Shown: positions 1-64,000 of the stretch, one piece after another
How positions within the stretch are numbered: the first letter of the stretch is position 1
How the letters are laid out: every line of letters begins with the position of its first letter
Virus record (IMG/VR): IMGVR_UViG_3300010938_000950
Span: 62,001 to 126,000 of that record
DNA: 64,000 nt
Strand: one strand, 5' to 3'
Made by a program: the position numbers and the translations under genes
Notes under the pieces: model-generated
Told to the model about the DNA's origin: nothing
The model's input: the letters and a program-made list of their open reading frames with translations, nothing else
The model's database searches: none

Positions 1-365
1 CTTGCGATATCGTATTCACGATGACACACGCCGAATGTTTTTGGATGCCGGGCTTAGAGGGGTTTGCTGCTAATAAAATTGTGATTGCCCCTAGATATGG
101 CGGCCAATTAGATTATATGAATGATGATAACTCAATTCTTATAGATGGTAAAATTATTAGAGCTGATATGAGAATGCAATATTGGGAACCGTCACCATAT
201 GCAGAAGTTTTTGATCCTGATACAGATCAGGCGGCTGCTAAGCTTAAAGATGTAATTGCTAATTACGATGATTATTTGAAGAAGTTTTCTCCGGGTATGC
301 AAGAAATGGCTCATAAATTTACTTGGGAAAATGCTGCAAAACAAATTATAGGACTGTGCAAATGA
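1..365 (+). CDS. GT-B (GT4-like) glycosyltransferase, C-terminal part; 5' end outside window
   Basis: Frame is open upstream of the ATG at 21 (CDIVFT-MTHAECFWMPGLEG, matching the GT4 E-x7-E region) and ends FTWENAAKQI. Confidence 0.8.
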   Translation, partial: CDIVFTMTHAECFWMPGLEGFAANKIVIAPRYGGQLDYMNDDNSILIDGKIIRADMRMQYWEPSPYAEVFDPDTDQAAAKLKDVIANYDDYLKKFSPGMQEMAHKFTWENAAKQIIGLCK

Positions 366-1054
366 CAACTCTCAGTATTGTTATCCCGGTTTTTAACAAA
401 TGGAATTTTACCAAATCCTGTCTAAATGATCTTGCACAACTACCAAAAGATCATCAAATTATTGTTATTGATAATGCCAGTACTGATGGTACGAGCATCG
501 AACTTGATAAGCTGATCAAAGAATTATCATCTAAATATCCAGAGCGCGCAGAAATTGGCTATGTTGTGAATGATACGAATACTTTCCATTCCAAAGCGTG
601 TAATCAAGGTGCCCAATTAGCACAAGGCGATTATATTTTGTTTTTGAACAATGATATCAGAGTTCGAAGTAATCATGCTAATTGGACAAAAACTATTATT
701 GATGCTTGCGAATCTACCAATGGTCTTGTCGGTCCTACCATGGGTCTTTTAGACAAAAACCTTAATTTTGTTAAAGAGGCAAACGAACAATTAACTGGTA
801 ATTCTTATTTGGGCGGCTGGTGTATTGCTGCCAAAAAAGATGTATGGCATAAGGTTGGGTTTTGGAATGAAGAATTCCCATTTTACTTTAACGATACCGA
901 TCTAAGTTTTCGTGCCCGCCAGAAACAGATTCCAATTACTGTTGTACATTTACCAGATATCACGCATTTTGGTAAAATCTCAGCACAACAGATTAACATT
1001 CCGAAATTGTACCAAGAAGGACGAAACGTCTTTCTTAAGAAATGGAGTAAATGA
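362..1054 (+). CDS. GT2 family glycosyltransferase
   Basis: LSIVIPVFN, IDNASTDGT, LFLNND, YFNDTDLSFR; start moved to ATG 362 (ATGA overlap). Confidence 0.9.
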   Translation: MTTLSIVIPVFNKWNFTKSCLNDLAQLPKDHQIIVIDNASTDGTSIELDKLIKELSSKYPERAEIGYVVNDTNTFHSKACNQGAQLAQGDYILFLNNDIRVRSNHANWTKTIIDACESTNGLVGPTMGLLDKNLNFVKEANEQLTGNSYLGGWCIAAKKDVWHKVGFWNEEFPFYFNDTDLSFRARQKQIPITVVHLPDITHFGKISAQQINIPKLYQEGRNVFLKKWSK

Positions 1055-1056
1055 TC

Positions 1057-1896
1057 ATGCCGGAAGGCCCTGAAGTTAAGTTAAGTGCCGATTTAATCAG
1101 ACCATTAGTAATTAATAGATCCATTATTAGTTTGGGAGTTACTGACAATAGTAGATACGCCAATTCTCCACCCGAAGGAATGAAGGCTTTTATAGATGCT
1201 ATTAGCTCTTCACCTAGCCCAACAACTGTTACTGAAGTGGAAGTTAGGGGCAAGTTTATGTACTGGGCCTTTAGTAATGGTTGGTATTTAATGAATTCTT
1301 TTGGTATGAGCGGGCAATGGTCTCCTAAAGAAGGAAAGCATCCTTGTTTCTTTTTAACCTTTGCCACACAACACGGACATGAGGACCAAATATATTTTAA
1401 TGACCCGCGTCATTTCGGAACAATAAAGTTTACAAATTCTGAAAAAGAACTCAACAAAAAACTTGATGAATTAGGTTGGGATCCGTTATCGATGCCACTT
1501 GACAAAAGTTTGCGGTGGCTTACATTTCAACTTTCCAAATCTAAAAAACCTATTGCAGAAGTTTTAATGGATCAATCACTTTTTTCTGGCGTAGGAAACT
1601 ATATCAGGGCCGAAGCGTTATATGCATGTAAGCTTTCTCCATGGAAAATTGCGAATCAGCTTTCCAAGGATCAAGTTGAATCGTTATGCATCGCTATTGT
1701 TGATGTGATGCAAGAATCATATCAACATCAGGGCGCCACCATTCATACTTATAAAACAGTGTATGGTGAAGAGGGGAATTACTCAACTAAGTTTAAAGTA
1801 TATGGCCAAAAACAAGATCCTTTAGGTCATAAAATTGTGAAACAGCAGACAGCAGATAAGCGAACGATTCACTGGTGTCCTGATATTCAATTATAA
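1057..1896 (+). CDS. Fpg/Nei-family DNA glycosylase/AP lyase
   Basis: N-terminal (M)PEGPEV, RGKF, FGMSG, FNDPRHFG, H2TH LMDQ..FSGVGNYIRAE; start set at 1057 so Pro is N-terminal, GGAG upstream. Confidence 0.92.
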   Translation: MPEGPEVKLSADLIRPLVINRSIISLGVTDNSRYANSPPEGMKAFIDAISSSPSPTTVTEVEVRGKFMYWAFSNGWYLMNSFGMSGQWSPKEGKHPCFFLTFATQHGHEDQIYFNDPRHFGTIKFTNSEKELNKKLDELGWDPLSMPLDKSLRWLTFQLSKSKKPIAEVLMDQSLFSGVGNYIRAEALYACKLSPWKIANQLSKDQVESLCIAIVDVMQESYQHQGATIHTYKTVYGEEGNYSTKFKVYGQKQDPLGHKIVKQQTADKRTIHWCPDIQL

Positions 1897-1905
1897 GGTG
1901 TTATT

Positions 1906-2898
1906 ATGTCTCCTACTTTGGTAAAAATTCTCGTTGCTGTTGGTGCTGTACTTACTCTCGGCACCTTAATTTTTATTATCTATAGTGTGCAACAAATCAA
2001 AGCACAACAAACCGCTATTCAATCTCAGCTTGTTGAACAAAAACAACTGGTGGACGGAATTATGCGCAGTCAAAGTCAGTTTGCTAGTAAAGATGATATT
2101 GAGAAATTTGCTAAAGACAACAATGTCAATTTAAAGGCGATTCAGGATGATTTGGATAAGCTGAATGCCCAAGTTACTTCAATTAATGTTATAATTGCAT
2201 CCAGTAAACCACAACATAGTACTAACATTCCAAGTACTCCTCCCGGTCCTAATAATCCAACTAACCCAAATCCAGTGGATCCTAAAAATCCAGACCCATT
2301 CGGTTACATGAAAGAGCAACAGAACTTGGCCTTGAATGAGGATTTCGGTTCCGTAAAAGTACCATTCGGTAAGGTTGGATTTTCAGCCTGGAAGGAAAAG
2401 CCATGGTCAATTGATATAAATCAAAGAGATTATAATCTAAGTACTGTTGTTGGAACTGATGAAAATCAAAGACAATATTTCTATAATAAATTTAGTGTAA
2501 CCACTGGCGGCAAGACCTATGATGTTCCAATCAAAACAGCTACTACTAAACAAGAATATCCAAGCCCAAAATTTAGCTGGTGGAATCCGCGCTTATTGAT
2601 GGGTTTGGATGGTGGTCTTAATATCACTCATATGCAAGGAGAGTTTACTCCAAGCGTAAATGTTGGTGTTATGTCCTATGGACAGTATAAGACAACCCCG
2701 GATCTCTCTATCCTAGAAGTAGGTGTAGGTTATGGTACGATTAATAAAACTGGTCAAATAATTGTTACACCAGTGGCTTATAACATAGGTAAAAATTGGT
2801 TTTCACCATTAATGAATAATACATACGTTGGCCCAAGCCTTCAAGTTGCGACTGATGGTTCTATTGGGGCAGGCGTTGGCGTAAGGGTAGGTTTCTAA
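1906..2898 (+). CDS. Membrane-anchored protein: N-terminal TM, coiled coil, Pro/Asn linker, beta-rich C-terminus ending in Phe
   Basis: ILVAVGAVLTLGTLIFIIY TM; Q/K heptads; C-terminal GAGVGVRVGF. Confidence 0.6.
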   Translation: MSPTLVKILVAVGAVLTLGTLIFIIYSVQQIKAQQTAIQSQLVEQKQLVDGIMRSQSQFASKDDIEKFAKDNNVNLKAIQDDLDKLNAQVTSINVIIASSKPQHSTNIPSTPPGPNNPTNPNPVDPKNPDPFGYMKEQQNLALNEDFGSVKVPFGKVGFSAWKEKPWSIDINQRDYNLSTVVGTDENQRQYFYNKFSVTTGGKTYDVPIKTATTKQEYPSPKFSWWNPRLLMGLDGGLNITHMQGEFTPSVNVGVMSYGQYKTTPDLSILEVGVGYGTINKTGQIIVTPVAYNIGKNWFSPLMNNTYVGPSLQVATDGSIGAGVGVRVGF

Positions 2899-3737
2899 TG
2901 CTACATATTCTCACTTTAACATGGAACGCGGCTGATAAAATTACTAAACTGCATGAGACACTCATGCCGGCTTTGGAAGGCATTGATTTTCAATGGTGGA
3001 TCAAAGACAATGCATCTAAGGATGACACGGTAGCTCGTGCTAACACTTGGGGTGATAAAGTTCATTGCATTGCTTACAAAGACAATCGACAAAATTTTTC
3101 AGAAGGTTGTAATTTTCTTTTCAACGAAGCAAAGCCAAGTGATAGTGATTATGTAATGTTGCTTAACAATGATATTATCTTTAATGATAAAGACTCTATC
3201 AAGAAGATGATTTCTATTATCGAAAAAGATAATTCAGTGGGTATGGTTGGTGCAAGACTATTATACACTGATACTGATTTACTACAGCATGCTGGTGTTG
3301 TTTTTAACCCAACTTATAAGACCCCAATGCATTTCCGTGCGGGCCAAAAGACTGATGCTGATGCTGAACGTGATCGTGAATTTCAGGTAGTCACCGGGGC
3401 AGTCTGCCTTACCAAAGGTGAATATTATCGTAATGCAAATCCAAAAACTAAGTCTGGTATAGCTGGAATGGATGAAAGCTATCATTGGGCATTTGATGAT
3501 GTAGATTTGTGTCTATCCATTAAATACAATCTGAATAAGAAGATTGTCTATTGTGGTGGTACCAATATCTTCCATGAAGAAAGTGCTTCTCTCAAAAAGA
3601 ATCAAGTTAATAAACTATTCTTGCCTCATAATTTGCAATATCTTTTCAAAAAGTGGCAAGATCGTTATGTTATTGATCAAGAAGCTTATACCAAAGATTC
3701 TAGACTCAATTTGTATCGAGGACCAAATGTCGGTTGA
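2898..3737 (+). CDS. GT2 family glycosyltransferase
   Basis: DNASKD, NFSEGCN, LLNND, VGARLLY..LQHAG, VTGAVCL, FDDVDLCL. Confidence 0.9.
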   Translation: MLHILTLTWNAADKITKLHETLMPALEGIDFQWWIKDNASKDDTVARANTWGDKVHCIAYKDNRQNFSEGCNFLFNEAKPSDSDYVMLLNNDIIFNDKDSIKKMISIIEKDNSVGMVGARLLYTDTDLLQHAGVVFNPTYKTPMHFRAGQKTDADAERDREFQVVTGAVCLTKGEYYRNANPKTKSGIAGMDESYHWAFDDVDLCLSIKYNLNKKIVYCGGTNIFHEESASLKKNQVNKLFLPHNLQYLFKKWQDRYVIDQEAYTKDSRLNLYRGPNVG

Positions 3738-3984
3738 AGGGGGATATTACAAACACTTCAAAGGTAATATCTACCAAGTTATTGGTGTTGGTAAACATTC
3801 TGAAACTGGTGAAGAGTTAGTTATATACAGAGCATTATATGATAGCCCTCATGGATATGGTGCTATTTGGGTTAGGCCAGTTCCAATGTTTCTAGAGACG
3901 ATTGAGAGGGATGGAAAAATAATGCAACGTTTCGCGCCAATCTCTGATCAAGAAGCAATTGATGAGTTACACGAGAAGGTATAA
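3727..3984 (+). CDS. DUF1653-family protein
   Basis: GYYKHFKGNIYQV..HSETGEELVIYRALY..WVRP..MF; start moved to ATG 3727. Confidence 0.85.
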   Translation: MSVEGGYYKHFKGNIYQVIGVGKHSETGEELVIYRALYDSPHGYGAIWVRPVPMFLETIERDGKIMQRFAPISDQEAIDELHEKV

Positions 3985-4956
3985 ATGAAGAAAGTTCTTG
4001 TTACTGGCACATGTGGTTTTATCTTTGGTAATTTTATTCGTAAGGCTATTTATGACCAGAACCAGAAGAGGCCGCAGGATAGGGAGTATGCGTTCTCAAG
4101 TATAGACCGCGTCAGCTATCCAGGCAACTCTATGTACTGGAATAAGAACCACACCTTCTATCCGGCTGATATCCGCGATCAACATATCATAGATACGATT
4201 TTCCAATTTGAGAAGCCAGACGTAGTTATACACGGCGCAGCAGAAACTTTCGTAGATACTTCTTTGAAAGATCCAAATGCCTTCGTTACTTCCAACGTTC
4301 TGGGTACACAAGTTATCATTAATGCCTGTCTCAAACATAAAGTAGAAAGAATGATTTACATCTCTACAGATGAGGTGTATGGTCATTTAACTAGCGAATC
4401 TGACGCGCCTTGGAAAGAGGATGCCCTTTTGAATCCTAGAAATCCATATTCGGCCTCCAAAGCTGCTGGAGAACTGATGGTTAAAGCCGCTCACCAGACT
4501 CATGGATTAATTTATAACATTACTAGAAGCTCCAATTGCTATGGACCCCGCCAGTACGCAGAAAAGCTGGTACCGAAGGCAATAAAGTGTATCCTGCAAG
4601 ACCAGAAAATACCAATCTATGGTCAGGGCCTTCAAATTAGGGACTGGACTTATGTGGCTGACAATTGTACTGCCATAATGACGGTGTTAGATCGCGGTAA
4701 GCCTAATGAGGTGTACAACATTTCAGCAAATCAAGAGTTTACTAATATTGAAACTATTAATCTAGTCTGTAATGCTATGGGCAAAGGACATGATTTAATT
4801 TCTTTTATTCCCGATCCAAGAACTGGGCACGATTTTAGATACGCTATTGATACGACTAAAATTCGTGAACTCGGCTGGAAGCCTACATATAAGTTCAAAG
4901 ATGGTATCAGAGATACAGTACAGTGGTATCTAGATAATCAATGGTTTTTGAAGTGA
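3985..4956 (+). CDS. rmlB: dTDP-glucose 4,6-dehydratase
   Basis: VTGTCGFIF, HGAAETFVD, STDEVYG, PYSASKA, YGQGLQIRDW, GHDFRYAID. Confidence 0.9.
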   Translation: MKKVLVTGTCGFIFGNFIRKAIYDQNQKRPQDREYAFSSIDRVSYPGNSMYWNKNHTFYPADIRDQHIIDTIFQFEKPDVVIHGAAETFVDTSLKDPNAFVTSNVLGTQVIINACLKHKVERMIYISTDEVYGHLTSESDAPWKEDALLNPRNPYSASKAAGELMVKAAHQTHGLIYNITRSSNCYGPRQYAEKLVPKAIKCILQDQKIPIYGQGLQIRDWTYVADNCTAIMTVLDRGKPNEVYNISANQEFTNIETINLVCNAMGKGHDLISFIPDPRTGHDFRYAIDTTKIRELGWKPTYKFKDGIRDTVQWYLDNQWFLK

Positions 4957-4996
4957 TATAGTAAGGCGAGGAGCATACAACTTTAAAGGATAAATA

Positions 4997-6355
4997 ATGT
5001 CAGCGACATCTAAAACAGAGACAAACGAAAAAGAAGAAATGGTAGACGATATTTCTAAAGAAAAAGTTGAATCAGAAAATGCGGTTGATGCGTCAAAGCT
5101 TGCTGCATTAAAAGCAAAGAGCCAGGCCAAACAAGAGGAGAGTAAGATGGCGGCAAAAATTGTATCAAAGAAGGATAGAAGCATTGTATTGGGTGTACTG
5201 GGGTCTGGTCAAGCCGGCTCTAGAATTGCCGAAGCTTTTTATAAGTTAGGTTATGATGCTGTTGCAGTAAACACTGCCATTCAAGATTTAAAATTTATTG
5301 ATATTCCTGACTCCAACAAGTTGTTGCTTGAGTATGGTCTTGGCGGAGCTGCTAAAGAGATTGAAATTGGTCGTACCGCTGCCGAAATGCACCGCGGTGA
5401 AATTCTACAACTCATCAATGAAAAATTACAGAACTCTCAAGTGAATGTTCTATGTTTGAGTTTGGGTGGTGGTTCTGGTGCAGGCTCCTGTGAAACGTTA
5501 GTTGATATCATGGCCAACTTAGGTAAACCATTAGTTGTTATCACAGTTCTTCCAATGGATACTGAAGATGCCCAAACTAAAACCAATGCACTAGAAACTC
5601 TTTCCAAGTTAGCCAAACTAACTCAGAACAAAAAGGTTAATAATCTAATTGTGGTTGATAATGCTAAGATTGAAGCTATCTATCATAATGTAAGTCAGGT
5701 TGACTTCTATGGCACTGCTAACAAAGCTATTGTTGAGCCAATTGATATTTTCAATACACTTTCTTCAATGCCATCTTCTGTAAAAGGTCTAGATCCAATG
5801 GAGTGGGGTAAACTTTTCACTGATGGTGAAGGTCTTACTGTTTATGGTGAACTAACTGTAGATAATTTTGCTGAGGATACAGCTATTGCAGAAGCAGTTG
5901 TTAATAATCTAAATGGTAATTTGTTAGCTGGTGGTTTTGATCTTAAGCAATCTAGATATGTTGGTGTTATTATTGCAGCCAACAAAGAAGTTTGGTCCAA
6001 AATTCCAAGCTCTAGTATTACCTATGCTATGGCAATGGTCAATGATCAATGTGGAACTCCAAAAGGTGTATTTAAGGGAATCTACACGGTAGAATCTCCA
6101 GATCCAGTAGTTAAAGTTTACTCAATGTTTACTGGTCTTGGCCTACCAGATAGCCGTGTTTCTCAGCTTAAAAAAGAAGCCCAAGAACATATGCAGACTG
6201 TCAAGGGCAAAGATGAACAGAGAAATCTTAACCTTCAGTTAGATACCGGAACTAATGAAACTGTCTCCGCTGCGCAGAAGGTTAAAGAAAAGATGGCACA
6301 GAAGGCTTCCGCATTCGGTAAGCTTGTAGGTGGTGTGGTTGATAGGAGAAAGTAA
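4997..6355 (+). CDS. Tubulin/FtsZ-superfamily GTPase (PhuZ/TubZ/CetZ-like)
   Basis: GSGQAGSRIA, AVNTA, SLGGGSGAG signature loop, VVDN. Confidence 0.9.
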   Translation: MSATSKTETNEKEEMVDDISKEKVESENAVDASKLAALKAKSQAKQEESKMAAKIVSKKDRSIVLGVLGSGQAGSRIAEAFYKLGYDAVAVNTAIQDLKFIDIPDSNKLLLEYGLGGAAKEIEIGRTAAEMHRGEILQLINEKLQNSQVNVLCLSLGGGSGAGSCETLVDIMANLGKPLVVITVLPMDTEDAQTKTNALETLSKLAKLTQNKKVNNLIVVDNAKIEAIYHNVSQVDFYGTANKAIVEPIDIFNTLSSMPSSVKGLDPMEWGKLFTDGEGLTVYGELTVDNFAEDTAIAEAVVNNLNGNLLAGGFDLKQSRYVGVIIAANKEVWSKIPSSSITYAMAMVNDQCGTPKGVFKGIYTVESPDPVVKVYSMFTGLGLPDSRVSQLKKEAQEHMQTVKGKDEQRNLNLQLDTGTNETVSAAQKVKEKMAQKASAFGKLVGGVVDRRK

Positions 6356-6657
6356 TGGAAACTGACATTCTAAAACACTTTATTGGCAAGAATGTAGAAG
6401 TCCTTGTTGGAGGTGTTTGGATTGAAGGTCACTTGCAACCAATTGCAAAAGGGGTAGTTACACTAGTTCCAACTGATGAAACTGCTCCTTTTTATGGGCC
6501 AACTGCTATGAAGGCCGATGTTATTCAGGCTATTAGGCAGGTTAAACGTTCAGGGCAGAGATTGTCAGAGCCAGTTCCAGAAATAAATCCACAACCAGTT
6601 GTTAGATCAAGTTTAGACCAAGTAACTCCTGGTCAACGTTTTAAGGGGAATCGATGA
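6355..6657 (+). CDS. Small protein, possible Sm/LSm-like fold
   Basis: LKHFIGKNVEV..G..IEGHL...VTL...IQAIR pattern. Confidence 0.4.
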   Translation: METDILKHFIGKNVEVLVGGVWIEGHLQPIAKGVVTLVPTDETAPFYGPTAMKADVIQAIRQVKRSGQRLSEPVPEINPQPVVRSSLDQVTPGQRFKGNR

Positions 6658-7022
6658 AAAGAACTAGAAGACTTACACGTAGGCAATTAAAAAATGCACA
6701 AGAACTTTTCTCTGAGTTATCAGATAAGCCAAAGAAGAGCCACAAGAAAACAAAACTTGTTCTTGCTTTGAGGAAGCATCTTACTGATACGGTAGAGCAG
6801 ACCACTCTTAGATCCACTAGAGTAGATCCTATTTTTAGTTTAGAGAATTACTTTGCCAAAAAGGCACAGAAAAGGCTAGAGAAACTTACTCATCGTGAGG
6901 AAAAGCGCCAGGCCAAGGCAGATAAAATTGCCGTCAGGGCCAAAGAAAAGGCGGCTAAGAGAGCAGCTCGTGAAGCTAAAGAAGCTAAGAGGACTGCCAG
7001 ACTAGCAAAAGAAAAAGTGTAA
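6654..7022 (+). CDS. Highly basic Lys/Arg/Ala-rich protein, putative nucleic-acid binder
   Basis: About 39 of 122 residues K/R; AKxK repeats in the C-terminal half. Confidence 0.6.
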   Translation: MKRTRRLTRRQLKNAQELFSELSDKPKKSHKKTKLVLALRKHLTDTVEQTTLRSTRVDPIFSLENYFAKKAQKRLEKLTHREEKRQAKADKIAVRAKEKAAKRAAREAKEAKRTARLAKEKV

Positions 7023-7031
7023 GGCGGTTGT

Positions 7032-7889
7032 ATGGCAGATTTGATTAAAGGGCTTGACGTATCTGTTTACCAGGGCGACAATATCAATTGGAAAGCTGTT
7101 GCAGCAGCAGGTTACAAATTTGTTATTTGTCGTTGTGGTGTGGGCAATACTGCTAAAGACAAAAACTATGAAAAGAATATTGCCGGAGCAAGAGCGGCTG
7201 GCTTAAAGGTTGCAGCTTACCATTTCATTTATCCGCTTCCTACTATCCCAAGTCAACCATTGCGAGACCCAAAGGCCCAAGCTAAATTACATGCTGATTG
7301 GGCAGGTAATGACATTCTAGCTTGCTGCGATCTAGAATGGCCAGAGCCAGAAAACTGGAAAAAATGGGGATGTACAGCTCAGCAAATCATTGATTGGACA
7401 GTTGTGTATCTGGAAGAGTATGAAAGGTTAACTGGAATTAGACCTCTTGTTTATACTTATCCTTACTTTGCTAAAGCAATTAATCTTCCACCATCATTTG
7501 CTCAGAAATGGAAATTATGGATTGCTAGTTATACAGCAAAACCAGCTATTCCCAAACCATGGACTGATTGGGTTATTTGGCAAGATTCTGGAGGTAAAAC
7601 CACTAATCTACCAGGTGGTGGGCCTGTAGACACTAATAAAGCTCGCGATCTATCTTGGTTTGAAGAATTTGAAAATCGTAATAAAATACCAGAACCACCG
7701 CCTCCGCCAGTTGTAGAGCCAGTACCAGAACCAGAACCTCTACCACCAGTTGTAGAGCCTTCTCCACCTCCGTCACCACCACCACCTCCGGTGCCTACTC
7801 CACCAAAACCAAGTACCACAAATTTTTTCGTAGCTTTCATTCAAGAAGTGATCGAAATTGTGAAAAAAGTGTTTCAATCTAGGAAGTAA
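7032..7889 (+). CDS. GH25 lysozyme/endolysin with Pro-rich linker and C-terminal amphipathic helix
   Basis: GLDVSVYQG, AYHF, DLE, LVYT, LWIASY, WVIWQ, VDTN. Confidence 0.9.
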   Translation: MADLIKGLDVSVYQGDNINWKAVAAAGYKFVICRCGVGNTAKDKNYEKNIAGARAAGLKVAAYHFIYPLPTIPSQPLRDPKAQAKLHADWAGNDILACCDLEWPEPENWKKWGCTAQQIIDWTVVYLEEYERLTGIRPLVYTYPYFAKAINLPPSFAQKWKLWIASYTAKPAIPKPWTDWVIWQDSGGKTTNLPGGGPVDTNKARDLSWFEEFENRNKIPEPPPPPVVEPVPEPEPLPPVVEPSPPPSPPPPPVPTPPKPSTTNFFVAFIQEVIEIVKKVFQSRK

Positions 7890-7961
7890 TCGCACCAAGA
7901 GCGCCACAATTAAGAAGTAAGATTTGTCGAGAAAAAGGTATCAGTTATATATGATATCTGC

Positions 7962-9488
7962 ATGGCGAAGATCGTAATCAAAGGCAACACCTCGCAAATT
8001 ATCGAAGAAGCGGATGTCGAACACATTCTTGCTCTTGATAAACATTTATCATTCTATGTGCAGGGTGCAGAACATACTGCCGCATTCAAGGGCTATCTTA
8101 ATCGTGATGGAGATTGGATTAAGTGGGATGGTTTCAAAAAACTTCTTACCCCTACTTTACAGTTTCCTAGCGGATTAGTAGAGCGTGTAAAAGACTTTTA
8201 TCAAGCCGCATCAAAACCTATTGAAATACTAGATAAACGCGCACCTAAAAGTCAGGGGCGGCCTAGAAATATTCTTGATAATTTACAAAAGATTGGCAAA
8301 CCGCCTTACCCATATCAAACGGAAATTCTCGATGTCATTGACAAATATGATCGAGGAATTATTAAAGTAGCTACAGGAGGCGGCAAGTCCCTCATCGCTG
8401 CGTTAATTACTGCAAAATTGGGCAAGAAAACTGTCATTTACGTAATTGGCAAAGATTTGCTTTATCAATTTCACGAATTTTTCTCACAGTGTTTTAACGA
8501 GCCTATTGGTATTATTGGAGATGGCCAATGTCAAATTCATGATATCAACATTGCTAGTATTTGGACTATTGGACAAGCTATCGGTATGAAGAAAAATGAA
8601 ATTCTTCTTGATTCTGATGATGATGAAAAACTAATTAATAAAGCCAAGTACGTAGATATTCTGAAGTTAATGAAAGAAACTAGGGTTTCAATTATTGATG
8701 AATGCCATATGTCAGCTTGTGAAACTATTCAACAGATTTTTAAACACTCTAATACAGAATATTTATATGGGCTTAGTGGGTCTCCCTGGCGTGATGATGG
8801 GGCCGATCTAATGATTGAGTCTATACTAGGAAAATACATTGTTAATATTCCGGCCTCTAGACTTATCAAAGAAGGATACTTAGCACAGGCAATTATTCGT
8901 TTCCGTGTTACACCGCCATATCCTTATGAGTTAGAAAAGAATTACCAATCTATCTACAAAAAATACGTTGTTGAAAATGAGGTACGTAATGGTTTAGTGT
9001 TAGAGGCGGCCAAAGCTCTAGTAAAAAAAGGTTATCAAACACTAGTTCTATTTAGCAGCATCAAACACGGCAAAATTCTATATGAGTTATTTAAAGAGCA
9101 CATGAACTGTGCCATATTAGATGGCTCAAATGATAAAGATGAGCGCGAGAAGGTCAAGAAAGACCTAATGAATCATAAAATTGATTGTGTTCTTGCATCA
9201 CGTATTTTTGATATAGGCGTAGACATTCCAAGTTTATCTGGCCTAGTTATTGCATGTGGCGGCAAATCTACTGTCAAGGCTTTGCAGAGAGTCGGCCGAG
9301 TTATTCGTAAGTACCCTGGCAAAAAATTTGCTGTGGTAATTGATTTTGCAGATCAGGTGACATTTTTGGATAACCATTCTCGTATTAGACATAGTATCTA
9401 TTCTTCAGAAGATGGATTTGACGTATCGTGGCCGGCGGAAGTAAAGCAAACAAGGAAGAGGAAAAAGAAAAATGAGCAAGAAGAATGA
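7962..9488 (+). CDS. Superfamily 2 helicase (UvsW/Rad25-like)
   Basis: ATGGGKS, IIDECH, GLSGSP, GVDIP, QRVGRVIR. Confidence 0.9.
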   Translation: MAKIVIKGNTSQIIEEADVEHILALDKHLSFYVQGAEHTAAFKGYLNRDGDWIKWDGFKKLLTPTLQFPSGLVERVKDFYQAASKPIEILDKRAPKSQGRPRNILDNLQKIGKPPYPYQTEILDVIDKYDRGIIKVATGGGKSLIAALITAKLGKKTVIYVIGKDLLYQFHEFFSQCFNEPIGIIGDGQCQIHDINIASIWTIGQAIGMKKNEILLDSDDDEKLINKAKYVDILKLMKETRVSIIDECHMSACETIQQIFKHSNTEYLYGLSGSPWRDDGADLMIESILGKYIVNIPASRLIKEGYLAQAIIRFRVTPPYPYELEKNYQSIYKKYVVENEVRNGLVLEAAKALVKKGYQTLVLFSSIKHGKILYELFKEHMNCAILDGSNDKDEREKVKKDLMNHKIDCVLASRIFDIGVDIPSLSGLVIACGGKSTVKALQRVGRVIRKYPGKKFAVVIDFADQVTFLDNHSRIRHSIYSSEDGFDVSWPAEVKQTRKRKKKNEQEE

Positions 9489-10074
9489 TGATGGTGGAGA
9501 TTTAACACCCATTCCGAATGATAAATATAGAAAGTTCTTCGAGAAGTTTGCTGAAATAGATACCTTGGATGTGTCGCAATGGAAGGTTGCTCACATCCTC
9601 GGTTATTTTTGCAGAAAATATAAGCAAACCTATGGGATAGATTATTCTTGGAAGTTCAATAATCAAAGCCCAACCAAGTCTTTTGAGGTTTGGCAAGCCA
9701 ACACCCTAGCTGCCAAGTTATCGGCCAATCCTAAAATTCTACGAGACTATATTGATTGGGTATACCAAAACTATGTGCCCAAGACCAAAGCACGTTTCCG
9801 ATCTGTTTCTTTTATTACAAAAGATGAAATAGTACAGGATTATAAAATGAATGTATTGTTAGCTGGCCAAAAGAATTTACAAGTGGACCGTTCAACTCCA
9901 TTGCCACCTAATTATGTAGATATTGTGAAAGAGCTAGCTAATCTTAATGTTTCCACATACGGAGATTTGGCTTTTATTTCCCAGATGGATCCCATGCCAG
10001 ATAATATCGCTAAAGCTTTGGAAAAGTTGGCAGAGTTCGGGCTCGATCAAAACGTATTGAAGAGAATAGTATGA
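9472..10074 (+). CDS. Hypothetical protein in the replication block
   Basis: 200-aa ORF overlapping both neighbours. Confidence 0.6.
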   Translation: MSKKNDDGGDLTPIPNDKYRKFFEKFAEIDTLDVSQWKVAHILGYFCRKYKQTYGIDYSWKFNNQSPTKSFEVWQANTLAAKLSANPKILRDYIDWVYQNYVPKTKARFRSVSFITKDEIVQDYKMNVLLAGQKNLQVDRSTPLPPNYVDIVKELANLNVSTYGDLAFISQMDPMPDNIAKALEKLAEFGLDQNVLKRIV

Positions 10075-10604
10075 ATCAAACAATAATTGGCAGACACATT
10101 AAATGTATTCTTCGTAATTCTGTCGTAATAGAAGGCGTGGCGGAAGAATGGTCTGATGTCAGGGTAGTATTAAGATCATTAGATGGTGAAAGTTTAATGA
10201 TTATACACAAGCCCACCGACGATATACTTATGACCAAGGTTCTGTTGCACTCTCCAACGAATGATATTCCAGTAGAAACGCCTGAACCACCAAAAACTCC
10301 TGTGCCATCTGAAATGCAGGAGAAGATCAAGGAAAAATTGCAGGAAACACTGCAAATGACTGACGATCCGGAACTTCAGAAGAAAAGTGTAGAGGAACTG
10401 CGTCATCTTGTACACGAACAAGAACGACAAATTCTTGCACAAAAGAAACGTGAACACTTTGGCGTTCCTGGCGCCGCTAAGATGACTCAATATAGTTCAC
10501 CTTACATGCCAAGAGTGCATCCAAGGTCTAACGTAGCTCGTTCTGCGTATCAGCCGGGCAAATTACCCTCTTGGGCATACGGTCGCCCACCAAAGGATAA
10601 GTAA
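10071..10604 (+). CDS. Hypothetical protein; N-terminal Sm-like beta domain plus coiled coil
   Basis: IIGRHIKCILRNSVVIEGVAEEW..VVL pattern; ATGA overlap. Confidence 0.45.
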   Translation: MNQTIIGRHIKCILRNSVVIEGVAEEWSDVRVVLRSLDGESLMIIHKPTDDILMTKVLLHSPTNDIPVETPEPPKTPVPSEMQEKIKEKLQETLQMTDDPELQKKSVEELRHLVHEQERQILAQKKREHFGVPGAAKMTQYSSPYMPRVHPRSNVARSAYQPGKLPSWAYGRPPKDK

Positions 10605-11305
10605 TGGAACCAATTGATTTCACTAGGAGCCGAGCACTTAACAACATTCCTAACAAAAAACTGCAGGAAAGACTTGACGCAGTTAATGCCGGCAATGAAG
10701 AGGACCAAGTCAAACGTGTCAGATTGATCGCATATAATCGATATGCAGAGAGTAATATTCCTTTAGAATATTGGGATCTCAAAATGGAGAAAGACTTCAT
10801 TGGGGACCCGCGTCTTAAACAGAAATATGATGAGTACGTAGCTGATGTAAAAGCTTCTCATCAGTCTGGCTCTTCTTTTTGCTTAGCCGGCGGACACGGT
10901 GTTGGAAAAACAATGACAATGGCTTGTATTCTAAAAAAAGCTAGTCAAAAGGGATATTCCTGTTTATACACAACGCTCAGTGATATCGTGAGTGTACTCA
11001 CTCAAGCTCCGGCAGAAGAAAGGTTCTTGGCACGTCAAGAACTAATCAAAGTAGACTTTCTAGTAATAGATGAATTTGATCCAAGATTTATGGCCTCTGA
11101 AAATGCGGCTGATTTGTACGCTAGAACACTGGAGAGCATTTTCCGCACTCGTAGTGCTAACAAACAACCGACACTGATGTGTACTAATAGCCCAAATGTA
11201 ATCGAGAGTTTTGGCGGCGCATTGAAGGCTAGTATTGGTAGTTTAATGAAGGGCTACACAAAAATATTCCCAGTATTGGGCGAAGATGTTAGGGGCAAGA
11301 AATGA
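10604..11305 (+). CDS. DnaC/IstB-like AAA+ ATPase (helicase loader)
   Basis: GGHGVGKT, VDFLVIDE, R.ANKQPTLMCTN; directly upstream of DnaB. Confidence 0.85.
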   Translation: MEPIDFTRSRALNNIPNKKLQERLDAVNAGNEEDQVKRVRLIAYNRYAESNIPLEYWDLKMEKDFIGDPRLKQKYDEYVADVKASHQSGSSFCLAGGHGVGKTMTMACILKKASQKGYSCLYTTLSDIVSVLTQAPAEERFLARQELIKVDFLVIDEFDPRFMASENAADLYARTLESIFRTRSANKQPTLMCTNSPNVIESFGGALKASIGSLMKGYTKIFPVLGEDVRGKK

Positions 11306-12747
11306 GTTTTGATGATTTGGAAATGAGGGTGCTCAAAACTATCACTACTAATAAGAAGTTTGGTCTTGATTTTGCCAATGAAAATGATCCGAAACTCTTT
11401 TCTGGTGAGTTGTGGAATTTTGCTAATGTAGTTGTTGGTTACATAAAAACTCATAAAGAATTACCAACTATTCGTGTTATCAATGAGAAGCTTTCAAAAG
11501 GCAATAACGATAATCTTCTAAAAAAGATTAACTCGGTGTGGGATGCCTTACAAAAGACGCAAGCTGATGATAAGGAATATAAACACGATCTTGATAAACT
11601 CAAGAAACGTTTTGCTGAAAAACAACTGCTCGATACATCTAGCTTATTGAGCAAGTTGGAGCCGGGCAGCATTGATGTAAATAAAACCATCGTTGAGATG
11701 CAGAAAACGATTCAATCAATTAAAGGTTTGAGTCAGGCGCGTACATTCGAGCGCAGAACTTTAAAAGATGAAGTTCCACATTTCCGTGATGAGTATAACG
11801 CAAAGCTGGAAAATCCTGATTTCGATGCTGGTATTAAAACCGGCTATACATTCTTAGATTACGTTACTGATGGTTTACGTCCCGGCGAACTTTTATTGAT
11901 TGGTGGTGAGTCTGGTGGTGGTAAGTCCATGTTGCTCATGAATATGGCTTTACAAATTTGGTTACAAGAAAACCAGCAATTACTTGATGAGTATTTGCAA
12001 GGTGGTGATTTAGAGCAAATACAAGCTCGAATCAAACCAGGCGTTAATGTAATGTATTTTTCGCTGGAAATGCCTTTCAAGCCTTGCCGTAATCGTGTAC
12101 TCGGCCGATTATCCTCTAATCCTACCAAATTAATTCGTACAGCCAAATTAAACAATGAAGAAGCGGCAAAACTTAAAAAAGTTTTAAAGTTTGTCCAATT
12201 ATATCAAGCTCAATTTGAAATTATTGACATTCCTCGTGGTGCCACAATGGAAAGTCTTGAGTTGATATATGAGGAAGCCAAAGTTATGTATGATCCTAAA
12301 ATCATTGTCATCGACTATCTTGGTTTGATGGATTATGAAGGCGGCAAAGACATGGATGACTGGCTCAAGCTTGGTAAGATTGCTGAACGCATCCATGAAT
12401 TTGCTCGTGTACACAACGTTACTGTTTTAAGTGCTGTGCAGTTGAATCGAAACAAAGGCGCAAAAGAAGAAGACAAAATTGGTCTGCATCGTATTGGTCG
12501 TTCAGCCTTGATCATGACCAATGCTAACATTGCTATCCAAATTGAAACACGTGCAAACGAGAAGAATTTTCCAGATATGAAATACCACATAATTAAAAAT
12601 CGTGATGGAGAATTAGGAGATGGCCGACTCATCAAAAATTTGGCTTGTGGTACACTTTTGGATGAAAAAACCGAAGAAGATCCAACTACTTTCGAGATGC
12701 GAGATCCTGATGATATTTCTGAAAAGATTGAATTATTAGACATATAA
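11302..12747 (+). CDS. dnaB: Replicative DNA helicase
   Basis: GIKTGY..LD...GLRPGEL..GGESGGGKS, YFSLEM, IVIDYLGLM, SAVQLNR, KNRDG. Confidence 0.92.
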   Translation: MSFDDLEMRVLKTITTNKKFGLDFANENDPKLFSGELWNFANVVVGYIKTHKELPTIRVINEKLSKGNNDNLLKKINSVWDALQKTQADDKEYKHDLDKLKKRFAEKQLLDTSSLLSKLEPGSIDVNKTIVEMQKTIQSIKGLSQARTFERRTLKDEVPHFRDEYNAKLENPDFDAGIKTGYTFLDYVTDGLRPGELLLIGGESGGGKSMLLMNMALQIWLQENQQLLDEYLQGGDLEQIQARIKPGVNVMYFSLEMPFKPCRNRVLGRLSSNPTKLIRTAKLNNEEAAKLKKVLKFVQLYQAQFEIIDIPRGATMESLELIYEEAKVMYDPKIIVIDYLGLMDYEGGKDMDDWLKLGKIAERIHEFARVHNVTVLSAVQLNRNKGAKEEDKIGLHRIGRSALIMTNANIAIQIETRANEKNFPDMKYHIIKNRDGELGDGRLIKNLACGTLLDEKTEEDPTTFEMRDPDDISEKIELLDI

Positions 12748-12758
12748 TAGAGGTCAAA

Positions 12759-12929
12759 ATGCAGGATAAAGTAGTGGCAGAAGCCGTCAGAATAGAGTAC
12801 GAAGAGAAGACCGGAAAACTATATATAGTTTTCGAGGTTAAAGATGAAAAATATAAACAAGATATCAAAGCCAATTGGACAAAAGATATAGAATTTAGAC
12901 TAGTAGATAAATCTTTGGTGATGGGATGA
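12759..12929 (+). CDS. 56-aa hypothetical protein (not in ORF track)
   Basis: Read manually: MQDKVVAEAVRIEYEEKTGKLYIVFEV...LVMG*, GAGG RBS, ATGA overlap with next gene. Confidence 0.7.
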   Translation: MQDKVVAEAVRIEYEEKTGKLYIVFEVKDEKYKQDIKANWTKDIEFRLVDKSLVMG

Positions 12930-13273
12930 AAAAGAGACAGATTGATAATCTGAGGGAACTAATCAATATGGAATACCCTCACATTTGTTTGAACACGAAT
13001 GATTTTCAGCAATTTATACAAATACCCTGGGAGGCTAAGCGCTTTTATCCAATGCGGGGTCGTGGAAATTGGTATGAGAAAAGAGGCTTCTTTCACAATG
13101 GTAAAACTGCCGTCTGGGCAACACTTGGCATGAAGCCTAACCATATTAAGATTGCTGATAAAGAAATTCCAACATTAAGTAGTGGCGCTTATTGGTCTCA
13201 AGAATTTTCTTTTGAAGAAGAAGGTAGTCCACGAATCATTCAAAAAATGATGAAACTAAAAGCATTCTGGTAA
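12926..13273 (+). CDS. Hypothetical protein with C-terminal KLKAFW
   Basis: ORF fills the gap; terminal motif shared with 63453..63755. Confidence 0.65.
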   Translation: MKKRQIDNLRELINMEYPHICLNTNDFQQFIQIPWEAKRFYPMRGRGNWYEKRGFFHNGKTAVWATLGMKPNHIKIADKEIPTLSSGAYWSQEFSFEEEGSPRIIQKMMKLKAFW

Positions 13274-13282
13274 GAGGATAAC

Positions 13283-13591
13283 ATGCCAACTTATGAACAT
13301 CGTTGTGATACTTGCAAACATGAATGGGAGGAATCTTATTCTATAAAAGCAGATCCGCCTAAACAATGCCCTGAGTGTAAAGCAGAAACTGTAACAAGAC
13401 TTATTTCTGGAACTGCCAAAGGGGTAGTTGAACTGTATGGTCAAGACCTAATAGACAAGGTTAAGTCTGATGCTCAAAAAATCAAGGCAGAGGCGGCTAA
13501 AGATGAAAAGGTGTACGCCAATTTGTTAGGCGAAGATAAATATCAAAGCTTACAAAAACAAATGGATCAGCGTAGACGCGAGCGCCGATGA
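13283..13591 (+). CDS. FmdB-family zinc-ribbon protein
   Basis: MPTYEHRCDTC...CPEC...RLIS. Confidence 0.85.
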   Translation: MPTYEHRCDTCKHEWEESYSIKADPPKQCPECKAETVTRLISGTAKGVVELYGQDLIDKVKSDAQKIKAEAAKDEKVYANLLGEDKYQSLQKQMDQRRRERR

Positions 13592-13815
13592 ACGAAGACC
13601 GTCGCATTCAATTATCTGGTGATATGCTTGCCTGTAAACATACAGTTAAAAAATTATTGCGCAGAATTTTTGATCTGGAATATGACACCCAAACTTCCAC
13701 AGAAGAGAAGATGTCTGAAATCAAAAAGATTAAAGATGAAATGATAAAAGTTGGTGCGGAAATTGACAAGATAAAAAAAGAGATTACATTACTTGGAAAC
13801 TATAACGTAAATTGA
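13588..13815 (+). CDS. Small coiled-coil protein
   Basis: Heptad I/K pattern, overlapping start. Confidence 0.6.
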   Translation: MNEDRRIQLSGDMLACKHTVKKLLRRIFDLEYDTQTSTEEKMSEIKKIKDEMIKVGAEIDKIKKEITLLGNYNVN

Positions 13816-13821
13816 GGATAA

Positions 13822-14016
13822 ATGCCGACGTATCTTTATGAGTGTCCCGATCATGGGGAATTTGAACATCAACATTCAATTAATGATGAGTTAGAATTTT
13901 GTCCTAAATGTCAGGAAGAAAAATCCACCTCACCGCATAAAGTAAAAAGGCTTATTGCTGGTGGTAGTGGTTTTATACTGAATGGGAGCGGTTGGGCTAA
14001 AGACAACTACAGCTAA
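13822..14016 (+). CDS. FmdB-family zinc-ribbon protein (second copy)
   Basis: MPTYLYECPDH...CPKC...RLI..GFILNGSGWAKDNY. Confidence 0.85.
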   Translation: MPTYLYECPDHGEFEHQHSINDELEFCPKCQEEKSTSPHKVKRLIAGGSGFILNGSGWAKDNYS

Positions 14017-14017
14017 T

Positions 14018-14167
14018 ATGAAAAACAAGGGCGGAGATAACGATAAACATAAGTTAGAGCACGTAGTTGAGTTGCTTAAGTTTGCGTTGTCCCTTGACGA
14101 TGATGAGATAATAAAATCTACTGTTGAATCGGTTATTGAAATTTTAGAAGAGGAAATCGGTAAGTGA
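14018..14167 (+). CDS. Small hypothetical protein
   Basis: ATG 14018 just after the upstream stop; helical, acidic. Confidence 0.5.
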   Translation: MKNKGGDNDKHKLEHVVELLKFALSLDDDEIIKSTVESVIEILEEEIGK

Positions 14168-14214
14168 ATTCGAGACGTTGTAGTGCTCGATATCTAATTT
14201 TTTGATGCCGTATC

Positions 14215-14227
14215 AATAATGGAGTAT
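14215..14227 (+). promoter_or_regulatory. Candidate phage promoter motif AATAA-N4-RYAT
   Basis: aataa tgga gtat upstream of the sigma gene; motif recurs before several genes. Confidence 0.45.
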
Positions 14228-14260
14228 AACATTACTTTCGACTAAAGTGAGAGAAGACTA

Positions 14261-14890
14261 ATGCTGACAGAACAAGAAGCACATGACCTAATGACCAAGT
14301 TAATCGATCTTAGAACTCAGGCAAAAGAGACCGGAGATGCTAAGATTGTTGCTCAACTCAAGCGTCATGAACAGGAATGCATTGAAAAATTTCGATATCT
14401 AGTCACCATGAAAACTGGCCGTTACAAGGCGTTCAGTAATTATGAGGATTTAAATCAAGAGGGCTTTGAAGCTCTGATCAAAGCAATGAAAACCTTCAAA
14501 CCAAATAAGGGATCTTTCTTTGCGTGGGCACATAATTATATTGGTACTCGTATTTCTAGAAGTGCCAATTTGCACACGACTATTCGTTTCCCGCTGAAGG
14601 TTGCTAAGGCCAATACCCCGCACAAAGAGTCTGTAATGCCTGTGCAGGTTGAGGAACGTTATTGCCCTGATAAGGAGCTTGAGGACTCTCAAGTTAATCA
14701 TGCTATTCAGAGTGCTCTATCTGTCCTTTCGAAAGAACAGAAGGAGATTATTAGCCTAGCATACGGTTTTGATGGTGATAAACCTATGTCTATTAACAAG
14801 ATATGTAAGAAATTGAACATATCTCGATTGAGCTGTATCAAAACGATCAACAGCGCTCTTTCTATGATGAAAGAGAACATCAAAATATAA
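14261..14890 (+). CDS. RNA polymerase sigma-70-family factor
   Basis: Region 2 YEDLNQEG..LIKA...F.PNKGSFFAWA; region 4 LSKEQKEII.LAYG...SINKICKKLNIS. Confidence 0.88.
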   Translation: MLTEQEAHDLMTKLIDLRTQAKETGDAKIVAQLKRHEQECIEKFRYLVTMKTGRYKAFSNYEDLNQEGFEALIKAMKTFKPNKGSFFAWAHNYIGTRISRSANLHTTIRFPLKVAKANTPHKESVMPVQVEERYCPDKELEDSQVNHAIQSALSVLSKEQKEIISLAYGFDGDKPMSINKICKKLNISRLSCIKTINSALSMMKENIKI

Positions 14891-14945
14891 CTAGCTCATT
14901 AGCTAACAAACTAAAGTTTTTGAACTTAATTCTTAAGGACGAATT

Positions 14946-17450
14946 ATGCAGGGATACACTTATTCTCAGGTTTTGGAAGCATCAAAAGAATATTTTTCGG
15001 GTGATGAATTTGCCGCTAAAGTTTTCGTTGATAAATATGCTTTGCAAAATTTGAAAGGTGAGTTTCTAGAACTCACCCCTACCGACATGCACCGTCGTTT
15101 GGCCAAGGAGTTTGCTCGTATTGAAGCAAAATATCCCAATCCACTTGATGAAGAAACTATATTTCAACTTATAGATCATTTTAGATTTATTGTGCCGCAG
15201 GGCAGTCCAATGTCTGCCATTGGAAATCCTTACCAGCTACAAAGTCTTTCTAATTGTTTTGTCATCCAGGGTGTACATTCCAACAAATTAGATTCCTACG
15301 GTGGAATCATGTTAGCAGATCAAGAACTAGCCCAAATAATGAAGCGTCGTGGAGGATGTGGTTTAGATATTTCCGGTATACGACCTAAAGATGTAATTAC
15401 TAATAATGCCGCCAGAACTACTGACGGCATTGCTGTCTTTATGGAAAGATTCAGCAATACCTGTCGTGAAGTAGCTCAGAATGGACGCCGTGGTGCAGAG
15501 ATGCAAACCATTTCTGTTAATCATCCAGAAATAGAAACCTTCATTAACATAAAGCGTGATTTAAAGAAAGTTACTGGTGCAAATATTTCAATTAAACTCA
15601 ATGATGAGTTTATGCGTGCAGTTAAAAATGGCGAAGATTATATTCTGCGCTGGCCAGTTGATAAATCACCAGACGAAGCAAAAGTAACTAAAAAGGTTAG
15701 TGCTAAAGACATATGGAACCAAATTATTGATTCGGCCTGGGCCTCAGCAGAACCTGGTCTTCTATTTTGGGATACTGTAAAAAAGAATACTCCGTCAGAC
15801 ATCTATTCTATGTTTGGTCATGATTCTATCTCTACAAATCCATGTGGAGAGATAGTTCTCCCCGCTTACGATGCTTGTAGATTACTGGTGTTAAATCTAA
15901 CAGGGTACGTGTCGAATCCTTTTACCAAAAAAGCCTCCTTTGATTTTGCCAAATTCAAAGAGCATACTATTATTGCTCAACGTTTAATGGATGATATTAT
16001 CGATCTAGAATTAGAGTGCATTGATCGTATCATGGCTAAAATTGAATCCGATCCTGAGCCGCTGGAAGCAAAGCTCGTTGAGATTAATTTGTGGAAAAAG
16101 ATTCGTGACATGAATACCAGTGGTCGTAGAACTGGATTAGGTATTACGGCTTTGGGTGATACTCTGGCTATGCTTGGAATTAAGTATGGCTCCAAAGATT
16201 CAATTACCATGACAAGAAAAATCTACCGTGCACTTGCTGTAGGTTCTCATACTTCATCTTGTATTATGGCAAAAGAACGTGGTGCATTTCCAATCTTTGA
16301 TTATAAACTAGAGAAGAACCACGCATATTTAAATGATATTTTCGAAGACTGTGGCGAAGAAGTTAAGCGGATGTGGAGAAAGTATGGCAGGAGAAATATT
16401 GCCAATACCACAACTGCGCCAGCCGGCTCAGTATCTGCATTAACTCAAACTACGTCTGGTATCGAGCCTGTCTTTTTGCTTTCATATGTTCGTCGTAAAA
16501 AACACAATCCGTCTGATAAAAATGCTCGTATTGATTTTACCGATGCTATGGGTGACAATTGGCAAGAGTTCACTGTTTATCATCACGGTGTAAAAAAATG
16601 GATGGATATCACAGGAGAAACGGATCTACAAAAATCTCCTTATTGGGGAGCAACTTCTGCGGAAATAGATTGGGTAGCTTCGGTTGACATCCAAGCCGCT
16701 GCACAACAATCTATTGATCATAGTATTAGCAAAACTTGCAATTTGCCAGAAGAAGCAACTAGAGAACTTGTATCTGAAGTGTATATGAGGGCATGGGAAG
16801 CGGGCTGCAAAGGATTCACTGTTTATCGTGATAAGTGCCGTGATGGTGTGCTGATTAGCTCCTCCACTCCTAAAAAATCACAAGATGGAAGGCCATTTAA
16901 TATTGAAACCCACATGGCCCCTAAGCGTCCACCTGAATTAGTTTGTGATATTAAGAAAGCTAAAGTTCAGGGAGAACAGTGGACTATATTTGTTGGTTTA
17001 TTTAATGGTAAACCTTATGAGGTATTTGGAGGATTATCAAAGTATGTAGATATTCCTAATAAGTACAAAACAGGCAAGATTGTAAAGAATGGTAAAGTAG
17101 AAGATATTACTACTTACAATTTAGTTGTTGGTGAAGGTGAAGATCAAATGTTAATCAAAGATATAGCTAATGTCTTTGAAAATGCTAACTTTGGAGCTTT
17201 TACTCGCACTATTTCTCTAGCTTTACGTCATGGTACTCCGGTACAATATGTAGTAGAACAATTACAAAAAGATAAACATTCAGATGTAACTTCTTTTTCC
17301 AAAGTAGCGGCAAGAGTTCTTAAGAATTATATTGCCGATGGAACTAAATCTACTGCCGAAAAGAAATGCCCTAAATGTGGAATGGAGAATAACTTTGCTT
17401 ACCAAGAAAAATGTCTTACATGTATGGGTTGTGGTTGGAGCAAATGCTAA
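14946..17450 (+). CDS. nrdJ: Class II (B12-dependent) ribonucleotide reductase with C-terminal zinc ribbon
   Basis: SNCFV, RRGA, TNPCGE, RRTGLG, APAGS, SISKTCN, terminal CxxC..CxxC..SKC; no beta subunit nearby. Confidence 0.9.
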   Translation: MQGYTYSQVLEASKEYFSGDEFAAKVFVDKYALQNLKGEFLELTPTDMHRRLAKEFARIEAKYPNPLDEETIFQLIDHFRFIVPQGSPMSAIGNPYQLQSLSNCFVIQGVHSNKLDSYGGIMLADQELAQIMKRRGGCGLDISGIRPKDVITNNAARTTDGIAVFMERFSNTCREVAQNGRRGAEMQTISVNHPEIETFINIKRDLKKVTGANISIKLNDEFMRAVKNGEDYILRWPVDKSPDEAKVTKKVSAKDIWNQIIDSAWASAEPGLLFWDTVKKNTPSDIYSMFGHDSISTNPCGEIVLPAYDACRLLVLNLTGYVSNPFTKKASFDFAKFKEHTIIAQRLMDDIIDLELECIDRIMAKIESDPEPLEAKLVEINLWKKIRDMNTSGRRTGLGITALGDTLAMLGIKYGSKDSITMTRKIYRALAVGSHTSSCIMAKERGAFPIFDYKLEKNHAYLNDIFEDCGEEVKRMWRKYGRRNIANTTTAPAGSVSALTQTTSGIEPVFLLSYVRRKKHNPSDKNARIDFTDAMGDNWQEFTVYHHGVKKWMDITGETDLQKSPYWGATSAEIDWVASVDIQAAAQQSIDHSISKTCNLPEEATRELVSEVYMRAWEAGCKGFTVYRDKCRDGVLISSSTPKKSQDGRPFNIETHMAPKRPPELVCDIKKAKVQGEQWTIFVGLFNGKPYEVFGGLSKYVDIPNKYKTGKIVKNGKVEDITTYNLVVGEGEDQMLIKDIANVFENANFGAFTRTISLALRHGTPVQYVVEQLQKDKHSDVTSFSKVAARVLKNYIADGTKSTAEKKCPKCGMENNFAYQEKCLTCMGCGWSKC

Positions 17451-17454
17451 TATC

Positions 17455-17467
17455 AATTAACTAGCAT
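17455..17467 (+). promoter_or_regulatory. Candidate phage promoter motif
   Basis: aatta acta gcat, 10 nt before ATG 17478. Confidence 0.4.
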
Positions 17468-17477
17468 TGTCATAAGA

Positions 17478-17876
17478 ATGAAAGGCACTATACTTCTCAA
17501 TTATAATGAGGATACCCGTCAGGTCGAAGAGGAAGAAAAGGCTAGATTTCTCAAGCTAATTCTAGAACAATGCTTCGAAAATACGGATGTGGCAACCCAA
17601 ATTCAAACAATTTGGAGTTCCGATGGTCCCTTGCCAGCTTCTCAAAAAGTAAAATTGAGAGGTATCCTCGCTACTTACGGCATCCAGGTTATAGATGATC
17701 TTGATGGCCATATGCAAATTTATTTGGAAAATGACCTAATTGCCGAATGGTTCAAGTGTACTTATAAATTAAAGAGAGACTTGCGTGCTATAGATCCGCG
17801 TAAGCGCATCTATCTTGAAATGGAAGTTAATTGTTGGTCAGTTTTTGACGACAAAGAGGAACCAGAAACAGAATGA
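17478..17876 (+). CDS. Hypothetical protein
   Basis: 132-aa ORF overlapping the PhoH start. Confidence 0.65.
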   Translation: MKGTILLNYNEDTRQVEEEEKARFLKLILEQCFENTDVATQIQTIWSSDGPLPASQKVKLRGILATYGIQVIDDLDGHMQIYLENDLIAEWFKCTYKLKRDLRAIDPRKRIYLEMEVNCWSVFDDKEEPETE

Positions 17877-19186
17877 GAAAAACTTACGTACTTGATACTA
17901 GTACCTTAATTTATGACCCGGTTGCATATAAATCTTTTACCCACAGTGATGTTATCATTCCCATTGCTGTACTTAACGAGCTGGATAAGCTAAAGAAAGG
18001 CTCTAATGAAGCTAGCAAGAATGCTAGAGTAGCAATTAGATTATTAGATGAAATTGCCAATCAAGGCGACATCAGTACTGGTATTTTATTAGATGATGAT
18101 ATTATGCTTAGTATTGATGCAACTTATCGTGATTTAAGTAATCCGGCTTATCTAGGATTTGGCGATCCAACTTATGGAGATACTCATATTTTAGCTTGCT
18201 TGTATGCAGCTTGGATAGGACATGCTTCACACGATGTAGTATTGGTTAGTAATGATATTAATTTGCGTGTTAAAGCCAAATCCCGTGGCATTGACGCTGA
18301 ATCTCATGAAGGAGCAAAATACTCCCTCAGTGATTTGTATGCAGGATTTCAGACTATTGTGAACGAAGATGCGGGTTTAGCCTTACAGCAAGATGGTAAG
18401 ATTGATCCCCGAGTTTTTGGTATTCATCTTAATCCAAATGAGTGTGTGTTATTCCAAGCAGATAACGGTGATGGTATCGCTATGGGACGCAAAGTAGCAA
18501 CGGATTGTGTCAAATTAGTTCGTAAAGTATTTCCATGGAATATTGCTAGTCGTAACAAGGAACAGCAATTTGCTATGGATTTAATTATGGATAGAAATAT
18601 TGACCTAGTTACACTAATTGGTAGGGCTGGTACTGGTAAAAGTTTAATTGTTCTTGCTACTGCATTAGAATTAGTTCTTGGTAGAAAAGAATATGATAAA
18701 TTCATTATCTATCGCCCAATTCAACCAGTTGGTAATGATATTGGTTATCTACCAGGTACCATGGAAGAAAAATTAGCGCCATGGTTCCATGCTATTATGG
18801 ATAATTTTGAGATGTTATTTACTCCTAAAAATGGAGGTGGCGACTGGAAACGTGAACTAGAAATGTACCAGAAAAAGGGCAAAATTGAGATGGAAGCTAT
18901 CACCTATATTCGTGGTAGAAGTATTCCAAATGCTATTATTCTAGTTGATGAATGTCAAAACTTATCTAAAGAAGACGTAAAAACAATACTTACCCGTGCC
19001 GGTGAAAACACCAAAATTATCTTGACTGGTGATATAGAGCAGATTGATAATTCGCTACTAGATGCTACCAGTAACGGATTAACTCATGTTATTGAGAAGT
19101 TTAAAGACTCTGAGTTAGCTGGTCATATTACCTTCACTCAGGGTGAGCGTAGTAAGTTGGCTTCTAAAGCCGCTGAAATTTTGTAA
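17873..19186 (+). CDS. phoH: PIN-PhoH protein (PhoH2-like)
   Basis: YVLDTS PIN, SNDINLRVKA, GRAGTGKS, GYLPG, RGRSI, DECQN, GDIEQID. Confidence 0.92.
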   Translation: MRKTYVLDTSTLIYDPVAYKSFTHSDVIIPIAVLNELDKLKKGSNEASKNARVAIRLLDEIANQGDISTGILLDDDIMLSIDATYRDLSNPAYLGFGDPTYGDTHILACLYAAWIGHASHDVVLVSNDINLRVKAKSRGIDAESHEGAKYSLSDLYAGFQTIVNEDAGLALQQDGKIDPRVFGIHLNPNECVLFQADNGDGIAMGRKVATDCVKLVRKVFPWNIASRNKEQQFAMDLIMDRNIDLVTLIGRAGTGKSLIVLATALELVLGRKEYDKFIIYRPIQPVGNDIGYLPGTMEEKLAPWFHAIMDNFEMLFTPKNGGGDWKRELEMYQKKGKIEMEAITYIRGRSIPNAIILVDECQNLSKEDVKTILTRAGENTKIILTGDIEQIDNSLLDATSNGLTHVIEKFKDSELAGHITFTQGERSKLASKAAEIL

Positions 19187-19195
19187 GGAGCTTTC

Positions 19196-19570
19196 ATGTC
19201 TAAGAAGAAGAATCAACCTGGTGCTGAAGTGGTATTGACCCCAGATGAGAAACCTGCTGAACCCACCGTAAATGCTAATGGTGTGCCACTTGGCTCTGTT
19301 GTTCCAGTACCACTGGCCGGTGCCCCTGCTAAGTTAACTGATATGGATCGTATGGCTCTAGAGTTGGCTCGCCAACAGAGACTAACTGCATTAGCCGATG
19401 CTAAAACGGCCATTGCTCAGAACGAAAAAGCAGAACTAGCTTATAAGTACGTAGTACTTCAGCTTTATATGAAGTATGGTCTAACTGACGCGGATGCTAT
19501 TAGTGAAACTGGTGAGATCGTTAAAAACGGTGCTCTAATGGCTGCTCAACAACAACAGAAGACACAGTAA
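19196..19570 (+). CDS. Hypothetical protein with coiled coil
   Basis: AGGAG RBS, 124 aa. Confidence 0.65.
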   Translation: MSKKKNQPGAEVVLTPDEKPAEPTVNANGVPLGSVVPVPLAGAPAKLTDMDRMALELARQQRLTALADAKTAIAQNEKAELAYKYVVLQLYMKYGLTDADAISETGEIVKNGALMAAQQQQKTQ

Positions 19571-19851
19571 TGGAATTTGAAGAACTCATTGGCCTAATCA
19601 AAATTAGAGAATACGTAATTAATTCTATTGCACTGCCTACCATTGATAGGAAGACGGTAAACGAACTGAATGGTATTCTCTTGTTATTGGACAAAAAAAT
19701 TATTGGCCTCTTGACAAGCGAGGACTTCAAGGATTATATTGGCTACACTAACGTGCAAGAAGCCAAAGAAGCAGCAGCACGTATTACAAATATCTATTCT
19801 GGAATTGAAAATAAAAACAGTTCCCTTCATAAACACATTAGACAGAAATAA
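19570..19851 (+). CDS. Hypothetical protein
   Basis: TAATG-coupled 93-aa ORF. Confidence 0.6.
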   Translation: MEFEELIGLIKIREYVINSIALPTIDRKTVNELNGILLLLDKKIIGLLTSEDFKDYIGYTNVQEAKEAAARITNIYSGIENKNSSLHKHIRQK

Positions 19852-19862
19852 TAGGTTACAAC

Positions 19863-20666
19863 ATGAGAATGAACGCTCCTAAAGAGCTGTTCAGTGATAA
19901 CAGCTTGGTCCGTCTCAAAAATCAGGATTGGCTGGATAAACAGAGGGTCGCCGGTAGAATTGCTGCCGAGACCCTCAAACTTTTGGAGGATGCTGTAAAA
20001 GGCAAAACCTTCCATTCCCTTATTGCATTAAATGAAATGGCAGAACACTATATCATTAAGAATGGTGGAACTCCTACTTTCAAAGGATACAAAGGGTTTC
20101 CAGCCGGTGTTTGTATCTCCGTTAATAAAGAACTAGTCCATGGTATTCCTAAAGACTATGTTATGGATGATGGTGATATCGTGAGTTTTGATCTGGGTGT
20201 AACATACCAGGGCGCTATCGCTGATACAGCAATTACTTGTATTTTTGGTACTCCTAAATTAGAAAGACATACTGCCCTTGTTAGAGCAACTGAAGAGTGT
20301 TTAATGAAGGGCATTGAAGCTATTCAGGTTGGTAAACGTTTAGGGGTCATCGGGCAAGCAATCTCTCAACATGCTAAAACGTATGGTTTTGGCTTAATTA
20401 ATAATTATGGCGGCCACGGATTAGATTGGAATACTCCTCATGCTCCGCCCTTCGTAGAAAATAAATCAGATTCCGGACGTGGAATTCGAATTACACCGGG
20501 ATTAGCAATTGCTATAGAGCCGATGCTCGTGCTTGGTTCAACCACCACCACTACATTAAGTGACGGTTGGACTGTAGTTACTCCTGATCTAGGAGCGCAT
20601 TTTGAGCACTCTGTATTTGTACATGAGGATCATGTGGAAATCATTACTGATAGGAGCAAATTGTAA
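19863..20666 (+). CDS. map: Type I methionine aminopeptidase
   Basis: CISVN..VHGIP, DLG...DTA, GHG, IEPM, AHFEHSV. Confidence 0.93.
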   Translation: MRMNAPKELFSDNSLVRLKNQDWLDKQRVAGRIAAETLKLLEDAVKGKTFHSLIALNEMAEHYIIKNGGTPTFKGYKGFPAGVCISVNKELVHGIPKDYVMDDGDIVSFDLGVTYQGAIADTAITCIFGTPKLERHTALVRATEECLMKGIEAIQVGKRLGVIGQAISQHAKTYGFGLINNYGGHGLDWNTPHAPPFVENKSDSGRGIRITPGLAIAIEPMLVLGSTTTTTLSDGWTVVTPDLGAHFEHSVFVHEDHVEIITDRSKL

Positions 20667-20836
20667 TGAAAATTACTTTCGACGATAAAAGCTTTATCGA
20701 ATGTAAGAAATCCGATAATCCTGGTAAAGTAGTTATTACTATTTCTGCGAAAGATCATACTGATCCTCTCAAGAAAATCACTAATGCAGTTGAAATCACA
20801 ACTGATGAATTCAAGAAATTGATTTCTGAAATATGA
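20666..20836 (+). CDS. 56-aa hypothetical protein (not in ORF track)
   Basis: Read manually: MKITFDDKSFIECKKSDNPGKVVITISAKD...LISEI*, AGGAG RBS, TAATG coupling. Confidence 0.7.
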   Translation: MKITFDDKSFIECKKSDNPGKVVITISAKDHTDPLKKITNAVEITTDEFKKLISEI

Positions 20837-20843
20837 GGTATGT

Positions 20844-21392
20844 ATGAGGGTTTATTTTGTAGGAAGTCACTCCACAGGCAAAACGACTTGTGCTAGGTAT
20901 GTATCTGAAAAATATGATATGCCAATGATCACCGAAGTGGCTAGGGCAGTATTATCAGAGAAAGAACTTCAGCTAGATAGTCTGCGCTATAATATGGACT
21001 TGGTTGATGAATATCAAGAAGCTATATTTTTTAGACAATTAGCTGAGGAACAGAAACATTCAAATTTCGTATCTGACAGGAGTTTTGACTGTTTGGCATA
21101 CGCGGCCCAACATACACGCATCTTACCCAAGCTATTACTTAGCGATCAGACTGGTCCTTATATTCAAAAGTTAAAGGCCCCAGATTCATTTATATTCTTC
21201 GTTCGACCAAGCCGTGCTACCTTGAGGGCTGATGGTGTCAGAGAAAGTTTAACATGGGATGGCGTGGTCGCAATTGACGCTATGATTAAGTATATGTTAG
21301 TCCAGTGGGAATTGCCTCATTTTCAAATTAATATGGATAATATGCAAGAAAGAGTCCAACTAATTGATTCTGTTTTGGCTCTACATAGGTAA
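20844..21392 (+). CDS. P-loop nucleotide kinase / AAA_28 (NadR-like)
   Basis: GSHSTGKTT, EVAR, VSDRS. Confidence 0.8.
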   Translation: MRVYFVGSHSTGKTTCARYVSEKYDMPMITEVARAVLSEKELQLDSLRYNMDLVDEYQEAIFFRQLAEEQKHSNFVSDRSFDCLAYAAQHTRILPKLLLSDQTGPYIQKLKAPDSFIFFVRPSRATLRADGVRESLTWDGVVAIDAMIKYMLVQWELPHFQINMDNMQERVQLIDSVLALHR

Positions 21393-21400
21393 GATATACT

Positions 21401-21442
21401 AAAAATTTGGTATTCTCTTGAATAATTACGTTCAAGAGGATG
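21401..21442 (+). promoter_or_regulatory. Candidate promoter motif followed by an RBS-sequestering hairpin
   Basis: aaaaa tttg gtat (21401-13); stem ctcttgaa (21415-22)/ttcaagag (21431-38) covers AAGAGG. Confidence 0.55.
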
Positions 21443-21443
21443 C

Positions 21444-23129
21444 ATGAGTGGTATTCTAACACCAGGATATTTGAGATGGGACGGCACAAAGTACGTCCTA
21501 GACCAGGATGTGGAAATCGTTGGTCCAGCCGGTTCACAAGGGCCAGCCGGGCCTGTAGGCCCCGCAGGTCCACCTGGTCCTAATGGTACTGCAAGTGGAG
21601 ACTTGCTAGGAACTTACCCAGGCCCCATTGCTGTAGTTGGTTTAACCGGCATTTCTGGTGTTGTAAGCTTTGGTTCTGGTATCCTTAATCCTACCATTAC
21701 TCAGGTAACTACTGGTGCTACTAGTGGTCAAGCTTTAACTTATAAAGCCCAAAATGCAACTAATTTTGGTGGCAACGTAGTATTGCAGAGTGGTACGGGC
21801 ACCACGGCCGGATTGGTTAGGTTTTTGGTTGGCACCAATCTAGCTGGATATTTTGATGCAAATAGGTTATTTAGAGTAGGCCCAAGCGCCGAATCTGCAT
21901 TTGTTGGCCCTAACGGAACGTCTCCAATTGCTGGCACCGATTATTTATTTGGAGGTAATGCTGCTGGTAGCATGTGGATGCAACTATTTAGCGGCTCTTC
22001 ATCCAGTAGAGCAGCGGTAGCAGTATATAATACTTCAGTTGGCGCTACAACTACCAATGGTATAAGTATTCAAGCCGCCGGATCTACTCACGCTATTACC
22101 TCTTATCAAAACCAGGGAGTAATCGAACAGTCCGGTTCATCTACCTCCGCATTAGTATTTGGTAAAGTTCTTGGTGATGGAACTAGCCGTGGAGTAACGG
22201 GCCGTATTTTCCAGTCAGGAGCTTGGAGCATCGGCGATCTAAGTAGTTCCTCTTCTTTTAGTCAAGCTGGCCTCTCCGGGCCTCTAATTACCTTTGGATA
22301 TGCTAGTGGCACTATGACAACTACAAGTGGTCAGAGTATAATTTATAGTACTAATACTCCTTATGTGTCTCCGTTCCCTCCAACAGGCTCTTTAACATTA
22401 CAAGGTAATACTGCCGTAGCCAACTATATAGGCACAACACTAGTTTTCGGTGGAAACTCTACTAAGTTTATTACTTCCCAGGGAAGAAGAGTTAAAGTAG
22501 TTACTACAACTGCTACCACCGTTAACGTTGCAGCCACAGATGAAATAATCAATATTGGAACTTTAGCTGCACCATGTACAGTTAACTTACCAGCAAGCCC
22601 TACAACCGGTGATACTTATACTATTAAAGACGCTAATGGTAGTGCCGGCACATTTAATATCACTGTAAATGGAAACGGCGTTAACATTGATGGTGGTTTT
22701 GCAAGCATTACCATAATGACCAATTACACACAAGCTACATTTGTGTACAATGGTACTACTTGGATTTCATCACTAACTAACAATATTTCACCAAATGCTG
22801 GTTATACTTCAGTTGTAAATATTCCTGGAGGCGGAAGCACAACTGTAACTGGTTTTGATCAGTTAATTTTATGTGATACACTCGGAGGACTTTGCACGGT
22901 TACGGCTCCGGCTACACCACAAGTTAATATGAGGTTTACAGTTAAAGATGCCAACAGTAATGCAGCAACTAATAACATTACTGTAAATGGAAATGGTAGG
23001 ACTTTAGAAAATCCAAATTCACCAGGCACTTATACGTCTCCAATTTTATTAAATACTAATAATAGATCGGCAACATGGGCTTACGATCCAACTAGAAATA
23101 GGTATACTTTGGTATCAATAGTACCATAA
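21444..23129 (+). CDS. Tail-fibre-like protein with a short collagen stretch and two C-terminal LPASP..GD..IKDA..NITVNGNG repeats
   Basis: About 7 GXY triplets, GDLLGTYPGP module, Thr/Gly/Ser-rich; C-terminal module shared with 49482 and 49979. Confidence 0.7.
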   Translation: MSGILTPGYLRWDGTKYVLDQDVEIVGPAGSQGPAGPVGPAGPPGPNGTASGDLLGTYPGPIAVVGLTGISGVVSFGSGILNPTITQVTTGATSGQALTYKAQNATNFGGNVVLQSGTGTTAGLVRFLVGTNLAGYFDANRLFRVGPSAESAFVGPNGTSPIAGTDYLFGGNAAGSMWMQLFSGSSSSRAAVAVYNTSVGATTTNGISIQAAGSTHAITSYQNQGVIEQSGSSTSALVFGKVLGDGTSRGVTGRIFQSGAWSIGDLSSSSSFSQAGLSGPLITFGYASGTMTTTSGQSIIYSTNTPYVSPFPPTGSLTLQGNTAVANYIGTTLVFGGNSTKFITSQGRRVKVVTTTATTVNVAATDEIINIGTLAAPCTVNLPASPTTGDTYTIKDANGSAGTFNITVNGNGVNIDGGFASITIMTNYTQATFVYNGTTWISSLTNNISPNAGYTSVVNIPGGGSTTVTGFDQLILCDTLGGLCTVTAPATPQVNMRFTVKDANSNAATNNITVNGNGRTLENPNSPGTYTSPILLNTNNRSATWAYDPTRNRYTLVSIVP

Positions 23130-23141
23130 TGTAGGAGTAAT

Positions 23142-23513
23142 ATGAATTCTGTAGATAGACTTTTTAAATTAGCAGAACATTTCGCAAATAAAATATCTTT
23201 AGCCCAAGCGCAGATGGAAACTCAACCTGCTCAAATAGAGCAAATACTACAGGCCGCTGGTTTATGGGATAAAGCTAATGAAGTATCTCCTTTATTGAGT
23301 GCTGCTGGTGTGGATAATGATCCTGTAGTTATCAATTTCCAAGTTGATCCTCAGCTAAATATTAAGTTTCTAGTGACAGCTTCACCGCCGCCAGCCGCTA
23401 CCAAACTAGCTGGTTTATTAAAAAATAAATATGCAGCAGCAATGAAAGCTGCCTTAGTAAAAGCTGGAGCCAAAAGGGAAGCACCAGTAGATATTAAATG
23501 GTTAACTTTCTAA
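23142..23513 (+). CDS. Hypothetical protein, possibly virion-associated
   Basis: AGGAG RBS; Ala-rich. Confidence 0.6.
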   Translation: MNSVDRLFKLAEHFANKISLAQAQMETQPAQIEQILQAAGLWDKANEVSPLLSAAGVDNDPVVINFQVDPQLNIKFLVTASPPPAATKLAGLLKNKYAAAMKAALVKAGAKREAPVDIKWLTF

Positions 23514-23544
23514 AGAAATACTTTGTCTGATATAATAAGAGGGC

Positions 23545-24753
23545 ATGAAAGATTTTGATGTCGGTATTATTGGAGCTGGTGTAGCTGGTGCATTTGCAAC
23601 GTTAAAACTTGCAAAAGATCATAAGAACGTTAAAGCCATATTATTTGATTTAGGAAGACCTCCTATGAAACGCAGAAGGCAACTAGAAGGTTGGCTGGGA
23701 TGCTTTCCAAATAGTGACGGAAAACTATATCAAACTGATATTGGTAAGGTGGCGCAATTGACTGGCCTCCGTAGGGCCAAGTCTGCGTATACGTGGTTTA
23801 GACATATTTTAGAAGAGGTTGATGATTTTAAAGTCATCAAAGACCGTTCTCCTGTAGCGGCAATGGAGAAGAAAATTAAAAAATTGGGATACGAAATTAC
23901 TCTCAATGATTACGTTCAAATATATCCAAAAGAGATTCATGCTCTTTCTAAATATATGGCTGAAGTAATTGAGCGTGATAAAAATATCACCTTCAATTTT
24001 GATAGTGAAGTACTTAGAGTTACTAAACAGAAGAATATTTTTATTGTTTCTACCGAAGACCAAGAGTACCGCTGTAAGAAGATTATTGTGGCTGTTGGAC
24101 GTAGTGGTTGGCGATGGGCTAGAGACCTTTACAAAAATTTTGGTATTATAGATAATAATGATATTGCTCGTTTTGGTATTCGTGTAGAAACTAACTCCAG
24201 TATTATGAAGGATTTTAACAAATCCAACTGTACATTGACTAGGCCAGATTTAGAAATTGGACCGTTGTCTTGGTTTGGTACAGTAATACCAGAAGATCAT
24301 TTGGATTTAGCAATTTCTGCATTTCGATCTAACGAGAATAGATGGAAAACAGATAAAGTGTCTTTCAATTTAATTGGTAATCGACCATTTCCTGGAGCTG
24401 GTTTTGAAGAAACCGATAGAATGGGCAAACTGGCATTCGTATTGGCTAATGACAGAATAGTTAAGGAAAGAGTATCTGCTATATTAAATGAAAAAAGCAG
24501 AATATCAGTCATCCAAGAATATAGTTGGTTGAAACCTGTAATCGAAGAGTTGTCTATTATCATTCCAGAAATAACAAGTAAGGCATATTTTCATGTTCCT
24601 ACTATCATTCCATCTGCCCCGCCCATTAATATAGGTGATAACTTAGAAACTGAAGTTGACGGAATGTTTGTAGTTGGCGAAAGTGCTGGTATTCATGGTA
24701 TATTAGCTGCTGGGATCATGGGCGTTATAGCCGCAGATGCCGTTTGTAAGTGA
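23545..24753 (+). CDS. FAD-dependent oxidoreductase (COG2509-like)
   Basis: GIIGAGVAG, SDGKL, AVGRSG, GIRVE, FVVGESAG. Confidence 0.8.
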   Translation: MKDFDVGIIGAGVAGAFATLKLAKDHKNVKAILFDLGRPPMKRRRQLEGWLGCFPNSDGKLYQTDIGKVAQLTGLRRAKSAYTWFRHILEEVDDFKVIKDRSPVAAMEKKIKKLGYEITLNDYVQIYPKEIHALSKYMAEVIERDKNITFNFDSEVLRVTKQKNIFIVSTEDQEYRCKKIIVAVGRSGWRWARDLYKNFGIIDNNDIARFGIRVETNSSIMKDFNKSNCTLTRPDLEIGPLSWFGTVIPEDHLDLAISAFRSNENRWKTDKVSFNLIGNRPFPGAGFEETDRMGKLAFVLANDRIVKERVSAILNEKSRISVIQEYSWLKPVIEELSIIIPEITSKAYFHVPTIIPSAPPINIGDNLETEVDGMFVVGESAGIHGILAAGIMGVIAADAVCK

Positions 24754-24760
24754 GAAATCA

Positions 24761-25135
24761 ATGGCTAATCCAACTAACAAAAATAAAACTAGTACAGATC
24801 AAACGCCAAATTTACCATCTGGTACAGATGAATCAAAAGATGGTAATCTTAAATATAATTTAAGTAAATTTGAATATGATCTGTATCATGAAGAAGATGA
24901 TGTTGCTGAGAAAGTAATTAGAGTTAAAAGAGTTTCCATGCCCAATAAAGGTGAAAAATGGAAAATCTTTGAAGACAATAAAGTCATGTTTGTTGTTGAG
25001 GGCACCAAACTAACGAACAAAGAAAAAGAATTTCTACGAACAATTGACGGAGTCAATTTTCTAATTACTCAATACAAGCAAGGTATCAAATCTTTTAATT
25101 CTTTGAAAAAAGAGATTAAGAAAAAATTGAAATAA
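24761..25135 (+). CDS. Hypothetical protein
   Basis: ORF; start moved to the first ATG after the upstream stop. Confidence 0.6.
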   Translation: MANPTNKNKTSTDQTPNLPSGTDESKDGNLKYNLSKFEYDLYHEEDDVAEKVIRVKRVSMPNKGEKWKIFEDNKVMFVVEGTKLTNKEKEFLRTIDGVNFLITQYKQGIKSFNSLKKEIKKKLK

Positions 25136-25141
25136 CGGGGG

Positions 25142-25169
25142 TTGACAATCCTCCCATAATTCTTACATT
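25142..25169 (+). promoter_or_regulatory. Sigma70-type promoter
   Basis: TTGACA-16 nt-TACATT in an intergenic gap. Confidence 0.55.
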
Positions 25170-25201
25170 AGCTTAGGCAACCAATGCTAGAGGTGTATCG
25201 T

Positions 25202-25819
25202 ATGAATTATGTATTTTATGTCGCTGATATTGAGACTACTGGATTAGATTCCCACAAGCATGACATAATTGAATTGTCGTTGCGACGATTGGGTGATGAC
25301 AGTGAGAATGCTCAAAAAACTTGGTGTTTCAAGCCATTAACGCCAGAGACTATTGATTCGACTTCATTAAAAATTAACGGCCACAAATTAGAAGACCTTC
25401 TTCATAAAACTAAGGAAGGTCGCGAGCGTTATCAAGATCCAAATGTAGCGATAGTAGACGTGGAAAACTGGCTAGCAGAAGATGGTGTTCCCGCTGAAAA
25501 GAGATTCCTCATTGGTCATAATATTGCGTTCGATAAAGAAAGACTTCAAGTTTTCTGGGCTAAATGCAATTCAGAAAGCTCTTTCCCTTTTGGCCGCCGC
25601 TTAATTGATACAATGGAAAACGCGCTCTTTTTTGATTATTGTTTAGAAGAATTTGCTGAAGGGTATAGTTTAGCTAATCTAAACAAAAAATATGGAATTA
25701 AGAATGAGAAAGCTCATACAGCAGCGGCCGACGTTAATGCTACCAAAGAAGTTTTTGAGAGACAGGTAGATTTAATGAGAAAACTTATTAAGTTAGGAAA
25801 AGAACACGGCATCCTGTGA
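25202..25819 (+). CDS. DEDDh 3'-5' exonuclease (DnaQ-like)
   Basis: DIETTG, GHNIAFD, HTAAAD; GAGGTG RBS before ATG 25202. Confidence 0.88.
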   Translation: MNYVFYVADIETTGLDSHKHDIIELSLRRLGDDSENAQKTWCFKPLTPETIDSTSLKINGHKLEDLLHKTKEGRERYQDPNVAIVDVENWLAEDGVPAEKRFLIGHNIAFDKERLQVFWAKCNSESSFPFGRRLIDTMENALFFDYCLEEFAEGYSLANLNKKYGIKNEKAHTAAADVNATKEVFERQVDLMRKLIKLGKEHGIL

Positions 25820-26790
25820 AGATTTTGTATGCAGCGTCTCATAATCAAAATGCTAGAATTCAGCTTTCACGTTTCTTGAAGGCTATGGATAAATCTAACC
25901 ATCAGATCAAGATAGCTGCTTATAAAAAATCTTCACCTAAAAATGTTAATATTGATTGGACTTTGGATGCTTTACTTAACATTTATCGTCCTGACTTGCT
26001 TTCTCTTTATAGTGATAACCTAAGTATTTATCTGGAGCAAGTCAAAAGTTTTGCGCCAGATTTGATTATTAGTGATTTAGAATATTTCACGAGCAGCGTT
26101 GCGAACGAGTTGAATATTCCATTGTGGCAGTGTAGTTCATCATTAATCAATTATGCTCTTATAAGAAACGAAAAATATAACCTTGGATTATTCAAATATC
26201 ACGCACACGCTCTTAACAGAGACACTATACATTCTCAAAGAATGATTAATATTCTAGATAACTCTAATAGAAATTTTGTGTATTCTCATTATGGTGACAT
26301 GGCAGATCCGCCTTCGTTACTTGATGGTTTTCAATGGATTAGACCTTATCATCAAACTGCTAAAAATTATGTCCCGTGCCAGCACTTCATGACTGCTGCG
26401 TTTTCGGTGCCGGATAAAAAACTAATAGCGTTTTTGAAAAACTATCCTGATAGTATTGTTTTTATTGACGATCCGCGCGAGAGTTACCAGAATCCGCAAG
26501 TTAAGGATATAAGGATCGAGGACGAGTATTACTGTAATCTTAAAAATTCTGTCTTCTATGTTTGTCAAGGACAAACAAGCTTTTTGGCAGATGCATTTTA
26601 TAATGGTAAGTACGCCCTTATATTCCCTGATTATGAGGACGCCGAATCTCTTACTAATAGCCAACTAGCTCAGAAAATAGGTATTGGAAGTATCATGACT
26701 TATACAGATGACTTACCAGATCAGTCTTTGGTTGAACCGGTTTATTCCAACTCAACCAAATATTTACATGAACATATAGAGGAATTATGA
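25816..26790 (+). CDS. GT-B glycosyltransferase-like protein (MJ1255-like)
   Basis: MKILYA, PDLIISDLE, CQGQTSFLADAFYNGK...P...E...N. Confidence 0.65.
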   Translation: MKILYAASHNQNARIQLSRFLKAMDKSNHQIKIAAYKKSSPKNVNIDWTLDALLNIYRPDLLSLYSDNLSIYLEQVKSFAPDLIISDLEYFTSSVANELNIPLWQCSSSLINYALIRNEKYNLGLFKYHAHALNRDTIHSQRMINILDNSNRNFVYSHYGDMADPPSLLDGFQWIRPYHQTAKNYVPCQHFMTAAFSVPDKKLIAFLKNYPDSIVFIDDPRESYQNPQVKDIRIEDEYYCNLKNSVFYVCQGQTSFLADAFYNGKYALIFPDYEDAESLTNSQLAQKIGIGSIMTYTDDLPDQSLVEPVYSNSTKYLHEHIEEL

Positions 26791-27449
26791 AGTATGCTGC
26801 TTTTGATGTTGGTAATGTCTTATTCAATGTCAATTTTCCTGATTTCGTAAATAAGCTTTCCAAAACCTTAAATATCTCTGTTGAAGAGGCTACATACTTT
26901 ATGAATCGTAGTCAGAAATTACATGATTTAGGACTAACGGTTATGAAGGATGAATTAATTGACCATTTACACATTAAATCGTCAGTTCTTAGAGATGATT
27001 TAATTCGAGAATGGAATAATTGTATTACGCCCGCCGATTGGTTGTTGAATAAATTAGATACTATATGTAATACTCATAATATTCAGGTGGCTTTATTATC
27101 TAATGTTGGATTAGAGCACGCTGTTAGAATGAGAGAAATGCTTAGTTCATATTCTTTTTTCAAAGAAGGTATCACTCATTTTAGTTGTGAGGTAGGGGCT
27201 CGTAAACCTACTATTTTATATTATCAAAGTTTTTTGCAATTACATCCAGAATTTCAAGGATGCCCTTATTTTGATGATTTAAGGGAAAATCTAGAGGTAG
27301 GAGTAAAATTTGGATTCAAACCTTTTAGATTTTCTTTAGAAGAGATCACTGGCCCCAATTATCAGGAAGAGCTGTTCAATGCAGAAATGGAAAGTTTTGA
27401 GGCTCACCTTATTCAAGACCCTAGAATGGATGATATATTCAATTCGTAG
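26787..27449 (+). CDS. HAD-superfamily hydrolase (YihX-like)
   Basis: FDVGNVL, LLSN, SCEVGARKP, FDDLRENL. Confidence 0.8.
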   Translation: MKYAAFDVGNVLFNVNFPDFVNKLSKTLNISVEEATYFMNRSQKLHDLGLTVMKDELIDHLHIKSSVLRDDLIREWNNCITPADWLLNKLDTICNTHNIQVALLSNVGLEHAVRMREMLSSYSFFKEGITHFSCEVGARKPTILYYQSFLQLHPEFQGCPYFDDLRENLEVGVKFGFKPFRFSLEEITGPNYQEELFNAEMESFEAHLIQDPRMDDIFNS

Positions 27450-27471
27450 AGCCGATTTATAAGGACACAAT

Positions 27472-27963
27472 ATGAACAAAGATAGTAATCAATCCGCCAA
27501 GTTATTTCAGCCACAGGGTAGAGTTAAGGTAATTCAGGGAAGTATTGTATCCCCACAAAATGCCGGTCTTAGATTTGTACTTAATGTAGCTAATACGGTT
27601 GGCAAGGCTGAGGGTCCAATGTATACTCTTTTTGAGAAGAAATGGCCAACCGTCAAAAGAGAGGTTCGTGGTTGGTATACTACCCGTGATGGCAAATACA
27701 AGCTTGGAGCAGTTCACACAGTTGCTGTGCAAAGCGATACTTGGGTAGTCAGTATGTTATGCCAAGACGATGAGCTTAATACTCAGGACGATGCATTACG
27801 TACTTGTTTAAAAGAAGTATGTAAGTCGGCTAAATATGAGAAGGCTACAGTTCATGTTTCTACTAAGTTAACTGATGCTATGCCCGCACTACAACAACTT
27901 CTTACTGAAGAGTTGGTAGAACAAGGTGTTTCTGTTAACTTTTATGAAGAGCCACAAGCGTAA
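27472..27963 (+). CDS. Macro-domain-like protein
   Basis: VKVIQGSI..VLNVAN..G...KKWP..YKLG..VVSMLCQ..LRTCL. Confidence 0.6.
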   Translation: MNKDSNQSAKLFQPQGRVKVIQGSIVSPQNAGLRFVLNVANTVGKAEGPMYTLFEKKWPTVKREVRGWYTTRDGKYKLGAVHTVAVQSDTWVVSMLCQDDELNTQDDALRTCLKEVCKSAKYEKATVHVSTKLTDAMPALQQLLTEELVEQGVSVNFYEEPQA

Positions 27964-28025
27964 GTGATTTGGCTTAATTTAGTTCTTCCTCAAGATCATT
28001 ATCTTGATGATGAAGAAGATGACGC

Positions 28026-28038
28026 CATAATTTCACAT
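28026..28038 (+). promoter_or_regulatory. Candidate phage promoter motif
   Basis: cataa tttc acat, 6 nt before ATG 28045. Confidence 0.35.
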
Positions 28039-28044
28039 AATGGA

Positions 28045-28428
28045 ATGACGAAACTCAAACCGGGAGACCGAGTTGATTGTCGTGTGAAGGCGTCCACCAT
28101 AGTCAGCCCTTACAAAAGCTATGATGAAATCAAGACTTTTGAAATTGTTGCAACTGATGATCATGGCTTCTACTTATATGTACCTCACTATTATAGTTTG
28201 AAGGGAACTAGTATCGCCGATCGATACCAATGTAAGGCCCTCGGTATCGATCAGAAATTTCTAAACGAAGAGATTATTTACATTCAAGGCAATATGGTGG
28301 CTTCTATTCATGAAACTATGGATGGGCTGTGTTGTAAAATATGTAAAGAGTTCTATCGGTACGCAGCCAGTAATCAAGAAGATGGCTCATTAATTTGCTA
28401 TTCATGCCGTCAAAATCCATATCGATAA
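28045..28428 (+). CDS. Hypothetical protein, SH3-like N-terminus and C-terminal CxxC..CxxC
   Basis: LKPGDRV; CKIC...CYSC; start uncertain (GTG 27964 possible). Confidence 0.6.
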   Translation: MTKLKPGDRVDCRVKASTIVSPYKSYDEIKTFEIVATDDHGFYLYVPHYYSLKGTSIADRYQCKALGIDQKFLNEEIIYIQGNMVASIHETMDGLCCKICKEFYRYAASNQEDGSLICYSCRQNPYR

Positions 28429-28436
28429 AGAAGTAT
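28424..28436 (+). promoter_or_regulatory. Candidate phage promoter motif
   Basis: gataa agaa gtat, 7 nt before ATG 28444, no RBS. Confidence 0.4.
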
Positions 28437-28443
28437 TATTGGT

Positions 28444-29235
28444 ATGGCAGATTCGTTCGAAAGCTATTTTCAGGGACTGATTAATCAAATAAAGTCCTTG
28501 TTTAGCTATAAAAAGCAACCAAGTGCTCCAGCGGTCGGGACCCCTTCGACTCCGCAAACGCAATTTATAGGGTCTCCTGGAGGCTACAAAGCGCCAATCC
28601 ACGGCCAGTGGTACAATCTTGGCGGGTTTGACTTAAGCATGGTCCGATATGACGATCCTCAAGGCGCTAAGAAGGGCCGAGGGCACAAAGGCGTAGATAT
28701 GAGCGCTTCGGCTGGAACTCCTATTTATCCAATGGCACCAGGCGTAGTTACTCAAGTTAGTACTACCAAAATTGGTGGCAATAATGTTAGTATTAAACAC
28801 GATAATACTTTATCAACTTACTACGCCCATATGGCAACAGTTAATGTTCATCCTGGAGATAAAGTAGATACAGACACCATTATTGGCACAGTTGGAAATA
28901 GTGGTAATGCTGGGGATATGGATAATCCATCAGTGACTACCGAAGGCGGTAGAACTTTTCCACATCTTCATTTTGAGGTTCATGTCGGCGGCCAAGCGGT
29001 TGATCCAGCTAGATATTTTTCTATTCCGCCTTACAACAGTGATTATGCTCGCAATCCAAAAAAGTATTTAAACTTTTGGGCTAGCGATAAAGCCAAACAA
29101 GAAGCACAAGCTTTTAATATGAAAGATCATCTTTCATCACGCAGGGTAGCCTTCTCCAGAGATATTGATGCTTTAATGAAAGTATCTTTTGAATATTATA
29201 AGCTAACTAAAAAAATTAGCGATCGACCCAAATAA
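28444..29235 (+). CDS. M23 family metallopeptidase
   Basis: HKGVD, GTPIY, YYAHM, IGTVGNSGNA, PHLHFEV, VDP. Confidence 0.92.
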   Translation: MADSFESYFQGLINQIKSLFSYKKQPSAPAVGTPSTPQTQFIGSPGGYKAPIHGQWYNLGGFDLSMVRYDDPQGAKKGRGHKGVDMSASAGTPIYPMAPGVVTQVSTTKIGGNNVSIKHDNTLSTYYAHMATVNVHPGDKVDTDTIIGTVGNSGNAGDMDNPSVTTEGGRTFPHLHFEVHVGGQAVDPARYFSIPPYNSDYARNPKKYLNFWASDKAKQEAQAFNMKDHLSSRRVAFSRDIDALMKVSFEYYKLTKKISDRPK

Positions 29236-29539
29236 GCACTATTTCAATATTTGAAAGTAGATTTCCAGTTGGTGGAATTAAATTTGGTTTGCCCACGGAG
29301 TACCAAATTTCATACTCATTAGTATTGGTATTATATCCTTGCAGTTTGTAGTATGTGTTAAATCCGGTAGTTACTAGTTGTGTAGAGTTAAGCTCTTCCG
29401 TACTCACAGTTGGCACATAAGCTGTGGTAAAAAAAGCACTATCAAATGCTTGTGTGCCGTGGCTGCCAGAGTATTGGCCTTTCCAACTCAGAAAGCTTAC
29501 CAAATTAAATATTGAGCTTTGATCAGTTACTAGCGCCAT
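29216..29539 (-). CDS. Small structural-cluster protein Z1 with YYK..Y..W module
   Basis: YYKLQGYNTNTNEYEIW...PPTGNLLSNIEIVLIW; paralog of 36324. Confidence 0.7.
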   Translation of the reverse strand: MALVTDQSSIFNLVSFLSWKGQYSGSHGTQAFDSAFFTTAYVPTVSTEELNSTQLVTTGFNTYYKLQGYNTNTNEYEIWYSVGKPNLIPPTGNLLSNIEIVLIWVDR

Positions 29540-29546
29540 AATAATA

Positions 29547-32084
29547 TCATGCGGTTAGACCGCCAGCTCCATTCCAAGTTAAGTAAATTCCATTTTGTAG
29601 ATGTAGCCAGCGGGCTGTACCGTTAACAATTCCTCCGCTTGTATATACTCCATTACCCGTTGTTCCATTAAGAGTGAAATGAGTATTATCTATAACTGTA
29701 ATTACAAAAGTGCCATTGGCAGCAGTGTTACCATTAACACCCGAAATAACAACTGTTTGACCAGTTGTTAAACTATTGGCTGCAGAAGTTGTAATTTGAA
29801 TAGGTGAAGTGTTGCTGGCGCCAGTTACCGTAAGTGTAGCAGTGTTTTCTGTACTTAGAGTAAAAGTACCAAAATTAGTTCTACCTTGTCTAATAAATGG
29901 AGCAGTACCCATTAGTCTCTGATTTAATCCATAGGCCGTAATTCCTGCGCTTGGATAAGGCAGTACTAAAGCAGGGTCAGTTGCTATACCTGCCCATATT
30001 TCCCAAGGTAATACCTCGGTGGTTCCGGTGAATGGACAATCTCCTGCGTTGGATGAATATACAGTTGATGTTCCAGAAACGCCATCAGCGTTGGCCCATC
30101 CTGCCAAGGCACACATTTCAGGAGCAAAATCTCTGTATGTAAATCCTACATTAAAATTTGCTCCCCATCTAGCCTGTATTCCGCCATAATCTCCGGTGTT
30201 ATTTCCACCGTATATAAATGGTCTATTTGAATTTGCAGGGGGCGGAGATGGTTCGTTATCTGGCAATCCAAACGTTACAAATCCGCTGGTACCACCACCT
30301 TGCGGTCTAGTATATAAAAATACTGCTTGTCCACTATCATCTCCTACAATGGTAGTACGCGGTGCAAGAGAGACGTTGGCTGTTCCAATTAACGTATTTG
30401 CGTACTGTGTTCCTAAGTTGCTGGTTAAATCTAAATATTGAGATATATGGGTGGTTGTTCCGCCAATAGAAAAATCACCAGCCGCACTACCTCCGTAGCC
30501 TACACTTATTGATGCATAAGCTGGACCACCATTGATATTCCATGGTTCACCTGCTACTCTAACTTGCCATCCACTGGAGTGCGGACTTTGAAGTATTATT
30601 CTACTATTTTGTGACACATCGCTTCCTCCAGTATAACCAATGCGAGTGACGGTGCCTCCACCCGTATAGTTTCCGTTACCAGAAGATCCGTTCAAAGTAA
30701 ATATACCAGATCCAATTCTAGTAATTGTCCATGTACCATTGGCGGCCGTATTACCGTTCACACCGGAAATTGTAACTCTTTGTCCCGTATCAAAATATGA
30801 AACAGCATTAACGCTAACGTTAATTTGAATAGGAGTAGTATTTGTTGCGCCAGTTATAGAAACACCAGTAACTCTATTATTGTCACCAAGCAACAAATAT
30901 TCTGACATTCTTGTTTCAGTTTCATATAGCCACCAACTCATACCGCTTTCAGGAGGAGGCGTATCAGTTGATCTATATTCAATAGTATAAGAATTAGTTG
31001 CAGTATTGGTAGCAGTTATTTTAAAAACACCTGAATTTTTGGTTGGATATAAATTACTTTTAAGAACTAATATTCTGCCAGTATCTCCAGTTGTAGGTGC
31101 TGTGCCGTTCACAACTGTTCTCGTAGCAGTAGGAATTTGTACCGCATAAACGGAGGGCGCGCCACCAAAATTTATACTAGCTCCCGTTCCAGATGCCACT
31201 AGTAAGCCTTGTGGTAAAATTGAACACGAATTAGCAACATAAGCTCCAGCTAATGTTGTCCAGAGTAGTCTCATTTGTGTTGAGCTAATAACTTCTACTT
31301 TACTTGGACCAAAATTTCCAAGGTTGCTGCTAATACCGTACATACCAGTTCCACTACCAGATTGAATAGCGGTATAATCTCCAGTATTCATTCCGTGAGG
31401 GAATTGAGTTGTGATAGTAACAGGGTTGCCAGTAGCGGTGACAATTCTATTTGGACCACAAGCAACACCACCAACGCCAGCAGACGAAACATTATTACCA
31501 GTGTTCATTGTGCCAGTTCCACCAGTACAACCTGTAAAACTAGTTCCAGTAGTACCAGTGTAAGTGACTGTTTGTACGCCTGCAGTTGTTATGACATAAA
31601 TTGTTCCAGAAGTCGGAAATCCCGCCGTAGAAACAACGTTAATTGTTGCCGTAGGCAATGCAACGTTATTGGAACCTGCAGCAATAGTTGTTGTAAAGCC
31701 AGAAGACATTGTGCCAGTTCCGCCTGTACAATTAGTAAAGGTAGTAGCGGTAGTTCCAGAATATTTAACTATCTGTACACCATCACTAGTAGTTACGTAA
31801 ATAGTTCCAGAGGCTGGAAATCCTGTAGTTGAAGTTACGTTAATAGTTGCTTGGGGTAAAATCTGACCGTTGGAACCAGCCGCAATCGATGTGTTTTGAG
31901 ATATTGTAAAAGATTGGTTATTAGAATTGTTTAAATCAAATCCGGTGTGTCCTACAACAGAGTATCCTAATATCTTATTCAAAAATACAGCAGTATTAAA
32001 TAAATAAGATACGTGTGCAAAACTTGAAGCGCTCGTGTATCCGCTGGTAGAAGCTGTGAAATCTCGTAGTATATGAACTGTCAT
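29547..32084 (-). CDS. Virion-type scaffold X protein carrying 2 A and 3 B modules
   Basis: Shares H.LRD, GR.LVL.S, RIILQSP.S.GWQVR, GRTNFG, H...G.Y..W.G with 34036 and 36836. Confidence 0.75.
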   Translation of the reverse strand: MTVHILRDFTASTSGYTSASSFAHVSYLFNTAVFLNKILGYSVVGHTGFDLNNSNNQSFTISQNTSIAAGSNGQILPQATINVTSTTGFPASGTIYVTTSDGVQIVKYSGTTATTFTNCTGGTGTMSSGFTTTIAAGSNNVALPTATINVVSTAGFPTSGTIYVITTAGVQTVTYTGTTGTSFTGCTGGTGTMNTGNNVSSAGVGGVACGPNRIVTATGNPVTITTQFPHGMNTGDYTAIQSGSGTGMYGISSNLGNFGPSKVEVISSTQMRLLWTTLAGAYVANSCSILPQGLLVASGTGASINFGGAPSVYAVQIPTATRTVVNGTAPTTGDTGRILVLKSNLYPTKNSGVFKITATNTATNSYTIEYRSTDTPPPESGMSWWLYETETRMSEYLLLGDNNRVTGVSITGATNTTPIQINVSVNAVSYFDTGQRVTISGVNGNTAANGTWTITRIGSGIFTLNGSSGNGNYTGGGTVTRIGYTGGSDVSQNSRIILQSPHSSGWQVRVAGEPWNINGGPAYASISVGYGGSAAGDFSIGGTTTHISQYLDLTSNLGTQYANTLIGTANVSLAPRTTIVGDDSGQAVFLYTRPQGGGTSGFVTFGLPDNEPSPPPANSNRPFIYGGNNTGDYGGIQARWGANFNVGFTYRDFAPEMCALAGWANADGVSGTSTVYSSNAGDCPFTGTTEVLPWEIWAGIATDPALVLPYPSAGITAYGLNQRLMGTAPFIRQGRTNFGTFTLSTENTATLTVTGASNTSPIQITTSAANSLTTGQTVVISGVNGNTAANGTFVITVIDNTHFTLNGTTGNGVYTSGGIVNGTARWLHLQNGIYLTWNGAGGLTA

Positions 32085-34028
32085 TTAAGCTCCACTCGCA
32101 AGGAAATTGTATGGCAGTATTGCCCCATCCCATGGAAGACATATACCATTAACTAAGTGAATAAATTCACCACTATTGCCAATTAAGAAAAATGATGGCA
32201 ATCCTCCAAACGTAAGCCTAAATGGTCGCATTTTAGCTCTGGCAAATGAAAATTGTCCAGCAGTTGATGAAACTGACATTATGGCTTCTCCAGTCACAAC
32301 CTGTGCCAAACTTTTTTGAAATCCTAGTAATGAGTTTAAATTAAAACCCACAGTGTACGTAGGGCCTACAGTGGCATTAGCAGTATCACCAACTAAATTT
32401 CTACTAAGTAATTGGTGTGACCTGGTTATTCCATCAAACCCTGTCATTCCAAACGATGTACAAAAAGAATCAGTTCCAGTGCTGTTATTAAGAGCATTAC
32501 CTCCTACTAAAACTGCTATTAAATTTGGATCCTGAGTTTGTGAATATAATCTTAGAGGTGTGGTGGCCATAAAATAAAGTGCTGATGAACTATTTGTAGG
32601 AGATTTAACATGGGCAAAAATAAAATCAGTATCTGCAACTATAGATACAAACCCATTTGCACTAGCAGTTGTACCTGTAATACTACCAGTTCCGTTTGTT
32701 CTTTCGGTCATTGTGGCATTTGATCCAGAACCGGAAAATGCACTTCCATTCCAGCTACCATTTGGAGATCCAACTACTCCGAATAATCCGAAAGCATTTG
32801 CTGCACCTCTAAGTATAAATTGGAATTGTGATGGTACTGCACCAGGATTTATATTAGGGGCGCCAGTAAATGTACCAATAAAATAATTACCATTTGCTAT
32901 CGACAGTTGTGAAGCTGCCGTAACATCAATTACACGATAACTGAGAGAGGCTCTAGCAGTTAAATTATTCTTCAAAGTAGAGATATCAGTAGTTCCTCCA
33001 CTGAATGGTACAATCTTTACCTGGTCACTAGATGGTACTGCAATAATTCTATAAATGGAATCATCAGTACTAGGAGGATTAGTTGAAACTGATCCATTAG
33101 GCGATAGAGTGCCGGTTCCACCAGTGCAACCAGTAAATATCTGCCCAGTAACAGAATTGCCAGTTGTTAAAGTACCAGAACCACCTGAACATCCAGTAAA
33201 GCTCGTAGCTGTAATACCCGTATAAGTAACTATTTGTTGTACGTTTGAAGAGGTAGTGACATTAATAGTTCCAGATGTTGGGAAGCCTGTTGTAGAAGCT
33301 ACGTTGATAGTTGCTTGTGGCAATACTTGTCCGTTCGATGCGGCAGAAATTACGGTATTAATTATTCCAGTATAGTTAACAGTTTGTAGTCCACTACTGC
33401 TTAATATAAACAAAGTTCCGCTACTAGGAAATCCTACGGTAGATTGTACAGATATAGTGGCTTGTGGTAATGTCAAACCTGCGGATGCTGGGGCAATTCC
33501 ACTTCTAGGTCCAGCCAACCAAACAACTACGTGTTTTCCAATCATAGATTGAGAAAATGGTTGTGAAGAGGCGGCAGTTAGTGAGTCTCCAATTGCAGAA
33601 GTTACTCCATCATTTCCAACAGCAAGTACGGACGAGCCCTCAAAAAATCCAGTCGGACCACTTGTGGGTGATATTGGTATTCCACCGGGGACAGTGACTT
33701 GTCCACCACTCACATAGTTGGCGTTTCCTGTAGCGCCATTTAGAGCAAATTGTGTAGAATTAACAACAGTAACATTCCATCCACCATTAGCGGCGGTATT
33801 GCCCTGAACACCGTAGACTCCAACTAACTGGTTATTAGATAGTCCATGTGGAGTAGAGGTGGTAATTACGATCGGATTAGCATTGGATGCAGCCGTAACT
33901 GTAAGTATCGGTCTAGTACCATTTACACAATAGGACCAGAACTCGTAGCACAATTTCATAAAAATAGGTACATCCCTACCATTTGTGCCAGTTGTATATT
34001 GTAATCCTCTGAGAAATTTGATGGCCAT
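32085..34028 (-). CDS. Virion-type scaffold Y protein carrying 1 B and 2 nested A modules
   Basis: FLRGL.Y, YEFW.YCVNG, EG..VLA.GNDG, DSIY shared with 38606. Confidence 0.75.
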   Translation of the reverse strand: MAIKFLRGLQYTTGTNGRDVPIFMKLCYEFWSYCVNGTRPILTVTAASNANPIVITTSTPHGLSNNQLVGVYGVQGNTAANGGWNVTVVNSTQFALNGATGNANYVSGGQVTVPGGIPISPTSGPTGFFEGSSVLAVGNDGVTSAIGDSLTAASSQPFSQSMIGKHVVVWLAGPRSGIAPASAGLTLPQATISVQSTVGFPSSGTLFILSSSGLQTVNYTGIINTVISAASNGQVLPQATINVASTTGFPTSGTINVTTSSNVQQIVTYTGITATSFTGCSGGSGTLTTGNSVTGQIFTGCTGGTGTLSPNGSVSTNPPSTDDSIYRIIAVPSSDQVKIVPFSGGTTDISTLKNNLTARASLSYRVIDVTAASQLSIANGNYFIGTFTGAPNINPGAVPSQFQFILRGAANAFGLFGVVGSPNGSWNGSAFSGSGSNATMTERTNGTGSITGTTASANGFVSIVADTDFIFAHVKSPTNSSSALYFMATTPLRLYSQTQDPNLIAVLVGGNALNNSTGTDSFCTSFGMTGFDGITRSHQLLSRNLVGDTANATVGPTYTVGFNLNSLLGFQKSLAQVVTGEAIMSVSSTAGQFSFARAKMRPFRLTFGGLPSFFLIGNSGEFIHLVNGICLPWDGAILPYNFLASGA

Positions 34029-34035
34029 ATTTTCC

Positions 34036-36315
34036 TTAAGGTACTAGTGGGGGCCCGCCCCAAAAAATATACATTCCCCTTCGCATATGCTGAAAAGAAC
34101 GATTAGTATCGTGTGTTAACGTATATTCTCCAAAATTAGTTCTTCCTTCCCTTATATGCGGAATAGTTCCTATAAATCTTGCTTCTGTATTTGGAAAACC
34201 TACCCCACCTCCCCAATCGTTAACAGTGCCCCCTATCACATCTACAGATAATAATTCAGTTGCTCCTAACCAAGGATTATCTCCTGCGCTTCCATCAAAC
34301 ATAGGACTTCCGCCTTGCCCTACTCCGGAAACATACGTTAATAGAGATACTCCCGCTGATATTGGAACAGGGGTGGTAGTATTTTCATTTGCTTGCATAC
34401 TAACACCCTGGGAACGATTATTAATAGTAGTTGAAGTACCAAAAAGCCAACTACCATCATTTAAACTATTACCACTGCTTGATCCTAATCCACTTCCTAT
34501 ACAGTATAGTCGCGCTTCGTTATTCGCTGGAATTAGTGGCGGCTCAACTTCTGGCATACCAAATGATACATAAAATGATTTGGGATCGGTTGCATTTCCT
34601 GGCCTACGCCCAAACATTGTAACACCTAATCCATATCCATCATCTCCAATTATAGTATGTCTATATGAAATTGATGTTAGTGTACTAGTGTCTCCGCAAC
34701 CGGGAGCGCCACCAATATAAATGCTACTGTTACTATTATAATATAGTGGCGTATGTAAATGTCTACCAGCTACTGGAAAATCTCCGGCCGCATCACCACC
34801 AAATCCTGGTATGAAGGTAATTGGTGCACAGTTGCTTTGATCTGTATTTGTTTCATTGCAAATTCTAACCTGCCATCCAGTAGAGTTTGGGCTTTGTAAA
34901 ATTACACGTGGTGTAGTAGAATTACCATTGCCCCTGTACGACCCCGAAGGACTACTATTTACTGCTCCATTAGCTGGGGCATTAGCATCGCTGGCATATA
35001 AATACCAATTCATACTATCTGTAGGCTCAATTGGCGGCAAACTTGGAGAGTAGAAAACAGCTCCGCCAGTACTCATAACACCAGTACCGCCTGTACATCC
35101 TGTAAATGTAGTTGCCGTAATTCCAGTATATGATACTTGCTGTACGCCTGCTGCTGTGGTTACGAAGACAGTTCCAGATGGTGCAAATCCGGCACGGACA
35201 GCACCGCCAGTGGTCATTAATCCAGTACCGCCCGTACATCCTGTAAATGTAGTTGCGGTAGTTCCTGTATATGATACTGTTTGAGTGCCAGTGCTAGTGG
35301 TAACAAAAATAATACCAGTAGTAGGAAATCCAGTAGTTGAAACTACGTTAATAGTGCCTTGTGGTAATCTAACGTTATTGGATCCTGAAGCAATAGTTGT
35401 ACTTGCTGTATTTGTAGAAGCCACGTTAATGGTGGCCTGAGGTAAAGATTGTCCGTTAGAACCGGCGGCAATTGTGGTAGCTACTCCTGCTACAACCTGT
35501 GAACCACCAAGTATACTTCCGCTGCCTCCTGTACATCCTGTAAATGAGGTTGCAGTTGTACCGGTATAATTAACTGTTTGCCTGCCTGCTGGAGAGCATA
35601 TAAATATAGTTCCGCTCGTAGCAAATCCAGTAGTAGAAGTGACGTTAAGTGTAGCTGTAGGTAATGAGATACTAGCTATAACAGAGTTACCAGTAGACAT
35701 AGTGCCAGTACCTCCAGTACAACCTGTAAAAGTAGAGCCTGTAGTACCAGTATATGTAACTGTTTGTGTTCCAGCATTTGTAGCAACTAAAATGGTTCCA
35801 GATGTTGGGAAACCAGAAGTCGAGGCTACGTTAATGGTTCCTGTTGGTAAGGAAACGTTATTGGAAGCAGCGGCAATTGTGGTTGTACCACTAAGAAATG
35901 TACCAGTTCTATAGTTTATACGATAAGAGTTTGTGCTTGTATCATATCCATCAATAAGAAAACAACCAGAATTATATTGTGGATTAGTTGTGCTTCTTAA
36001 AACTAATAATCTGCCAACATCAACTTGACTAACTACTCTAGTGGCGACTGGAATAGAAACAAAGAACTCTTTTCCTGAACTTAAATTAATGCCAGCCCTA
36101 GTTCCTGCTGCGAAAGTTGGTGTGGCGGCTGTAGGAGTAGAGTCCGCTGTTGAAATTAATAAAGTACCAACTGAATTAATATTAAAATTAGTATCACCTA
36201 CATAAGTGTAAAGCAAAACTCTACGCAAAAAAATAGCCATTAAATAGGAAGGTATCCATTTCCTATTTGTACTAGTATCTTGTATTACGTAGTCTCTGAG
36301 TAAATGTCTTGCCAT
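34036..36315 (-). CDS. Virion-type scaffold X protein carrying 4 A modules (one nested)
   Basis: Close paralog of 36836 outside the inserts. Confidence 0.75.
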   Translation of the reverse strand: MARHLLRDYVIQDTSTNRKWIPSYLMAIFLRRVLLYTYVGDTNFNINSVGTLLISTADSTPTAATPTFAAGTRAGINLSSGKEFFVSIPVATRVVSQVDVGRLLVLRSTTNPQYNSGCFLIDGYDTSTNSYRINYRTGTFLSGTTTIAAASNNVSLPTGTINVASTSGFPTSGTILVATNAGTQTVTYTGTTGSTFTGCTGGTGTMSTGNSVIASISLPTATLNVTSTTGFATSGTIFICSPAGRQTVNYTGTTATSFTGCTGGSGSILGGSQVVAGVATTIAAGSNGQSLPQATINVASTNTASTTIASGSNNVRLPQGTINVVSTTGFPTTGIIFVTTSTGTQTVSYTGTTATTFTGCTGGTGLMTTGGAVRAGFAPSGTVFVTTAAGVQQVSYTGITATTFTGCTGGTGVMSTGGAVFYSPSLPPIEPTDSMNWYLYASDANAPANGAVNSSPSGSYRGNGNSTTPRVILQSPNSTGWQVRICNETNTDQSNCAPITFIPGFGGDAAGDFPVAGRHLHTPLYYNSNSSIYIGGAPGCGDTSTLTSISYRHTIIGDDGYGLGVTMFGRRPGNATDPKSFYVSFGMPEVEPPLIPANNEARLYCIGSGLGSSSGNSLNDGSWLFGTSTTINNRSQGVSMQANENTTTPVPISAGVSLLTYVSGVGQGGSPMFDGSAGDNPWLGATELLSVDVIGGTVNDWGGGVGFPNTEARFIGTIPHIREGRTNFGEYTLTHDTNRSFQHMRRGMYIFWGGPPLVP

Positions 36316-36323
36316 ATTTTACC

Positions 36324-36839
36324 TTATTGAATCCATCGTCCAACTATTTTAATATCTATTAATGGATTTCCAGATGGTGGAGTGTAGAAAATTCCTAAAT
36401 CTACATTTGGTGGGCTGCTGTTTGGGTTAATCGGCAAGCTACCAGGAGTATTAAATAATTCTGGTCGTGGCACTATATTTTCTGCAATTACCCAAGTTTC
36501 ATACGAACTAGTATTTGGGTTGTATCCGGATACTTTATAGTAGATAGTTTGATCCTTAGGATGTGTCAAAATGGGGTTATTATCTACTTGTATAGATTGT
36601 GGCGCCAGAATTGGCCTGGTATCAAAATTAGTAGTAATTCCATTGTATACTTGATCTCCGGCAGATCCTATAATGTTGTTTACATTGACGGCATCATAGT
36701 TGCTAGCTAAACCACCATAATCTTGCAAAGATGATCCTCTCGCCAGATCAAAATCGGCACTGGCAAAAGTATTGGCTTGTCCACCAAAATTTTCACTAGA
36801 TCCAAAGTTGGTAATTGTTAAATCAAAAGCATAGCTCAT
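36324..36839 (-). CDS. Structural-cluster protein Z2 with YYK..Y..W module
   Basis: YYKVSGYNPNTSSYETW...PPSGNPLIDIKIVGRW; start moved to ATG 36839 (ATGA overlap). Confidence 0.7.
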   Translation of the reverse strand: MSYAFDLTITNFGSSENFGGQANTFASADFDLARGSSLQDYGGLASNYDAVNVNNIIGSAGDQVYNGITTNFDTRPILAPQSIQVDNNPILTHPKDQTIYYKVSGYNPNTSSYETWVIAENIVPRPELFNTPGSLPINPNSSPPNVDLGIFYTPPSGNPLIDIKIVGRWIQ

Positions 36840-38596
36840 GGTATTGTTTGTGGTCCATTCCAAGTAACGTAAACTCCTCGCTTTAAATGCATCCAACTAT
36901 GGTTGGCTTCGGTTGTTATCGAGAAGTTTCCAAAGTTTGATCTTCCTGCTCTTAAATGTGGTATTGTTCCTAGTATTCTGGGTTCTAGTGGCATTGAAGC
37001 TTCAATGCCTGCATTTCCATTCCAAGTGTTAAATGTACCAGCTATTAAATCTACAGAGAATAATTCTGTACTTAAACTCCATGGACTATCTGCTGCACTA
37101 CCATCAAATATTGGACTTCCAAATTGTCCAACACCGGATACATAAGTCCATAGGGACGGTGCACAACTACAAATAATTCCTCCTTGAGTTTGTGTTACTC
37201 CTTGCAGAAACGGGTTATGATTTGCATCACCAAAGCTACCAGCATAAATAATTCCAGGAGTCCAGGTAATATCATTTAGATTATCACCAAATCCGTTATT
37301 TCCTCCCGTGCTAAGACTGCTGCCTAGAACAAATAATCTTGCTACATTATTAACTGGTAATGGCAGTGGTTCATTTTCTGCTAAACCGAATGACGCAATA
37401 TAATTTTTTGGTCTTCCAGCATTGGATGGGTCTCGCCAGAAGCGGCTAAAAATAACTACACCCTGCCCAGTGTCGTCTCCAACTAGTGTTATTCTAAATT
37501 GCATCTGTTGATATTGTGATGGACTGTATGGAATACCGAATGATCCGGAATCGTCCCCAAATCCAGGAGCCATTCCTACATATTTAGTGGTGTTATTTGT
37601 GTTGTACCATAATGGACCATGCAGGTGCGGGCCTGCAACAGCAAAATCACCTGCTGAATTGCCGCCAAATCCTGGTATAGCTGTGATTAAAGGAACATTT
37701 CCATAATTACCATTGGTTTGAATATTTTGACTATAATCAGCAAAAGTCTCATGGCATAATCTTACTTGCCAACCCAATGAGTGTGGACTTTGTAAAATTA
37801 TACGCGGTGTAGTGGAGTTACCATAACCGCCATATGTACCATTGTTAACGCCCACCCAAGTACTATTTGGCGCACCTGATGTTGGAGTTAAAGTTTCAGC
37901 AGCATATAGATACCAGTTCATGCTATCGTATGGTTCAACAGGTGGATATCCCGTAGCCCCCATTGTTCTGTAGTCAATTATGTAACAGTTTGTTACTACA
38001 GTTCCTCCGCCAGCATATGCTCCATTACCCGTTGTTCCATTGAGCGTAAATTGCGTATTATTTAATACAGTAATGGTAAAAGTTCCATTAGCATTCGTGT
38101 TTCCAGTAACTCCCGAAATAGTTACTGTTTGTCCTGTAGTTAGGGCATGTGGTGCTGTAGTTGTTACCTGTATCGGGGAAACAGCATTGCCTGAGGTGGT
38201 AGACACACTATAGTTAAGCGCTTCAAAACCAGTAATTAAAAATATACCAGAATTGAATGTAGAGTTGGCTGTACTTCTTAATACCAGCAACCTGCCTACG
38301 TCAGAAAAACTAACAGTCCTTACTGAAGGAGGAACCCATACATAAAATTCTCTTCCGGTACCTTGATTAATACCAGCTTTAGTACCCACTGCGAAAGTTG
38401 GAGATCCTGTAGGCGTAGAGTCTGGAGTAGCAATTAACAAAGTTCCTACAGCGTTGATAGGATAGTTTGTATCACCAACATAACTATACAAAAGTATTCT
38501 TCTTAAAAAGATACTCATGAGATAGCCTGGTACCCACTGCCTACTAGCCGTAGTGATATTTTGAGTAACATAATCTCTAACTGTGTGTATAGCCAT
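36836..38596 (-). CDS. Virion-type scaffold X protein carrying 1 B module
   Basis: Paralog of 34036 and 29547. Confidence 0.75.
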   Translation of the reverse strand: MAIHTVRDYVTQNITTASRQWVPGYLMSIFLRRILLYSYVGDTNYPINAVGTLLIATPDSTPTGSPTFAVGTKAGINQGTGREFYVWVPPSVRTVSFSDVGRLLVLRSTANSTFNSGIFLITGFEALNYSVSTTSGNAVSPIQVTTTAPHALTTGQTVTISGVTGNTNANGTFTITVLNNTQFTLNGTTGNGAYAGGGTVVTNCYIIDYRTMGATGYPPVEPYDSMNWYLYAAETLTPTSGAPNSTWVGVNNGTYGGYGNSTTPRIILQSPHSLGWQVRLCHETFADYSQNIQTNGNYGNVPLITAIPGFGGNSAGDFAVAGPHLHGPLWYNTNNTTKYVGMAPGFGDDSGSFGIPYSPSQYQQMQFRITLVGDDTGQGVVIFSRFWRDPSNAGRPKNYIASFGLAENEPLPLPVNNVARLFVLGSSLSTGGNNGFGDNLNDITWTPGIIYAGSFGDANHNPFLQGVTQTQGGIICSCAPSLWTYVSGVGQFGSPIFDGSAADSPWSLSTELFSVDLIAGTFNTWNGNAGIEASMPLEPRILGTIPHLRAGRSNFGNFSITTEANHSWMHLKRGVYVTWNGPQTIP

Positions 38597-38605
38597 ATCG
38601 ATTCC

Positions 38606-41600
38606 TTATATAATGTAGAACAAGCTAGATGGAAGTATTGTATTATCCCAAATAATGGCAATACCATTTTGAGTATTTAAGAATTGGCCAGTTGCTGTAC
38701 CAAATCTGTGATAGAGTGGCAAGGTAGTTCCTGTAAACTTTAATGTTCTTAATTTAACTCTACCCAAAGAATATTGTCCGGTTACTCCTGGTAGTGATAA
38801 TACACCATCTGAAGCTAGTACTGTACCTCTTGTAGTATTAAATGTTAATCTAATATCAGTTAAGTTAGACCCAAATGTTGGAGTACCATCTCCGCCTAGT
38901 GACTTAGCAAGCATTCTATAAGTTCTTATGGTGCCAGTTGTATCTTTCATAACGAATCCATTACCGATAGTTCCGCTGTTACCGCTAGTTCCGTCGCATC
39001 TAAATACTGAACCGTTAAATACTCCACCTCTACTTAATACTGCCACAGGATTTGTATCAGCGGCTTGAGTATAAAGTCTTATTGGAATTTCACAATGTAG
39101 ATACGAGGATGCATCACCACTGTTTACATCTTTGAAATGCATCCAGAAAAATGCAGGATCGGCAGCCATAGTCATAGCCATAGTGTTTGCTGGAATACCG
39201 TTGAAAATACCTCCACTTTGACTAGTAAACTGTGTTGTAGCATCTGTTTGAGGATCTCCTGTTACTGGGAAAGTAAGTCCATTCCAGTTGCCGCCTGGTG
39301 ATATAATGGTTCCAATAGTACCCGCAGTATCGTTGCCAAATAACTGTATTTGACTATTGGCTTGCCCTGGATTTATTCCAATGGATGAAGGATTGAACTG
39401 CATAACCATATAGTTACCGTTACCGCTACTGAATGTTTGAGCAAGACCAGCATCTACTATTCTGTAATTAATATTACTTCTTTGAGTAAATGACGGGTGC
39501 AAATTAGTTGGGTCTGGTGTTCCGCCAGTATTCAAATTAATTCTGATAGAATTTGGACTATTTACGGCTGTAATTATGTAAATACTATCTTCTGTAGTTC
39601 CAGAATTTGGCTTCCACATAATCAATAGCTTACCTACCATATTGCTAGTTGTAACAGTTTGAGTGCCGCCACTTGTCCATGAGCCGTTTGGAGTAGAGTT
39701 GTTTAATATAATACTATTACGATTGGCAATTGAGCCACCGCTGGTATAAGCACCACTAGCAATTGTACCATTTAGTGTTGCAACTCTATTACTAATTACT
39801 GTTGTTAATGCTGTAGTGTTAGCGTTTGGTAAACCATTAATACCAGATGTTATTACAGTTTGTCCAGTTAATAGTGTATGGAAATCAGATGTAGTAATGG
39901 TAATTGGTGACAGTATAGTATTACCAGTAGTCATAGCTCCGGTACCGCCAGAACATCCTGTAAATGTTGTGGCAGTAGTTCCTGTGTAGGATACAATTTG
40001 GTTTCCGGTACTGGTCATAATTGTAAATGAACCAGTTTGTGCAAAACTAATAAACACAGGATTACCTGTAGTCATAGTTCCGGTGCCGCCAGAACATCCT
40101 GTAAAAGAAGTGCCCGTGGTACCAGTATACGTTACAGGTTGATATCCGGTAGTTGTTAATACATATATGTAACCGCTAGTTGGGAAACCTGTAGTTGAAG
40201 CTACGTTAATAGTAGCTTGTGGCAGTACTTGTCCACTGGATGCGACTGCAATTGAAGTGTAATTGCTAGCTGGAGAGAAGGCTGTGAACACCGATCCGCC
40301 AGCAGAAGTGCTTCCCGTACCACCTGAGCATCCAGTTAGTGATGTGGCACTTACGCCAGTATAATTTATTAGTTGAGAACCGGCTGAGGTAGTAATGTAC
40401 AATGAACCGGCAGTTGGAAAATTAGTAAAAAATCCAGTGTTATTTACTGTGTTGCCAGTAAACATAGTTCCGAATCCGCCCAATGCACCAGTGAAGGAAG
40501 TGCCGGTTACACCAGTATAGGTAACTGTTTGATTGAATGGTCCGCCGCCAATTGGAATACCAATCAACAGAGTACCAGTTCCGCCCGTACATCCTGTAAA
40601 TGAAGTTGAAGTTAGTCCCGTATAAGAAACCGAAGTGGCCGCATAAACAACACCACCAGTTGACATGGTTCCACCACCACCAGAACATCCAGTGAAGGAA
40701 GTTCCTGTGGTACCCGTGTATGTGACTATCTGTGCACCAGAGCTTGTTGTTACATAAATAGTTCCAGAAGCCGCAAATCCTACTGTCGAGGCTACGTTAA
40801 TAGTGCCTTGTGGTAATGCCTGTCCGTTGGAGCCGGCAGCGATAGTTGTTTGAATAGAGTTGTCTGCTACACTGAGAGTTCCGCTAGTTGGAAATCCATT
40901 AGTAGTAGATACATTAATAGTTGATTGAGGTAATGATTGACCACTAGATCCTAGTGCAATACTAGTTACTACTGTAGTGGCAATATTTAATGTACCTGTC
41001 GTTGGAAATCCGGTAGTTGAAACTACGTTAATCGTACCGGTTGGCAATGCGATATTGTTAGATCCTGATGCAATGGTCGTACTTGCCGTTGCTGTGGCGG
41101 CTACGTTGATTGTAGCTGTTGGTAATGCTTGAATGCCAGTAGTGGTTGTGAAAGGTGCAGCAGTATTTGCATTAACAGTTGCCTGTGGCAAAGATGCTCC
41201 ATTCGATGGAAAACCAGTTGTGGTATTAAAGTATGTTGCATTGGAAATATTGTTAGTTGGGGTGGTAATTATCCAAGTTCCATTGGCAGTTGTATTTCCA
41301 GTGACGCCACTTACTACAACAGATCCTAAATTAGAATAAGAGTTCGCGGCCGTCATATTAACTGATATTGGTGCAGTTACTGCCCCACCAGTTGACATAG
41401 TGCCAGTACCACCAGAGCAACCAGTAAAGGTTGTTCCTGTAATACCGGTATAAGTAACTGTTTGTACACCACCGCTAGTCGTAACGTTAATTGTTCCACT
41501 GCTTGGGAATCCGATGGTGACAGTACCACCAGTTTGCATGGAACCACGTCCTAGAGTACATCCAGTAAAAGTAGTGGCCGTAATACCTGTGTACAGCACT

Positions 41601-42373
41601 TGTTGGATGCCTTCAGTAGTTTGTACATTTAAATATCCACCAGAAGGAAAACCAGTAGTGGATGCTACGTTGATAGTACCAGTAGGTAGTGAAACGTTGT
41701 TAGAAGAGGCTGCGATGGTTGTGCTAGCGGTTGTAGTAGAAGCAACGTTTATGGTAGCCTGAGGTAAAGATTGTCCGTTAGATCCCGCAGCAATAGTAGT
41801 TCTGTAATTAGAAACATTGTTAATTGTAAAGCTAGTAGCGGCACTTGTAAATGGATTGACATTGGTTGCACTGAAAACAGCATCCCCACTGACAGACGTA
41901 CTAACCTGAGCAGCAGTGTATCCATCATTTCCGATTGCTAAAACAGGGGTTCCTTCTGTAAAATTAACTGGCCATGCGAATGGGGTAGTATTAATGACAC
42001 CGCCGCCAGTATACGATCCATTTCCAGTTGATCCGTTTAAGCTAAATGTGGTTGTAGAAGTAACTGTAATTTGAAAAGTTCCGTTAGCGGCCAAATTTCC
42101 TAATACTCCAGAAATTGTAACTTGTTGTCCAGTAAATAGTGCGTGAGTTGTTGTAGTAGTAATAACGATTGGAGATACGCCAGCGCCTGTGGTATTTGAT
42201 ACGTTGTATGAAATGCTCATGGTGTTTGCAAATCCACCAGGCGTTTGCAAGCCGGTTCCACCATTAACGCAGTATCCCCAGAACTCATAGAGTACTTTTA
42301 AGAACTCGGAGGCTCTTCCAGTTTGGTTATAATTGTAAAATAGTCCTCGACAGAACCTTAGTGAAGTTGGCAT
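38606..42373 (-). CDS. Virion-type scaffold Y protein with a ~730-aa nested insert (8 A and 3 B modules in total)
   Basis: Paralog of 32085; see findings. Confidence 0.75.
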   Translation of the reverse strand: MPTSLRFCRGLFYNYNQTGRASEFLKVLYEFWGYCVNGGTGLQTPGGFANTMSISYNVSNTTGAGVSPIVITTTTTHALFTGQQVTISGVLGNLAANGTFQITVTSTTTFSLNGSTGNGSYTGGGVINTTPFAWPVNFTEGTPVLAIGNDGYTAAQVSTSVSGDAVFSATNVNPFTSAATSFTINNVSNYRTTIAAGSNGQSLPQATINVASTTTASTTIAASSNNVSLPTGTINVASTTGFPSGGYLNVQTTEGIQQVLYTGITATTFTGCTLGRGSMQTGGTVTIGFPSSGTINVTTSGGVQTVTYTGITGTTFTGCSGGTGTMSTGGAVTAPISVNMTAANSYSNLGSVVVSGVTGNTTANGTWIITTPTNNISNATYFNTTTGFPSNGASLPQATVNANTAAPFTTTTGIQALPTATINVAATATASTTIASGSNNIALPTGTINVVSTTGFPTTGTLNIATTVVTSIALGSSGQSLPQSTINVSTTNGFPTSGTLSVADNSIQTTIAAGSNGQALPQGTINVASTVGFAASGTIYVTTSSGAQIVTYTGTTGTSFTGCSGGGGTMSTGGVVYAATSVSYTGLTSTSFTGCTGGTGTLLIGIPIGGGPFNQTVTYTGVTGTSFTGALGGFGTMFTGNTVNNTGFFTNFPTAGSLYITTSAGSQLINYTGVSATSLTGCSGGTGSTSAGGSVFTAFSPASNYTSIAVASSGQVLPQATINVASTTGFPTSGYIYVLTTTGYQPVTYTGTTGTSFTGCSGGTGTMTTGNPVFISFAQTGSFTIMTSTGNQIVSYTGTTATTFTGCSGGTGAMTTGNTILSPITITTSDFHTLLTGQTVITSGINGLPNANTTALTTVISNRVATLNGTIASGAYTSGGSIANRNSIILNNSTPNGSWTSGGTQTVTTSNMVGKLLIMWKPNSGTTEDSIYIITAVNSPNSIRINLNTGGTPDPTNLHPSFTQRSNINYRIVDAGLAQTFSSGNGNYMVMQFNPSSIGINPGQANSQIQLFGNDTAGTIGTIISPGGNWNGLTFPVTGDPQTDATTQFTSQSGGIFNGIPANTMAMTMAADPAFFWMHFKDVNSGDASSYLHCEIPIRLYTQAADTNPVAVLSRGGVFNGSVFRCDGTSGNSGTIGNGFVMKDTTGTIRTYRMLAKSLGGDGTPTFGSNLTDIRLTFNTTRGTVLASDGVLSLPGVTGQYSLGRVKLRTLKFTGTTLPLYHRFGTATGQFLNTQNGIAIIWDNTILPSSLFYII

Positions 42374-42393
42374 TTATTCTCCGTTTAACCAAA

Positions 42394-42406
42394 ATGTCGT
42401 ATTATT
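42394..42406 (-). promoter_or_regulatory. Candidate phage promoter motif
   Basis: Minus strand aataa tacg acat, 20 nt before the start at 42373. Confidence 0.45.
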
Positions 42407-42412
42407 GCGTGT

Positions 42413-43372
42413 TTATGCGAACCAAGTGTCTAAGACCTCTGGAGTAGAATAAGGCCCTATACACGGGAAAGCTGGCGCATTTGCTAAAGAAATTTCTGTG
42501 TCTACCCAAACAACCGGAGTAGGAGTTGTACAGGAAGTATCATAAGCTCTTAATTTATAATATCTCACGGCGCTGGTAACTGTGATTGGTAAAACCCCAA
42601 CTTTGTACACTAATTTAAAATAATCCAGAGGTCTTGCAATATCCGCGACTCTAATATCTTGAATTAAAATATTTGGTTCTTCTTTATTGGCTGATCCTGT
42701 AGCTGTAATTGCACCAGTTCTCCAAAATCCAAAACCATTAACACCGTCGGTATACGATAAGGATGCTGCTGCTACAGAATTTAATTGTGTACTTCCAGAA
42801 TATCTAATACATTGAAATCCATTTAAATAGGCACGCAAATCTGTGCCATCGTGTGTTAATCCTATATGCGACCACTGCTGCAGGGGTATCGGAAAATCGG
42901 TAACTGTGAATGTAGCATTGGTACTCGAAGTTAAAGCAACTTGTGCTATCCAGTCTTGGCCACCGTTAGATGTAAGTGTAGAAATATTAATAGCTTGAAA
43001 GGGGCTCGTCCAACTTGAAGTAATTGTACTATCTCTATATTCTTTTCCAAATAATGTTGTATTATTTGTAGTAGTATAAGATTTTAAATATACCCAAGCC
43101 GACACAGTTAATGGCGGCGTAGGATTAATAGTTTTAGCGCCAGCCGCGTAATTTCTAGTGGCTGAGGCGCCGGTCGGAAAATTTCCTGTGCTAGGAAACT
43201 GCGCACAAGAGTCATCAAAAACGCCAGTTCCAGTCCTTACTATGGTATTAGTAATATTTAAATCTGTACTTACATCATTAGGTGAAGTGACGCCGGTATT
43301 TCTATACGGACCAGAACTTTCGTTAAGTCTCCACACTAAAATATCATGTTCGTCTGGTGTTACTCTACCCAT
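42413..43372 (-). CDS. LamG/concanavalin-A-like domain protein with C-terminal YYKLRAYDT module
   Basis: TVSAWVY, WSHIGLTHDG..LRAYLNG, IQDIRV. Confidence 0.8.
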   Translation of the reverse strand: MGRVTPDEHDILVWRLNESSGPYRNTGVTSPNDVSTDLNITNTIVRTGTGVFDDSCAQFPSTGNFPTGASATRNYAAGAKTINPTPPLTVSAWVYLKSYTTTNNTTLFGKEYRDSTITSSWTSPFQAINISTLTSNGGQDWIAQVALTSSTNATFTVTDFPIPLQQWSHIGLTHDGTDLRAYLNGFQCIRYSGSTQLNSVAAASLSYTDGVNGFGFWRTGAITATGSANKEEPNILIQDIRVADIARPLDYFKLVYKVGVLPITVTSAVRYYKLRAYDTSCTTPTPVVWVDTEISLANAPAFPCIGPYSTPEVLDTWFA

Positions 43373-43374
43373 GA

Positions 43375-44316
43375 TTAAAATCCTAACTTAGTCCAAGATT
43401 GCACTATTTCTATCGGCCCCAAACTACCACCACATGGAGGAGATGGTGCACCGTTGTAGTTTATTCCATTAGATACCCAATAAACTGGAGGAGAATTTGA
43501 ACAAGTTGTATCATATGCTCTTAATTTATAATATTGAGATAGTGGATTTGAACCTGTACCTGGGGATAACACTCCGTTTCTGTATACATTTTGAAAATAT
43601 GATTGTGGTCTAGCTACATTAGCAATTCTAATATCACATATTGAACATACTGGTTCTTCTGGATTTCCTGAGCCGGCTGGTATGGCACCTACGAACCATG
43701 GACCTGGAGTAGTGCCGTAGTTTATATTTCCGCTAGCTGTACCTGTAGCGACTATACTTCCATTAATATAGCCTATCTGAGTGGCACCATCATATGTTAG
43801 TCCAACATGTGTCCAATTATATAAAGAAATTGTGTTTTCAGCAGATACCGTACCTGCACCGCCAGATGCCGTAACAAAAAATAAGTCCCAGGCTGACGAT
43901 TGTGAGGTATATGTTCTATTTTGTAATCCCAATGCTCCAAATGTACTAGACCAGTTTCCGGTATTCATTTGTTTCATGAACGGATGCTGTGTAAATCCTG
44001 TAGTATTGTAGGCTCGCAAATAAATCCAAAAAGATATGGTAATAGGGGCTTGTAGCGTAAAATTATTAGCACCAGCAATAAAATTGCGAGGGCTGCTGCT
44101 ATTAGATCCTGTGAACTGTACACAACTGTTATTACCAGATGCAGCAAATAGACTCGGCTGTTGTAATAAGACTGTTCCTGATAACGTAGCTAAATCAGAA
44201 ACGGCATGTGAAGGGGCTGATGGAGAAGTAGAAGAATTTACAAACGGAGCTGCCGCTTCGTCTAATTTCCACACAACAAGATCATTATTATCTGGTTCTA
44301 TTCTAGTTCCTGACAT
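43375..44316 (-). CDS. LamG/concanavalin-A-like domain protein with C-terminal YYKLRAYDT module
   Basis: TISFWIY, WTHVGLTYDG...YING, ICDIRI. Confidence 0.8.
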   Translation of the reverse strand: MSGTRIEPDNNDLVVWKLDEAAAPFVNSSTSPSAPSHAVSDLATLSGTVLLQQPSLFAASGNNSCVQFTGSNSSSPRNFIAGANNFTLQAPITISFWIYLRAYNTTGFTQHPFMKQMNTGNWSSTFGALGLQNRTYTSQSSAWDLFFVTASGGAGTVSAENTISLYNWTHVGLTYDGATQIGYINGSIVATGTASGNINYGTTPGPWFVGAIPAGSGNPEEPVCSICDIRIANVARPQSYFQNVYRNGVLSPGTGSNPLSQYYKLRAYDTTCSNSPPVYWVSNGINYNGAPSPPCGGSLGPIEIVQSWTKLGF

Positions 44317-45038
44317 TATGGCACCGTTCCACCAAAGTATGCTTCAGCAAAATATGATTGAGGTCTTACTATATTTGCGAGTCTAACATCTTGCACAATT
44401 AAATTTCCACCATCTAATGAAGCGGTATCTGGAATAGTACCTACAAACCATTTACCAGGATTTCCACTATTACTTACAGCGCCACCACCTGGAACTAAAC
44501 TTCCAACTAATGTACCATTCAAATAAGCTCTCAGAGTGGTGCCGTCCCATGTTTCTCCTACATGAACCCACCTGCCTTGTGGTATTAAATAAGGAGAATT
44601 AATGGCTAACTCTCTTAGTGTACCACCCGTTGTTACGTAGGCTATCCATCTACCATCCGATGTGTTTCTAATATATAATCCACATGTGAGGAAGGGTGAA
44701 GACCATGATCCTGCTGAGTATTGTTTAGTAAAAATGGATCCGTAGCTGCTGGAATATCTTCTAACAAATACCCAAGCTGAAAGAGAGAAGTTAGCAGGTA
44801 CATCAACTCCAAATCCACCACCACTGCCATCATGATTTGAAGAGATATTTTGACCAGGAATATAAACTCCTTTGAAATCTGCGTCTATTTTGATGAGACC
44901 TGGAACTTCCGAAATTATACCACCATAATCCACCAGATCACCAGCAGAACCAGCAGTTCCTAAATTTTGACGATTTGGACCCGCTTCATTTAGTGGATAG
45001 ACTAAGATATCATTTGCATCTGGTTGTAATCTAGCCAT
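44316..45038 (-). CDS. LamG/concanavalin-A-like domain protein
   Basis: SLSAWVF, WVHVGETWDGTTLRAYLNG, VQDVRL. Confidence 0.8.
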   Translation of the reverse strand: MARLQPDANDILVYPLNEAGPNRQNLGTAGSAGDLVDYGGIISEVPGLIKIDADFKGVYIPGQNISSNHDGSGGGFGVDVPANFSLSAWVFVRRYSSSYGSIFTKQYSAGSWSSPFLTCGLYIRNTSDGRWIAYVTTGGTLRELAINSPYLIPQGRWVHVGETWDGTTLRAYLNGTLVGSLVPGGGAVSNSGNPGKWFVGTIPDTASLDGGNLIVQDVRLANIVRPQSYFAEAYFGGTVP

Positions 45039-45045
45039 TCATGCC

Positions 45046-46428
45046 TCACGAGTATACTATTGTAAGTCGCGCATTATTACATATTACTCGGTCTGTAACT
45101 GCTCCACTAGTTTTCCAAATTTGAACTTCATATCTTGTTACTGCATCACTCCTAATTGTTCCTGGAGTTGTTCCAACGGTGAGTGGAAGCGATGTATATT
45201 CTGTTGTCACAGTATTGTTGAACTGGAATAAAGTATTTGTAATTGGTACATTATGAGTAGTATCAAATAATCTACAATATCCGTCAACACCAGCCGCTGA
45301 TACTTCTAGACTGGCCTTAAAGGTTATACTTCTAGTTCTTCCACTGTTATCAGTTAACAGCGCTGGATAAAGAGTAATATCTAACTCTCTTCCTCCGGTA
45401 CCTGCTGGTGTAGAGAACCCATTCATTTCCGTACCCGCAACAAAATTGATATCGGATGGCATAGCTAAGGCTAGAAGGGTAGTAATTAAAACAGGCGGGC
45501 TATAAGTGATGTTTATTCTTGCGTTTCTACAAATAACCTGATCATTTACTCCACCACCAGTGATATAAATCTGTACTTCATATTGAGCAACCATATCAGT
45601 TCGCATTAATCCGGCAGTTATTCCTGAATTTATTTCAGCAGATAATTCTACCGAAGTTAGACTGCTGGTAGACAGGGTGCTGCTAGCAATGATTGCATTA
45701 TTTGTAACATCTTTAATTCTTACGAATCCAGTAGCTGCAGCATTAGTTACCTCTAAGTCAGCAATGAATTTCATTGTTCTGGTACGACCATCCAGTGTAG
45801 TTGAAGGATACGGAGACATATCTACGGCACGTGCACCAACTCTAAATGGAGAAGATGAGTTGCTGTATCCATCGCCGCCAACAAATGTGATATCAACCGG
45901 CAACAAAGTAACTGTTGGTAGAATATTTAAAGTTACTGATTGTGTAACGGGTTTCCATATATACCCGTCCCAGGTAAGTACTTGATTTGTTGTAGGAGAT
46001 TGCGTAGAAACTGGCCTTCCCTGTAACCCGGTAACGTAAGGTAAAGCATGTGTATTGCCTAAATCTTGAGCTAATTGAATAGAATTAGTTGGTTCCCAAA
46101 CAATGCCATTCCAGCCCACAACTTGACCTGGTGAAGGGGCAGCACTGGAAAGTGGACGATTTTGTAATCCAATAACTAATGGATGAGAAGGTACTCCTCC
46201 CAAGTCTCCAGCAATTGTAACAACTTGCTGTGTGATAAGAGTTTCTATATTATCTAATCTGGCTCTAACAGTAGCAAAAGTACCACTTGGTTTAGCTCCT
46301 AATTCATTTTCAATTGCAATAATGGCATTTCTTAGTCGATTGACCGTATCTCCGCCAATAGGGGATTGATTATCTACCACAAGAGGTAAAGTAACATTAT
46401 TGTCTATTTGTGCAGGATAATTAGTCAT
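45046..46428 (-). CDS. Virion structural protein with NYP..DN..LP head, two GDLG..VIGLQ..P modules and a duplicated C-terminal domain
   Basis: Internal duplication DI.FV.G..G.S.....GR.R...F.A.LEV...YEVQI...D.VIC.NAR..I.YS. Confidence 0.7.
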   Translation of the reverse strand: MTNYPAQIDNNVTLPLVVDNQSPIGGDTVNRLRNAIIAIENELGAKPSGTFATVRARLDNIETLITQQVVTIAGDLGGVPSHPLVIGLQNRPLSSAAPSPGQVVGWNGIVWEPTNSIQLAQDLGNTHALPYVTGLQGRPVSTQSPTTNQVLTWDGYIWKPVTQSVTLNILPTVTLLPVDITFVGGDGYSNSSSPFRVGARAVDMSPYPSTTLDGRTRTMKFIADLEVTNAAATGFVRIKDVTNNAIIASSTLSTSSLTSVELSAEINSGITAGLMRTDMVAQYEVQIYITGGGVNDQVICRNARINITYSPPVLITTLLALAMPSDINFVAGTEMNGFSTPAGTGGRELDITLYPALLTDNSGRTRSITFKASLEVSAAGVDGYCRLFDTTHNVPITNTLFQFNNTVTTEYTSLPLTVGTTPGTIRSDAVTRYEVQIWKTSGAVTDRVICNNARLTIVYS

Positions 46429-46470
46429 GAAAGCCTTTGGATCTCTTAACGTTATTTTTTACTCAGATGT

Positions 46471-46488
46471 ATGCTAAAAATTTAGTAT
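46471..46488. promoter_or_regulatory. Palindromic, possibly bidirectional copy of the candidate promoter motif
   Basis: atgctaaaaatttagtat reads aaaaa ttta gtat (+) and aaatt ttta gcat (-) between divergent structural operons. Confidence 0.5.
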
Positions 46489-46533
46489 ACTTGTGTGGTA
46501 AGGACCTACCGCTATAGGCTGAAACGTTAAAAC

Positions 46534-49482
46534 ATGAGTAATTATCCCTTTAGTTTCGACAACAATATCACTCTACCTGGAGTTTCTGGAAGTTCGCAGG
46601 AAGATGTAGCTATTACTGCTCTGAGAAGTGCAGTTTTTGCTATTGAAACCGAGCTTGGAATTACTCCAAGCGGAATTTATCCCGATGTTAGAACTAGATT
46701 AGATATTTTAGAATCTAGAATTCAATTTGGAGTTTCTCCTCAAATTCCAAATGATGGTTATGTAAAAAGTCCTTTATATATTTGGAATGTCCCGCAAAAT
46801 ATAGTTTTAAGCATTAGCGATGGATATGGGGCACCTACCGAAAATAGACTAGACGGCTCTCTCTATATGAGAGGCGGGGATGGCTATGCCAATAATCAAC
46901 TTTATGTTAGACTAAATGGTCAATGGTATCCTGTACAAACTGAACAATTTACCGCAGCTAATGACTTAGCTGGGTATCCACCTGGTTCAGATGGACATTT
47001 AGCACAGACAGTTATTGGATTATATAATCATCCATTTAATACTACCATGGACACCGTGGGCGCCGTAGAAGATGGCTATCACGTTACCTGGAATAATATT
47101 TTAGGAATGTGGGAAGCTCAAACTGGATTTATTCCAGGTCGCGACCTCATGGCATTTTCTGGTCCTTACGGACGTACTGGTCAACAAGTTATTGGCCTTC
47201 AAGGTTTCCCTCTCTCAGGATTCCCTCCAACTGATGGATACACGCTAGTTTGGCAGGCGTCTGATAATCGTTGGGAACCACAAGCACGCGCTGTCATATT
47301 TGACGGGTACGTTGCTCGTGTCAACTTACGTTCCAACCGCGCTCAACAATCACCAATTTTAAACACCAAAACTGGAATTGTAAACTTTGGAACTGATACG
47401 AGCGGGCTGACTCTCGGAGCCACCAATGACTACGCTATAATTTTAGGTGGTGACCGAAATCTTTCATCTGGAATTCACTCCATCGTTGTAGGTGGTTTTG
47501 CTGGCAATTCTTCGGATGGTTACGCTCTTATTATTAATGGAAATTCCAACACAGCATCCGCCCAATATGCTACAGTTGTTAACGGAACTACCAATGCCGC
47601 TAGCGGTATACGATCATTAGTATTACACGGAACTTCCAATATAGCTTCTGGTGCTAATTCCTATATAGGTAACGGCGCTAGCAATACAACAGCGGCCAAT
47701 TTTTCTGCCGTACTAAATGGATCTTCTAATAGTATCTCTTCAGGATCTACCCATGCAGCAATCGGATTTGGTAATCTAAATCAAATAACGGGCGGCGCAG
47801 CTTCACAATTCTCTATCATCCTTGGCGGAACTACCAACGTTATTTCTAGCGCTGAAAATGTTCTCATCGGAGTTCCAGACAGTTCTGATTCAGCGGCCCC
47901 ACACTCTATTTTACTATCCGGTGTAAATAATTCAATTCTTACACTGTCTGATTACTCAGCTATTTTAACTGGCACGAATAACACAATAAATACGTCTTCA
48001 GAATATGGATTTATTGGAACTGGTCAAAATAATAATGCTACTGGCCATTTTTCTACTATCTTAAATGCAGATACTTCCACGGTAAATGGACAACACGCTA
48101 CGGTTCTAAAAGGTCTTAGTAATAGTGCAACCGGACAGCATTCCACCATTATTAATGGAAATAGTAACACCATAAATAGTGCCGGCTGGAGTATTATTCT
48201 AGATGGTTATAATAATTCTGTAACCGGCACAGGATCATTTATTGCAGATGGTTACAACAATAGTGTTTCCGGATTCTTTTCATCTATTCTGAATGGTAAT
48301 TTCAATATTATTGCGGGTAGAAATAGCACCATCATGAATGGTACTGGCAATAATATAGACACTAATAGTGCTGAAAGTGCTGTTATTTTAGGAAATAATA
48401 ATACGTTTGTCAACTCAACCAATGCACTTGTAACCGGTACTGGTAACGTACTAACAAATGCATCGCAGCAATTTGTATTGGGAGCTAATAACAGTACTCA
48501 ATCAGCCTTCTCATTTATCAATGGCAGTTTGAATACACTGGCAACGGGTTCAGCATTCAATAGAATTTTCGGTTCAAGTAATACACTGGGAGCAAATGCT
48601 TCTACCAATTTTATTATGGGCAGCTCCAATATTGTGGGACCAGCTAACGCTACATCAAATACAGTTATTTTAGGAACCAATAACCTTGTAGATAATTCTA
48701 GCGCAGCCTATGTGAGAGGATCTAGTAATATCGTAAGTTCTAATTTTGGTTTTGTAGACGGTCAGTTTGGTAAATCAAGAATGTTTGGCCAAGGAGTAAT
48801 GTCCAATTCTAGATTTACTGCAACCACAATCGCTGCCGGTTCCAATGGTCAAAGTTTACCACAAGGCACTATTAACGTAGTTTCCACGGCCGGATTCCCA
48901 TCCAGTGGATCAATAGCTGTCATTACTTCACTTGGTTTACAGTCTGTTACCTATTCTGGTACAACTGGTACCAGCTTTACAGGCTGTGCTGGCGGTAGTG
49001 GTGTTATGTCTACTGGTAATGCTGTAGGTAAGATTGGTGAAGTCCAATGGTCGCGCTTGGTATTGACTGGTAGATCAACTGGTGGAGCTGCAATTCCATT
49101 ACAATTACAAGATACAGTTGCTGCTAACCCAACCTTCGTTGATGGTTATTCTTATGATTTAAGTATCAAAGTTCTTATCGTTAATACTTCGCCAATCACA
49201 CCAAATCCAGTGGTTCCAGCAAGATATCACATAGATGTTCTTGCACATCAAGAAAGTGGTGTGTTGGTGTTGGATAATATCAATTATACATTGTCTACGC
49301 CTAACACAGTAGATAGTATATTTAGAACGCCTTGGACCGTTACGATTTCTACTAACGGCGCAAACCAAATGTTAGTAACAGTTGATGTTGAAGCGCTTAC
49401 CTCTTACGTACAACCAAGCAATACACCTTCTGATAGAAGAGCAATTGCTACAATTGAAATGCGAGAAATTTCGAGACTATAA
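46534..49482 (+). CDS. Fibre/adhesin-like protein with ~15-aa beta-solenoid repeats (YadA-head-like) and one A module
   Basis: N.A.G..S.I.NG..N repeats; N-terminus paralogous to 45046. Confidence 0.7.
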   Translation: MSNYPFSFDNNITLPGVSGSSQEDVAITALRSAVFAIETELGITPSGIYPDVRTRLDILESRIQFGVSPQIPNDGYVKSPLYIWNVPQNIVLSISDGYGAPTENRLDGSLYMRGGDGYANNQLYVRLNGQWYPVQTEQFTAANDLAGYPPGSDGHLAQTVIGLYNHPFNTTMDTVGAVEDGYHVTWNNILGMWEAQTGFIPGRDLMAFSGPYGRTGQQVIGLQGFPLSGFPPTDGYTLVWQASDNRWEPQARAVIFDGYVARVNLRSNRAQQSPILNTKTGIVNFGTDTSGLTLGATNDYAIILGGDRNLSSGIHSIVVGGFAGNSSDGYALIINGNSNTASAQYATVVNGTTNAASGIRSLVLHGTSNIASGANSYIGNGASNTTAANFSAVLNGSSNSISSGSTHAAIGFGNLNQITGGAASQFSIILGGTTNVISSAENVLIGVPDSSDSAAPHSILLSGVNNSILTLSDYSAILTGTNNTINTSSEYGFIGTGQNNNATGHFSTILNADTSTVNGQHATVLKGLSNSATGQHSTIINGNSNTINSAGWSIILDGYNNSVTGTGSFIADGYNNSVSGFFSSILNGNFNIIAGRNSTIMNGTGNNIDTNSAESAVILGNNNTFVNSTNALVTGTGNVLTNASQQFVLGANNSTQSAFSFINGSLNTLATGSAFNRIFGSSNTLGANASTNFIMGSSNIVGPANATSNTVILGTNNLVDNSSAAYVRGSSNIVSSNFGFVDGQFGKSRMFGQGVMSNSRFTATTIAAGSNGQSLPQGTINVVSTAGFPSSGSIAVITSLGLQSVTYSGTTGTSFTGCAGGSGVMSTGNAVGKIGEVQWSRLVLTGRSTGGAAIPLQLQDTVAANPTFVDGYSYDLSIKVLIVNTSPITPNPVVPARYHIDVLAHQESGVLVLDNINYTLSTPNTVDSIFRTPWTVTISTNGANQMLVTVDVEALTSYVQPSNTPSDRRAIATIEMREISRL

Positions 49483-49910
49483 TGGCAACAACAGTTAGAA
49501 CAACTAGAACATTAACCATGCCCGATATGTCGGACAGGTACCCAAGCAACAATCCTCCTGACGGCTATATTATTACTTTTAGTGGAGCCGATGGTTATTA
49601 TTTAGCTAAACCATTGTCTAGAATTTTAGCAATTAGTAGTCCAACTTCTCCATATACTCCAACAACTGAAGATGTTGTTTTAGTTCCAAATCACGTTGGT
49701 GTTTTTACAATTAATTTACCACTTGGTCAAACTCCTGGAAAAACTTTTTATATTAAAGATTTTGGTGGGGTTGCAGCAGCCAATAACATATTGGTTTCTG
49801 GAAACGGTAATAATATTGATGGCGCACCAAGCCAAACAATTACTTCAAATTTCGGTGGATTACAGGTAATTTGGAGTGGGGCCAGTTGGGCAATTATTTC
49901 GAACATCTAA
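49482..49910 (+). CDS. Small fibre-associated protein with one INLP..GK.F.IKD.G...NNI.V.GNG.NIDG module
   Basis: Module shared with 21444 and 49979. Confidence 0.7.
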   Translation: MATTVRTTRTLTMPDMSDRYPSNNPPDGYIITFSGADGYYLAKPLSRILAISSPTSPYTPTTEDVVLVPNHVGVFTINLPLGQTPGKTFYIKDFGGVAAANNILVSGNGNNIDGAPSQTITSNFGGLQVIWSGASWAIISNI

Positions 49911-49949
49911 TATCTTCAAAATTCTACGCATTTAGAATAACGATAATCT

Positions 49950-49962
49950 AATAAAGAGACAT
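49950..49962 (+). promoter_or_regulatory. Candidate phage promoter motif
   Basis: aataa agag acat, 16 nt before ATG 49979. Confidence 0.45.
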
Positions 49963-49978
49963 CTCTCTAGGAGATTCT

Positions 49979-52900
49979 ATGGCAATACAGTACTATATGC
50001 GAGCCTACAATACAACTTTGTCCCAATATGTGGACTGGGTTGTAAATGATGCGCCAGACAGTATAGGAACTTTTTCTGGTTACCCAACTAACCAACTAGT
50101 CAATATTACTGTTAATAGAGTAGTACAGTCAAAAGTTGAGAATTTTCTAAAACCGAACCAATCTTTAGGTGGTACGGACGGCCTCTTCTTCCACGTTAAT
50201 AGTTACGATTGGCGAAATGCTGTTACCCCTATTCCCCCTCCTACCAGCTATACTGGTTTTCAGATTGAAAGAGGCGTAAATTTCGTCTCTAATATTACAT
50301 CGGCCTCCAATACTGCACCTATTACGATTACGACATCTTCCAATCATAATTTAGTAACTGGCCAAATTGTAACTATTAATGGAGTTTCTGGTAACGTAGC
50401 CGCTAATGGTAGCTGGCCCATTGTAGTTACTGGTTTAACCACTTTTACCCTAACCGGTTCTGTAGGTTCAGGAAATTCTGTTGTTGGTGGTAGTGTTTTT
50501 ACTCCGAGAGATATGTCTTCCCTTATTTGGGATGAACTGGGTGATATCTGGAGATTTGTTTTAAATACCAATGGTGATGGAACTTCTCTCGGAGCATCAC
50601 AATCTCTCAGCGTTAATAATCTACTTGTTGATGGTTTTCTGGCCCTTGGTTCTGACCCGGCTGATACTGGAATTATCAGAATTCCAAATAATCAATATAT
50701 CTTTTCTGAATCTAATCCAAGTGGAACTGATGTTCAACTAATTGGCGCTGATTTATTTAATAGAATTAAACTCGGAAGTACAGTAACTGATATTGTTTAT
50801 ACTCCAGGTGTTGTAGTAGTTGATGGATACGTGCAGCATGATGGAACTAGTGGAAATATCGCTGCTTCAACTGGATTTATTCGTGAGCAAAATAATACGA
50901 CCATAGTTGCATTCAAGAATGTTAATCAGTCATTTTCTGACATAGCGGCATTATCATCAAATTCATTTAATAATATAGTAATAGGCGATACAGTTAATAC
51001 GGGCACCATTCATAATACAGCCAGTGGTGTATTTAATATCACCGCTGCCACTGCCGCTAGTCCAGTTCAGATTACAGTATCTGCTCCAACTACTTTCGTT
51101 ACCGGACAAAGTGTTACGATCAATGGAATCACTGGTACCATCGGAACCGATCCAACTAATGGATTAAATGGTAAAACATTTGCAATTGTAGTATTGAGCC
51201 CAACTCAATTTACACTTACTGGATCTAACGGTACGGGATTAGCTTACACCAGTGGTGGTACAGTCACTACAAATAACGTTCATTCATTCCAGGTAGGTGG
51301 AACAACTCAAGTCGAAATTGGTGCTCCTTTTGTTAGATTTCCGTCTGGAATTACTTCACCATTCATCTATCAGCTTCCGGCTGCCCCAAGCACTAGCGGA
51401 CAAAATCTAACTATTCAATCTCAGAATGCTGGATTAGGCGGATCCAACGGTGGTAATTTAACTCTAACAACCGGTACTGGTACAACTAATGGTATCATTA
51501 ATTTACAGACTGGTGGAGTAACTAGAATAACATTAAGCGATACAACCGAAACTCATATTCATCAAATAATTACATTTGCTAATACTGTCGCTAACCCAAT
51601 CATTACCCAAAATACCGCAACTGCTGCTGCTGGTACTACGCTAACTGTACAGGCACAAGCAACTTCATTAGCCGCTTCTGCTGGCGGTAATTTAGCACTC
51701 AGCTCTGGAGCTGGCACATCTCAGTCTGGAAATGTATTCATTCAAACTGGAGGAACTACACAAATTGTTGTTTCCCCTTTGACTATCGCCCCAAGTGATG
51801 CAACTTTCGGTCCACCAACCAGCGGAACAGTTATCATTAAAGGCAATTTAGAAGTTCAAGGAGCAATGACTACCGTAGAAAGTACGGTTGTTGATATAAT
51901 TGGTAGAGTCATCCACGCTAATTGGGCAGATCCAATTGGATCTCCAAACGTTGCTCGTCCAACACAAAATGTTGGCTATAGCATCCATAGAGGCAACGTA
52001 GGTGGCCAGCCACGTGATGGTGCTGCTTGGATATGGACTGAAGGCGCACTTGATGGCGGAGCCGATGGTTATTGGAGAGCTGTAACTATCCATGGTGATG
52101 GCTATGGAACTGATAACTTCAATATTACAAACTCTATAAGTGCTGTTGGAGTAATGGGCAATGACTTTGTTGCAAGTTCTGACCCTGCACCTGTTTTAGG
52201 TTATATTGCCGCTAGTGGAAGTTTGAGAACAGCTAATAATGTTCCAGTAGCTGTTTCTAGAGACATCACAGCAACCACAACGGTCACCGCAGCCTCAAAC
52301 TTAGCTACGCTGCCTCAAGGAACTATAAACGTAGTTTCAACTGCTGCATTTACTACCTCTGGAACATTGCTAGTTCTATCATCAACTGGTGTTCAAACTA
52401 TTACCTATACTGGTACGACCGGAACAAGTTTTACGGGATGTGTTGGTGGTACTGGTACAATTATTACAGGTAGTATTGTTGGTCAAACTAATAATAGCAC
52501 TACTATTGCTGCTCCATCCAACGGACAAATACTTCCTCAAGGAACAATTAACGTAGTTTCAACCACCGGATTCCCTCAAGCCGGAACTCTGCGCATTTAT
52601 ACCACTACTAGCACGGGTGGTATTCAGAATGTGTCGTACACAGGTACCACTGCTACCAGCTTCACCGGATGTACTGGCGGTACCGGAACTCTAAATACTG
52701 GAAATATTGTAACTAGTATTCCTGCAACTGGAACTCAAGATTTAGTCCTACTGGGAACTGACTTCGGTAATCGTATTCTTCATGGAGCGCCAACCAGTAA
52801 TGCTGGTCATATCTTTAATACGACCACTGGATCTATTTATGACTTCCAGATTAATAGTGTATCTCAGGTTCAACTAAGGGGTGATACTGACGTAGATACA

Positions 52901-54673
52901 TTCACTAAGACTATTACTATTGCCCCAACAGTCAGTAATCCAAAGATTTATCAGATAGTCCGTCCAGACACTGGAGCCAATAATGGCTTCAACATGATGC
53001 TCCATGCTCAAGATGGACAGCAACAAACTGGTGCCAATGCTAATAACAATGGTGGTTTGTTAATTCTATCTTCTGGTACTGCAGGTACTGGAGGATCTGG
53101 TGCTGCTGGTACTGATGGTTACGTAGATATCAGAACTGGTGTAACTACTAAGATTAGAGTATTCCCAACAGATGCTGCTCCGCCTGGTCCAAGCACTAAC
53201 GATAATAGTATTCTCTATTTTGAAAATCTATTTAGAGTAGATACTGCACAGCTTACCCCACTATTTAGACAGGATGACACGGCAACCGCTACTGGACAGT
53301 CTTACACTATTCAGGCACAGAATGCAACCACTACAGGTGGCGCTCTAGTATTAACTTCCGGAACTGGTGCAACCACTGCTGGTGATGTTCAAATTAGAAC
53401 AGGTGGTGTTGATAAGGTAATTGTTCATCCAACGTTTACTGAATTTAGGGATACGGCAGAGGCGTTGCGTGTCACTCCAGTTTCTGCTGGTACTACACAG
53501 ATTACCTACGCAGCCACTGTAACATCTGCACAAATTAACCAGACTCAAACAGCTTCCACACCAAGCGCTCCGATGACCATTCAGTCTCAGGTTACAACTG
53601 CGGCATCAGGTCAGGGCGGAAACCTAATTCTAATTGCTGGTAACGCAACTGGCACTACTTCCACTGGCGGTAATGCTATATTAACTTCCGGAACTGGAAC
53701 AACAGTTGCTGGAAATACTCAGCTACAAACTGGTGGTGTTGATCGTGTTGTTGTACATCCAACATTTACGGAGTTTAGAGATGCCGCTGAAGCTGTACGC
53801 ATTACTCCAGTTTCTGCCGGCACCACACAAGTTACATTTGCATCCACAGTAACTGCTGTTTCTTTCAATCAGACTGCAACAGTTGGTGCTACAGGCGCTC
53901 CTTGGACAATCCAAGCACAAGCCGGAGCTTCAGGAACTGGTGGAGATATCTCTATCATTGCAGGAAATGCTACTACAACAGGTGGAGACGCCATTATTAC
54001 ATCTGGTACTGGTGCTACAGCCGGAAATGTTCAACTACAAACTGGCGCGGTAGATCGTGTAGTAGTTCACCCAACATTTACTGAATTTAGAGATACCGCT
54101 GAAGCTTTGCGTGTCACCCCGGTATCCACTGGCACCACTTCTGTTCAGTTTGCATCAACTGTATTATCTTCCAGAATATTCCAAGCAGACCTAACTACTG
54201 CTAGTGGAGTTGGAGCAACTCTGACTGTACAAGCTCAGAATGAAACTGGTGCAACGTCTACCGGCGGAAGTTTGAATCTAACTTCTGGAACTGGTACTTT
54301 GATGGATGGGTACACCAACCTACAAGCTGGTGGCTCCACCGTTGCAAGTGTCCATACTGATAAGTTTATCTTTGCCAAAGGATGGAGAAGAAACGTATCT
54401 ATGATCTCCAGCAGTGGAACGTACAATGTTTTGGATATGGACGATTATATTGCGGTAGTCAGCTTGTCTGCGGCATTCCAAATCAATTTACCAGCTTCTC
54501 CGATGATAGGCGATACATACGAAGTCAAAGACACCACCGGAAATGCAGTTACTTTCAATATCACCATATCTGGTAACGGTAAAAACATTGACGGTGCTGG
54601 TACATTTGTACTCACTCAAGCATACGCATCTGCCGCCTTTACATACACTGGTACGCAGTGGAGTGTGACATAA
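49979..54673 (+). CDS. Large mosaic tail-fibre-like protein (2 B, 2 A, ~7 TIQAQ..GG.L.LTSGTG repeats)
   Basis: 1564 aa, Thr/Gly-rich; HPTFTEFRD.AEA.R.TPVS.GTT three times. Confidence 0.75.
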   Translation: MAIQYYMRAYNTTLSQYVDWVVNDAPDSIGTFSGYPTNQLVNITVNRVVQSKVENFLKPNQSLGGTDGLFFHVNSYDWRNAVTPIPPPTSYTGFQIERGVNFVSNITSASNTAPITITTSSNHNLVTGQIVTINGVSGNVAANGSWPIVVTGLTTFTLTGSVGSGNSVVGGSVFTPRDMSSLIWDELGDIWRFVLNTNGDGTSLGASQSLSVNNLLVDGFLALGSDPADTGIIRIPNNQYIFSESNPSGTDVQLIGADLFNRIKLGSTVTDIVYTPGVVVVDGYVQHDGTSGNIAASTGFIREQNNTTIVAFKNVNQSFSDIAALSSNSFNNIVIGDTVNTGTIHNTASGVFNITAATAASPVQITVSAPTTFVTGQSVTINGITGTIGTDPTNGLNGKTFAIVVLSPTQFTLTGSNGTGLAYTSGGTVTTNNVHSFQVGGTTQVEIGAPFVRFPSGITSPFIYQLPAAPSTSGQNLTIQSQNAGLGGSNGGNLTLTTGTGTTNGIINLQTGGVTRITLSDTTETHIHQIITFANTVANPIITQNTATAAAGTTLTVQAQATSLAASAGGNLALSSGAGTSQSGNVFIQTGGTTQIVVSPLTIAPSDATFGPPTSGTVIIKGNLEVQGAMTTVESTVVDIIGRVIHANWADPIGSPNVARPTQNVGYSIHRGNVGGQPRDGAAWIWTEGALDGGADGYWRAVTIHGDGYGTDNFNITNSISAVGVMGNDFVASSDPAPVLGYIAASGSLRTANNVPVAVSRDITATTTVTAASNLATLPQGTINVVSTAAFTTSGTLLVLSSTGVQTITYTGTTGTSFTGCVGGTGTIITGSIVGQTNNSTTIAAPSNGQILPQGTINVVSTTGFPQAGTLRIYTTTSTGGIQNVSYTGTTATSFTGCTGGTGTLNTGNIVTSIPATGTQDLVLLGTDFGNRILHGAPTSNAGHIFNTTTGSIYDFQINSVSQVQLRGDTDVDTFTKTITIAPTVSNPKIYQIVRPDTGANNGFNMMLHAQDGQQQTGANANNNGGLLILSSGTAGTGGSGAAGTDGYVDIRTGVTTKIRVFPTDAAPPGPSTNDNSILYFENLFRVDTAQLTPLFRQDDTATATGQSYTIQAQNATTTGGALVLTSGTGATTAGDVQIRTGGVDKVIVHPTFTEFRDTAEALRVTPVSAGTTQITYAATVTSAQINQTQTASTPSAPMTIQSQVTTAASGQGGNLILIAGNATGTTSTGGNAILTSGTGTTVAGNTQLQTGGVDRVVVHPTFTEFRDAAEAVRITPVSAGTTQVTFASTVTAVSFNQTATVGATGAPWTIQAQAGASGTGGDISIIAGNATTTGGDAIITSGTGATAGNVQLQTGAVDRVVVHPTFTEFRDTAEALRVTPVSTGTTSVQFASTVLSSRIFQADLTTASGVGATLTVQAQNETGATSTGGSLNLTSGTGTLMDGYTNLQAGGSTVASVHTDKFIFAKGWRRNVSMISSSGTYNVLDMDDYIAVVSLSAAFQINLPASPMIGDTYEVKDTTGNAVTFNITISGNGKNIDGAGTFVLTQAYASAAFTYTGTQWSVT
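53290..54330 (+). repeat. Tandem ~100-aa coding repeats (three close copies)
   Basis: VHPTFTEFRD at ~53425, ~53755, ~54065. Confidence 0.85.
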
Positions 54674-54688
54674 AGATAAGGAATAACT

Positions 54689-55894
54689 ATGGCTTATAAT
54701 GTAACAGTTGTTGGACAATCCAGTTTAGATGCTTTTGGAAGAAGTAGGGTTTCTAATCCAACCACCATTTTCGATAGCAAACAATTGTTTGATGGAAGAA
54801 CCATATTCTGGTCAACTTCTACGGCGACTGGTGCATCGATTACTTTTGATGGTTATAGGGCATCTAGTACTTTATCCGTAACCAGCTCTGGTGGTTCCGA
54901 AGCTATCAAACAAACAAAAAGACGCTTTAATTACAGCCCTGGCAAATCTTTGCTTATCATGAACACATTTGTGATGGGCACATCTGCTTCTGGTACACGA
55001 AAAAGAGTTGGTTATTTTGATGCCAACAACGGAATTTTCTTTCAAGACAACGGTGGTACTAAATCTATGGTTCTGAGAAGCAGTGTGTCTGGCAGTCCTA
55101 GTGATACGATTGTTAACCAGGCAAACTGGAATATTGACAAGATGGATGGCACGGGAAGCAGCGGAATTACTCTTGATATTACCAAGGCTCAAATTCTATT
55201 TATTGATCTAGAATGGCTAGGAGTTGGCGCTGTAAGAGTAGGCTTTGTAATTAATGGGCTAGTTCACTATGCTCACCAATTTTTAACTGCCAACGTTGGC
55301 ACCTCCGTGTATATGTCTTCCCCTAATTTGCCAATTAGATATGAGATTACAAATACAGGTGCCGGTGGTGCAAGTTCATTAGAACAAATTTGTAGTACTG
55401 TAGTTGTAGAAGGAAATACGCAATCAGAAGGTATGCTATTATCTGCTGATAGAGGAGCTACCGCACTGGCCTCTGTTGATAATGCTGCCCTATATCCTCT
55501 AGTGTCCATAAGATTAGATAACACTAAACCTGGCGCAACCATTACTCCAGCACAATTAAGTGTATTGGCAACTACAGCGGGCGTAGATTTTAAGTGGGCT
55601 TTAGTACTCAATCCTACTATTGGTGGGTCTGATGCCGCATCCTGGACTTCTATTCCTAACAGTGCAGTGCAGTATGATGTTAGTAGAACAATCACTAATA
55701 CAGTAACAGGTGGTACTGTCATCGCATCGGGGTATGGTAACGATGCTGCAGCCATCACAGCTAACTTTAGTACCGTACTTACATTAGGATTAAGTATAGC
55801 GGGCGTATCTGATCAATTCGTGCTGGCCGTACAGAAAATTGGAGCGGGTACTGATTCCTTCGTGGGAGCTATATCCTGGCGCGAGTTTGAATAA
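54689..55894 (+). CDS. Conserved viral beta-rich protein, probably structural
   Basis: DAFGR.RVSNP.TIFDS, Y.PGKS, WN.DKMDGTG.SG, EWLGVG.VR.GF motifs recalled from large-phage proteins. Confidence 0.6.
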   Translation: MAYNVTVVGQSSLDAFGRSRVSNPTTIFDSKQLFDGRTIFWSTSTATGASITFDGYRASSTLSVTSSGGSEAIKQTKRRFNYSPGKSLLIMNTFVMGTSASGTRKRVGYFDANNGIFFQDNGGTKSMVLRSSVSGSPSDTIVNQANWNIDKMDGTGSSGITLDITKAQILFIDLEWLGVGAVRVGFVINGLVHYAHQFLTANVGTSVYMSSPNLPIRYEITNTGAGGASSLEQICSTVVVEGNTQSEGMLLSADRGATALASVDNAALYPLVSIRLDNTKPGATITPAQLSVLATTAGVDFKWALVLNPTIGGSDAASWTSIPNSAVQYDVSRTITNTVTGGTVIASGYGNDAAAITANFSTVLTLGLSIAGVSDQFVLAVQKIGAGTDSFVGAISWREFE

Positions 55895-56410
55895 TTATTT
55901 CTTGATTTTCTCGTAGATAACAACCATTGCCTTTAGGTCTGGTTTTTCTGGGGCTAACATTAGTGTCTGTTTGGCAATAAATTCTAGCGGATTGATCCAT
56001 GGAAATCTGGCAGCTTCTTGACCATACGACACATCTATCCAATTAGGCACGATAGTCAAATGAATTTCATCCGCAAATTCCATGCCAGCTTCATAAATAC
56101 GTTCCCCTCCTACAATCCAAACGTCTTTGCCATTGTCACAGGTATCTAACGCTTCCGGCACTGAGGCAAATACTTCGATGCCTTCATGATTAAGAACACC
56201 AAGTCCGTTAGCTAGTCGGCTAATAACAATATTTCGACGGTTTGGTAATGGTCTGCTACCAATTGATTCAAAAGTCTTCCTCCCCATAATAATGGTAGAA
56301 TTTTTTGTTTTACTGGCGAATAGCTTCATGTCTTCCGGATAATGCCACGGTAGTTTGCCATCTAATCCAATGTAGCCATTCTGACTAACAGCAGCGATCA
56401 TTTTAATCAT
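55895..56410 (-). CDS. folA: Dihydrofolate reductase
   Basis: IAAVSQNGYIG..GKLPWHYPEDM, IMGRKTFESIG.RPLPNRRNIVIS, VGGERIY. Confidence 0.93.
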   Translation of the reverse strand: MIKMIAAVSQNGYIGLDGKLPWHYPEDMKLFASKTKNSTIIMGRKTFESIGSRPLPNRRNIVISRLANGLGVLNHEGIEVFASVPEALDTCDNGKDVWIVGGERIYEAGMEFADEIHLTIVPNWIDVSYGQEAARFPWINPLEFIAKQTLMLAPEKPDLKAMVVIYEKIKK

Positions 56411-56419
56411 CTGATTACC

Positions 56420-57067
56420 TCATCCAAAAATCTTTTCTTTAGTCCACCCAAAAGCTTCTAAAGACATATTAAATGATCCTGTCTCATATGTTTGTTGTAG
56501 CATGGTCTTAGCTAAATTAGCCACTTCAAGTTGGGCGCCATCTTCATTGCGCAGACCCTGGAAATGCATAAAAGAGCGGAAATTAAACATAACGTCTGCT
56601 GTTAATTGGTGGCAGTATGGTAGATAGAAACGAGCGCTTTCCTTAGCTCGTTTTCTGCTGTATCCCTTAGCTACTAGTCTTTCTAGGGTATCATGGTATT
56701 TCTTGAAAGATTCTTTATAATGCTGGAGAAGCAGTACTTGTTCATCTTCTGGCCAATCAATTGGTACATATCCTTTTTCTTCTTGTAGTTTCTTATATCT
56801 TGCCGACTCTCCATTGACTGATACCCCAATTCTATGTTTTAGGATATGGATGTGTGTGGCAATATCAGTGGTTACTAAAAAGTGTAGAGAAGACTTCTCA
56901 AATGGAGTATGATGACCATTTTGAGCTAGCATAGTTAACAGCTTATCCATACGTCCACGTTTTTCCTCGGTTAGGTCACGGGAGGTTGAAGTCCAAGCGG
57001 AGAGCGCATGCGTCTCATCAGAGCCGTAAAAACCTACTAGCTCTACTTTATTATCATAGTCTTTCAT
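56420..57067 (-). CDS. thyX: Flavin-dependent thymidylate synthase
   Basis: HHTPFE, KHRIGVSVNGESARY, KESARFYLP, NFRSFMHF..LR...AQLE. Confidence 0.9.
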   Translation of the reverse strand: MKDYDNKVELVGFYGSDETHALSAWTSTSRDLTEEKRGRMDKLLTMLAQNGHHTPFEKSSLHFLVTTDIATHIHILKHRIGVSVNGESARYKKLQEEKGYVPIDWPEDEQVLLLQHYKESFKKYHDTLERLVAKGYSRKRAKESARFYLPYCHQLTADVMFNFRSFMHFQGLRNEDGAQLEVANLAKTMLQQTYETGSFNMSLEAFGWTKEKIFG

Positions 57068-57075
57068 GTATTATC

Positions 57076-57726
57076 CTATTGTTTAGCTGCAATCATTAAT
57101 TCAGAAATCAATTTATTCAAAGCAGGATCCGAGATAGATTCGGGTTTTCCTTCTTTGATGTTGGTGGCTTCAATCGCAAATCGTGCTTCTTCACCAAATG
57201 GCATCATCCAATAATACGACGAGTTCTTGAAGTTTTTAGCGTAATGGGGGCCAGAAAATCCAGGATCTATACCATAAAGTTCATAACCAACTCTCATACT
57301 CACAAAATAAGCTCGTCTTTCAAAAGCCGCACGAAATGGAGCTGGCCAGGGCAACAAGCATAGCAGTGCAAGGGGCACTACAATTTTCCATGTCAACACA
57401 AATAAGAGTAATAGCATCGGTAATGCCAGAATTTGTGGAAACAAATAGCCAAGTTTGAATGGTGCTGAGCCTACTCTTTTTTCATCGTAGATATGGACGC
57501 ATTCATGTATGAAAATTTCAGAGGCGGAAGGTCTGGCGGTGCTTGCCTCATTTGGCCAGTAAATAGTTTCTCCGATAGTAGTGACAAATGATGTCATGAA
57601 TGTCGGATTGAAAAACATTAACTTACCCAACAATTTCATCAACGGATCTTGATCTTTATATTTGATTTGTAGATTTGGGAAGTAAGTTTGAGCTTTTGTT
57701 ACTAGTTCGTCAAACGCCATATTCAC
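57076..57726 (-). CDS. HExxH zinc metallopeptidase-like membrane protein
   Basis: TTIG.TIY.P, HECVH, hydrophobic hairpin, downstream ERRAY. Confidence 0.7.
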   Translation of the reverse strand: MNMAFDELVTKAQTYFPNLQIKYKDQDPLMKLLGKLMFFNPTFMTSFVTTIGETIYWPNEASTARPSASEIFIHECVHIYDEKRVGSAPFKLGYLFPQILALPMLLLLFVLTWKIVVPLALLCLLPWPAPFRAAFERRAYFVSMRVGYELYGIDPGFSGPHYAKNFKNSSYYWMMPFGEEARFAIEATNIKEGKPESISDPALNKLISELMIAAKQ

Positions 57727-58025
57727 CCTATTTCTTTAACTATAATTTCATCTGGTAAAAAACCGAAGGTAGACGGTTTAAAAGGAATATCCTTAAACCC
57801 TCCTGCTTTTGGGTTGATAATGAGCCGCCATCCCATCAAATAATTATTACACACGTCATATCTGCAATCTTCAGTTTCGAATATGATTCCACTGTAATCT
57901 TTGCATGAATACTTCTCGTATTCAAATTTAGTTGGGTAAAGAAACATATAGTTTCCTAACTGACATGCCGTACAATCTTTGTGGGTTTCAAGAAATACTG
58001 CAAGTTCTTTTTCTAAACTTTCCAT
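57723..58025 (-). CDS. Hypothetical protein
   Basis: ORF; start moved to MESLEKE. Confidence 0.55.
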   Translation of the reverse strand: MESLEKELAVFLETHKDCTACQLGNYMFLYPTKFEYEKYSCKDYSGIIFETEDCRYDVCNNYLMGWRLIINPKAGGFKDIPFKPSTFGFLPDEIIVKEIG

Positions 58026-58167
58026 AGAACAATCCACCTATAAATCCAGCAACGCCAGCCACAAAACCTAGCCAGCAACCAAATTTTACACCAGAATAGA
58101 GCGCTTCAGCCATGACCAGCCCAAAGAACATCCAGGCTAGTGATTTCCATAATTTGCATCTGTTCAT
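57988..58167 (-). CDS. 59-aa two-TM membrane protein (not in ORF track)
   Basis: Read manually: MNRCKLWKSLAWMFFGLVMAEALYSGVKFGCWLGFVAGVAGFIGGLFYGKFRKRTCSIS*; ATGA overlap. Confidence 0.6.
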   Translation of the reverse strand: MNRCKLWKSLAWMFFGLVMAEALYSGVKFGCWLGFVAGVAGFIGGLFYGKFRKRTCSIS

Positions 58168-58358
58168 TTCTTATCAAAGAAATACTTATAATCGGCAAAG
58201 GAAAAGTAACCGAATGGCAATAAAAGCGCGCCTAGTGTAACTGGAACAATTGCTGGTAGGCCCTCAGCAATAGACCAAACAAGACCACTAATTAAAGCAA
58301 CATTTGTAAGTGCTGTTGCCGAAGCCGTAATAATTTTAATAGTTTTTGCAGTATCCAT
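58164..58358 (-). CDS. 64-aa two-TM membrane protein
   Basis: GAGGT RBS before ATG 58358; two hydrophobic segments. Confidence 0.6.
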   Translation of the reverse strand: MDTAKTIKIITASATALTNVALISGLVWSIAEGLPAIVPVTLGALLLPFGYFSFADYKYFFDKK

Positions 58359-58365
58359 AATAACC

Positions 58366-59409
58366 TCACTTGATAATAACGTCATGCGGATGAGACTCTT
58401 TCAGCCCCGCACTGGTTATTCTTATAAATGTCGGATTATCCTTAAGCTCCTCTAAGTTACGTGCGCCTTGATATGAGCATCCAGATTGTAATCCTTCAAC
58501 TAGTTTAGTCATTATATTTTGGAATGTTCCCTTATAAGGGACCAACGCCGCCACACCTTCGATATGATTGGTTTTGTGGGTAGAACTTCCAACATATTCT
58601 TTGTAGATTACTTTGTCTATTTCCACTCTTCTACCCGGCGCTTCTTCACAGCCTGCAAAAAGATTTCCAATCATTACCATATCAGCAAAGCAAAGAGCCT
58701 TGACAATGTCTCCTGCGCTTTTGATTCCGCCGTCAGATATAAAACGGAACTGACGTCTTTTCTCGTGGGGATAGTGTTTAGTCCTTTCTAGTTCATTTAG
58801 CTGACGTTGAACTTCGGCAACATCAGCCAAGGCTGTGAATTGTGGCACACCATTGCCTGTTTCAATTCTGGTAGTACACAAACTACCTGGCCCCACACCA
58901 ACTTTAACCACATCAGCTCCAGCTTGCCATAGTCGGCGAGCGCCTTCTCCGGTAGCTACATTTCCAGCAATAATAAAAATATCTGGGTATTTTTCTTTAA
59001 TCCAACTAGTCATCTCCATGCACATTTTTGAATCACCGTGTGCCACATCAATACAAACTATCCGGATGCCAGCGTCTCGAAAGCGAGCAACCATTTCTCT
59101 GTCAGAAGGTTTCACGCCTATGGAAACGGCAAAATGCTCATTACCATAGTTATCAAAAATCCTGTTTGCAATTTGCAGTTGCTCTTTCTCATCCATGAAT
59201 CGATGTAAAATAGCTAATCCGCCACTTTTGATAATTTTTACAGCCATCTCTTCGCCAATAACCGTTTTCATGTTGGCTGGAATAATTGGGTGTGCAAATT
59301 CTAAACAGCCCCATTTTACTGAAACATCCACATCTTTTGAGCGACTTTCTATATCAGAATATTGTGGAACCAGAAGCACATCATCAAACGTCAAACCCTC
59401 ACGAATCAT
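58366..59409 (-). CDS. IMP dehydrogenase / GMP reductase family protein without CBS domains
   Basis: [43 protein letters not shown]. Confidence 0.9.
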
Positions 59410-59464
59410 AGATTACCTCCAAACGACAGCCAGAATCGATATAACATTCGCCATAATAATGCAT

Positions 59465-59493
59465 ATTATACGAGACAAGTTTATTTAAAGCAA
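59465..59493 (-). promoter_or_regulatory. Sigma70-type promoter for the IMPDH-ThyX-DHFR operon
   Basis: Minus strand TTGCTT-17 nt-TATAAT; GGAGGT RBS downstream. Confidence 0.7.
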
Positions 59494-59566
59494 TGATAAG
59501 ATAATGATTTAATTATCTTTGTCAAGGCTACAGCAAAGAAAATCATTAGTAAGACAGGGAGTTTAT

Positions 59567-60499
59567 ATGAGCCTAGATATTTTCAAATTAATTCAAGATT
59601 TGATTGGCGGCCTCTTTGGCTCTAAATCAAAAGAGAACGTATCTGTACCGATAGATAATTCTCCACCTACCACGAATCCACAAACTCAGGTAGTATCAGC
59701 CCCAGTCACATCCCCAATTTCAAATACAAGCCCTGTTACTACTTCTAGCCCTATTCCAAATCGTAATCCATATTCTGTTACTGGCTCTGGATTTATACAA
59801 GCAAACATGAATTTGGTTGGTGCAGCCAGAGAAGCAAACATTTTGAGAGAATTTCAGGAAGGTAATATTCCTGATTTTCTAAGAAACTTTGTTGATATTA
59901 AAGTGACAGATGGAATTAATACTATTATTTATAAGGTAATGCCTGATTACTTATCCATTGGTAGCGATGAAGATTACGTTAGAGTTCCAATGAATCCTCA
60001 CACGGCCCAATCCATTGCTGATCAGTATGACTGTACTTTAATCACCAGAAAAATGGTGAATGATATTTGGAAACGGTCTGTTAATAAACTATCACCAAAA
60101 CCCTGGGGCCCACCGTATAATGCTGACATGGAAAAAACCCATCGCATTGGCACCCATAGCAACACTATACAAAAGCAGTTAACATCTGCGAATCTTAACC
60201 CATTTTCATTAACATCAGGACACAAAAAAGATGTTGTATTAACCAATAGATTAGCGCCCAACAATCCTAATAGAAGAGTAGCTATATATGGATGGATACA
60301 GCTTAACGGTAAACCAATTCAAGATTTAAATCCGTCAAGTCATGATGATAAATATGCAGACTACAGTCATGGTATTAGACTAGCCGATAATATTGCAGTA
60401 GTAAACGGGCAACCAATGAGAATGAAAGATGTGTTTAAACATCCGACTTATTCAAAATTGGTTAGCGATGAAGGCCCTCTTAACTTTTTGAGCTATTAA
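59567..60499 (+). CDS. Uncharacterised enzyme-like protein (GHKKD..VAIYGW..H..YADYSHG), putative cell-wall hydrolase
   Basis: Amphipathic N-terminus, Pro/Thr linker, catalytic-looking motifs; GGGAG RBS before ATG 59567. Confidence 0.55.
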   Translation: MSLDIFKLIQDLIGGLFGSKSKENVSVPIDNSPPTTNPQTQVVSAPVTSPISNTSPVTTSSPIPNRNPYSVTGSGFIQANMNLVGAAREANILREFQEGNIPDFLRNFVDIKVTDGINTIIYKVMPDYLSIGSDEDYVRVPMNPHTAQSIADQYDCTLITRKMVNDIWKRSVNKLSPKPWGPPYNADMEKTHRIGTHSNTIQKQLTSANLNPFSLTSGHKKDVVLTNRLAPNNPNRRVAIYGWIQLNGKPIQDLNPSSHDDKYADYSHGIRLADNIAVVNGQPMRMKDVFKHPTYSKLVSDEGPLNFLSY

Positions 60500-60501
60500 C
60501 A

Positions 60502-61893
60502 ATGAGTTTTGAACAGGATTTTGCAAAAACACCAGCCGGCCCACAAAGAGAGAGATTGGTTTATCAGGCAGTAGTCAGCCAAGGTAAACCTACTGATCTA
60601 TGGCCGGTTACTGTTAATGGTCCTCAAGGAACTAAAATCACTTTTTACATAACTAGAGATTTTCTTAAAGTAGGTAATCAATATCTACCAATGACTGCCA
60701 CTACTGCGCAGATGATAGCTAATAAATTTGGTATGTACTTACCCACTAATACTATTGCAGACCACGTATGGGCAGCGGCCAAGGCGGCCGGATCAACTGT
60801 CAATGTTGATCCACTAAGTGGCACAGGATACCAAGGTGCGGATGGCAAATGGTATTCGGGAGCAGATGTAGCAAATAAACGAATTGGTACCACAGACGCA
60901 GCAGTAGAATTTAGTAAAAGAGTTAATCAGCAGGTGTCCCAGAACCCTAACTCTCAAAAGGGGTTGGTGGATATCGGCAGTGGAGGTAAGTGGTTGACAG
61001 TGCCACCAGCCAGCGGCAGCTTGGGCTTACATGGGATTAGGCAGCCAGGTGGTATGTTGCAAAGCGGCTATGGTACCAAGCATCCAAACTATGAAGATCA
61101 TGTAGAGTACGGAACTTATGTTCGTTTAGTTGATAATAAAGTAACGGTACAACATGCTGATGGTCGCAAAGAGAGTATGACTATGGATCAATTCATAAAA
61201 AGTCCATACCGTTCCGCTCTTTTTATGGAAGGTCAAGACATTCGTGATGGCAGTATTGCTCAGTACAATATTAGAAGAGATAGGGCTGATCTTGCTAGCT
61301 TGGATCGTGGGACACAACCATCTCGGCCCTCTGGACCAAATTTAGACCAAGTGAACCAATTTTTAGACCAGGCATTAACTCAGGTAGCCAGTCGTATGAA
61401 AATTTATGGCAGGATCATTAAGCGGGCAAAAGGTGATATTAAAATTTTACCTAGTATAGGAAAAGATCCAGTTATCAAAGATTTGAGTGCCAAAAGTATT
61501 CCTGGTTACCCGCCTACCGGATATAGGGCTTTGAAAGCTGGCGAGAATAATACAGATGTTGGTATTGCTGCTAATAAAATTCTTCATACCTCTTCTTTAG
61601 GAGATCAGACACCATTCACTATCGATGGTAAAGAATATATGGGAAGAACCGAGCCCCATTTCCACCCATATCCGCCGCCTGGCACAAAACCATCTGAATA
61701 CGGTAAATATCCTAAGCCATGGGGCTGGCATAAAGGCGTAACAGTTTTCAAGAAAGCGGAAAGTGTTCCTAAAGTGTCAGGACCATCGAACACCCAATCT
61801 AGGATGGCATTATTACAAAAAATACAAGATACCCCTGTGGACGGAGATAGTACTATCGTGAATCTTCTTTCAGAAATTGAGAGAGATGTTTAA
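60502..61893 (+). CDS. Diverged paralog of 59567 fused to a His-rich EPHFHP..KPWGWHKGVTV domain
   Basis: RE......G..P..L..V.V...T.I....DFL.VG...PM...TAQ.IA.....L.T....D.VW aligns with the upstream gene. Confidence 0.6.
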   Translation: MSFEQDFAKTPAGPQRERLVYQAVVSQGKPTDLWPVTVNGPQGTKITFYITRDFLKVGNQYLPMTATTAQMIANKFGMYLPTNTIADHVWAAAKAAGSTVNVDPLSGTGYQGADGKWYSGADVANKRIGTTDAAVEFSKRVNQQVSQNPNSQKGLVDIGSGGKWLTVPPASGSLGLHGIRQPGGMLQSGYGTKHPNYEDHVEYGTYVRLVDNKVTVQHADGRKESMTMDQFIKSPYRSALFMEGQDIRDGSIAQYNIRRDRADLASLDRGTQPSRPSGPNLDQVNQFLDQALTQVASRMKIYGRIIKRAKGDIKILPSIGKDPVIKDLSAKSIPGYPPTGYRALKAGENNTDVGIAANKILHTSSLGDQTPFTIDGKEYMGRTEPHFHPYPPPGTKPSEYGKYPKPWGWHKGVTVFKKAESVPKVSGPSNTQSRMALLQKIQDTPVDGDSTIVNLLSEIERDV

Positions 61894-62111
61894 GCTCCCT
61901 TAATGCGATATACGATACGTCCCCTACTAGGATCATACTCCGAAACTTCAATTTTTACTCTGTCTCCTAACAGAATACGAACTGAATTTGTTCTGATTTT
62001 TCCACTTAAGGTACAGAGAACAGTGTAGTTATCACTTACCTGAACTTTAAACTGTCCCTTGTTAGCATCGATAACTTCGCCTTCAAACTCTAATCTATCA
62101 CGATCACTCAA
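61890..62111 (-). CDS. infA: Translation initiation factor IF-1
   Basis: EFEGEV..FKV...LCTLSGKIR...RILLGDRVKIEVSEYD..RGRIVYR; TTG start. Confidence 0.93.
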   Translation of the reverse strand: MSDRDRLEFEGEVIDANKGQFKVQVSDNYTVLCTLSGKIRTNSVRILLGDRVKIEVSEYDPSRGRIVYRIKGA

Positions 62112-62123
62112 TGTAGTATCCCT

Positions 62124-62774
62124 TTATTGTTTTAGTATTGTTGATATCATTTCGGATTGTTTGTAAATATCCGAAATGAATGCGTTACTCGCCGGCAAAT
62201 AAGATAGCCATGCCGAGCCCGAAATGCAAGGAATAGCCAAATTTTCTTTCTTTCCTAATTGCTGATAATATTTAACGTCTAAATGATTAGCTATGGTTTT
62301 CAAACTAGTCAAACCAATAATCAGTGGCGAAACCTGTTGCCACTCGTCATGCCAATACAAATATGAACGCAGATGTTCATCGATACCTAGAAAATTAATA
62401 AGACAACAATCCTGATAGATATCTTCATCCTTGCCGTGGACCAAGTGCACCAACTTACTCATCTTCACGATTTTGTCAATACCAAGTCCGTAATATAAAT
62501 CGGTACTAACAATTCTTTTTTTATCAAGGCGCAGGTCATTCAGTACTATTTCGAGGCGCTTGTACTTGTTTACCACTAGCGAATTTCCAAACTCGTCAAA
62601 CCACCATTTGTATAGAACTACTTTTTCAGTTCTTTCTTGGAAAATGTAATCGTATGGTTTAAGACGGCATGCTTTAATGATAAATTCTAGCTCTGGAATT
62701 TCTGTAAATCCAGTGACTAGTTTAATATGTTTATCTAATTTGGCGTGGAGCCATTCAATACTTGGGCTTCTCAT
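62124..62774 (-). CDS. Hypothetical protein
   Basis: 216-aa ORF with ATGA overlap. Confidence 0.6.
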   Translation of the reverse strand: MRSPSIEWLHAKLDKHIKLVTGFTEIPELEFIIKACRLKPYDYIFQERTEKVVLYKWWFDEFGNSLVVNKYKRLEIVLNDLRLDKKRIVSTDLYYGLGIDKIVKMSKLVHLVHGKDEDIYQDCCLINFLGIDEHLRSYLYWHDEWQQVSPLIIGLTSLKTIANHLDVKYYQQLGKKENLAIPCISGSAWLSYLPASNAFISDIYKQSEMISTILKQ

Positions 62775-63442
62775 TCTTGATCTAGTAATAGAGTTGGATC
62801 AAGCCCTTCATCTGCATCTGGTGTCACAACAGTGTGTACGTGAGTTTTAATAAACGGTAGGTAGTCTATTTTTCTTTCATCCACCAAATTGCGATAAAGC
62901 AAATAAGTATTTCTGCTATCTACTTTAGCATTGTGAGCTTCTGAAATTTTCTTAATGCCCACCATATCACAGCAAGCATGCAATTGTGTGCTCACTCGCC
63001 CGGTTGCCGTTTTAACAATGTTAAGTTGGGACGTATCATTTTCGTCTATAAATTTCTTAGTAAGTGAAATGGTGTCTAACCACAAATGTGCAGGAAATTC
63101 TTTACCGGAAGCCTCCCACATGGCATGTAAAAATTTTCTATCAAATGGAGCATTATGAGCAATGATACAGCGGTGTGCTGGTGTTAGACCATCTTCCGCA
63201 AAGAATTTTTCGCATTCAGCAATTACTGCGTCACGATCATAGCCTCGCTCTAGATCAGCCATTGTTTTCTTTGTAATAGCTAAGGCATCAAAATTTGCAC
63301 GTTCAGGATAAACACATTTAATTTGGCGCCAGAGTTGTACTCGGTCAGTAACTCGTATAATACCAATTTCAGTTATCTCGTGGTAACCGCTTTTTAAACC
63401 AGTTGTTTCAGTGTCAATTACGTAATATTGTAGTCCAGACAT
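62771..63442 (-). CDS. DEDDh 3'-5' exonuclease (second copy)
   Basis: DTETTG, AHNAPFD, HNAKVD. Confidence 0.88.
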   Translation of the reverse strand: MSGLQYYVIDTETTGLKSGYHEITEIGIIRVTDRVQLWRQIKCVYPERANFDALAITKKTMADLERGYDRDAVIAECEKFFAEDGLTPAHRCIIAHNAPFDRKFLHAMWEASGKEFPAHLWLDTISLTKKFIDENDTSQLNIVKTATGRVSTQLHACCDMVGIKKISEAHNAKVDSRNTYLLYRNLVDERKIDYLPFIKTHVHTVVTPDADEGLDPTLLLDQE

Positions 63443-63452
63443 TCTTCCTCAC

Positions 63453-63755
63453 TTACCAAAATGCTTTGTTTCTCATGTAACATTCAAATTCTTGTTGAGT
63501 CGTTACGAATAATTTTTTACCATCCAACCACCACTCCATCGTTCCATCTCTTTTAATGGCGGCAGGCCCATCTTCATTATGAATTTTGTGTCTGCTGAAG
63601 AAAATACCAGTTGGCCGCTCATAATCTTTAACATAGATAGTGACATAATCTTCCCAATTGTGAGGGAACAGCAAATTCTCCACAAGAGCCCTAAATATAC
63701 TCCCAGGTCTCATATCTGTACTGTTGTTAAAATCACAAATATCAATACGTTTCAT
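63453..63755 (-). CDS. HNEDGPA..G..EWWLDG motif protein ending KAFW
   Basis: H(R/N)EDGPA-type motif familiar from large phages. Confidence 0.65.
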   Translation of the reverse strand: MKRIDICDFNNSTDMRPGSIFRALVENLLFPHNWEDYVTIYVKDYERPTGIFFSRHKIHNEDGPAAIKRDGTMEWWLDGKKLFVTTQQEFECYMRNKAFW

Positions 63756-64000
63756 CTCTTATGAATTAAAGTTGGGTGTGAAATATAAAGTGGTATTATA
63801 TTTTTCTTCTTATATGATTCTTGTAACTCGGGACTTAAATATTGAAAACCGCTAATTATTTTACGACATTTGAACGAGCCACACTTACATTCCATCTTCC
63901 AGGTTTCGTGCGTGTCAGTGGATGTAGTTGAATAATCAAAAGTTAGTTCGGCCCCAGCAGGAATTACATATAAGGAATATAGAATGGCTCTATTGCCTAC
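63752..64000 (-). CDS. SET-domain lysine methyltransferase with post-SET, C-terminal 82 aa; 5' end outside window (not in ORF track)
   Basis: Read manually: VGNRAILYSLYVIPAGAELTFDYSTT...MECKCGSFKCRKIISG...HKR*; ELTFDY and CxCx4C motifs. Confidence 0.85.
   Translation of the reverse strand, partial: VGNRAILYSLYVIPAGAELTFDYSTTSTDTHETWKMECKCGSFKCRKIISGFQYLSPELQESYKKKNIIPLYISHPTLIHKR

What the first reader, a model, noticed from the sequence alone, without database searches (positions are those of the whole stretch)
39650..41836. Russian-doll protein: domains nested about seven levels deep
Seen: the ~730-aa insert in 38606..42373 parses as balanced brackets, not tandem repeats. B1 opens (SFTINNVSNY), holds A1[A2], resumes (APISV..ANGTWIITTP), then B2 opens (NNISNATY). 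Next A3 (..GASLPQATVNANT), A4 (..QALPTATINVAAT), A5 (..GFPTTGTLNIATT) and A6 (..GFPTSGTLSVADN) open, and A7 is complete (~40643-40853). The missing halves follow in exact reverse order: A6 (SVSYTGLT..GC), A5 (QTVTYTGVT..), A4 (NFPTAGSLY..GC), A3 (with A8 inside), B2 (SPITITT..H.L.TGQ..GG), B1 (NSIILN..NGSWTSGG). Each resumed half restarts where it was cut. Inference: the modules have adjacent N- and C-termini and insert into loops of each other, so the chain goes out and comes back, building a two-stranded or branched stalk. I know of no described phage protein with recursive insertion this deep.
Basis: partly seen in the sequence, partly recalled or inferred. Interest (0 to 1): 0.92.

Follow-up and report, generated by a model that had tools for sequence, protein, structure and literature searches.

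The report
Seven-deep nested-domain phage fibre protein
A 1255-residue structural protein of an uncultivated giant phage is built from small beta-barrel domains inserted into each other's loops seven levels deep. That matches or exceeds the deepest nesting found in the literature searched (six levels, in a cyanobacterial RNA polymerase), and related phages differ by whole modules at the innermost positions.

Summary
ORF 38606..42373 (minus strand, 1255 aa) carries a 723-residue insert, residues 181-903. With a profile built only from contiguous copies in other genes, it parses as B1{A1[A2]}{B2{A3[A4[A5[A6[A7]]] A8]}}.

- Every N-fragment ends where its last-in-first-out partner resumes, at profile positions about 26 or about 39-43.
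- All five rejoined A modules score as full-length single hits (72-115 bits, against 99-111 for contiguous copies). Non-complementary joins do not.
- A is an undescribed 72-aa beta domain. It has no Pfam, PHROG or PDB sequence match, occurs in about 2,900 protein clusters, and folds alone at pLDDT 97.7.
- B is an E1-FCCH-like barrel.
- Relatives without the insert read ...PFTSA-MVGK... without a break.
- Orthologues differ by exactly one or two whole modules at the innermost positions.
- The AlphaFold model of the insert (pLDDT 81) gives each split half the secondary structure of the matching part of a free module. Covariation favours nested over crossed pairing.

Coordinates of the model could not be inspected, so co-folding of the halves is inferred rather than seen. 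The closest precedent is the nested SBHM domains of cyanobacterial RNA polymerase SI3. I found no phage example in the searchable literature. Function is inferred: a single-chain branched stalk on a virion fibre or baseplate protein.

The parts
38606..42373 (-). Whole gene, 1255 aa: N-terminal family motif, B0, linker, nested insert, C-terminal domain
   Evidence: 24 orthologues at 52-86% identity
42218..42373 (-). Residues 1-52. N-terminal motif (..YEFWGYCVNG..TPGG) shared by all family members, including 429-531 aa forms without the insert
41990..42217 (-). Residues 53-128. B0, a contiguous E1-FCCH-like barrel outside the nest
   Evidence: Pfam PF16190, 40 bits against a cut-off of 29.5; own B profile 84-90 bits
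41834..41989 (-). Residues 129-180. Linker ending ..NPFTSAAT, the upstream lip of the insertion point
   Evidence: relatives read PFTSA-MVGK without a break
41804..41833 (-). Residues 181-190. B1 piece 1, the first strand (SFTINNVSNY)
   Evidence: Motif shared with B0 and B2; predicted strand; adds only 3.2 bits
41735..41803 (-). Residues 191-213. A1 N half, cut at profile position about 26
41516..41734 (-). Residues 214-286. A2, complete, inside A1
   Evidence: 99.2 bits, profile 2-72
41375..41515 (-). Residues 287-333. A1 C half, resumes at profile 25-27
   Evidence: Rejoined A1 scores 114.8 bits, profile 3-72
41258..41374 (-). Residues 334-372. B1 piece 2 (B profile 17-53)
41228..41257 (-). 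Residues 373-382. B2 piece 1, the first strand (TNNISNATYF)
   Evidence: Motif; predicted 8-residue strand; no score gain
41162..41227 (-). Residues 383-404. A3 N half (cut about 26), diverged
   Evidence: 17.4 bits alone; 74.1 bits rejoined
41093..41161 (-). Residues 405-427. A4 N half (cut about 26); the first 10 residues are diverged
   Evidence: Rejoined 71.9 bits, profile 11-71
40973..41092 (-). Residues 428-467. A5 N half (cut about 39, in the hairpin turn)
40859..40972 (-). Residues 468-505. A6 N half (cut about 39)
40643..40858 (-). Residues 506-577. A7, complete, the innermost module (level 7) and the predicted distal tip
   Evidence: 111.1 bits; folds alone at pLDDT 97.7, pTM 0.85
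40547..40642 (-). Residues 578-609. A6 C half (resumes at about 44)
   Evidence: Rejoined 79.0 bits. In orthologue P0004 the innermost contiguous module matches A6 best in its first (83%) and last (76%) parts
40442..40546 (-). Residues 610-644. A5 C half (resumes at about 43)
   Evidence: Rejoined 89.8 bits
40286..40441 (-). Residues 645-696. A4 C half (resumes at about 26), including a short linker
40052..40285 (-). Residues 697-774. Linker plus A8, complete: the second branch inside A3
   Evidence: 110.0 bits. In orthologues P0007 and P0024 it is split at site 26 by one contiguous 73-aa A module
39911..40051 (-). Residues 775-821. A3 C half (resumes at about 27)
39719..39910 (-). Residues 822-885. 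B2 piece 2, the barrel body
   Evidence: 55.6 bits. Foldseek to the UBA6 FCCH domain 7sol_A: rmsd 1.9 A over 67 columns, probability 1.0
39665..39718 (-). Residues 886-903. B1 piece 3 (B profile 61-76)
38609..39664 (-). Residues 904-1255. Conserved C-terminal domain of unknown fold, starting ..SNMVGK. It is shared with the 647-aa paralogue at 32085-34028 and with many 429-662 aa proteins of related phages
   Evidence: no PDB or PHROG match

Best explanation
The gene encodes a virion-surface protein (fibre or baseplate accessory) of an uncultivated jumbo phage.

**Architecture.** A conserved two-part scaffold (N-terminal motif and C-terminal domain of about 340 aa) is interrupted between ..PFTSA and MVGK.. 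by a single-chain tree of ten small beta-barrel domains. Two are FCCH-like barrels (B1, B2). Eight belong to a new 72-residue family (A1-A8).

**How the nest is built.** Each domain has its first and last strands side by side, so it can sit in a surface loop of another copy. The chain runs outward through the N-terminal parts of B1, B2, A3, A4, A5 and A6. It makes the complete A7 at the tip and returns through the C-terminal parts in reverse order. Side branches are A1[A2] and A8. The result is a branched stalk seven domains long whose two chain ends stay at the base.

**How it evolves.** Length changes by adding or removing whole modules at the leaves, because only there is a module one contiguous in-frame piece of DNA.

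**Shown and inferred.**
- Shown: the parse, the autonomy of A, the seamless un-inserted relatives and the leaf polymorphism.
- Inferred: the three-dimensional co-folding of the halves, the stalk shape, the virion location and a role in reaching or binding the host surface.
For: **Sequence parse.** The independent profile gives complementary fragments in last-in-first-out order. All rejoined modules score as full-length hits, and wrong cut types do not.

**Module A is autonomous.** Alone it folds at pLDDT 97.7 and pTM 0.85.

**The nested model is confident.** Residues 170-925 give pLDDT 81 and pTM 0.61. Split halves have pLDDT 82-90 and the same strand pattern as the free module. Continuous strands bridge the junctions.

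**Covariation.** Contacts 5/6-67 and the hairpin pairs covary. Nested pairing beats crossed pairing in 31 of 41 informative clusters.

**Family-wide regularity.** There are three loop hot spots, 82.5% complementarity against 40% in shuffles, and quantised insert lengths.

**Natural excisions.**
- Un-inserted relatives read PFTSAMVGK.
- P0007 and P0024 carry one contiguous extra module inside A8.
- Six orthologues lack exactly one module and P0019 lacks two, all at the innermost positions.

**Structural-gene context.**
- The neighbour at 54689-55894 is 43-47% identical to cyanomyovirus 'virion structural protein' genes.
- Three ConA-like lectin genes lie adjacent, and several large proteins share modules A and B.
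- The A fold resembles domains of phage tail tip, tail tube and tailspike N-termini, with TM 0.6-0.73.
Against: - No coordinates or contact map could be read, so co-folding of the halves rests on indirect readouts.
- Foldseek E-values for module A are weak (0.2-2).
- The orthologue alignment behind the large model has only 25 sequences.
- The sequences in the covariation test are related, so its p-value is only indicative.
- One pairwise alignment (P0006 against the query) placed the extra module as two gaps, which is compatible with a crossed reading.
- The first strands of B1 and B2 are barely supported by sequence. If B2's is wrong, the depth is six.
- Virion location and function are untested. 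The phage is uncultivated, and no PHROG or cultured-phage match exists for the protein.
- There is no clear conservation gradient from base to tip.
Confidence: 0.78

Rival explanations
1. Crossed or swapped pairing. The same fragments fold into A-type barrels, but same-type halves pair first-in-first-out, or pair between subunits of an oligomer (3D domain swapping). That would give an interlocked structure rather than a simple out-and-back tree.
For: - Cut-point logic and profile scores cannot tell A5N+A5C from A5N+A6C (89.8 against 89.2 bits).
- P0006 against the query aligned with the inner first part and the outer remainder.
- From general knowledge, phage fibres are usually oligomers.
Against: - The covariation sign test favours nested pairing: 31 against 10 clusters, p=0.0015.
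- The monomer model is confident, and its long strands run directly from an outer module into the next inner one.
- The extra module in P0007 and P0024 is one contiguous complete unit.
- Crossed pairing would need long loop-outs.
Confidence: 0.1
2. Not domains at all. Blocks of partial tandem duplications (first-part repeats followed by last-part repeats) form some other continuous beta structure or a partly disordered region, and the balanced counts are a by-product.
For: - At sequence level a[abc]bc equals a,a,bc,bc, so two partial tandem duplications could write the same string.
- The first 40 positions of A resemble NHL propeller blades weakly.
Against: - Counts of the three sub-elements are equal (8/8/8) here. 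They stay balanced in orthologues of different depth.
- Cut points are complementary far beyond the shuffled control.
- Halves keep the exact strand pattern of the free domain at high pLDDT.
- Each NHL repeat match is about 12 bits with i-E about 1, and covers only part of A.
Confidence: 0.05
3. Assembly or gene-calling artefact. Repeats were mis-joined in a metagenomic contig.
For: The sequence comes from a metagenome and is repetitive.
Against: - DNA copies are only 60-79% identical, with no long exact repeats.
- The ORF is intact.
- 24 orthologues from separate samples, on contigs up to about 500 kb, keep the same string. Neighbouring genes keep their order.
Confidence: 0.01

Closest known systems
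SI3 insertion of cyanobacterial/chloroplast RNA polymerase beta' (eight sandwich-barrel hybrid motifs; crystal and cryo-EM structures, PMC10895346; called a six-level nest in PMC13114784)
   Same: - Homologous small beta domains are recursively inserted into one another.
- Several domains are built from distant chain segments.
- A long rod (150 A) is made from one chain, and both ends return to the host loop.
- Copy number varies between lineages.
   Different: - The fold and family differ. Foldseek of A finds no SBHM or RNA polymerase chain.
- The host protein differs: a phage structural protein rather than the trigger loop of an enzyme.
- Here two families, A and B, are interleaved.
- The depth is 7 (5 of them A-in-A) against 6.
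- Depth is polymorphic among close orthologues.
E1 ubiquitin-activating enzyme FCCH domain (Pfam PF16190)
   Same: - B0 passes the Pfam threshold.
- B2 superposes on the UBA6 and UBA1 FCCH domain at 1.9-2.3 A over about 67 columns.
- From general knowledge, FCCH in E1 is itself an inserted domain, so its termini are adjacent.
   Different: - There is no E1 context or catalytic cysteine role.
- Here the barrel serves as a host for further insertions in two of its loops.
Small beta-barrel domains of phage tail proteins (Chi tail tip 8vjh_B, Mystique tail tube 9n71_A, AP22 gp54 and LKA1 gp49 tailspike N-terminal domains) and the N-terminal barrel of F1/V1-ATPase subunits
   Same: Module A has a similar fold: TM 0.59-0.73 and rmsd 2.5-4.2 A over about 75 columns.
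   Different: - There is no sequence relationship: identity is 13-17% and E-values are 0.2-2.
- I know of none of these being described as nested in itself.
Single-level decoration or carbohydrate-binding insertions in phage tail proteins (for example 'evolved' distal tail proteins of lactococcal phages; recalled from general knowledge, not tested here)
   Same: Accessory domains are inserted into loops of a conserved structural scaffold and exposed on the virion.
   Different: Those are one level deep and heterologous. Here the insertion is recursive and mostly homotypic.

Membership tests
Nested (recursive) domain-insertion architecture, A1-B1-C-B2-A2 as defined in PMC13114784 | A domain's sequence is interrupted, and the flanking segments together make one complete copy of a family that also occurs uninterrupted | tested here: met
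   Rejoined A1, A3, A4, A5 and A6 score 72-115 bits full-length against a profile of contiguous copies from other genes. Rejoined B1 scores 42.9 bits.
Nested (recursive) domain-insertion architecture, A1-B1-C-B2-A2 as defined in PMC13114784 | The interrupting segment is itself one or more complete domains, and an inserted domain hosts a further insertion | tested here: met
   Iterative excision. Inserted lengths are quantised in module units. The chain of hosts is B1>B2>A3>A4>A5>A6>A7.
Nested (recursive) domain-insertion architecture, A1-B1-C-B2-A2 as defined in PMC13114784 | The separated segments pack together in three dimensions | tested here: inconclusive
   Model coordinates are not returned by the tools. 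Indirect support comes from identical DSSP patterns and pLDDT 82-90 in the halves, covarying cross-cut pairs, and nested pairing beating crossed pairing 31:10.
E1_FCCH (PF16190), for module B | Score above Pfam's gathering threshold | tested here: met
   B0 scores 40 bits against 29.5. Paralogues score 25-58 bits. B1 and B2 were matched only by my own profile.
E1_FCCH (PF16190), for module B | FCCH barrel fold | tested here: met
   The B2 part of the model superposes on UBA6 7sol_A: rmsd 1.9 A, 67 columns, probability 1.0.
Sandwich-barrel hybrid motif (SBHM) / RNA polymerase SI3 | SBHM fold or sequence relationship of the nested module | tested here: not met
   No RNA polymerase or SBHM chain appears among the Foldseek matches of module A, nor among PDB sequence matches. 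The resemblance is in architecture only.
Tandem-repeat or circularly permuted repeat protein | Head-to-tail succession of whole or permuted units | tested here: not met
   The order of profile fragments is N N N N F C C C F C. Same-type N fragments are adjacent, which no tandem or permuted reading allows.
NHL-repeat beta-propeller | Significant match of the unit to NHL blades, and a propeller fold | tested here: not met
   Each blade match is about 12 bits with i-E about 1, and covers only positions 5-41. There is no Pfam NHL hit. A folds as a closed 72-aa domain.
Phage tail fibre / receptor-binding protein | Presence in the virion, oligomeric fibre, host binding | not testable with these tools
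   Only context is available: neighbouring virion-structural homologue, lectin-like genes and fold similarity to tail domains. There is no PHROG or cultured-phage match for the protein itself.

The most novel reading that the evidence does not exclude
Module A is a previously undescribed self-nesting beta-barrel family, found in about 2,900 protein clusters, almost all without annotation. It would give large phages a general way to grow single-chain, branched, length-adjustable stalks by adding or dropping leaf modules. This protein would be the deepest natural domain nest so far recorded, at seven levels. Its depth polymorphism among orthologues would be a record of insertion events in progress.
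Probability: 0.5. Interest if true: 0.82.

Novelty: new variant of a known kind. Interest (0 to 1): 0.72.

Why it matters
**Rarity.** Recursive domain insertion is rare. A 2026 survey of 2.7 million classified domains highlights a six-level nest in cyanobacterial RNA polymerase as its example of greatest complexity (PMC13114784). This protein is a second, independent and slightly deeper case, in a different fold and in a virus.

**A tractable system for how nests arise.**
- The same module occurs free, in tandem and nested at three defined loops.
- It occurs in many paralogues.
- Close orthologues differ by single leaf modules.

**What it offers other fields.**
- For protein folding and design, it is a natural example of a 720-residue rod in which most domains can only complete folding after everything inside them has been made.
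- For phage biology, it suggests a way to tune the reach of a surface appendage without moving either chain end.
- For annotation, it adds a module family absent from Pfam and PHROGs. Ordinary domain annotators would report it as fragments.

Tried and rejected
- **Protein-family and structure libraries.** Pfam, PHROGs, PDB sequence searches and tblastn against 50,697 phage records with the whole protein gave only E1_FCCH for module B. Pfam on 11 separate A modules gave nothing.
- **NHL resemblance.** A profile-against-PDB search gave a weak, repeat-summed match of A positions 5-41 to NHL 'Pizza' propellers and PknD. I judged it non-significant per unit and inconsistent with the 72-aa closed fold.
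- **Foldseek of the 756-residue model.** Against PDB it found only the FCCH barrel. Against BFVD it gave low-TM matches (0.05-0.14) to large cyanophage and uncultured-phage structural proteins, which say nothing about the nest.
- **Contact check.** I looked for model coordinates in the data folder to compute contacts. None are provided, so the direct co-folding check could not be made.
- **Automatic rejoining.** It stalled at A3 because of diverged linkers and was completed with hand-set boundaries.
- **Permutation test.** On this protein alone it is only moderately strong (1.7-3.3%). The family-wide statistics carry the weight.
- **Module-by-module orthology.** Percent identity is noisy because all A copies resemble each other.
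- **Conservation gradient.** Per-module conservation shows no base-to-tip gradient.
- **C-terminal domain.** A profile of it has no PDB or PHROG match.
- **Mobile DNA element.** I considered one that carries the module. No terminal repeats or recent copies were seen. This was not pursued further.


Full report
**1. What is there**

The finding lies in one intact ORF, window 38606..42373 on the minus strand, 1255 aa. Pfam recognises only an E1_FCCH barrel at residues 71-128. PHROGs, the PDB sequences and 50,697 deposited phage genomes give nothing else. By eye the middle of the protein is made of two kinds of unit:
- A: about 72 aa, with a first part ..IAAGSNGQxLPQxTINVAST, a middle part GFPxSGTIxVTTxxG, and a last part QxVTYTGxTxTxFTGCxGGTGxMxTGxxV.
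- B: the FCCH-like barrel.

**2. Checking the bracket structure**

To avoid circularity I built the A profile only from eight contiguous copies found in five other genes of the window. Its hits on the focal protein carry these profile coordinates:

| Residues | Profile positions |
|---|---|
| 191-215 | 3-27 |
| 216-286 | full |
| 286-333 | 25-72 |
| 383-414 | starts at 3 |
| 415-429 | 13-27 |
| 430-467 | 2-39 |
| 469-505 | 3-39 |
| 507-576 | full |
| 581-605 | 44-68 |
| 615-643 | 43-71 |
| 650-695 | 26-71 |
| 705-773 | full |
| 776-820 | 27-71 |

. Each opened module is closed at the point where it was cut, in reverse order.

Iterative excision of full hits and rejoining then produced full-length hits made of two distant segments:
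- A1: 101.5 bits
- A6: 71.6 bits
- A5: 78.5 bits
- A4: 48.7 bits

With hand-set boundaries all five split modules score 72-115 bits over essentially the whole profile. The three contiguous copies score 99-111. Joining an N half cut at 26 to a C half starting at 43, or the reverse, never gives a full-length hit.

A B profile from four paralogues gives 42.9 bits for the three rejoined pieces of B1, whose main pieces cover profile 17-53 and 61-76, and 55.7 bits for B2. The short first strands of B1 and B2 add almost no score. Three things support them:
- the shared N-x-S-N motif seen in B0, B1 and B2;
- the fact that contiguous B copies all begin with such a strand;
- the predicted strands.

The architecture is therefore B1{A1[A2]}{B2{A3[A4[A5[A6[A7]]] A8]}}. 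That is eight A and two B modules, seven of them discontinuous, with a longest chain of seven levels. If the first strand of B2 were wrongly assigned the depth would be six.

**3. More than chance, and not an artefact**
- Random orders of the 13 fragments form a valid nesting in 1.7% of trials, which is modest on its own.
- Across 212 non-identical related proteins there are 467 contiguous and 194 split A modules.
- Cut points cluster at profile positions 26-27, 38-43 and 50-56.
- The length enclosed between halves is quantised at about 1, 2, 3, 4 and 5 module lengths.
- 82.5% of pairs are complementary within six positions. Shuffled partners give 40% +/- 3%.
- At the DNA level the copies are 60-79% identical with no long exact repeats.
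- 24 orthologues from other metagenomes, on contigs up to about 500 kb, keep the pattern. Mis-assembly is therefore excluded for practical purposes.

**4. Natural excision experiments**

The protein family has a common N-terminal motif (..YEFWGYCVNG..TPGG) and a common C-terminal domain of about 340 aa. Short members of 429-531 aa exist in related phages.
- One short member (L007 5284-6840) reads ..QPFTSAMVGKTL.. at the place where the focal protein has ..PFTSAAT, then 723 residues, then ..SNMVGK...
- The 647-aa paralogue in the window shares both ends (40% and 32% identity). It carries only a one-deep A[A] nest, at a third site near position 53.
- Among orthologues, P0007 and P0024 have one contiguous, complete 73-aa A module inserted into the query's uninterrupted A8, exactly after ..INVAST.
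- Six orthologues are shorter by 70-71 residues within the A6/A7 region.
- P0019 is shorter by two modules (144 residues).
- In P0004 the innermost contiguous module resembles the query's split A6 most closely in its first part (83%) and its last part (76%).

All differences are at leaves of the tree. Only there is a module one contiguous stretch of DNA.

**5. Structure**

- Module A7 with an alignment of 71 diverse contiguous modules folds at pLDDT 97.7 and pTM 0.85. It is an autonomous domain.
- Residues 170-925, with 24 orthologues as the alignment, give pLDDT 81 and pTM 0.61. The split halves are at 82-90, like the contiguous modules.
- Strand for strand, the DSSP string of each rejoined pair reproduces that of the free module.
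- At the hairpin-turn insertions, long unbroken strands run from the outer module into the first strand of the inner one, and from the inner module's last strand back into the outer one. These are protein residues 460-472, 498-511, 575-584 and 607-619. That is what a two-stranded connector between stacked barrels would look like.
- Mutual information over 259 contiguous modules picks out the hairpin pairs 33-44, 35-42, 37-42 and 38-43, which straddle the site-39 cut. It also picks out pairs 5-67 and 6-67, which put the first and last strands in contact.
- Using the strongest cross-cut pairs, nested pairing of halves scores better than crossed pairing in 31 of 41 informative sequence clusters (sign test p=0.0015). 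The clusters are related, so this is supportive rather than conclusive.

Foldseek results:
- The B2 part of the model matches the FCCH barrel of UBA6 and UBA1 at about 2 A.
- Module A gives weak E-values but TM 0.6-0.73 to small barrels in phage tail tip, tail tube and tailspike N-terminal domains, and to the N-terminal barrel of F1/V1 ATPases.

**6. Context and likely role**

The window comes from a very large phage. It carries tubulin/TubZ-like, ribonucleotide reductase, DnaB, UvsW-like, PIN-PhoH and GMP-reductase-like genes, and relatives sit on 340-510 kb contigs.

The gene sits in a block of large genes that share A and B modules (845, 647, 759, 586, 982 and 1564 aa). Three ConA-like lectin genes are next to it. 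Also in the block is a homologue (43-47% identity) of a cyanomyovirus 'virion structural protein'. Order is conserved in related contigs.

I therefore read the protein as a virion appendage whose nested insert forms a single-chain branched stalk projecting from the conserved scaffold. This last step is inference. Per-module conservation shows no obvious hypervariable tip, and the C-terminal domain has no known relatives.

**7. How general**

A profile search of 1.84 billion representative proteins finds A in 2,905 clusters (1,171 at E<=1e-10). The focal orthologue group is the top hit, with 15 matched stretches. Many other proteins have one-deep nests at the same three loops. One unrelated 1304-aa protein (P0121) has nests three to about five deep at the third loop. 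Self-nesting is therefore a property of the module family, not of this gene alone.

**8. Comparison with what is known**

Recursive insertion of homologous small beta domains has one well-studied precedent, the SI3 insertion of cyanobacterial RNA polymerase beta'. It has eight SBHM domains, four of them built from distant segments, forming a 150 A rod (PMC10895346). A 2026 survey of 2.7 million domains calls it a six-level nest (PMC13114784). The present case works the same way but is not a member of that family, because module A shows no SBHM relationship. Four literature searches for nested or recursive insertion in phage proteins returned nothing relevant.

**9. Verdict**

The remaining gap is a direct look at the contacts between halves. 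I class it as a new variant of a known kind: recursive domain insertion, here in a new module family, in a virus, at equal or greater depth, and polymorphic among orthologues.

Noticed in passing
window 32085-34028 (-), 647 aa: Short paralogue of the focal protein, with the same N-terminal motif, B module and C-terminal domain. It carries a one-deep A[A] nest at a third insertion site (profile about 50-53) that the focal protein does not use.
   Followed up: partly
window 34036-36315 (-), 759 aa: Two contiguous A modules followed by a one-deep nest at site 25/26. Residues 275-420 are 73% identical to A1[A2] of the focal protein, which suggests the nested pair was copied as a unit.
   Followed up: partly
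window 42413-45038 (-): Three adjacent paralogous genes (319, 313 and 240 aa), each with a ConA-like lectin/glucanase (Laminin_G_3) domain and weak matches to PHROG virion-structural families. They lie immediately upstream of the focal gene.
   Followed up: no
window 4997-6355 (+): Tubulin/FtsZ-family GTPase with a TubZ-like C-terminal domain, as in the PhuZ-type tubulins of some jumbo phages.
   Followed up: no
window 46534-49482 (+), 982 aa: Large protein with one contiguous A module (residues about 764-832). It also has a borderline match to the grass antifreeze beta-roll family: 30.4 bits against a cut-off of 30.
   Followed up: no
window 36324-36896 and 36836-38596 (-): A 190-aa ORF with a TTG start overlaps the end of the 586-aa B-module gene by 61 nt in another frame. 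It is unclear whether it is a real gene, a frameshifted continuation or noise.
   Followed up: no
window 17873-19186 (+), 14946-17450 (+), 58366-59409 (-): Auxiliary genes typical of very large phages: a PIN-PhoH fusion, a ribonucleotide reductase large subunit with a TSCPD domain, and an IMPDH/GMP-reductase family enzyme.
   Followed up: no
P0121 (1304 aa), residues 107-462 and 909-1111: Another protein family with deep A-in-A nests, this time at the third loop (profile about 51-57). One block parses cleanly three deep and another about four to five deep.
   Followed up: partly
module A, profile positions 5-41: Weak, repeat-summed sequence resemblance to NHL propeller blades (designer 'Pizza' proteins and PknD). 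Each repeat scores about 12 bits. It is probably convergent beta-strand composition.
   Followed up: partly
L007, L051/L052, L006 (related viral contigs): Related phages carry three or more paralogues with the same N-terminal motif and C-terminal domain, and zero to two A modules (429-582 aa). This is a multigene family of appendage proteins differing mainly in the inserted modules.
   Followed up: partly

What the first reader, a model, noticed from the sequence alone, without database searches (positions are those of the whole stretch)
48817..52712. Modules A and B also occur in unrelated fibre genes on the opposite strand
Seen: one A interrupts 46534 between SNSRF and KIGEVQWS (~48817-49026). 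49979 has two tandem A (~52268-52712) and two B (~50291-50500, ~51031-51270). The modules therefore cross gene families and orientation. Known or recalled: B resembles the E1-FCCH-like beta domain, and A resembles the ITYTG.T.TSFTGCTRG domain of large-phage structural proteins. Nearly every A keeps one Cys (FTGC), which could cross-link subunits or be modified.
Basis: partly seen in the sequence, partly recalled or inferred. Interest (0 to 1): 0.6.

Follow-up and report, generated by a model that had tools for sequence, protein, structure and literature searches.

The report
Insertable beta-barrel modules in phage fibres
Two small, self-folding protein modules have been inserted into, and lost from, surface loops of several unrelated tail-fibre and baseplate-like genes of a huge uncultured phage, and one of them is even inserted into copies of itself up to five shells deep.

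Summary
The window is part of a jumbo-phage contig. Gene 46534-49482 (P0001, 982 aa) carries one module A. Gene 49979-54673 (P0002, 1564 aa) carries two B and two tandem A. The same modules fill five genes on the minus strand.

With the modules masked, the carriers fall into four unrelated scaffolds. B is a Pfam E1_FCCH domain, already known as an outward-facing decoration of phage tail tubes. A is an unnamed ~70-residue six-stranded beta-barrel (AlphaFold pLDDT 97.6). It has no Pfam or PHROG model but matches about 2,500 protein clusters.

Among 61 P0001 orthologues, 17 have A at the window's site, 39 have none with seamless flanks, and 5 have it in another loop. One A-free orthologue, P0026, lies in a fully syntenic locus. 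P0002 homologues also vary in both A and B.

The copies are old: synonymous sites are saturated and the copies group by position, not by genome. The conserved Cys behaves like a buried core residue, not a cross-linker.

New here: the partial A copies are halves of whole modules split by other A modules, nested like brackets.

Verdict: a real feature and a new variant of a known kind. The modules' function, decoration or spacer, is inferred.

The parts
46534..49482 (+). P0001, 982 aa. Fibre/adhesin-like protein with a long UspA1-head-like beta-roll and a C-terminal domain that hosts module A.
   Evidence: ORF. PDB sequence match to UspA1 head 3pr7, E 7e-11. Pfam LbR_Ice_bind beta-roll. 61 orthologues.
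48823..49026 (+). Module A inserted in P0001 between NSRFTA and GKIGE. It holds the only Cys of the protein (C818).
   Evidence: HMM E 1.9e-38. Empty site in the syntenic orthologue P0026. Cys count.
49482..49910 (+). Small conserved ORF (142 aa) between the two fibre genes, function unknown. Included only as a conserved neighbour.
   Evidence: ORF. A 136-aa gene sits at the same place in L004 and L005. No Pfam hit.
49979..54673 (+). P0002, 1564 aa. Large fibre-like protein with two B, two A and C-terminal ~110-aa repeats.
   Evidence: ORF. Module scan. 48 homologues matching both flanks of the A pair.
50285..50509 (+). Module B1 (E1_FCCH-like), P0002 aa 103-177.
   Evidence: Pfam PF16190. B HMM 104 bits. 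Absent in homologues P0153, P0152, P0149 and P0135.
51029..51277 (+). Module B2 (E1_FCCH-like), P0002 aa 351-433.
   Evidence: B HMM 90 bits. Cleanly absent in P0146, P0138, P0148 and P0151. An A sits at about this site in P0179.
52274..52483 (+). Module A1 of P0002, aa 766-835, with Cys C821.
   Evidence: HMM E 8.5e-36. Positional orthologues form one clade, and many of them have A or V instead of Cys.
52496..52714 (+). Module A2 of P0002, aa 840-912, with Cys C898.
   Evidence: HMM E 4.7e-37. The whole A pair is absent, with seamless flanks, in P0193, P0179 and P0171.
38606..42373 (-). P0003, 1255 aa. Carrier of 8 A and 3 B; 59% of its residues are modules. Nests at window 41375-41803 (two shells) and 39911-41230 (up to five shells).
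34036..36315 (-). P0004, 759 aa. Four A modules (window 35053-35889), the last two nested.
32085..34028 (-). P0006, 647 aa, paralogue of P0003. One B and two nested A (window 33084-33503).
29547..32084 (-). P0005, 845 aa, paralogue of P0004 and P0007. Two tandem A (window 31485-31898) and two or three B.
36836..38596 (-). P0007, 586 aa, paralogue of P0004 and P0005. A single B between the core blocks where P0004 carries four A and P0005 carries nothing.

Best explanation
A and B are two unrelated, autonomously folding ~70-residue beta-barrel domains. They act as insertable cassettes in the host-recognition proteins of a ~490-kb phage lineage.

Shown:
- Each module is a complete in-frame unit that sits in a loop of an otherwise unrelated scaffold.
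- The same loop can be empty, hold A, or hold B in orthologues and paralogues.
- Module content has changed several times in the history of both fibre genes.
- The copies are ancient and kept by purifying selection. They are not recent DNA repeats.
- A also inserts into three loops of itself, giving bracket-like nests.

Inferred:
- New copies arise by rare illegitimate in-frame recombination or duplication. They survive because the barrel's two ends lie side by side, so a loop can take it without disturbing the host fold.
- On the virion the barrels project from the fibre or baseplate surface as decorations or spacers. They add reach and weak multivalent binding to the host surface, as proposed for Ig-like and FCCH decorations of other phages.
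- The nests form stiff stacks of barrels.
- The single conserved Cys is a buried core residue.
For: - Module identity and significance.
- B is PF16190.
- Scaffolds are unrelated once modules are masked.
- P0001 orthologues: 17 with A at site 1, 39 without, 5 with A at site 2. The A-free P0026 lies in a syntenic locus. The 204-nt in-frame insert is clean.
- P0002 homologues lack B1, B2 or the A pair, and one has A at the B2 site.
- Paralogues hold nothing, one B, or four A between the same core blocks.
- At least 4-6 state changes on host-protein trees.
- Age and selection: median pS 0.66, minimum 0.49, mean pN 0.28 over 190 pairs. Copies cluster by position, not by genome.
- Nesting: spliced halves give single full-length matches of 65-111 bits. 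There are 143 balanced pairs against 73.9 after shuffling, 0 of 2000. Break points cluster at HMM 24-29, 36-41 and 50-54, which are loops of the model. AlphaFold of the 448-residue nest gives pLDDT 84.7 and pTM 0.61, with strands running from outer into inner modules.
- Cys substitution spectrum and co-variation.
- FCCH as an outward-facing decoration of tail tubes: PMC13576161.
Against: - Nothing here is experimental. The folds are predictions and no virion or binding data exist, so the decoration/adhesion role is an analogy.
- In the three closest relatives (68-86% identity) every module is at the same site. Turnover is therefore slow, and 'mobile' is meant only on an evolutionary scale.
- No insertion mechanism is visible: there is no target duplication or terminal repeat at the P0001 site.
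- Gain and loss counts rest on short or mosaic alignments. The whole-protein and C-terminal trees disagree (10 against 6 changes), so recombination of gene segments may mimic repeated insertion.
- The P0002 homologues that lack the A pair are distant (40-46% identity) and may not be strict orthologues.
- The outer shells of the nest have lower confidence (pLDDT 55-86).
- The split-B reading in P0003 rests on only +6 bits.
Confidence: 0.75

Rival explanations
1. The modules are integral, ancestral parts of one common fibre fold. The carriers would be diverged homologues, and the 'modules' only their best-conserved repeats.
For: Close relatives keep every module at the same site. The modules make up a large share of some proteins, 59% of P0003.
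Against: With modules masked, the scaffolds share no similarity across the four groups. Orthologues and paralogues lack the modules with seamless flanks or carry them at other loops. A folds confidently on its own.
Confidence: 0.03
2. A is carried by a selfish DNA element that inserts in frame into coding genes, in the manner of Rickettsia palindromic elements. The protein domain would be a by-product.
For: Clean, in-frame, repeated gain and loss at several sites and in many scaffolds. Three preferred break points inside A itself.
Against: Synonymous sites among the 20 copies are saturated while amino-acid change is low, so conservation acts on the protein, not the DNA. There are no terminal inverted repeats or target duplication at the P0001 junctions. 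Copies group by position across genomes, which means old events. The best DNA identity between copies is 75%.
Confidence: 0.07
3. The repeated modules exist as recombination substrates. Inverted copies in divergently oriented fibre genes would allow inversions or cassette exchange that switch host range.
For: Copies lie in inverted orientation across the 46.4-46.5 kb divergence point. The whole-protein and C-terminal trees of P0001 orthologues disagree, which suggests mosaic exchange.
Against: The arms are only 71-89% identical over 33-95 nt with saturated synonymous sites, which is poor substrate for homologous recombination. No recombinase was noted among the proteins scanned in this cluster. 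Gene order is identical in four independent contigs. Copies show no concerted evolution.
Confidence: 0.05
4. The conserved single Cys makes A a covalent cross-linking or modified unit (disulfide, thioester or similar). That chemistry, not decoration, would be why A is kept.
For: The Cys is kept in 533 of 584 copies. It is the only Cys in P0001, and the two A cysteines are the only ones in P0002. An invariant Gln (col 41) lies on the neighbouring strand. Disulfide-stitched tail tubes exist in other phages (PMC13576161).
Against: Replacements are V, A, I, T, L and S. Cys loss co-varies with hydrophobic positions, not with Gln 41. Positional orthologues of P0002-A1 exchange C, A and V.
Confidence: 0.1

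Closest known systems
E1_FCCH domain (Pfam PF16190) as an outward-facing decoration of siphovirus tail tube proteins (gp39 and gp13 of phages NBD2 and MED16; PMC13576161)
   Same: Module B matches PF16190 above the gathering score. Like the published cases it is an add-on to a phage tail structural protein, variably present within a protein family.
   Different: Here B sits inside loops of fibre and baseplate-like proteins, up to three per protein. It alternates with an unrelated module at the same sites and may itself be split by inserted modules (weak). The fold of B was not modelled here.
P22 and CUS-3 coat protein I-domain, a six-stranded beta-barrel genetically inserted into the HK97 fold (PDB 2m5s; PMC11243222)
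   Different: No sequence relationship was detected. The I-domain is a single, fixed insertion in a capsid protein. A is multi-copy, in many scaffolds, and self-nesting.
Accessory beta-barrels of phage tail tips, baseplates and adaptors: Chi 8vjh_B, Mystique tail tube 9n71_B, GP4 8jov, JBD30 8rk3_o, lambda gpJ 8iyk_J, and SU10_adaptor PF24175
Ig-like domains scattered over phage structural proteins (Fraser et al. 2006; my own knowledge, not checked here)
   Same: Small beta domains, promiscuously added to unrelated virion proteins and variably present among relatives. Proposed to give weak binding to cell-surface carbohydrates.
   Different: A different fold. Ig-like domains are mostly terminal or tandem additions. 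A and B are loop insertions, and A nests in itself.
Nested domains of the T4 tail sheath gp18, where domain I is inserted in II and II in III (Aksyuk et al. 2009, my own knowledge; insertions in sheath proteins noted in PMC9230969)
   Same: A Russian-doll arrangement of domains in a phage tail protein.
   Different: In gp18 the nested domains are of different kinds and go two levels deep. Here one and the same domain is nested up to five shells, and the depth varies between orthologues.

Membership tests
Pfam PF16190 E1_FCCH (module B) | Sequence match to the family model above its gathering score | tested here: met
   P0002 scores 35.1 bits against a cut-off of 29.5. P0005 57.7, P0007 37.9 and P0003 40.0 bits. 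P0006 at 25.4 is below the cut-off.
Pfam PF16190 E1_FCCH (module B) | [quoted passage not shown] | not tested
Pfam PF16190 E1_FCCH (module B) | Part of a ubiquitin-activating E1 enzyme | tested here: not met
   The carriers have no E1 domains. As in phage tail tube proteins, only the barrel is shared.
Module A family (unnamed; profile A1) | Full-length match to the 71-column profile | tested here: met
   P0001 126 bits; P0002 118 and 122 bits. 2,492 clusters match in the 1.84-billion-protein library.
Module A family (unnamed; profile A1) | Autonomous six-stranded beta-barrel | tested here: met
   AlphaFold pLDDT 97.6 and pTM 0.85 from a 12-sequence alignment. This is a prediction only.
Module A family (unnamed; profile A1) | Covered by a curated family (Pfam, PHROGs) | tested here: not met
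   No Pfam hit at E<=0.1 over the A regions and no PHROG. The nearest atlas clusters carry no family.
NHL-repeat beta-propeller (PknD / designed Pizza proteins) | ~40-residue blades that close into a propeller, with a significant per-blade match | tested here: not met
   The PDB hit to Pizza6 (E 7.7e-10) is a sum over six identical designed blades, each with E about 1, and covers only A positions 5-42. AlphaFold folds A as a barrel.
EF-Tu domain-2 / F1-ATPase N-terminal / P22 I-domain type barrels | Fold-level superposition well above background | tested here: inconclusive
Shared origin of A and B | Profile-profile similarity | tested here: not met
   hhalign probability 0.4%, with 10 aligned columns.
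In-frame selfish DNA elements (for example Rickettsia palindromic elements) | DNA-level conservation beyond the protein constraint; terminal repeats or target duplication | tested here: not met
   Median pS 0.66 and nucleotide identity at most 75%. Clean junctions without duplication.
Covalently cross-linking adhesin domains (Cys-Gln thioester or disulfide) | Reactive Cys with an obligate partner residue, not replaceable by aliphatic residues | tested here: not met
   Cys is replaced by V, A, I, T, L or S in 51 of 584 copies. There is no co-variation with Gln 41. The chemistry itself cannot be tested here.

The most novel reading that the evidence does not exclude
Module A is a self-nesting protein domain. 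Whole copies have repeatedly been inserted into three loops of other copies, up to five shells deep and with depth varying between orthologues. The nest folds into a stiff stack of barrels joined by continuous two-stranded ribbons, which would give the phage a length-adjustable arm on its baseplate and fibre proteins. To my knowledge, and in one full-text search, recursive nesting of one and the same domain has not been described for phage proteins.
Probability: 0.5. Interest if true: 0.7.

Novelty: new variant of a known kind. Interest (0 to 1): 0.55.

Why it matters
Phage fibres and baseplates are known to evolve by shuffling parts, but the units and rules are mostly inferred from whole-domain swaps at gene ends. 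This lineage offers a clean natural experiment. Two defined 70-residue barrels occupy defined loops, and empty, A-filled and B-filled states of the same loop are all preserved in syntenic genes.

That has four uses:
- It shows which loops of these scaffolds tolerate cargo, which helps in engineering receptor-binding proteins.
- It defines a large domain family without a name (about 2,500 clusters) that annotation pipelines currently miss in giant-phage structural genes.
- It shows that fragment-like repeat copies can be halves of intact nested domains, so such genes should not be read as decayed repeats.
- If the predicted rigid nests are real, they are a simple, evolvable way to build rods of graded length from one domain.

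Tried and rejected
- Megablast and tblastn of the fibre genes and of the A pair against 50,697 phage records found nothing. The low-complexity filter may contribute. No isolate relative could be named.
- PHROGs has no family for P0001, P0002 or most carriers.
- The NHL/Pizza propeller likeness of the N-half of A was rejected as a summed weak match.
- Common origin of A and B was rejected at profile level.
- A Cys56-Gln41 thioester-like pair was considered because both are near-invariant and should face each other across a hairpin. It was rejected because Gln stays when Cys is lost.
- The recombination-switch and selfish-DNA readings are treated under rivals.
- The 'moraphage' paper (PMC12619734) describes smaller (up to 307 kb) phages, and I found no link to this lineage.
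- Cluster look-up gave no names for ten A-bearing proteins.
- The sequencing-run search found only small shares in groundwater, soil and river metagenomes. I do not name a habitat or host.
- My first automatic labelling of insertion sites mislabelled three site-2 proteins. It was corrected.
Full report
CONTEXT. The window is bases 62001-126000 of a 209,766-bp IMG/VR virus record that CheckV rates 49% complete. The same proteins occur on contigs of 340-498 kb, so this is a jumbo phage of roughly 490 kb. The window also encodes a TubZ/PhuZ-like tubulin, ribonucleotide reductase, PhoH, and UvsW- and DnaB-type helicases. Between 29.5 and 55.9 kb lies a block of large genes. Ten are on the minus strand (29547-46428). 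Diverging from them on the plus strand are P0001 (46534-49482), a 142-aa ORF, P0002 (49979-54673) and a 401-aa virion structural protein, phrog_1645, which is 44-47% identical to cyanophage proteins. Three tandem Laminin_G_3 (ConA-like lectin) genes sit in the block. P0001 has a long beta-roll like the head of the trimeric adhesin UspA1 (3pr7, E 7e-11). The block is therefore most plausibly the host-recognition apparatus. 'Fibre' remains an inference.

THE OBSERVATION.
- A in P0001: aa 763-832. By comparison with an empty orthologous site, the insert is window 48823-49026.
- B in P0002: aa 103-177 and 351-433.
- A in P0002: aa 766-835 and 840-912.

The minus-strand carriers are P0003 (38606-42373), P0004 (34036-36315), P0006 (32085-34028), P0005 (29547-32084) and P0007 (36836-38596, B only). 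One further A lies outside the window, at record 22990-24084. At DNA level the copies appear as direct and inverted repeats of 60-89% identity. After masking the modules, BLAST finds only two paralogue groups, P0003/P0006 and P0004/P0005/P0007. It finds no similarity of P0001 or P0002 to anything else. The modules do cross unrelated gene families and both strands.

WHAT THE MODULES ARE.
- B matches Pfam E1_FCCH above the gathering score in P0002, P0003, P0005 and P0007. This barrel is already known as an outward-facing add-on of siphovirus tail tube proteins, present in only part of that family (PMC13576161).
- A has no Pfam or PHROG model. A 12-copy alignment (A1) gives an AlphaFold model of pLDDT 97.6: a six-stranded barrel of 71 residues.
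- Predicted viral structures match better, with TM 0.7-0.85 and 23-38% identity. Examples are a Synechococcus phage baseplate wedge protein, cyanophage structural proteins, Agrobacterium phage Atu_ph07 and Bacillus phage G. The ESM atlas adds the SU10 adaptor and baseplate-wedge clusters.
- The A profile matches 2,492 clusters of the 1.84-billion-protein library, 1,058 of them at E<=1e-10. Most matches are multi-copy, in proteins of 250-3,300 residues.
- A and B show no profile-profile similarity.
- A weak likeness of the N-half of A to NHL/Pizza blades is a summed artefact.

ARE THEY INSERTIONS?

For P0001, a word search with the C-terminal region returned 61 full-length orthologues. They fall into three states:
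- 17 carry A exactly where the window does.
- 39 have no A, and NSRFTA runs straight into GKIGE.
- 5 carry A in another loop of the same domain, between HQES and LVLDN.

P0026 has no A yet is 86.6% identical in the C-terminal domain. It lies in a locus with the same gene order on both sides. At the nucleotide level the window has 204 extra in-frame bases and no target duplication.

For P0002, 48 homologues match both flanks of the A pair. B2 is absent in most of the more distant ones and B1 in several. The A pair is absent with seamless flanks in three. One of those three has an A at about the B2 site, and another has one near the N-terminus.

Inside the window's own genome, the paralogues P0005, P0007 and P0004 hold nothing, one B and four A between the same conserved blocks. 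On trees of the host protein with A removed, module state needs 10 changes (whole protein) or 6 (C-terminal 215 residues). At least 4 of these are forced by well-supported branches. The disagreement between the two trees points to mosaic exchange as well.

AGE AND MODE OF SPREAD. Among the 20 reconstructed A modules of this record:
- Mean amino-acid identity is 61% and mean nucleotide identity is 61%.
- The proportion of synonymous differences is saturated (median 0.66, minimum 0.49), while non-synonymous change is low (mean 0.28).
- In a tree with modules from orthologues, copies group by position: P0002-A1 clade SH-aLRT 94, P0001 site-1 clade 90, and site-2 copies elsewhere. They do not group by genome.

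So there is no concerted evolution and no sign of a recently active DNA element. The three nearest relatives (68-86% identity) have all modules at the same sites. Turnover is real but slow, and I see no mechanism beyond rare illegitimate in-frame recombination filtered by selection. That last step is an inference.

NESTING. This goes beyond the finding. The many 'partial' A hits pair up like brackets.
- In P0003, aa 191-333 reads N-fragment (profile 2-26), a whole A, then C-fragment (25-71).
- P0003 aa 382-821 reads four N-fragments, a whole A, three C-fragments, another whole A and a last C-fragment. The break points are complementary in nested order.
- Joining each N- with its C-fragment in silico gives a single full-length match of 65-111 bits in all seven cases tested. 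Intact copies score 87-126 bits.
- Across 285 A-bearing proteins there are 143 balanced pairs, against 73.9 after shuffling the order (0 of 2000). With one protein per architecture the figures are 51 against 27.5.
- Break points cluster at profile positions 24-29, 36-41 and 50-54. These are the three loops between strands 2-3, 3-4 and 4-5 of the model.
- Nest depth differs among P0003 orthologues.
- AlphaFold on P0003 aa 378-825 with 20 orthologues gives pLDDT 84.7 and pTM 0.61. Every reconstituted module has its six strands. Long strands (model residues 83-95, 121-134, 198-207, 230-242) run from an outer module straight into the inner one.

This suggests a stiff stack rather than beads on a string. 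P0003 thus holds eight whole A and three B, and 59% of its residues are modules. One B may itself be split by the A nest, but that evidence is weak.

THE CYSTEINE.
- P0001 has a single Cys in 982 residues, and P0002 has two in 1,564. All three are in A.
- In 584 full copies the column holds C 533, V 28, A 14, T 4, I 3, L 1 and S 1.
- Loss of Cys co-varies most strongly with profile positions M63, I18 and I4, and not with the near-invariant Gln 41.
- Positional orthologues of P0002's first A carry C, A or V.

This pattern fits a buried packing residue better than a cross-linking or modified one. Many Cys-less copies are positional orthologues, so these associations are not independent events. 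The chemistry remains untested.

VERDICT. The feature is real and the modular reading is supported. Shuffling of small beta domains among phage tail proteins is a known theme: Ig-like domains, FCCH on tail tubes, the P22 I-domain and the nested sheath domains of T4. New here are three things: the precise natural series of empty, A-filled and B-filled loops in syntenic genes, a large unnamed domain family, and the recursive self-nesting. I rate it a new variant of a known kind, interest 0.55.

Noticed in passing
window 39911-41230 and 41375-41803 (P0003); 35053-35484 (P0004); 33084-33503 (P0006): The partial copies of module A are halves of whole modules split by other A modules, nested like balanced brackets up to five shells deep. 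Depth varies among orthologues.
   Followed up: yes
window 46534-54673: P0001 has one Cys in 982 residues and P0002 has two in 1,564. All three are the conserved Cys of module A. Outside the modules both fibre proteins are Cys-free.
   Followed up: partly
window 53349-54138: The C-terminal part of P0002 holds three or more diverged ~110-residue repeats (330-nt period, 70-74% DNA identity). Repeat number differs among homologues, which range from 883 to 2086 aa.
   Followed up: no
window 42413-45038 (-): Three tandem paralogous genes (319, 313 and 240 aa), each with a Laminin_G_3 / ConA-like lectin domain. They are conserved in the same order in relatives L002-L005.
   Followed up: no
genome record C1:22990-24084 (+), outside the window: A 364-aa protein with one module A at its N-terminus, followed by a very glycine-rich region. 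This is a fifth kind of scaffold for A.
   Followed up: no
window 4997-6355 (+): A tubulin/FtsZ-family protein with a TubZ-like C-terminal domain and a weak PhuZ PHROG hit. This is a hallmark of some jumbo phages.
   Followed up: no
window 55895-59409 (-): A nucleotide-metabolism cluster next to the fibre genes: DHFR, ThyX-type thymidylate synthase and an IMPDH/GMP-reductase family protein. It is syntenic in relatives.
   Followed up: no
window 17873-19186 (+): The PhoH-like ATPase is fused to an N-terminal PIN domain.
   Followed up: no
P0156 (homologue of P0002), aa ~752-918: At the A-pair site this homologue has two diverged A copies without the Cys (V in its place). They fall below the profile threshold, so A counts from the profile are lower bounds.
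   Followed up: partly
P0179 aa 328-396 versus window 51029-51277: A homologue of P0002 carries an A at about the loop where the window's protein carries B2. One loop can therefore accept either module.
   Followed up: partly
window 49979 versus 49997: Public gene calls start P0002 six codons downstream (1558 aa, P0115) of the longest ORF (1564 aa). The true start is undecided.
   Followed up: no
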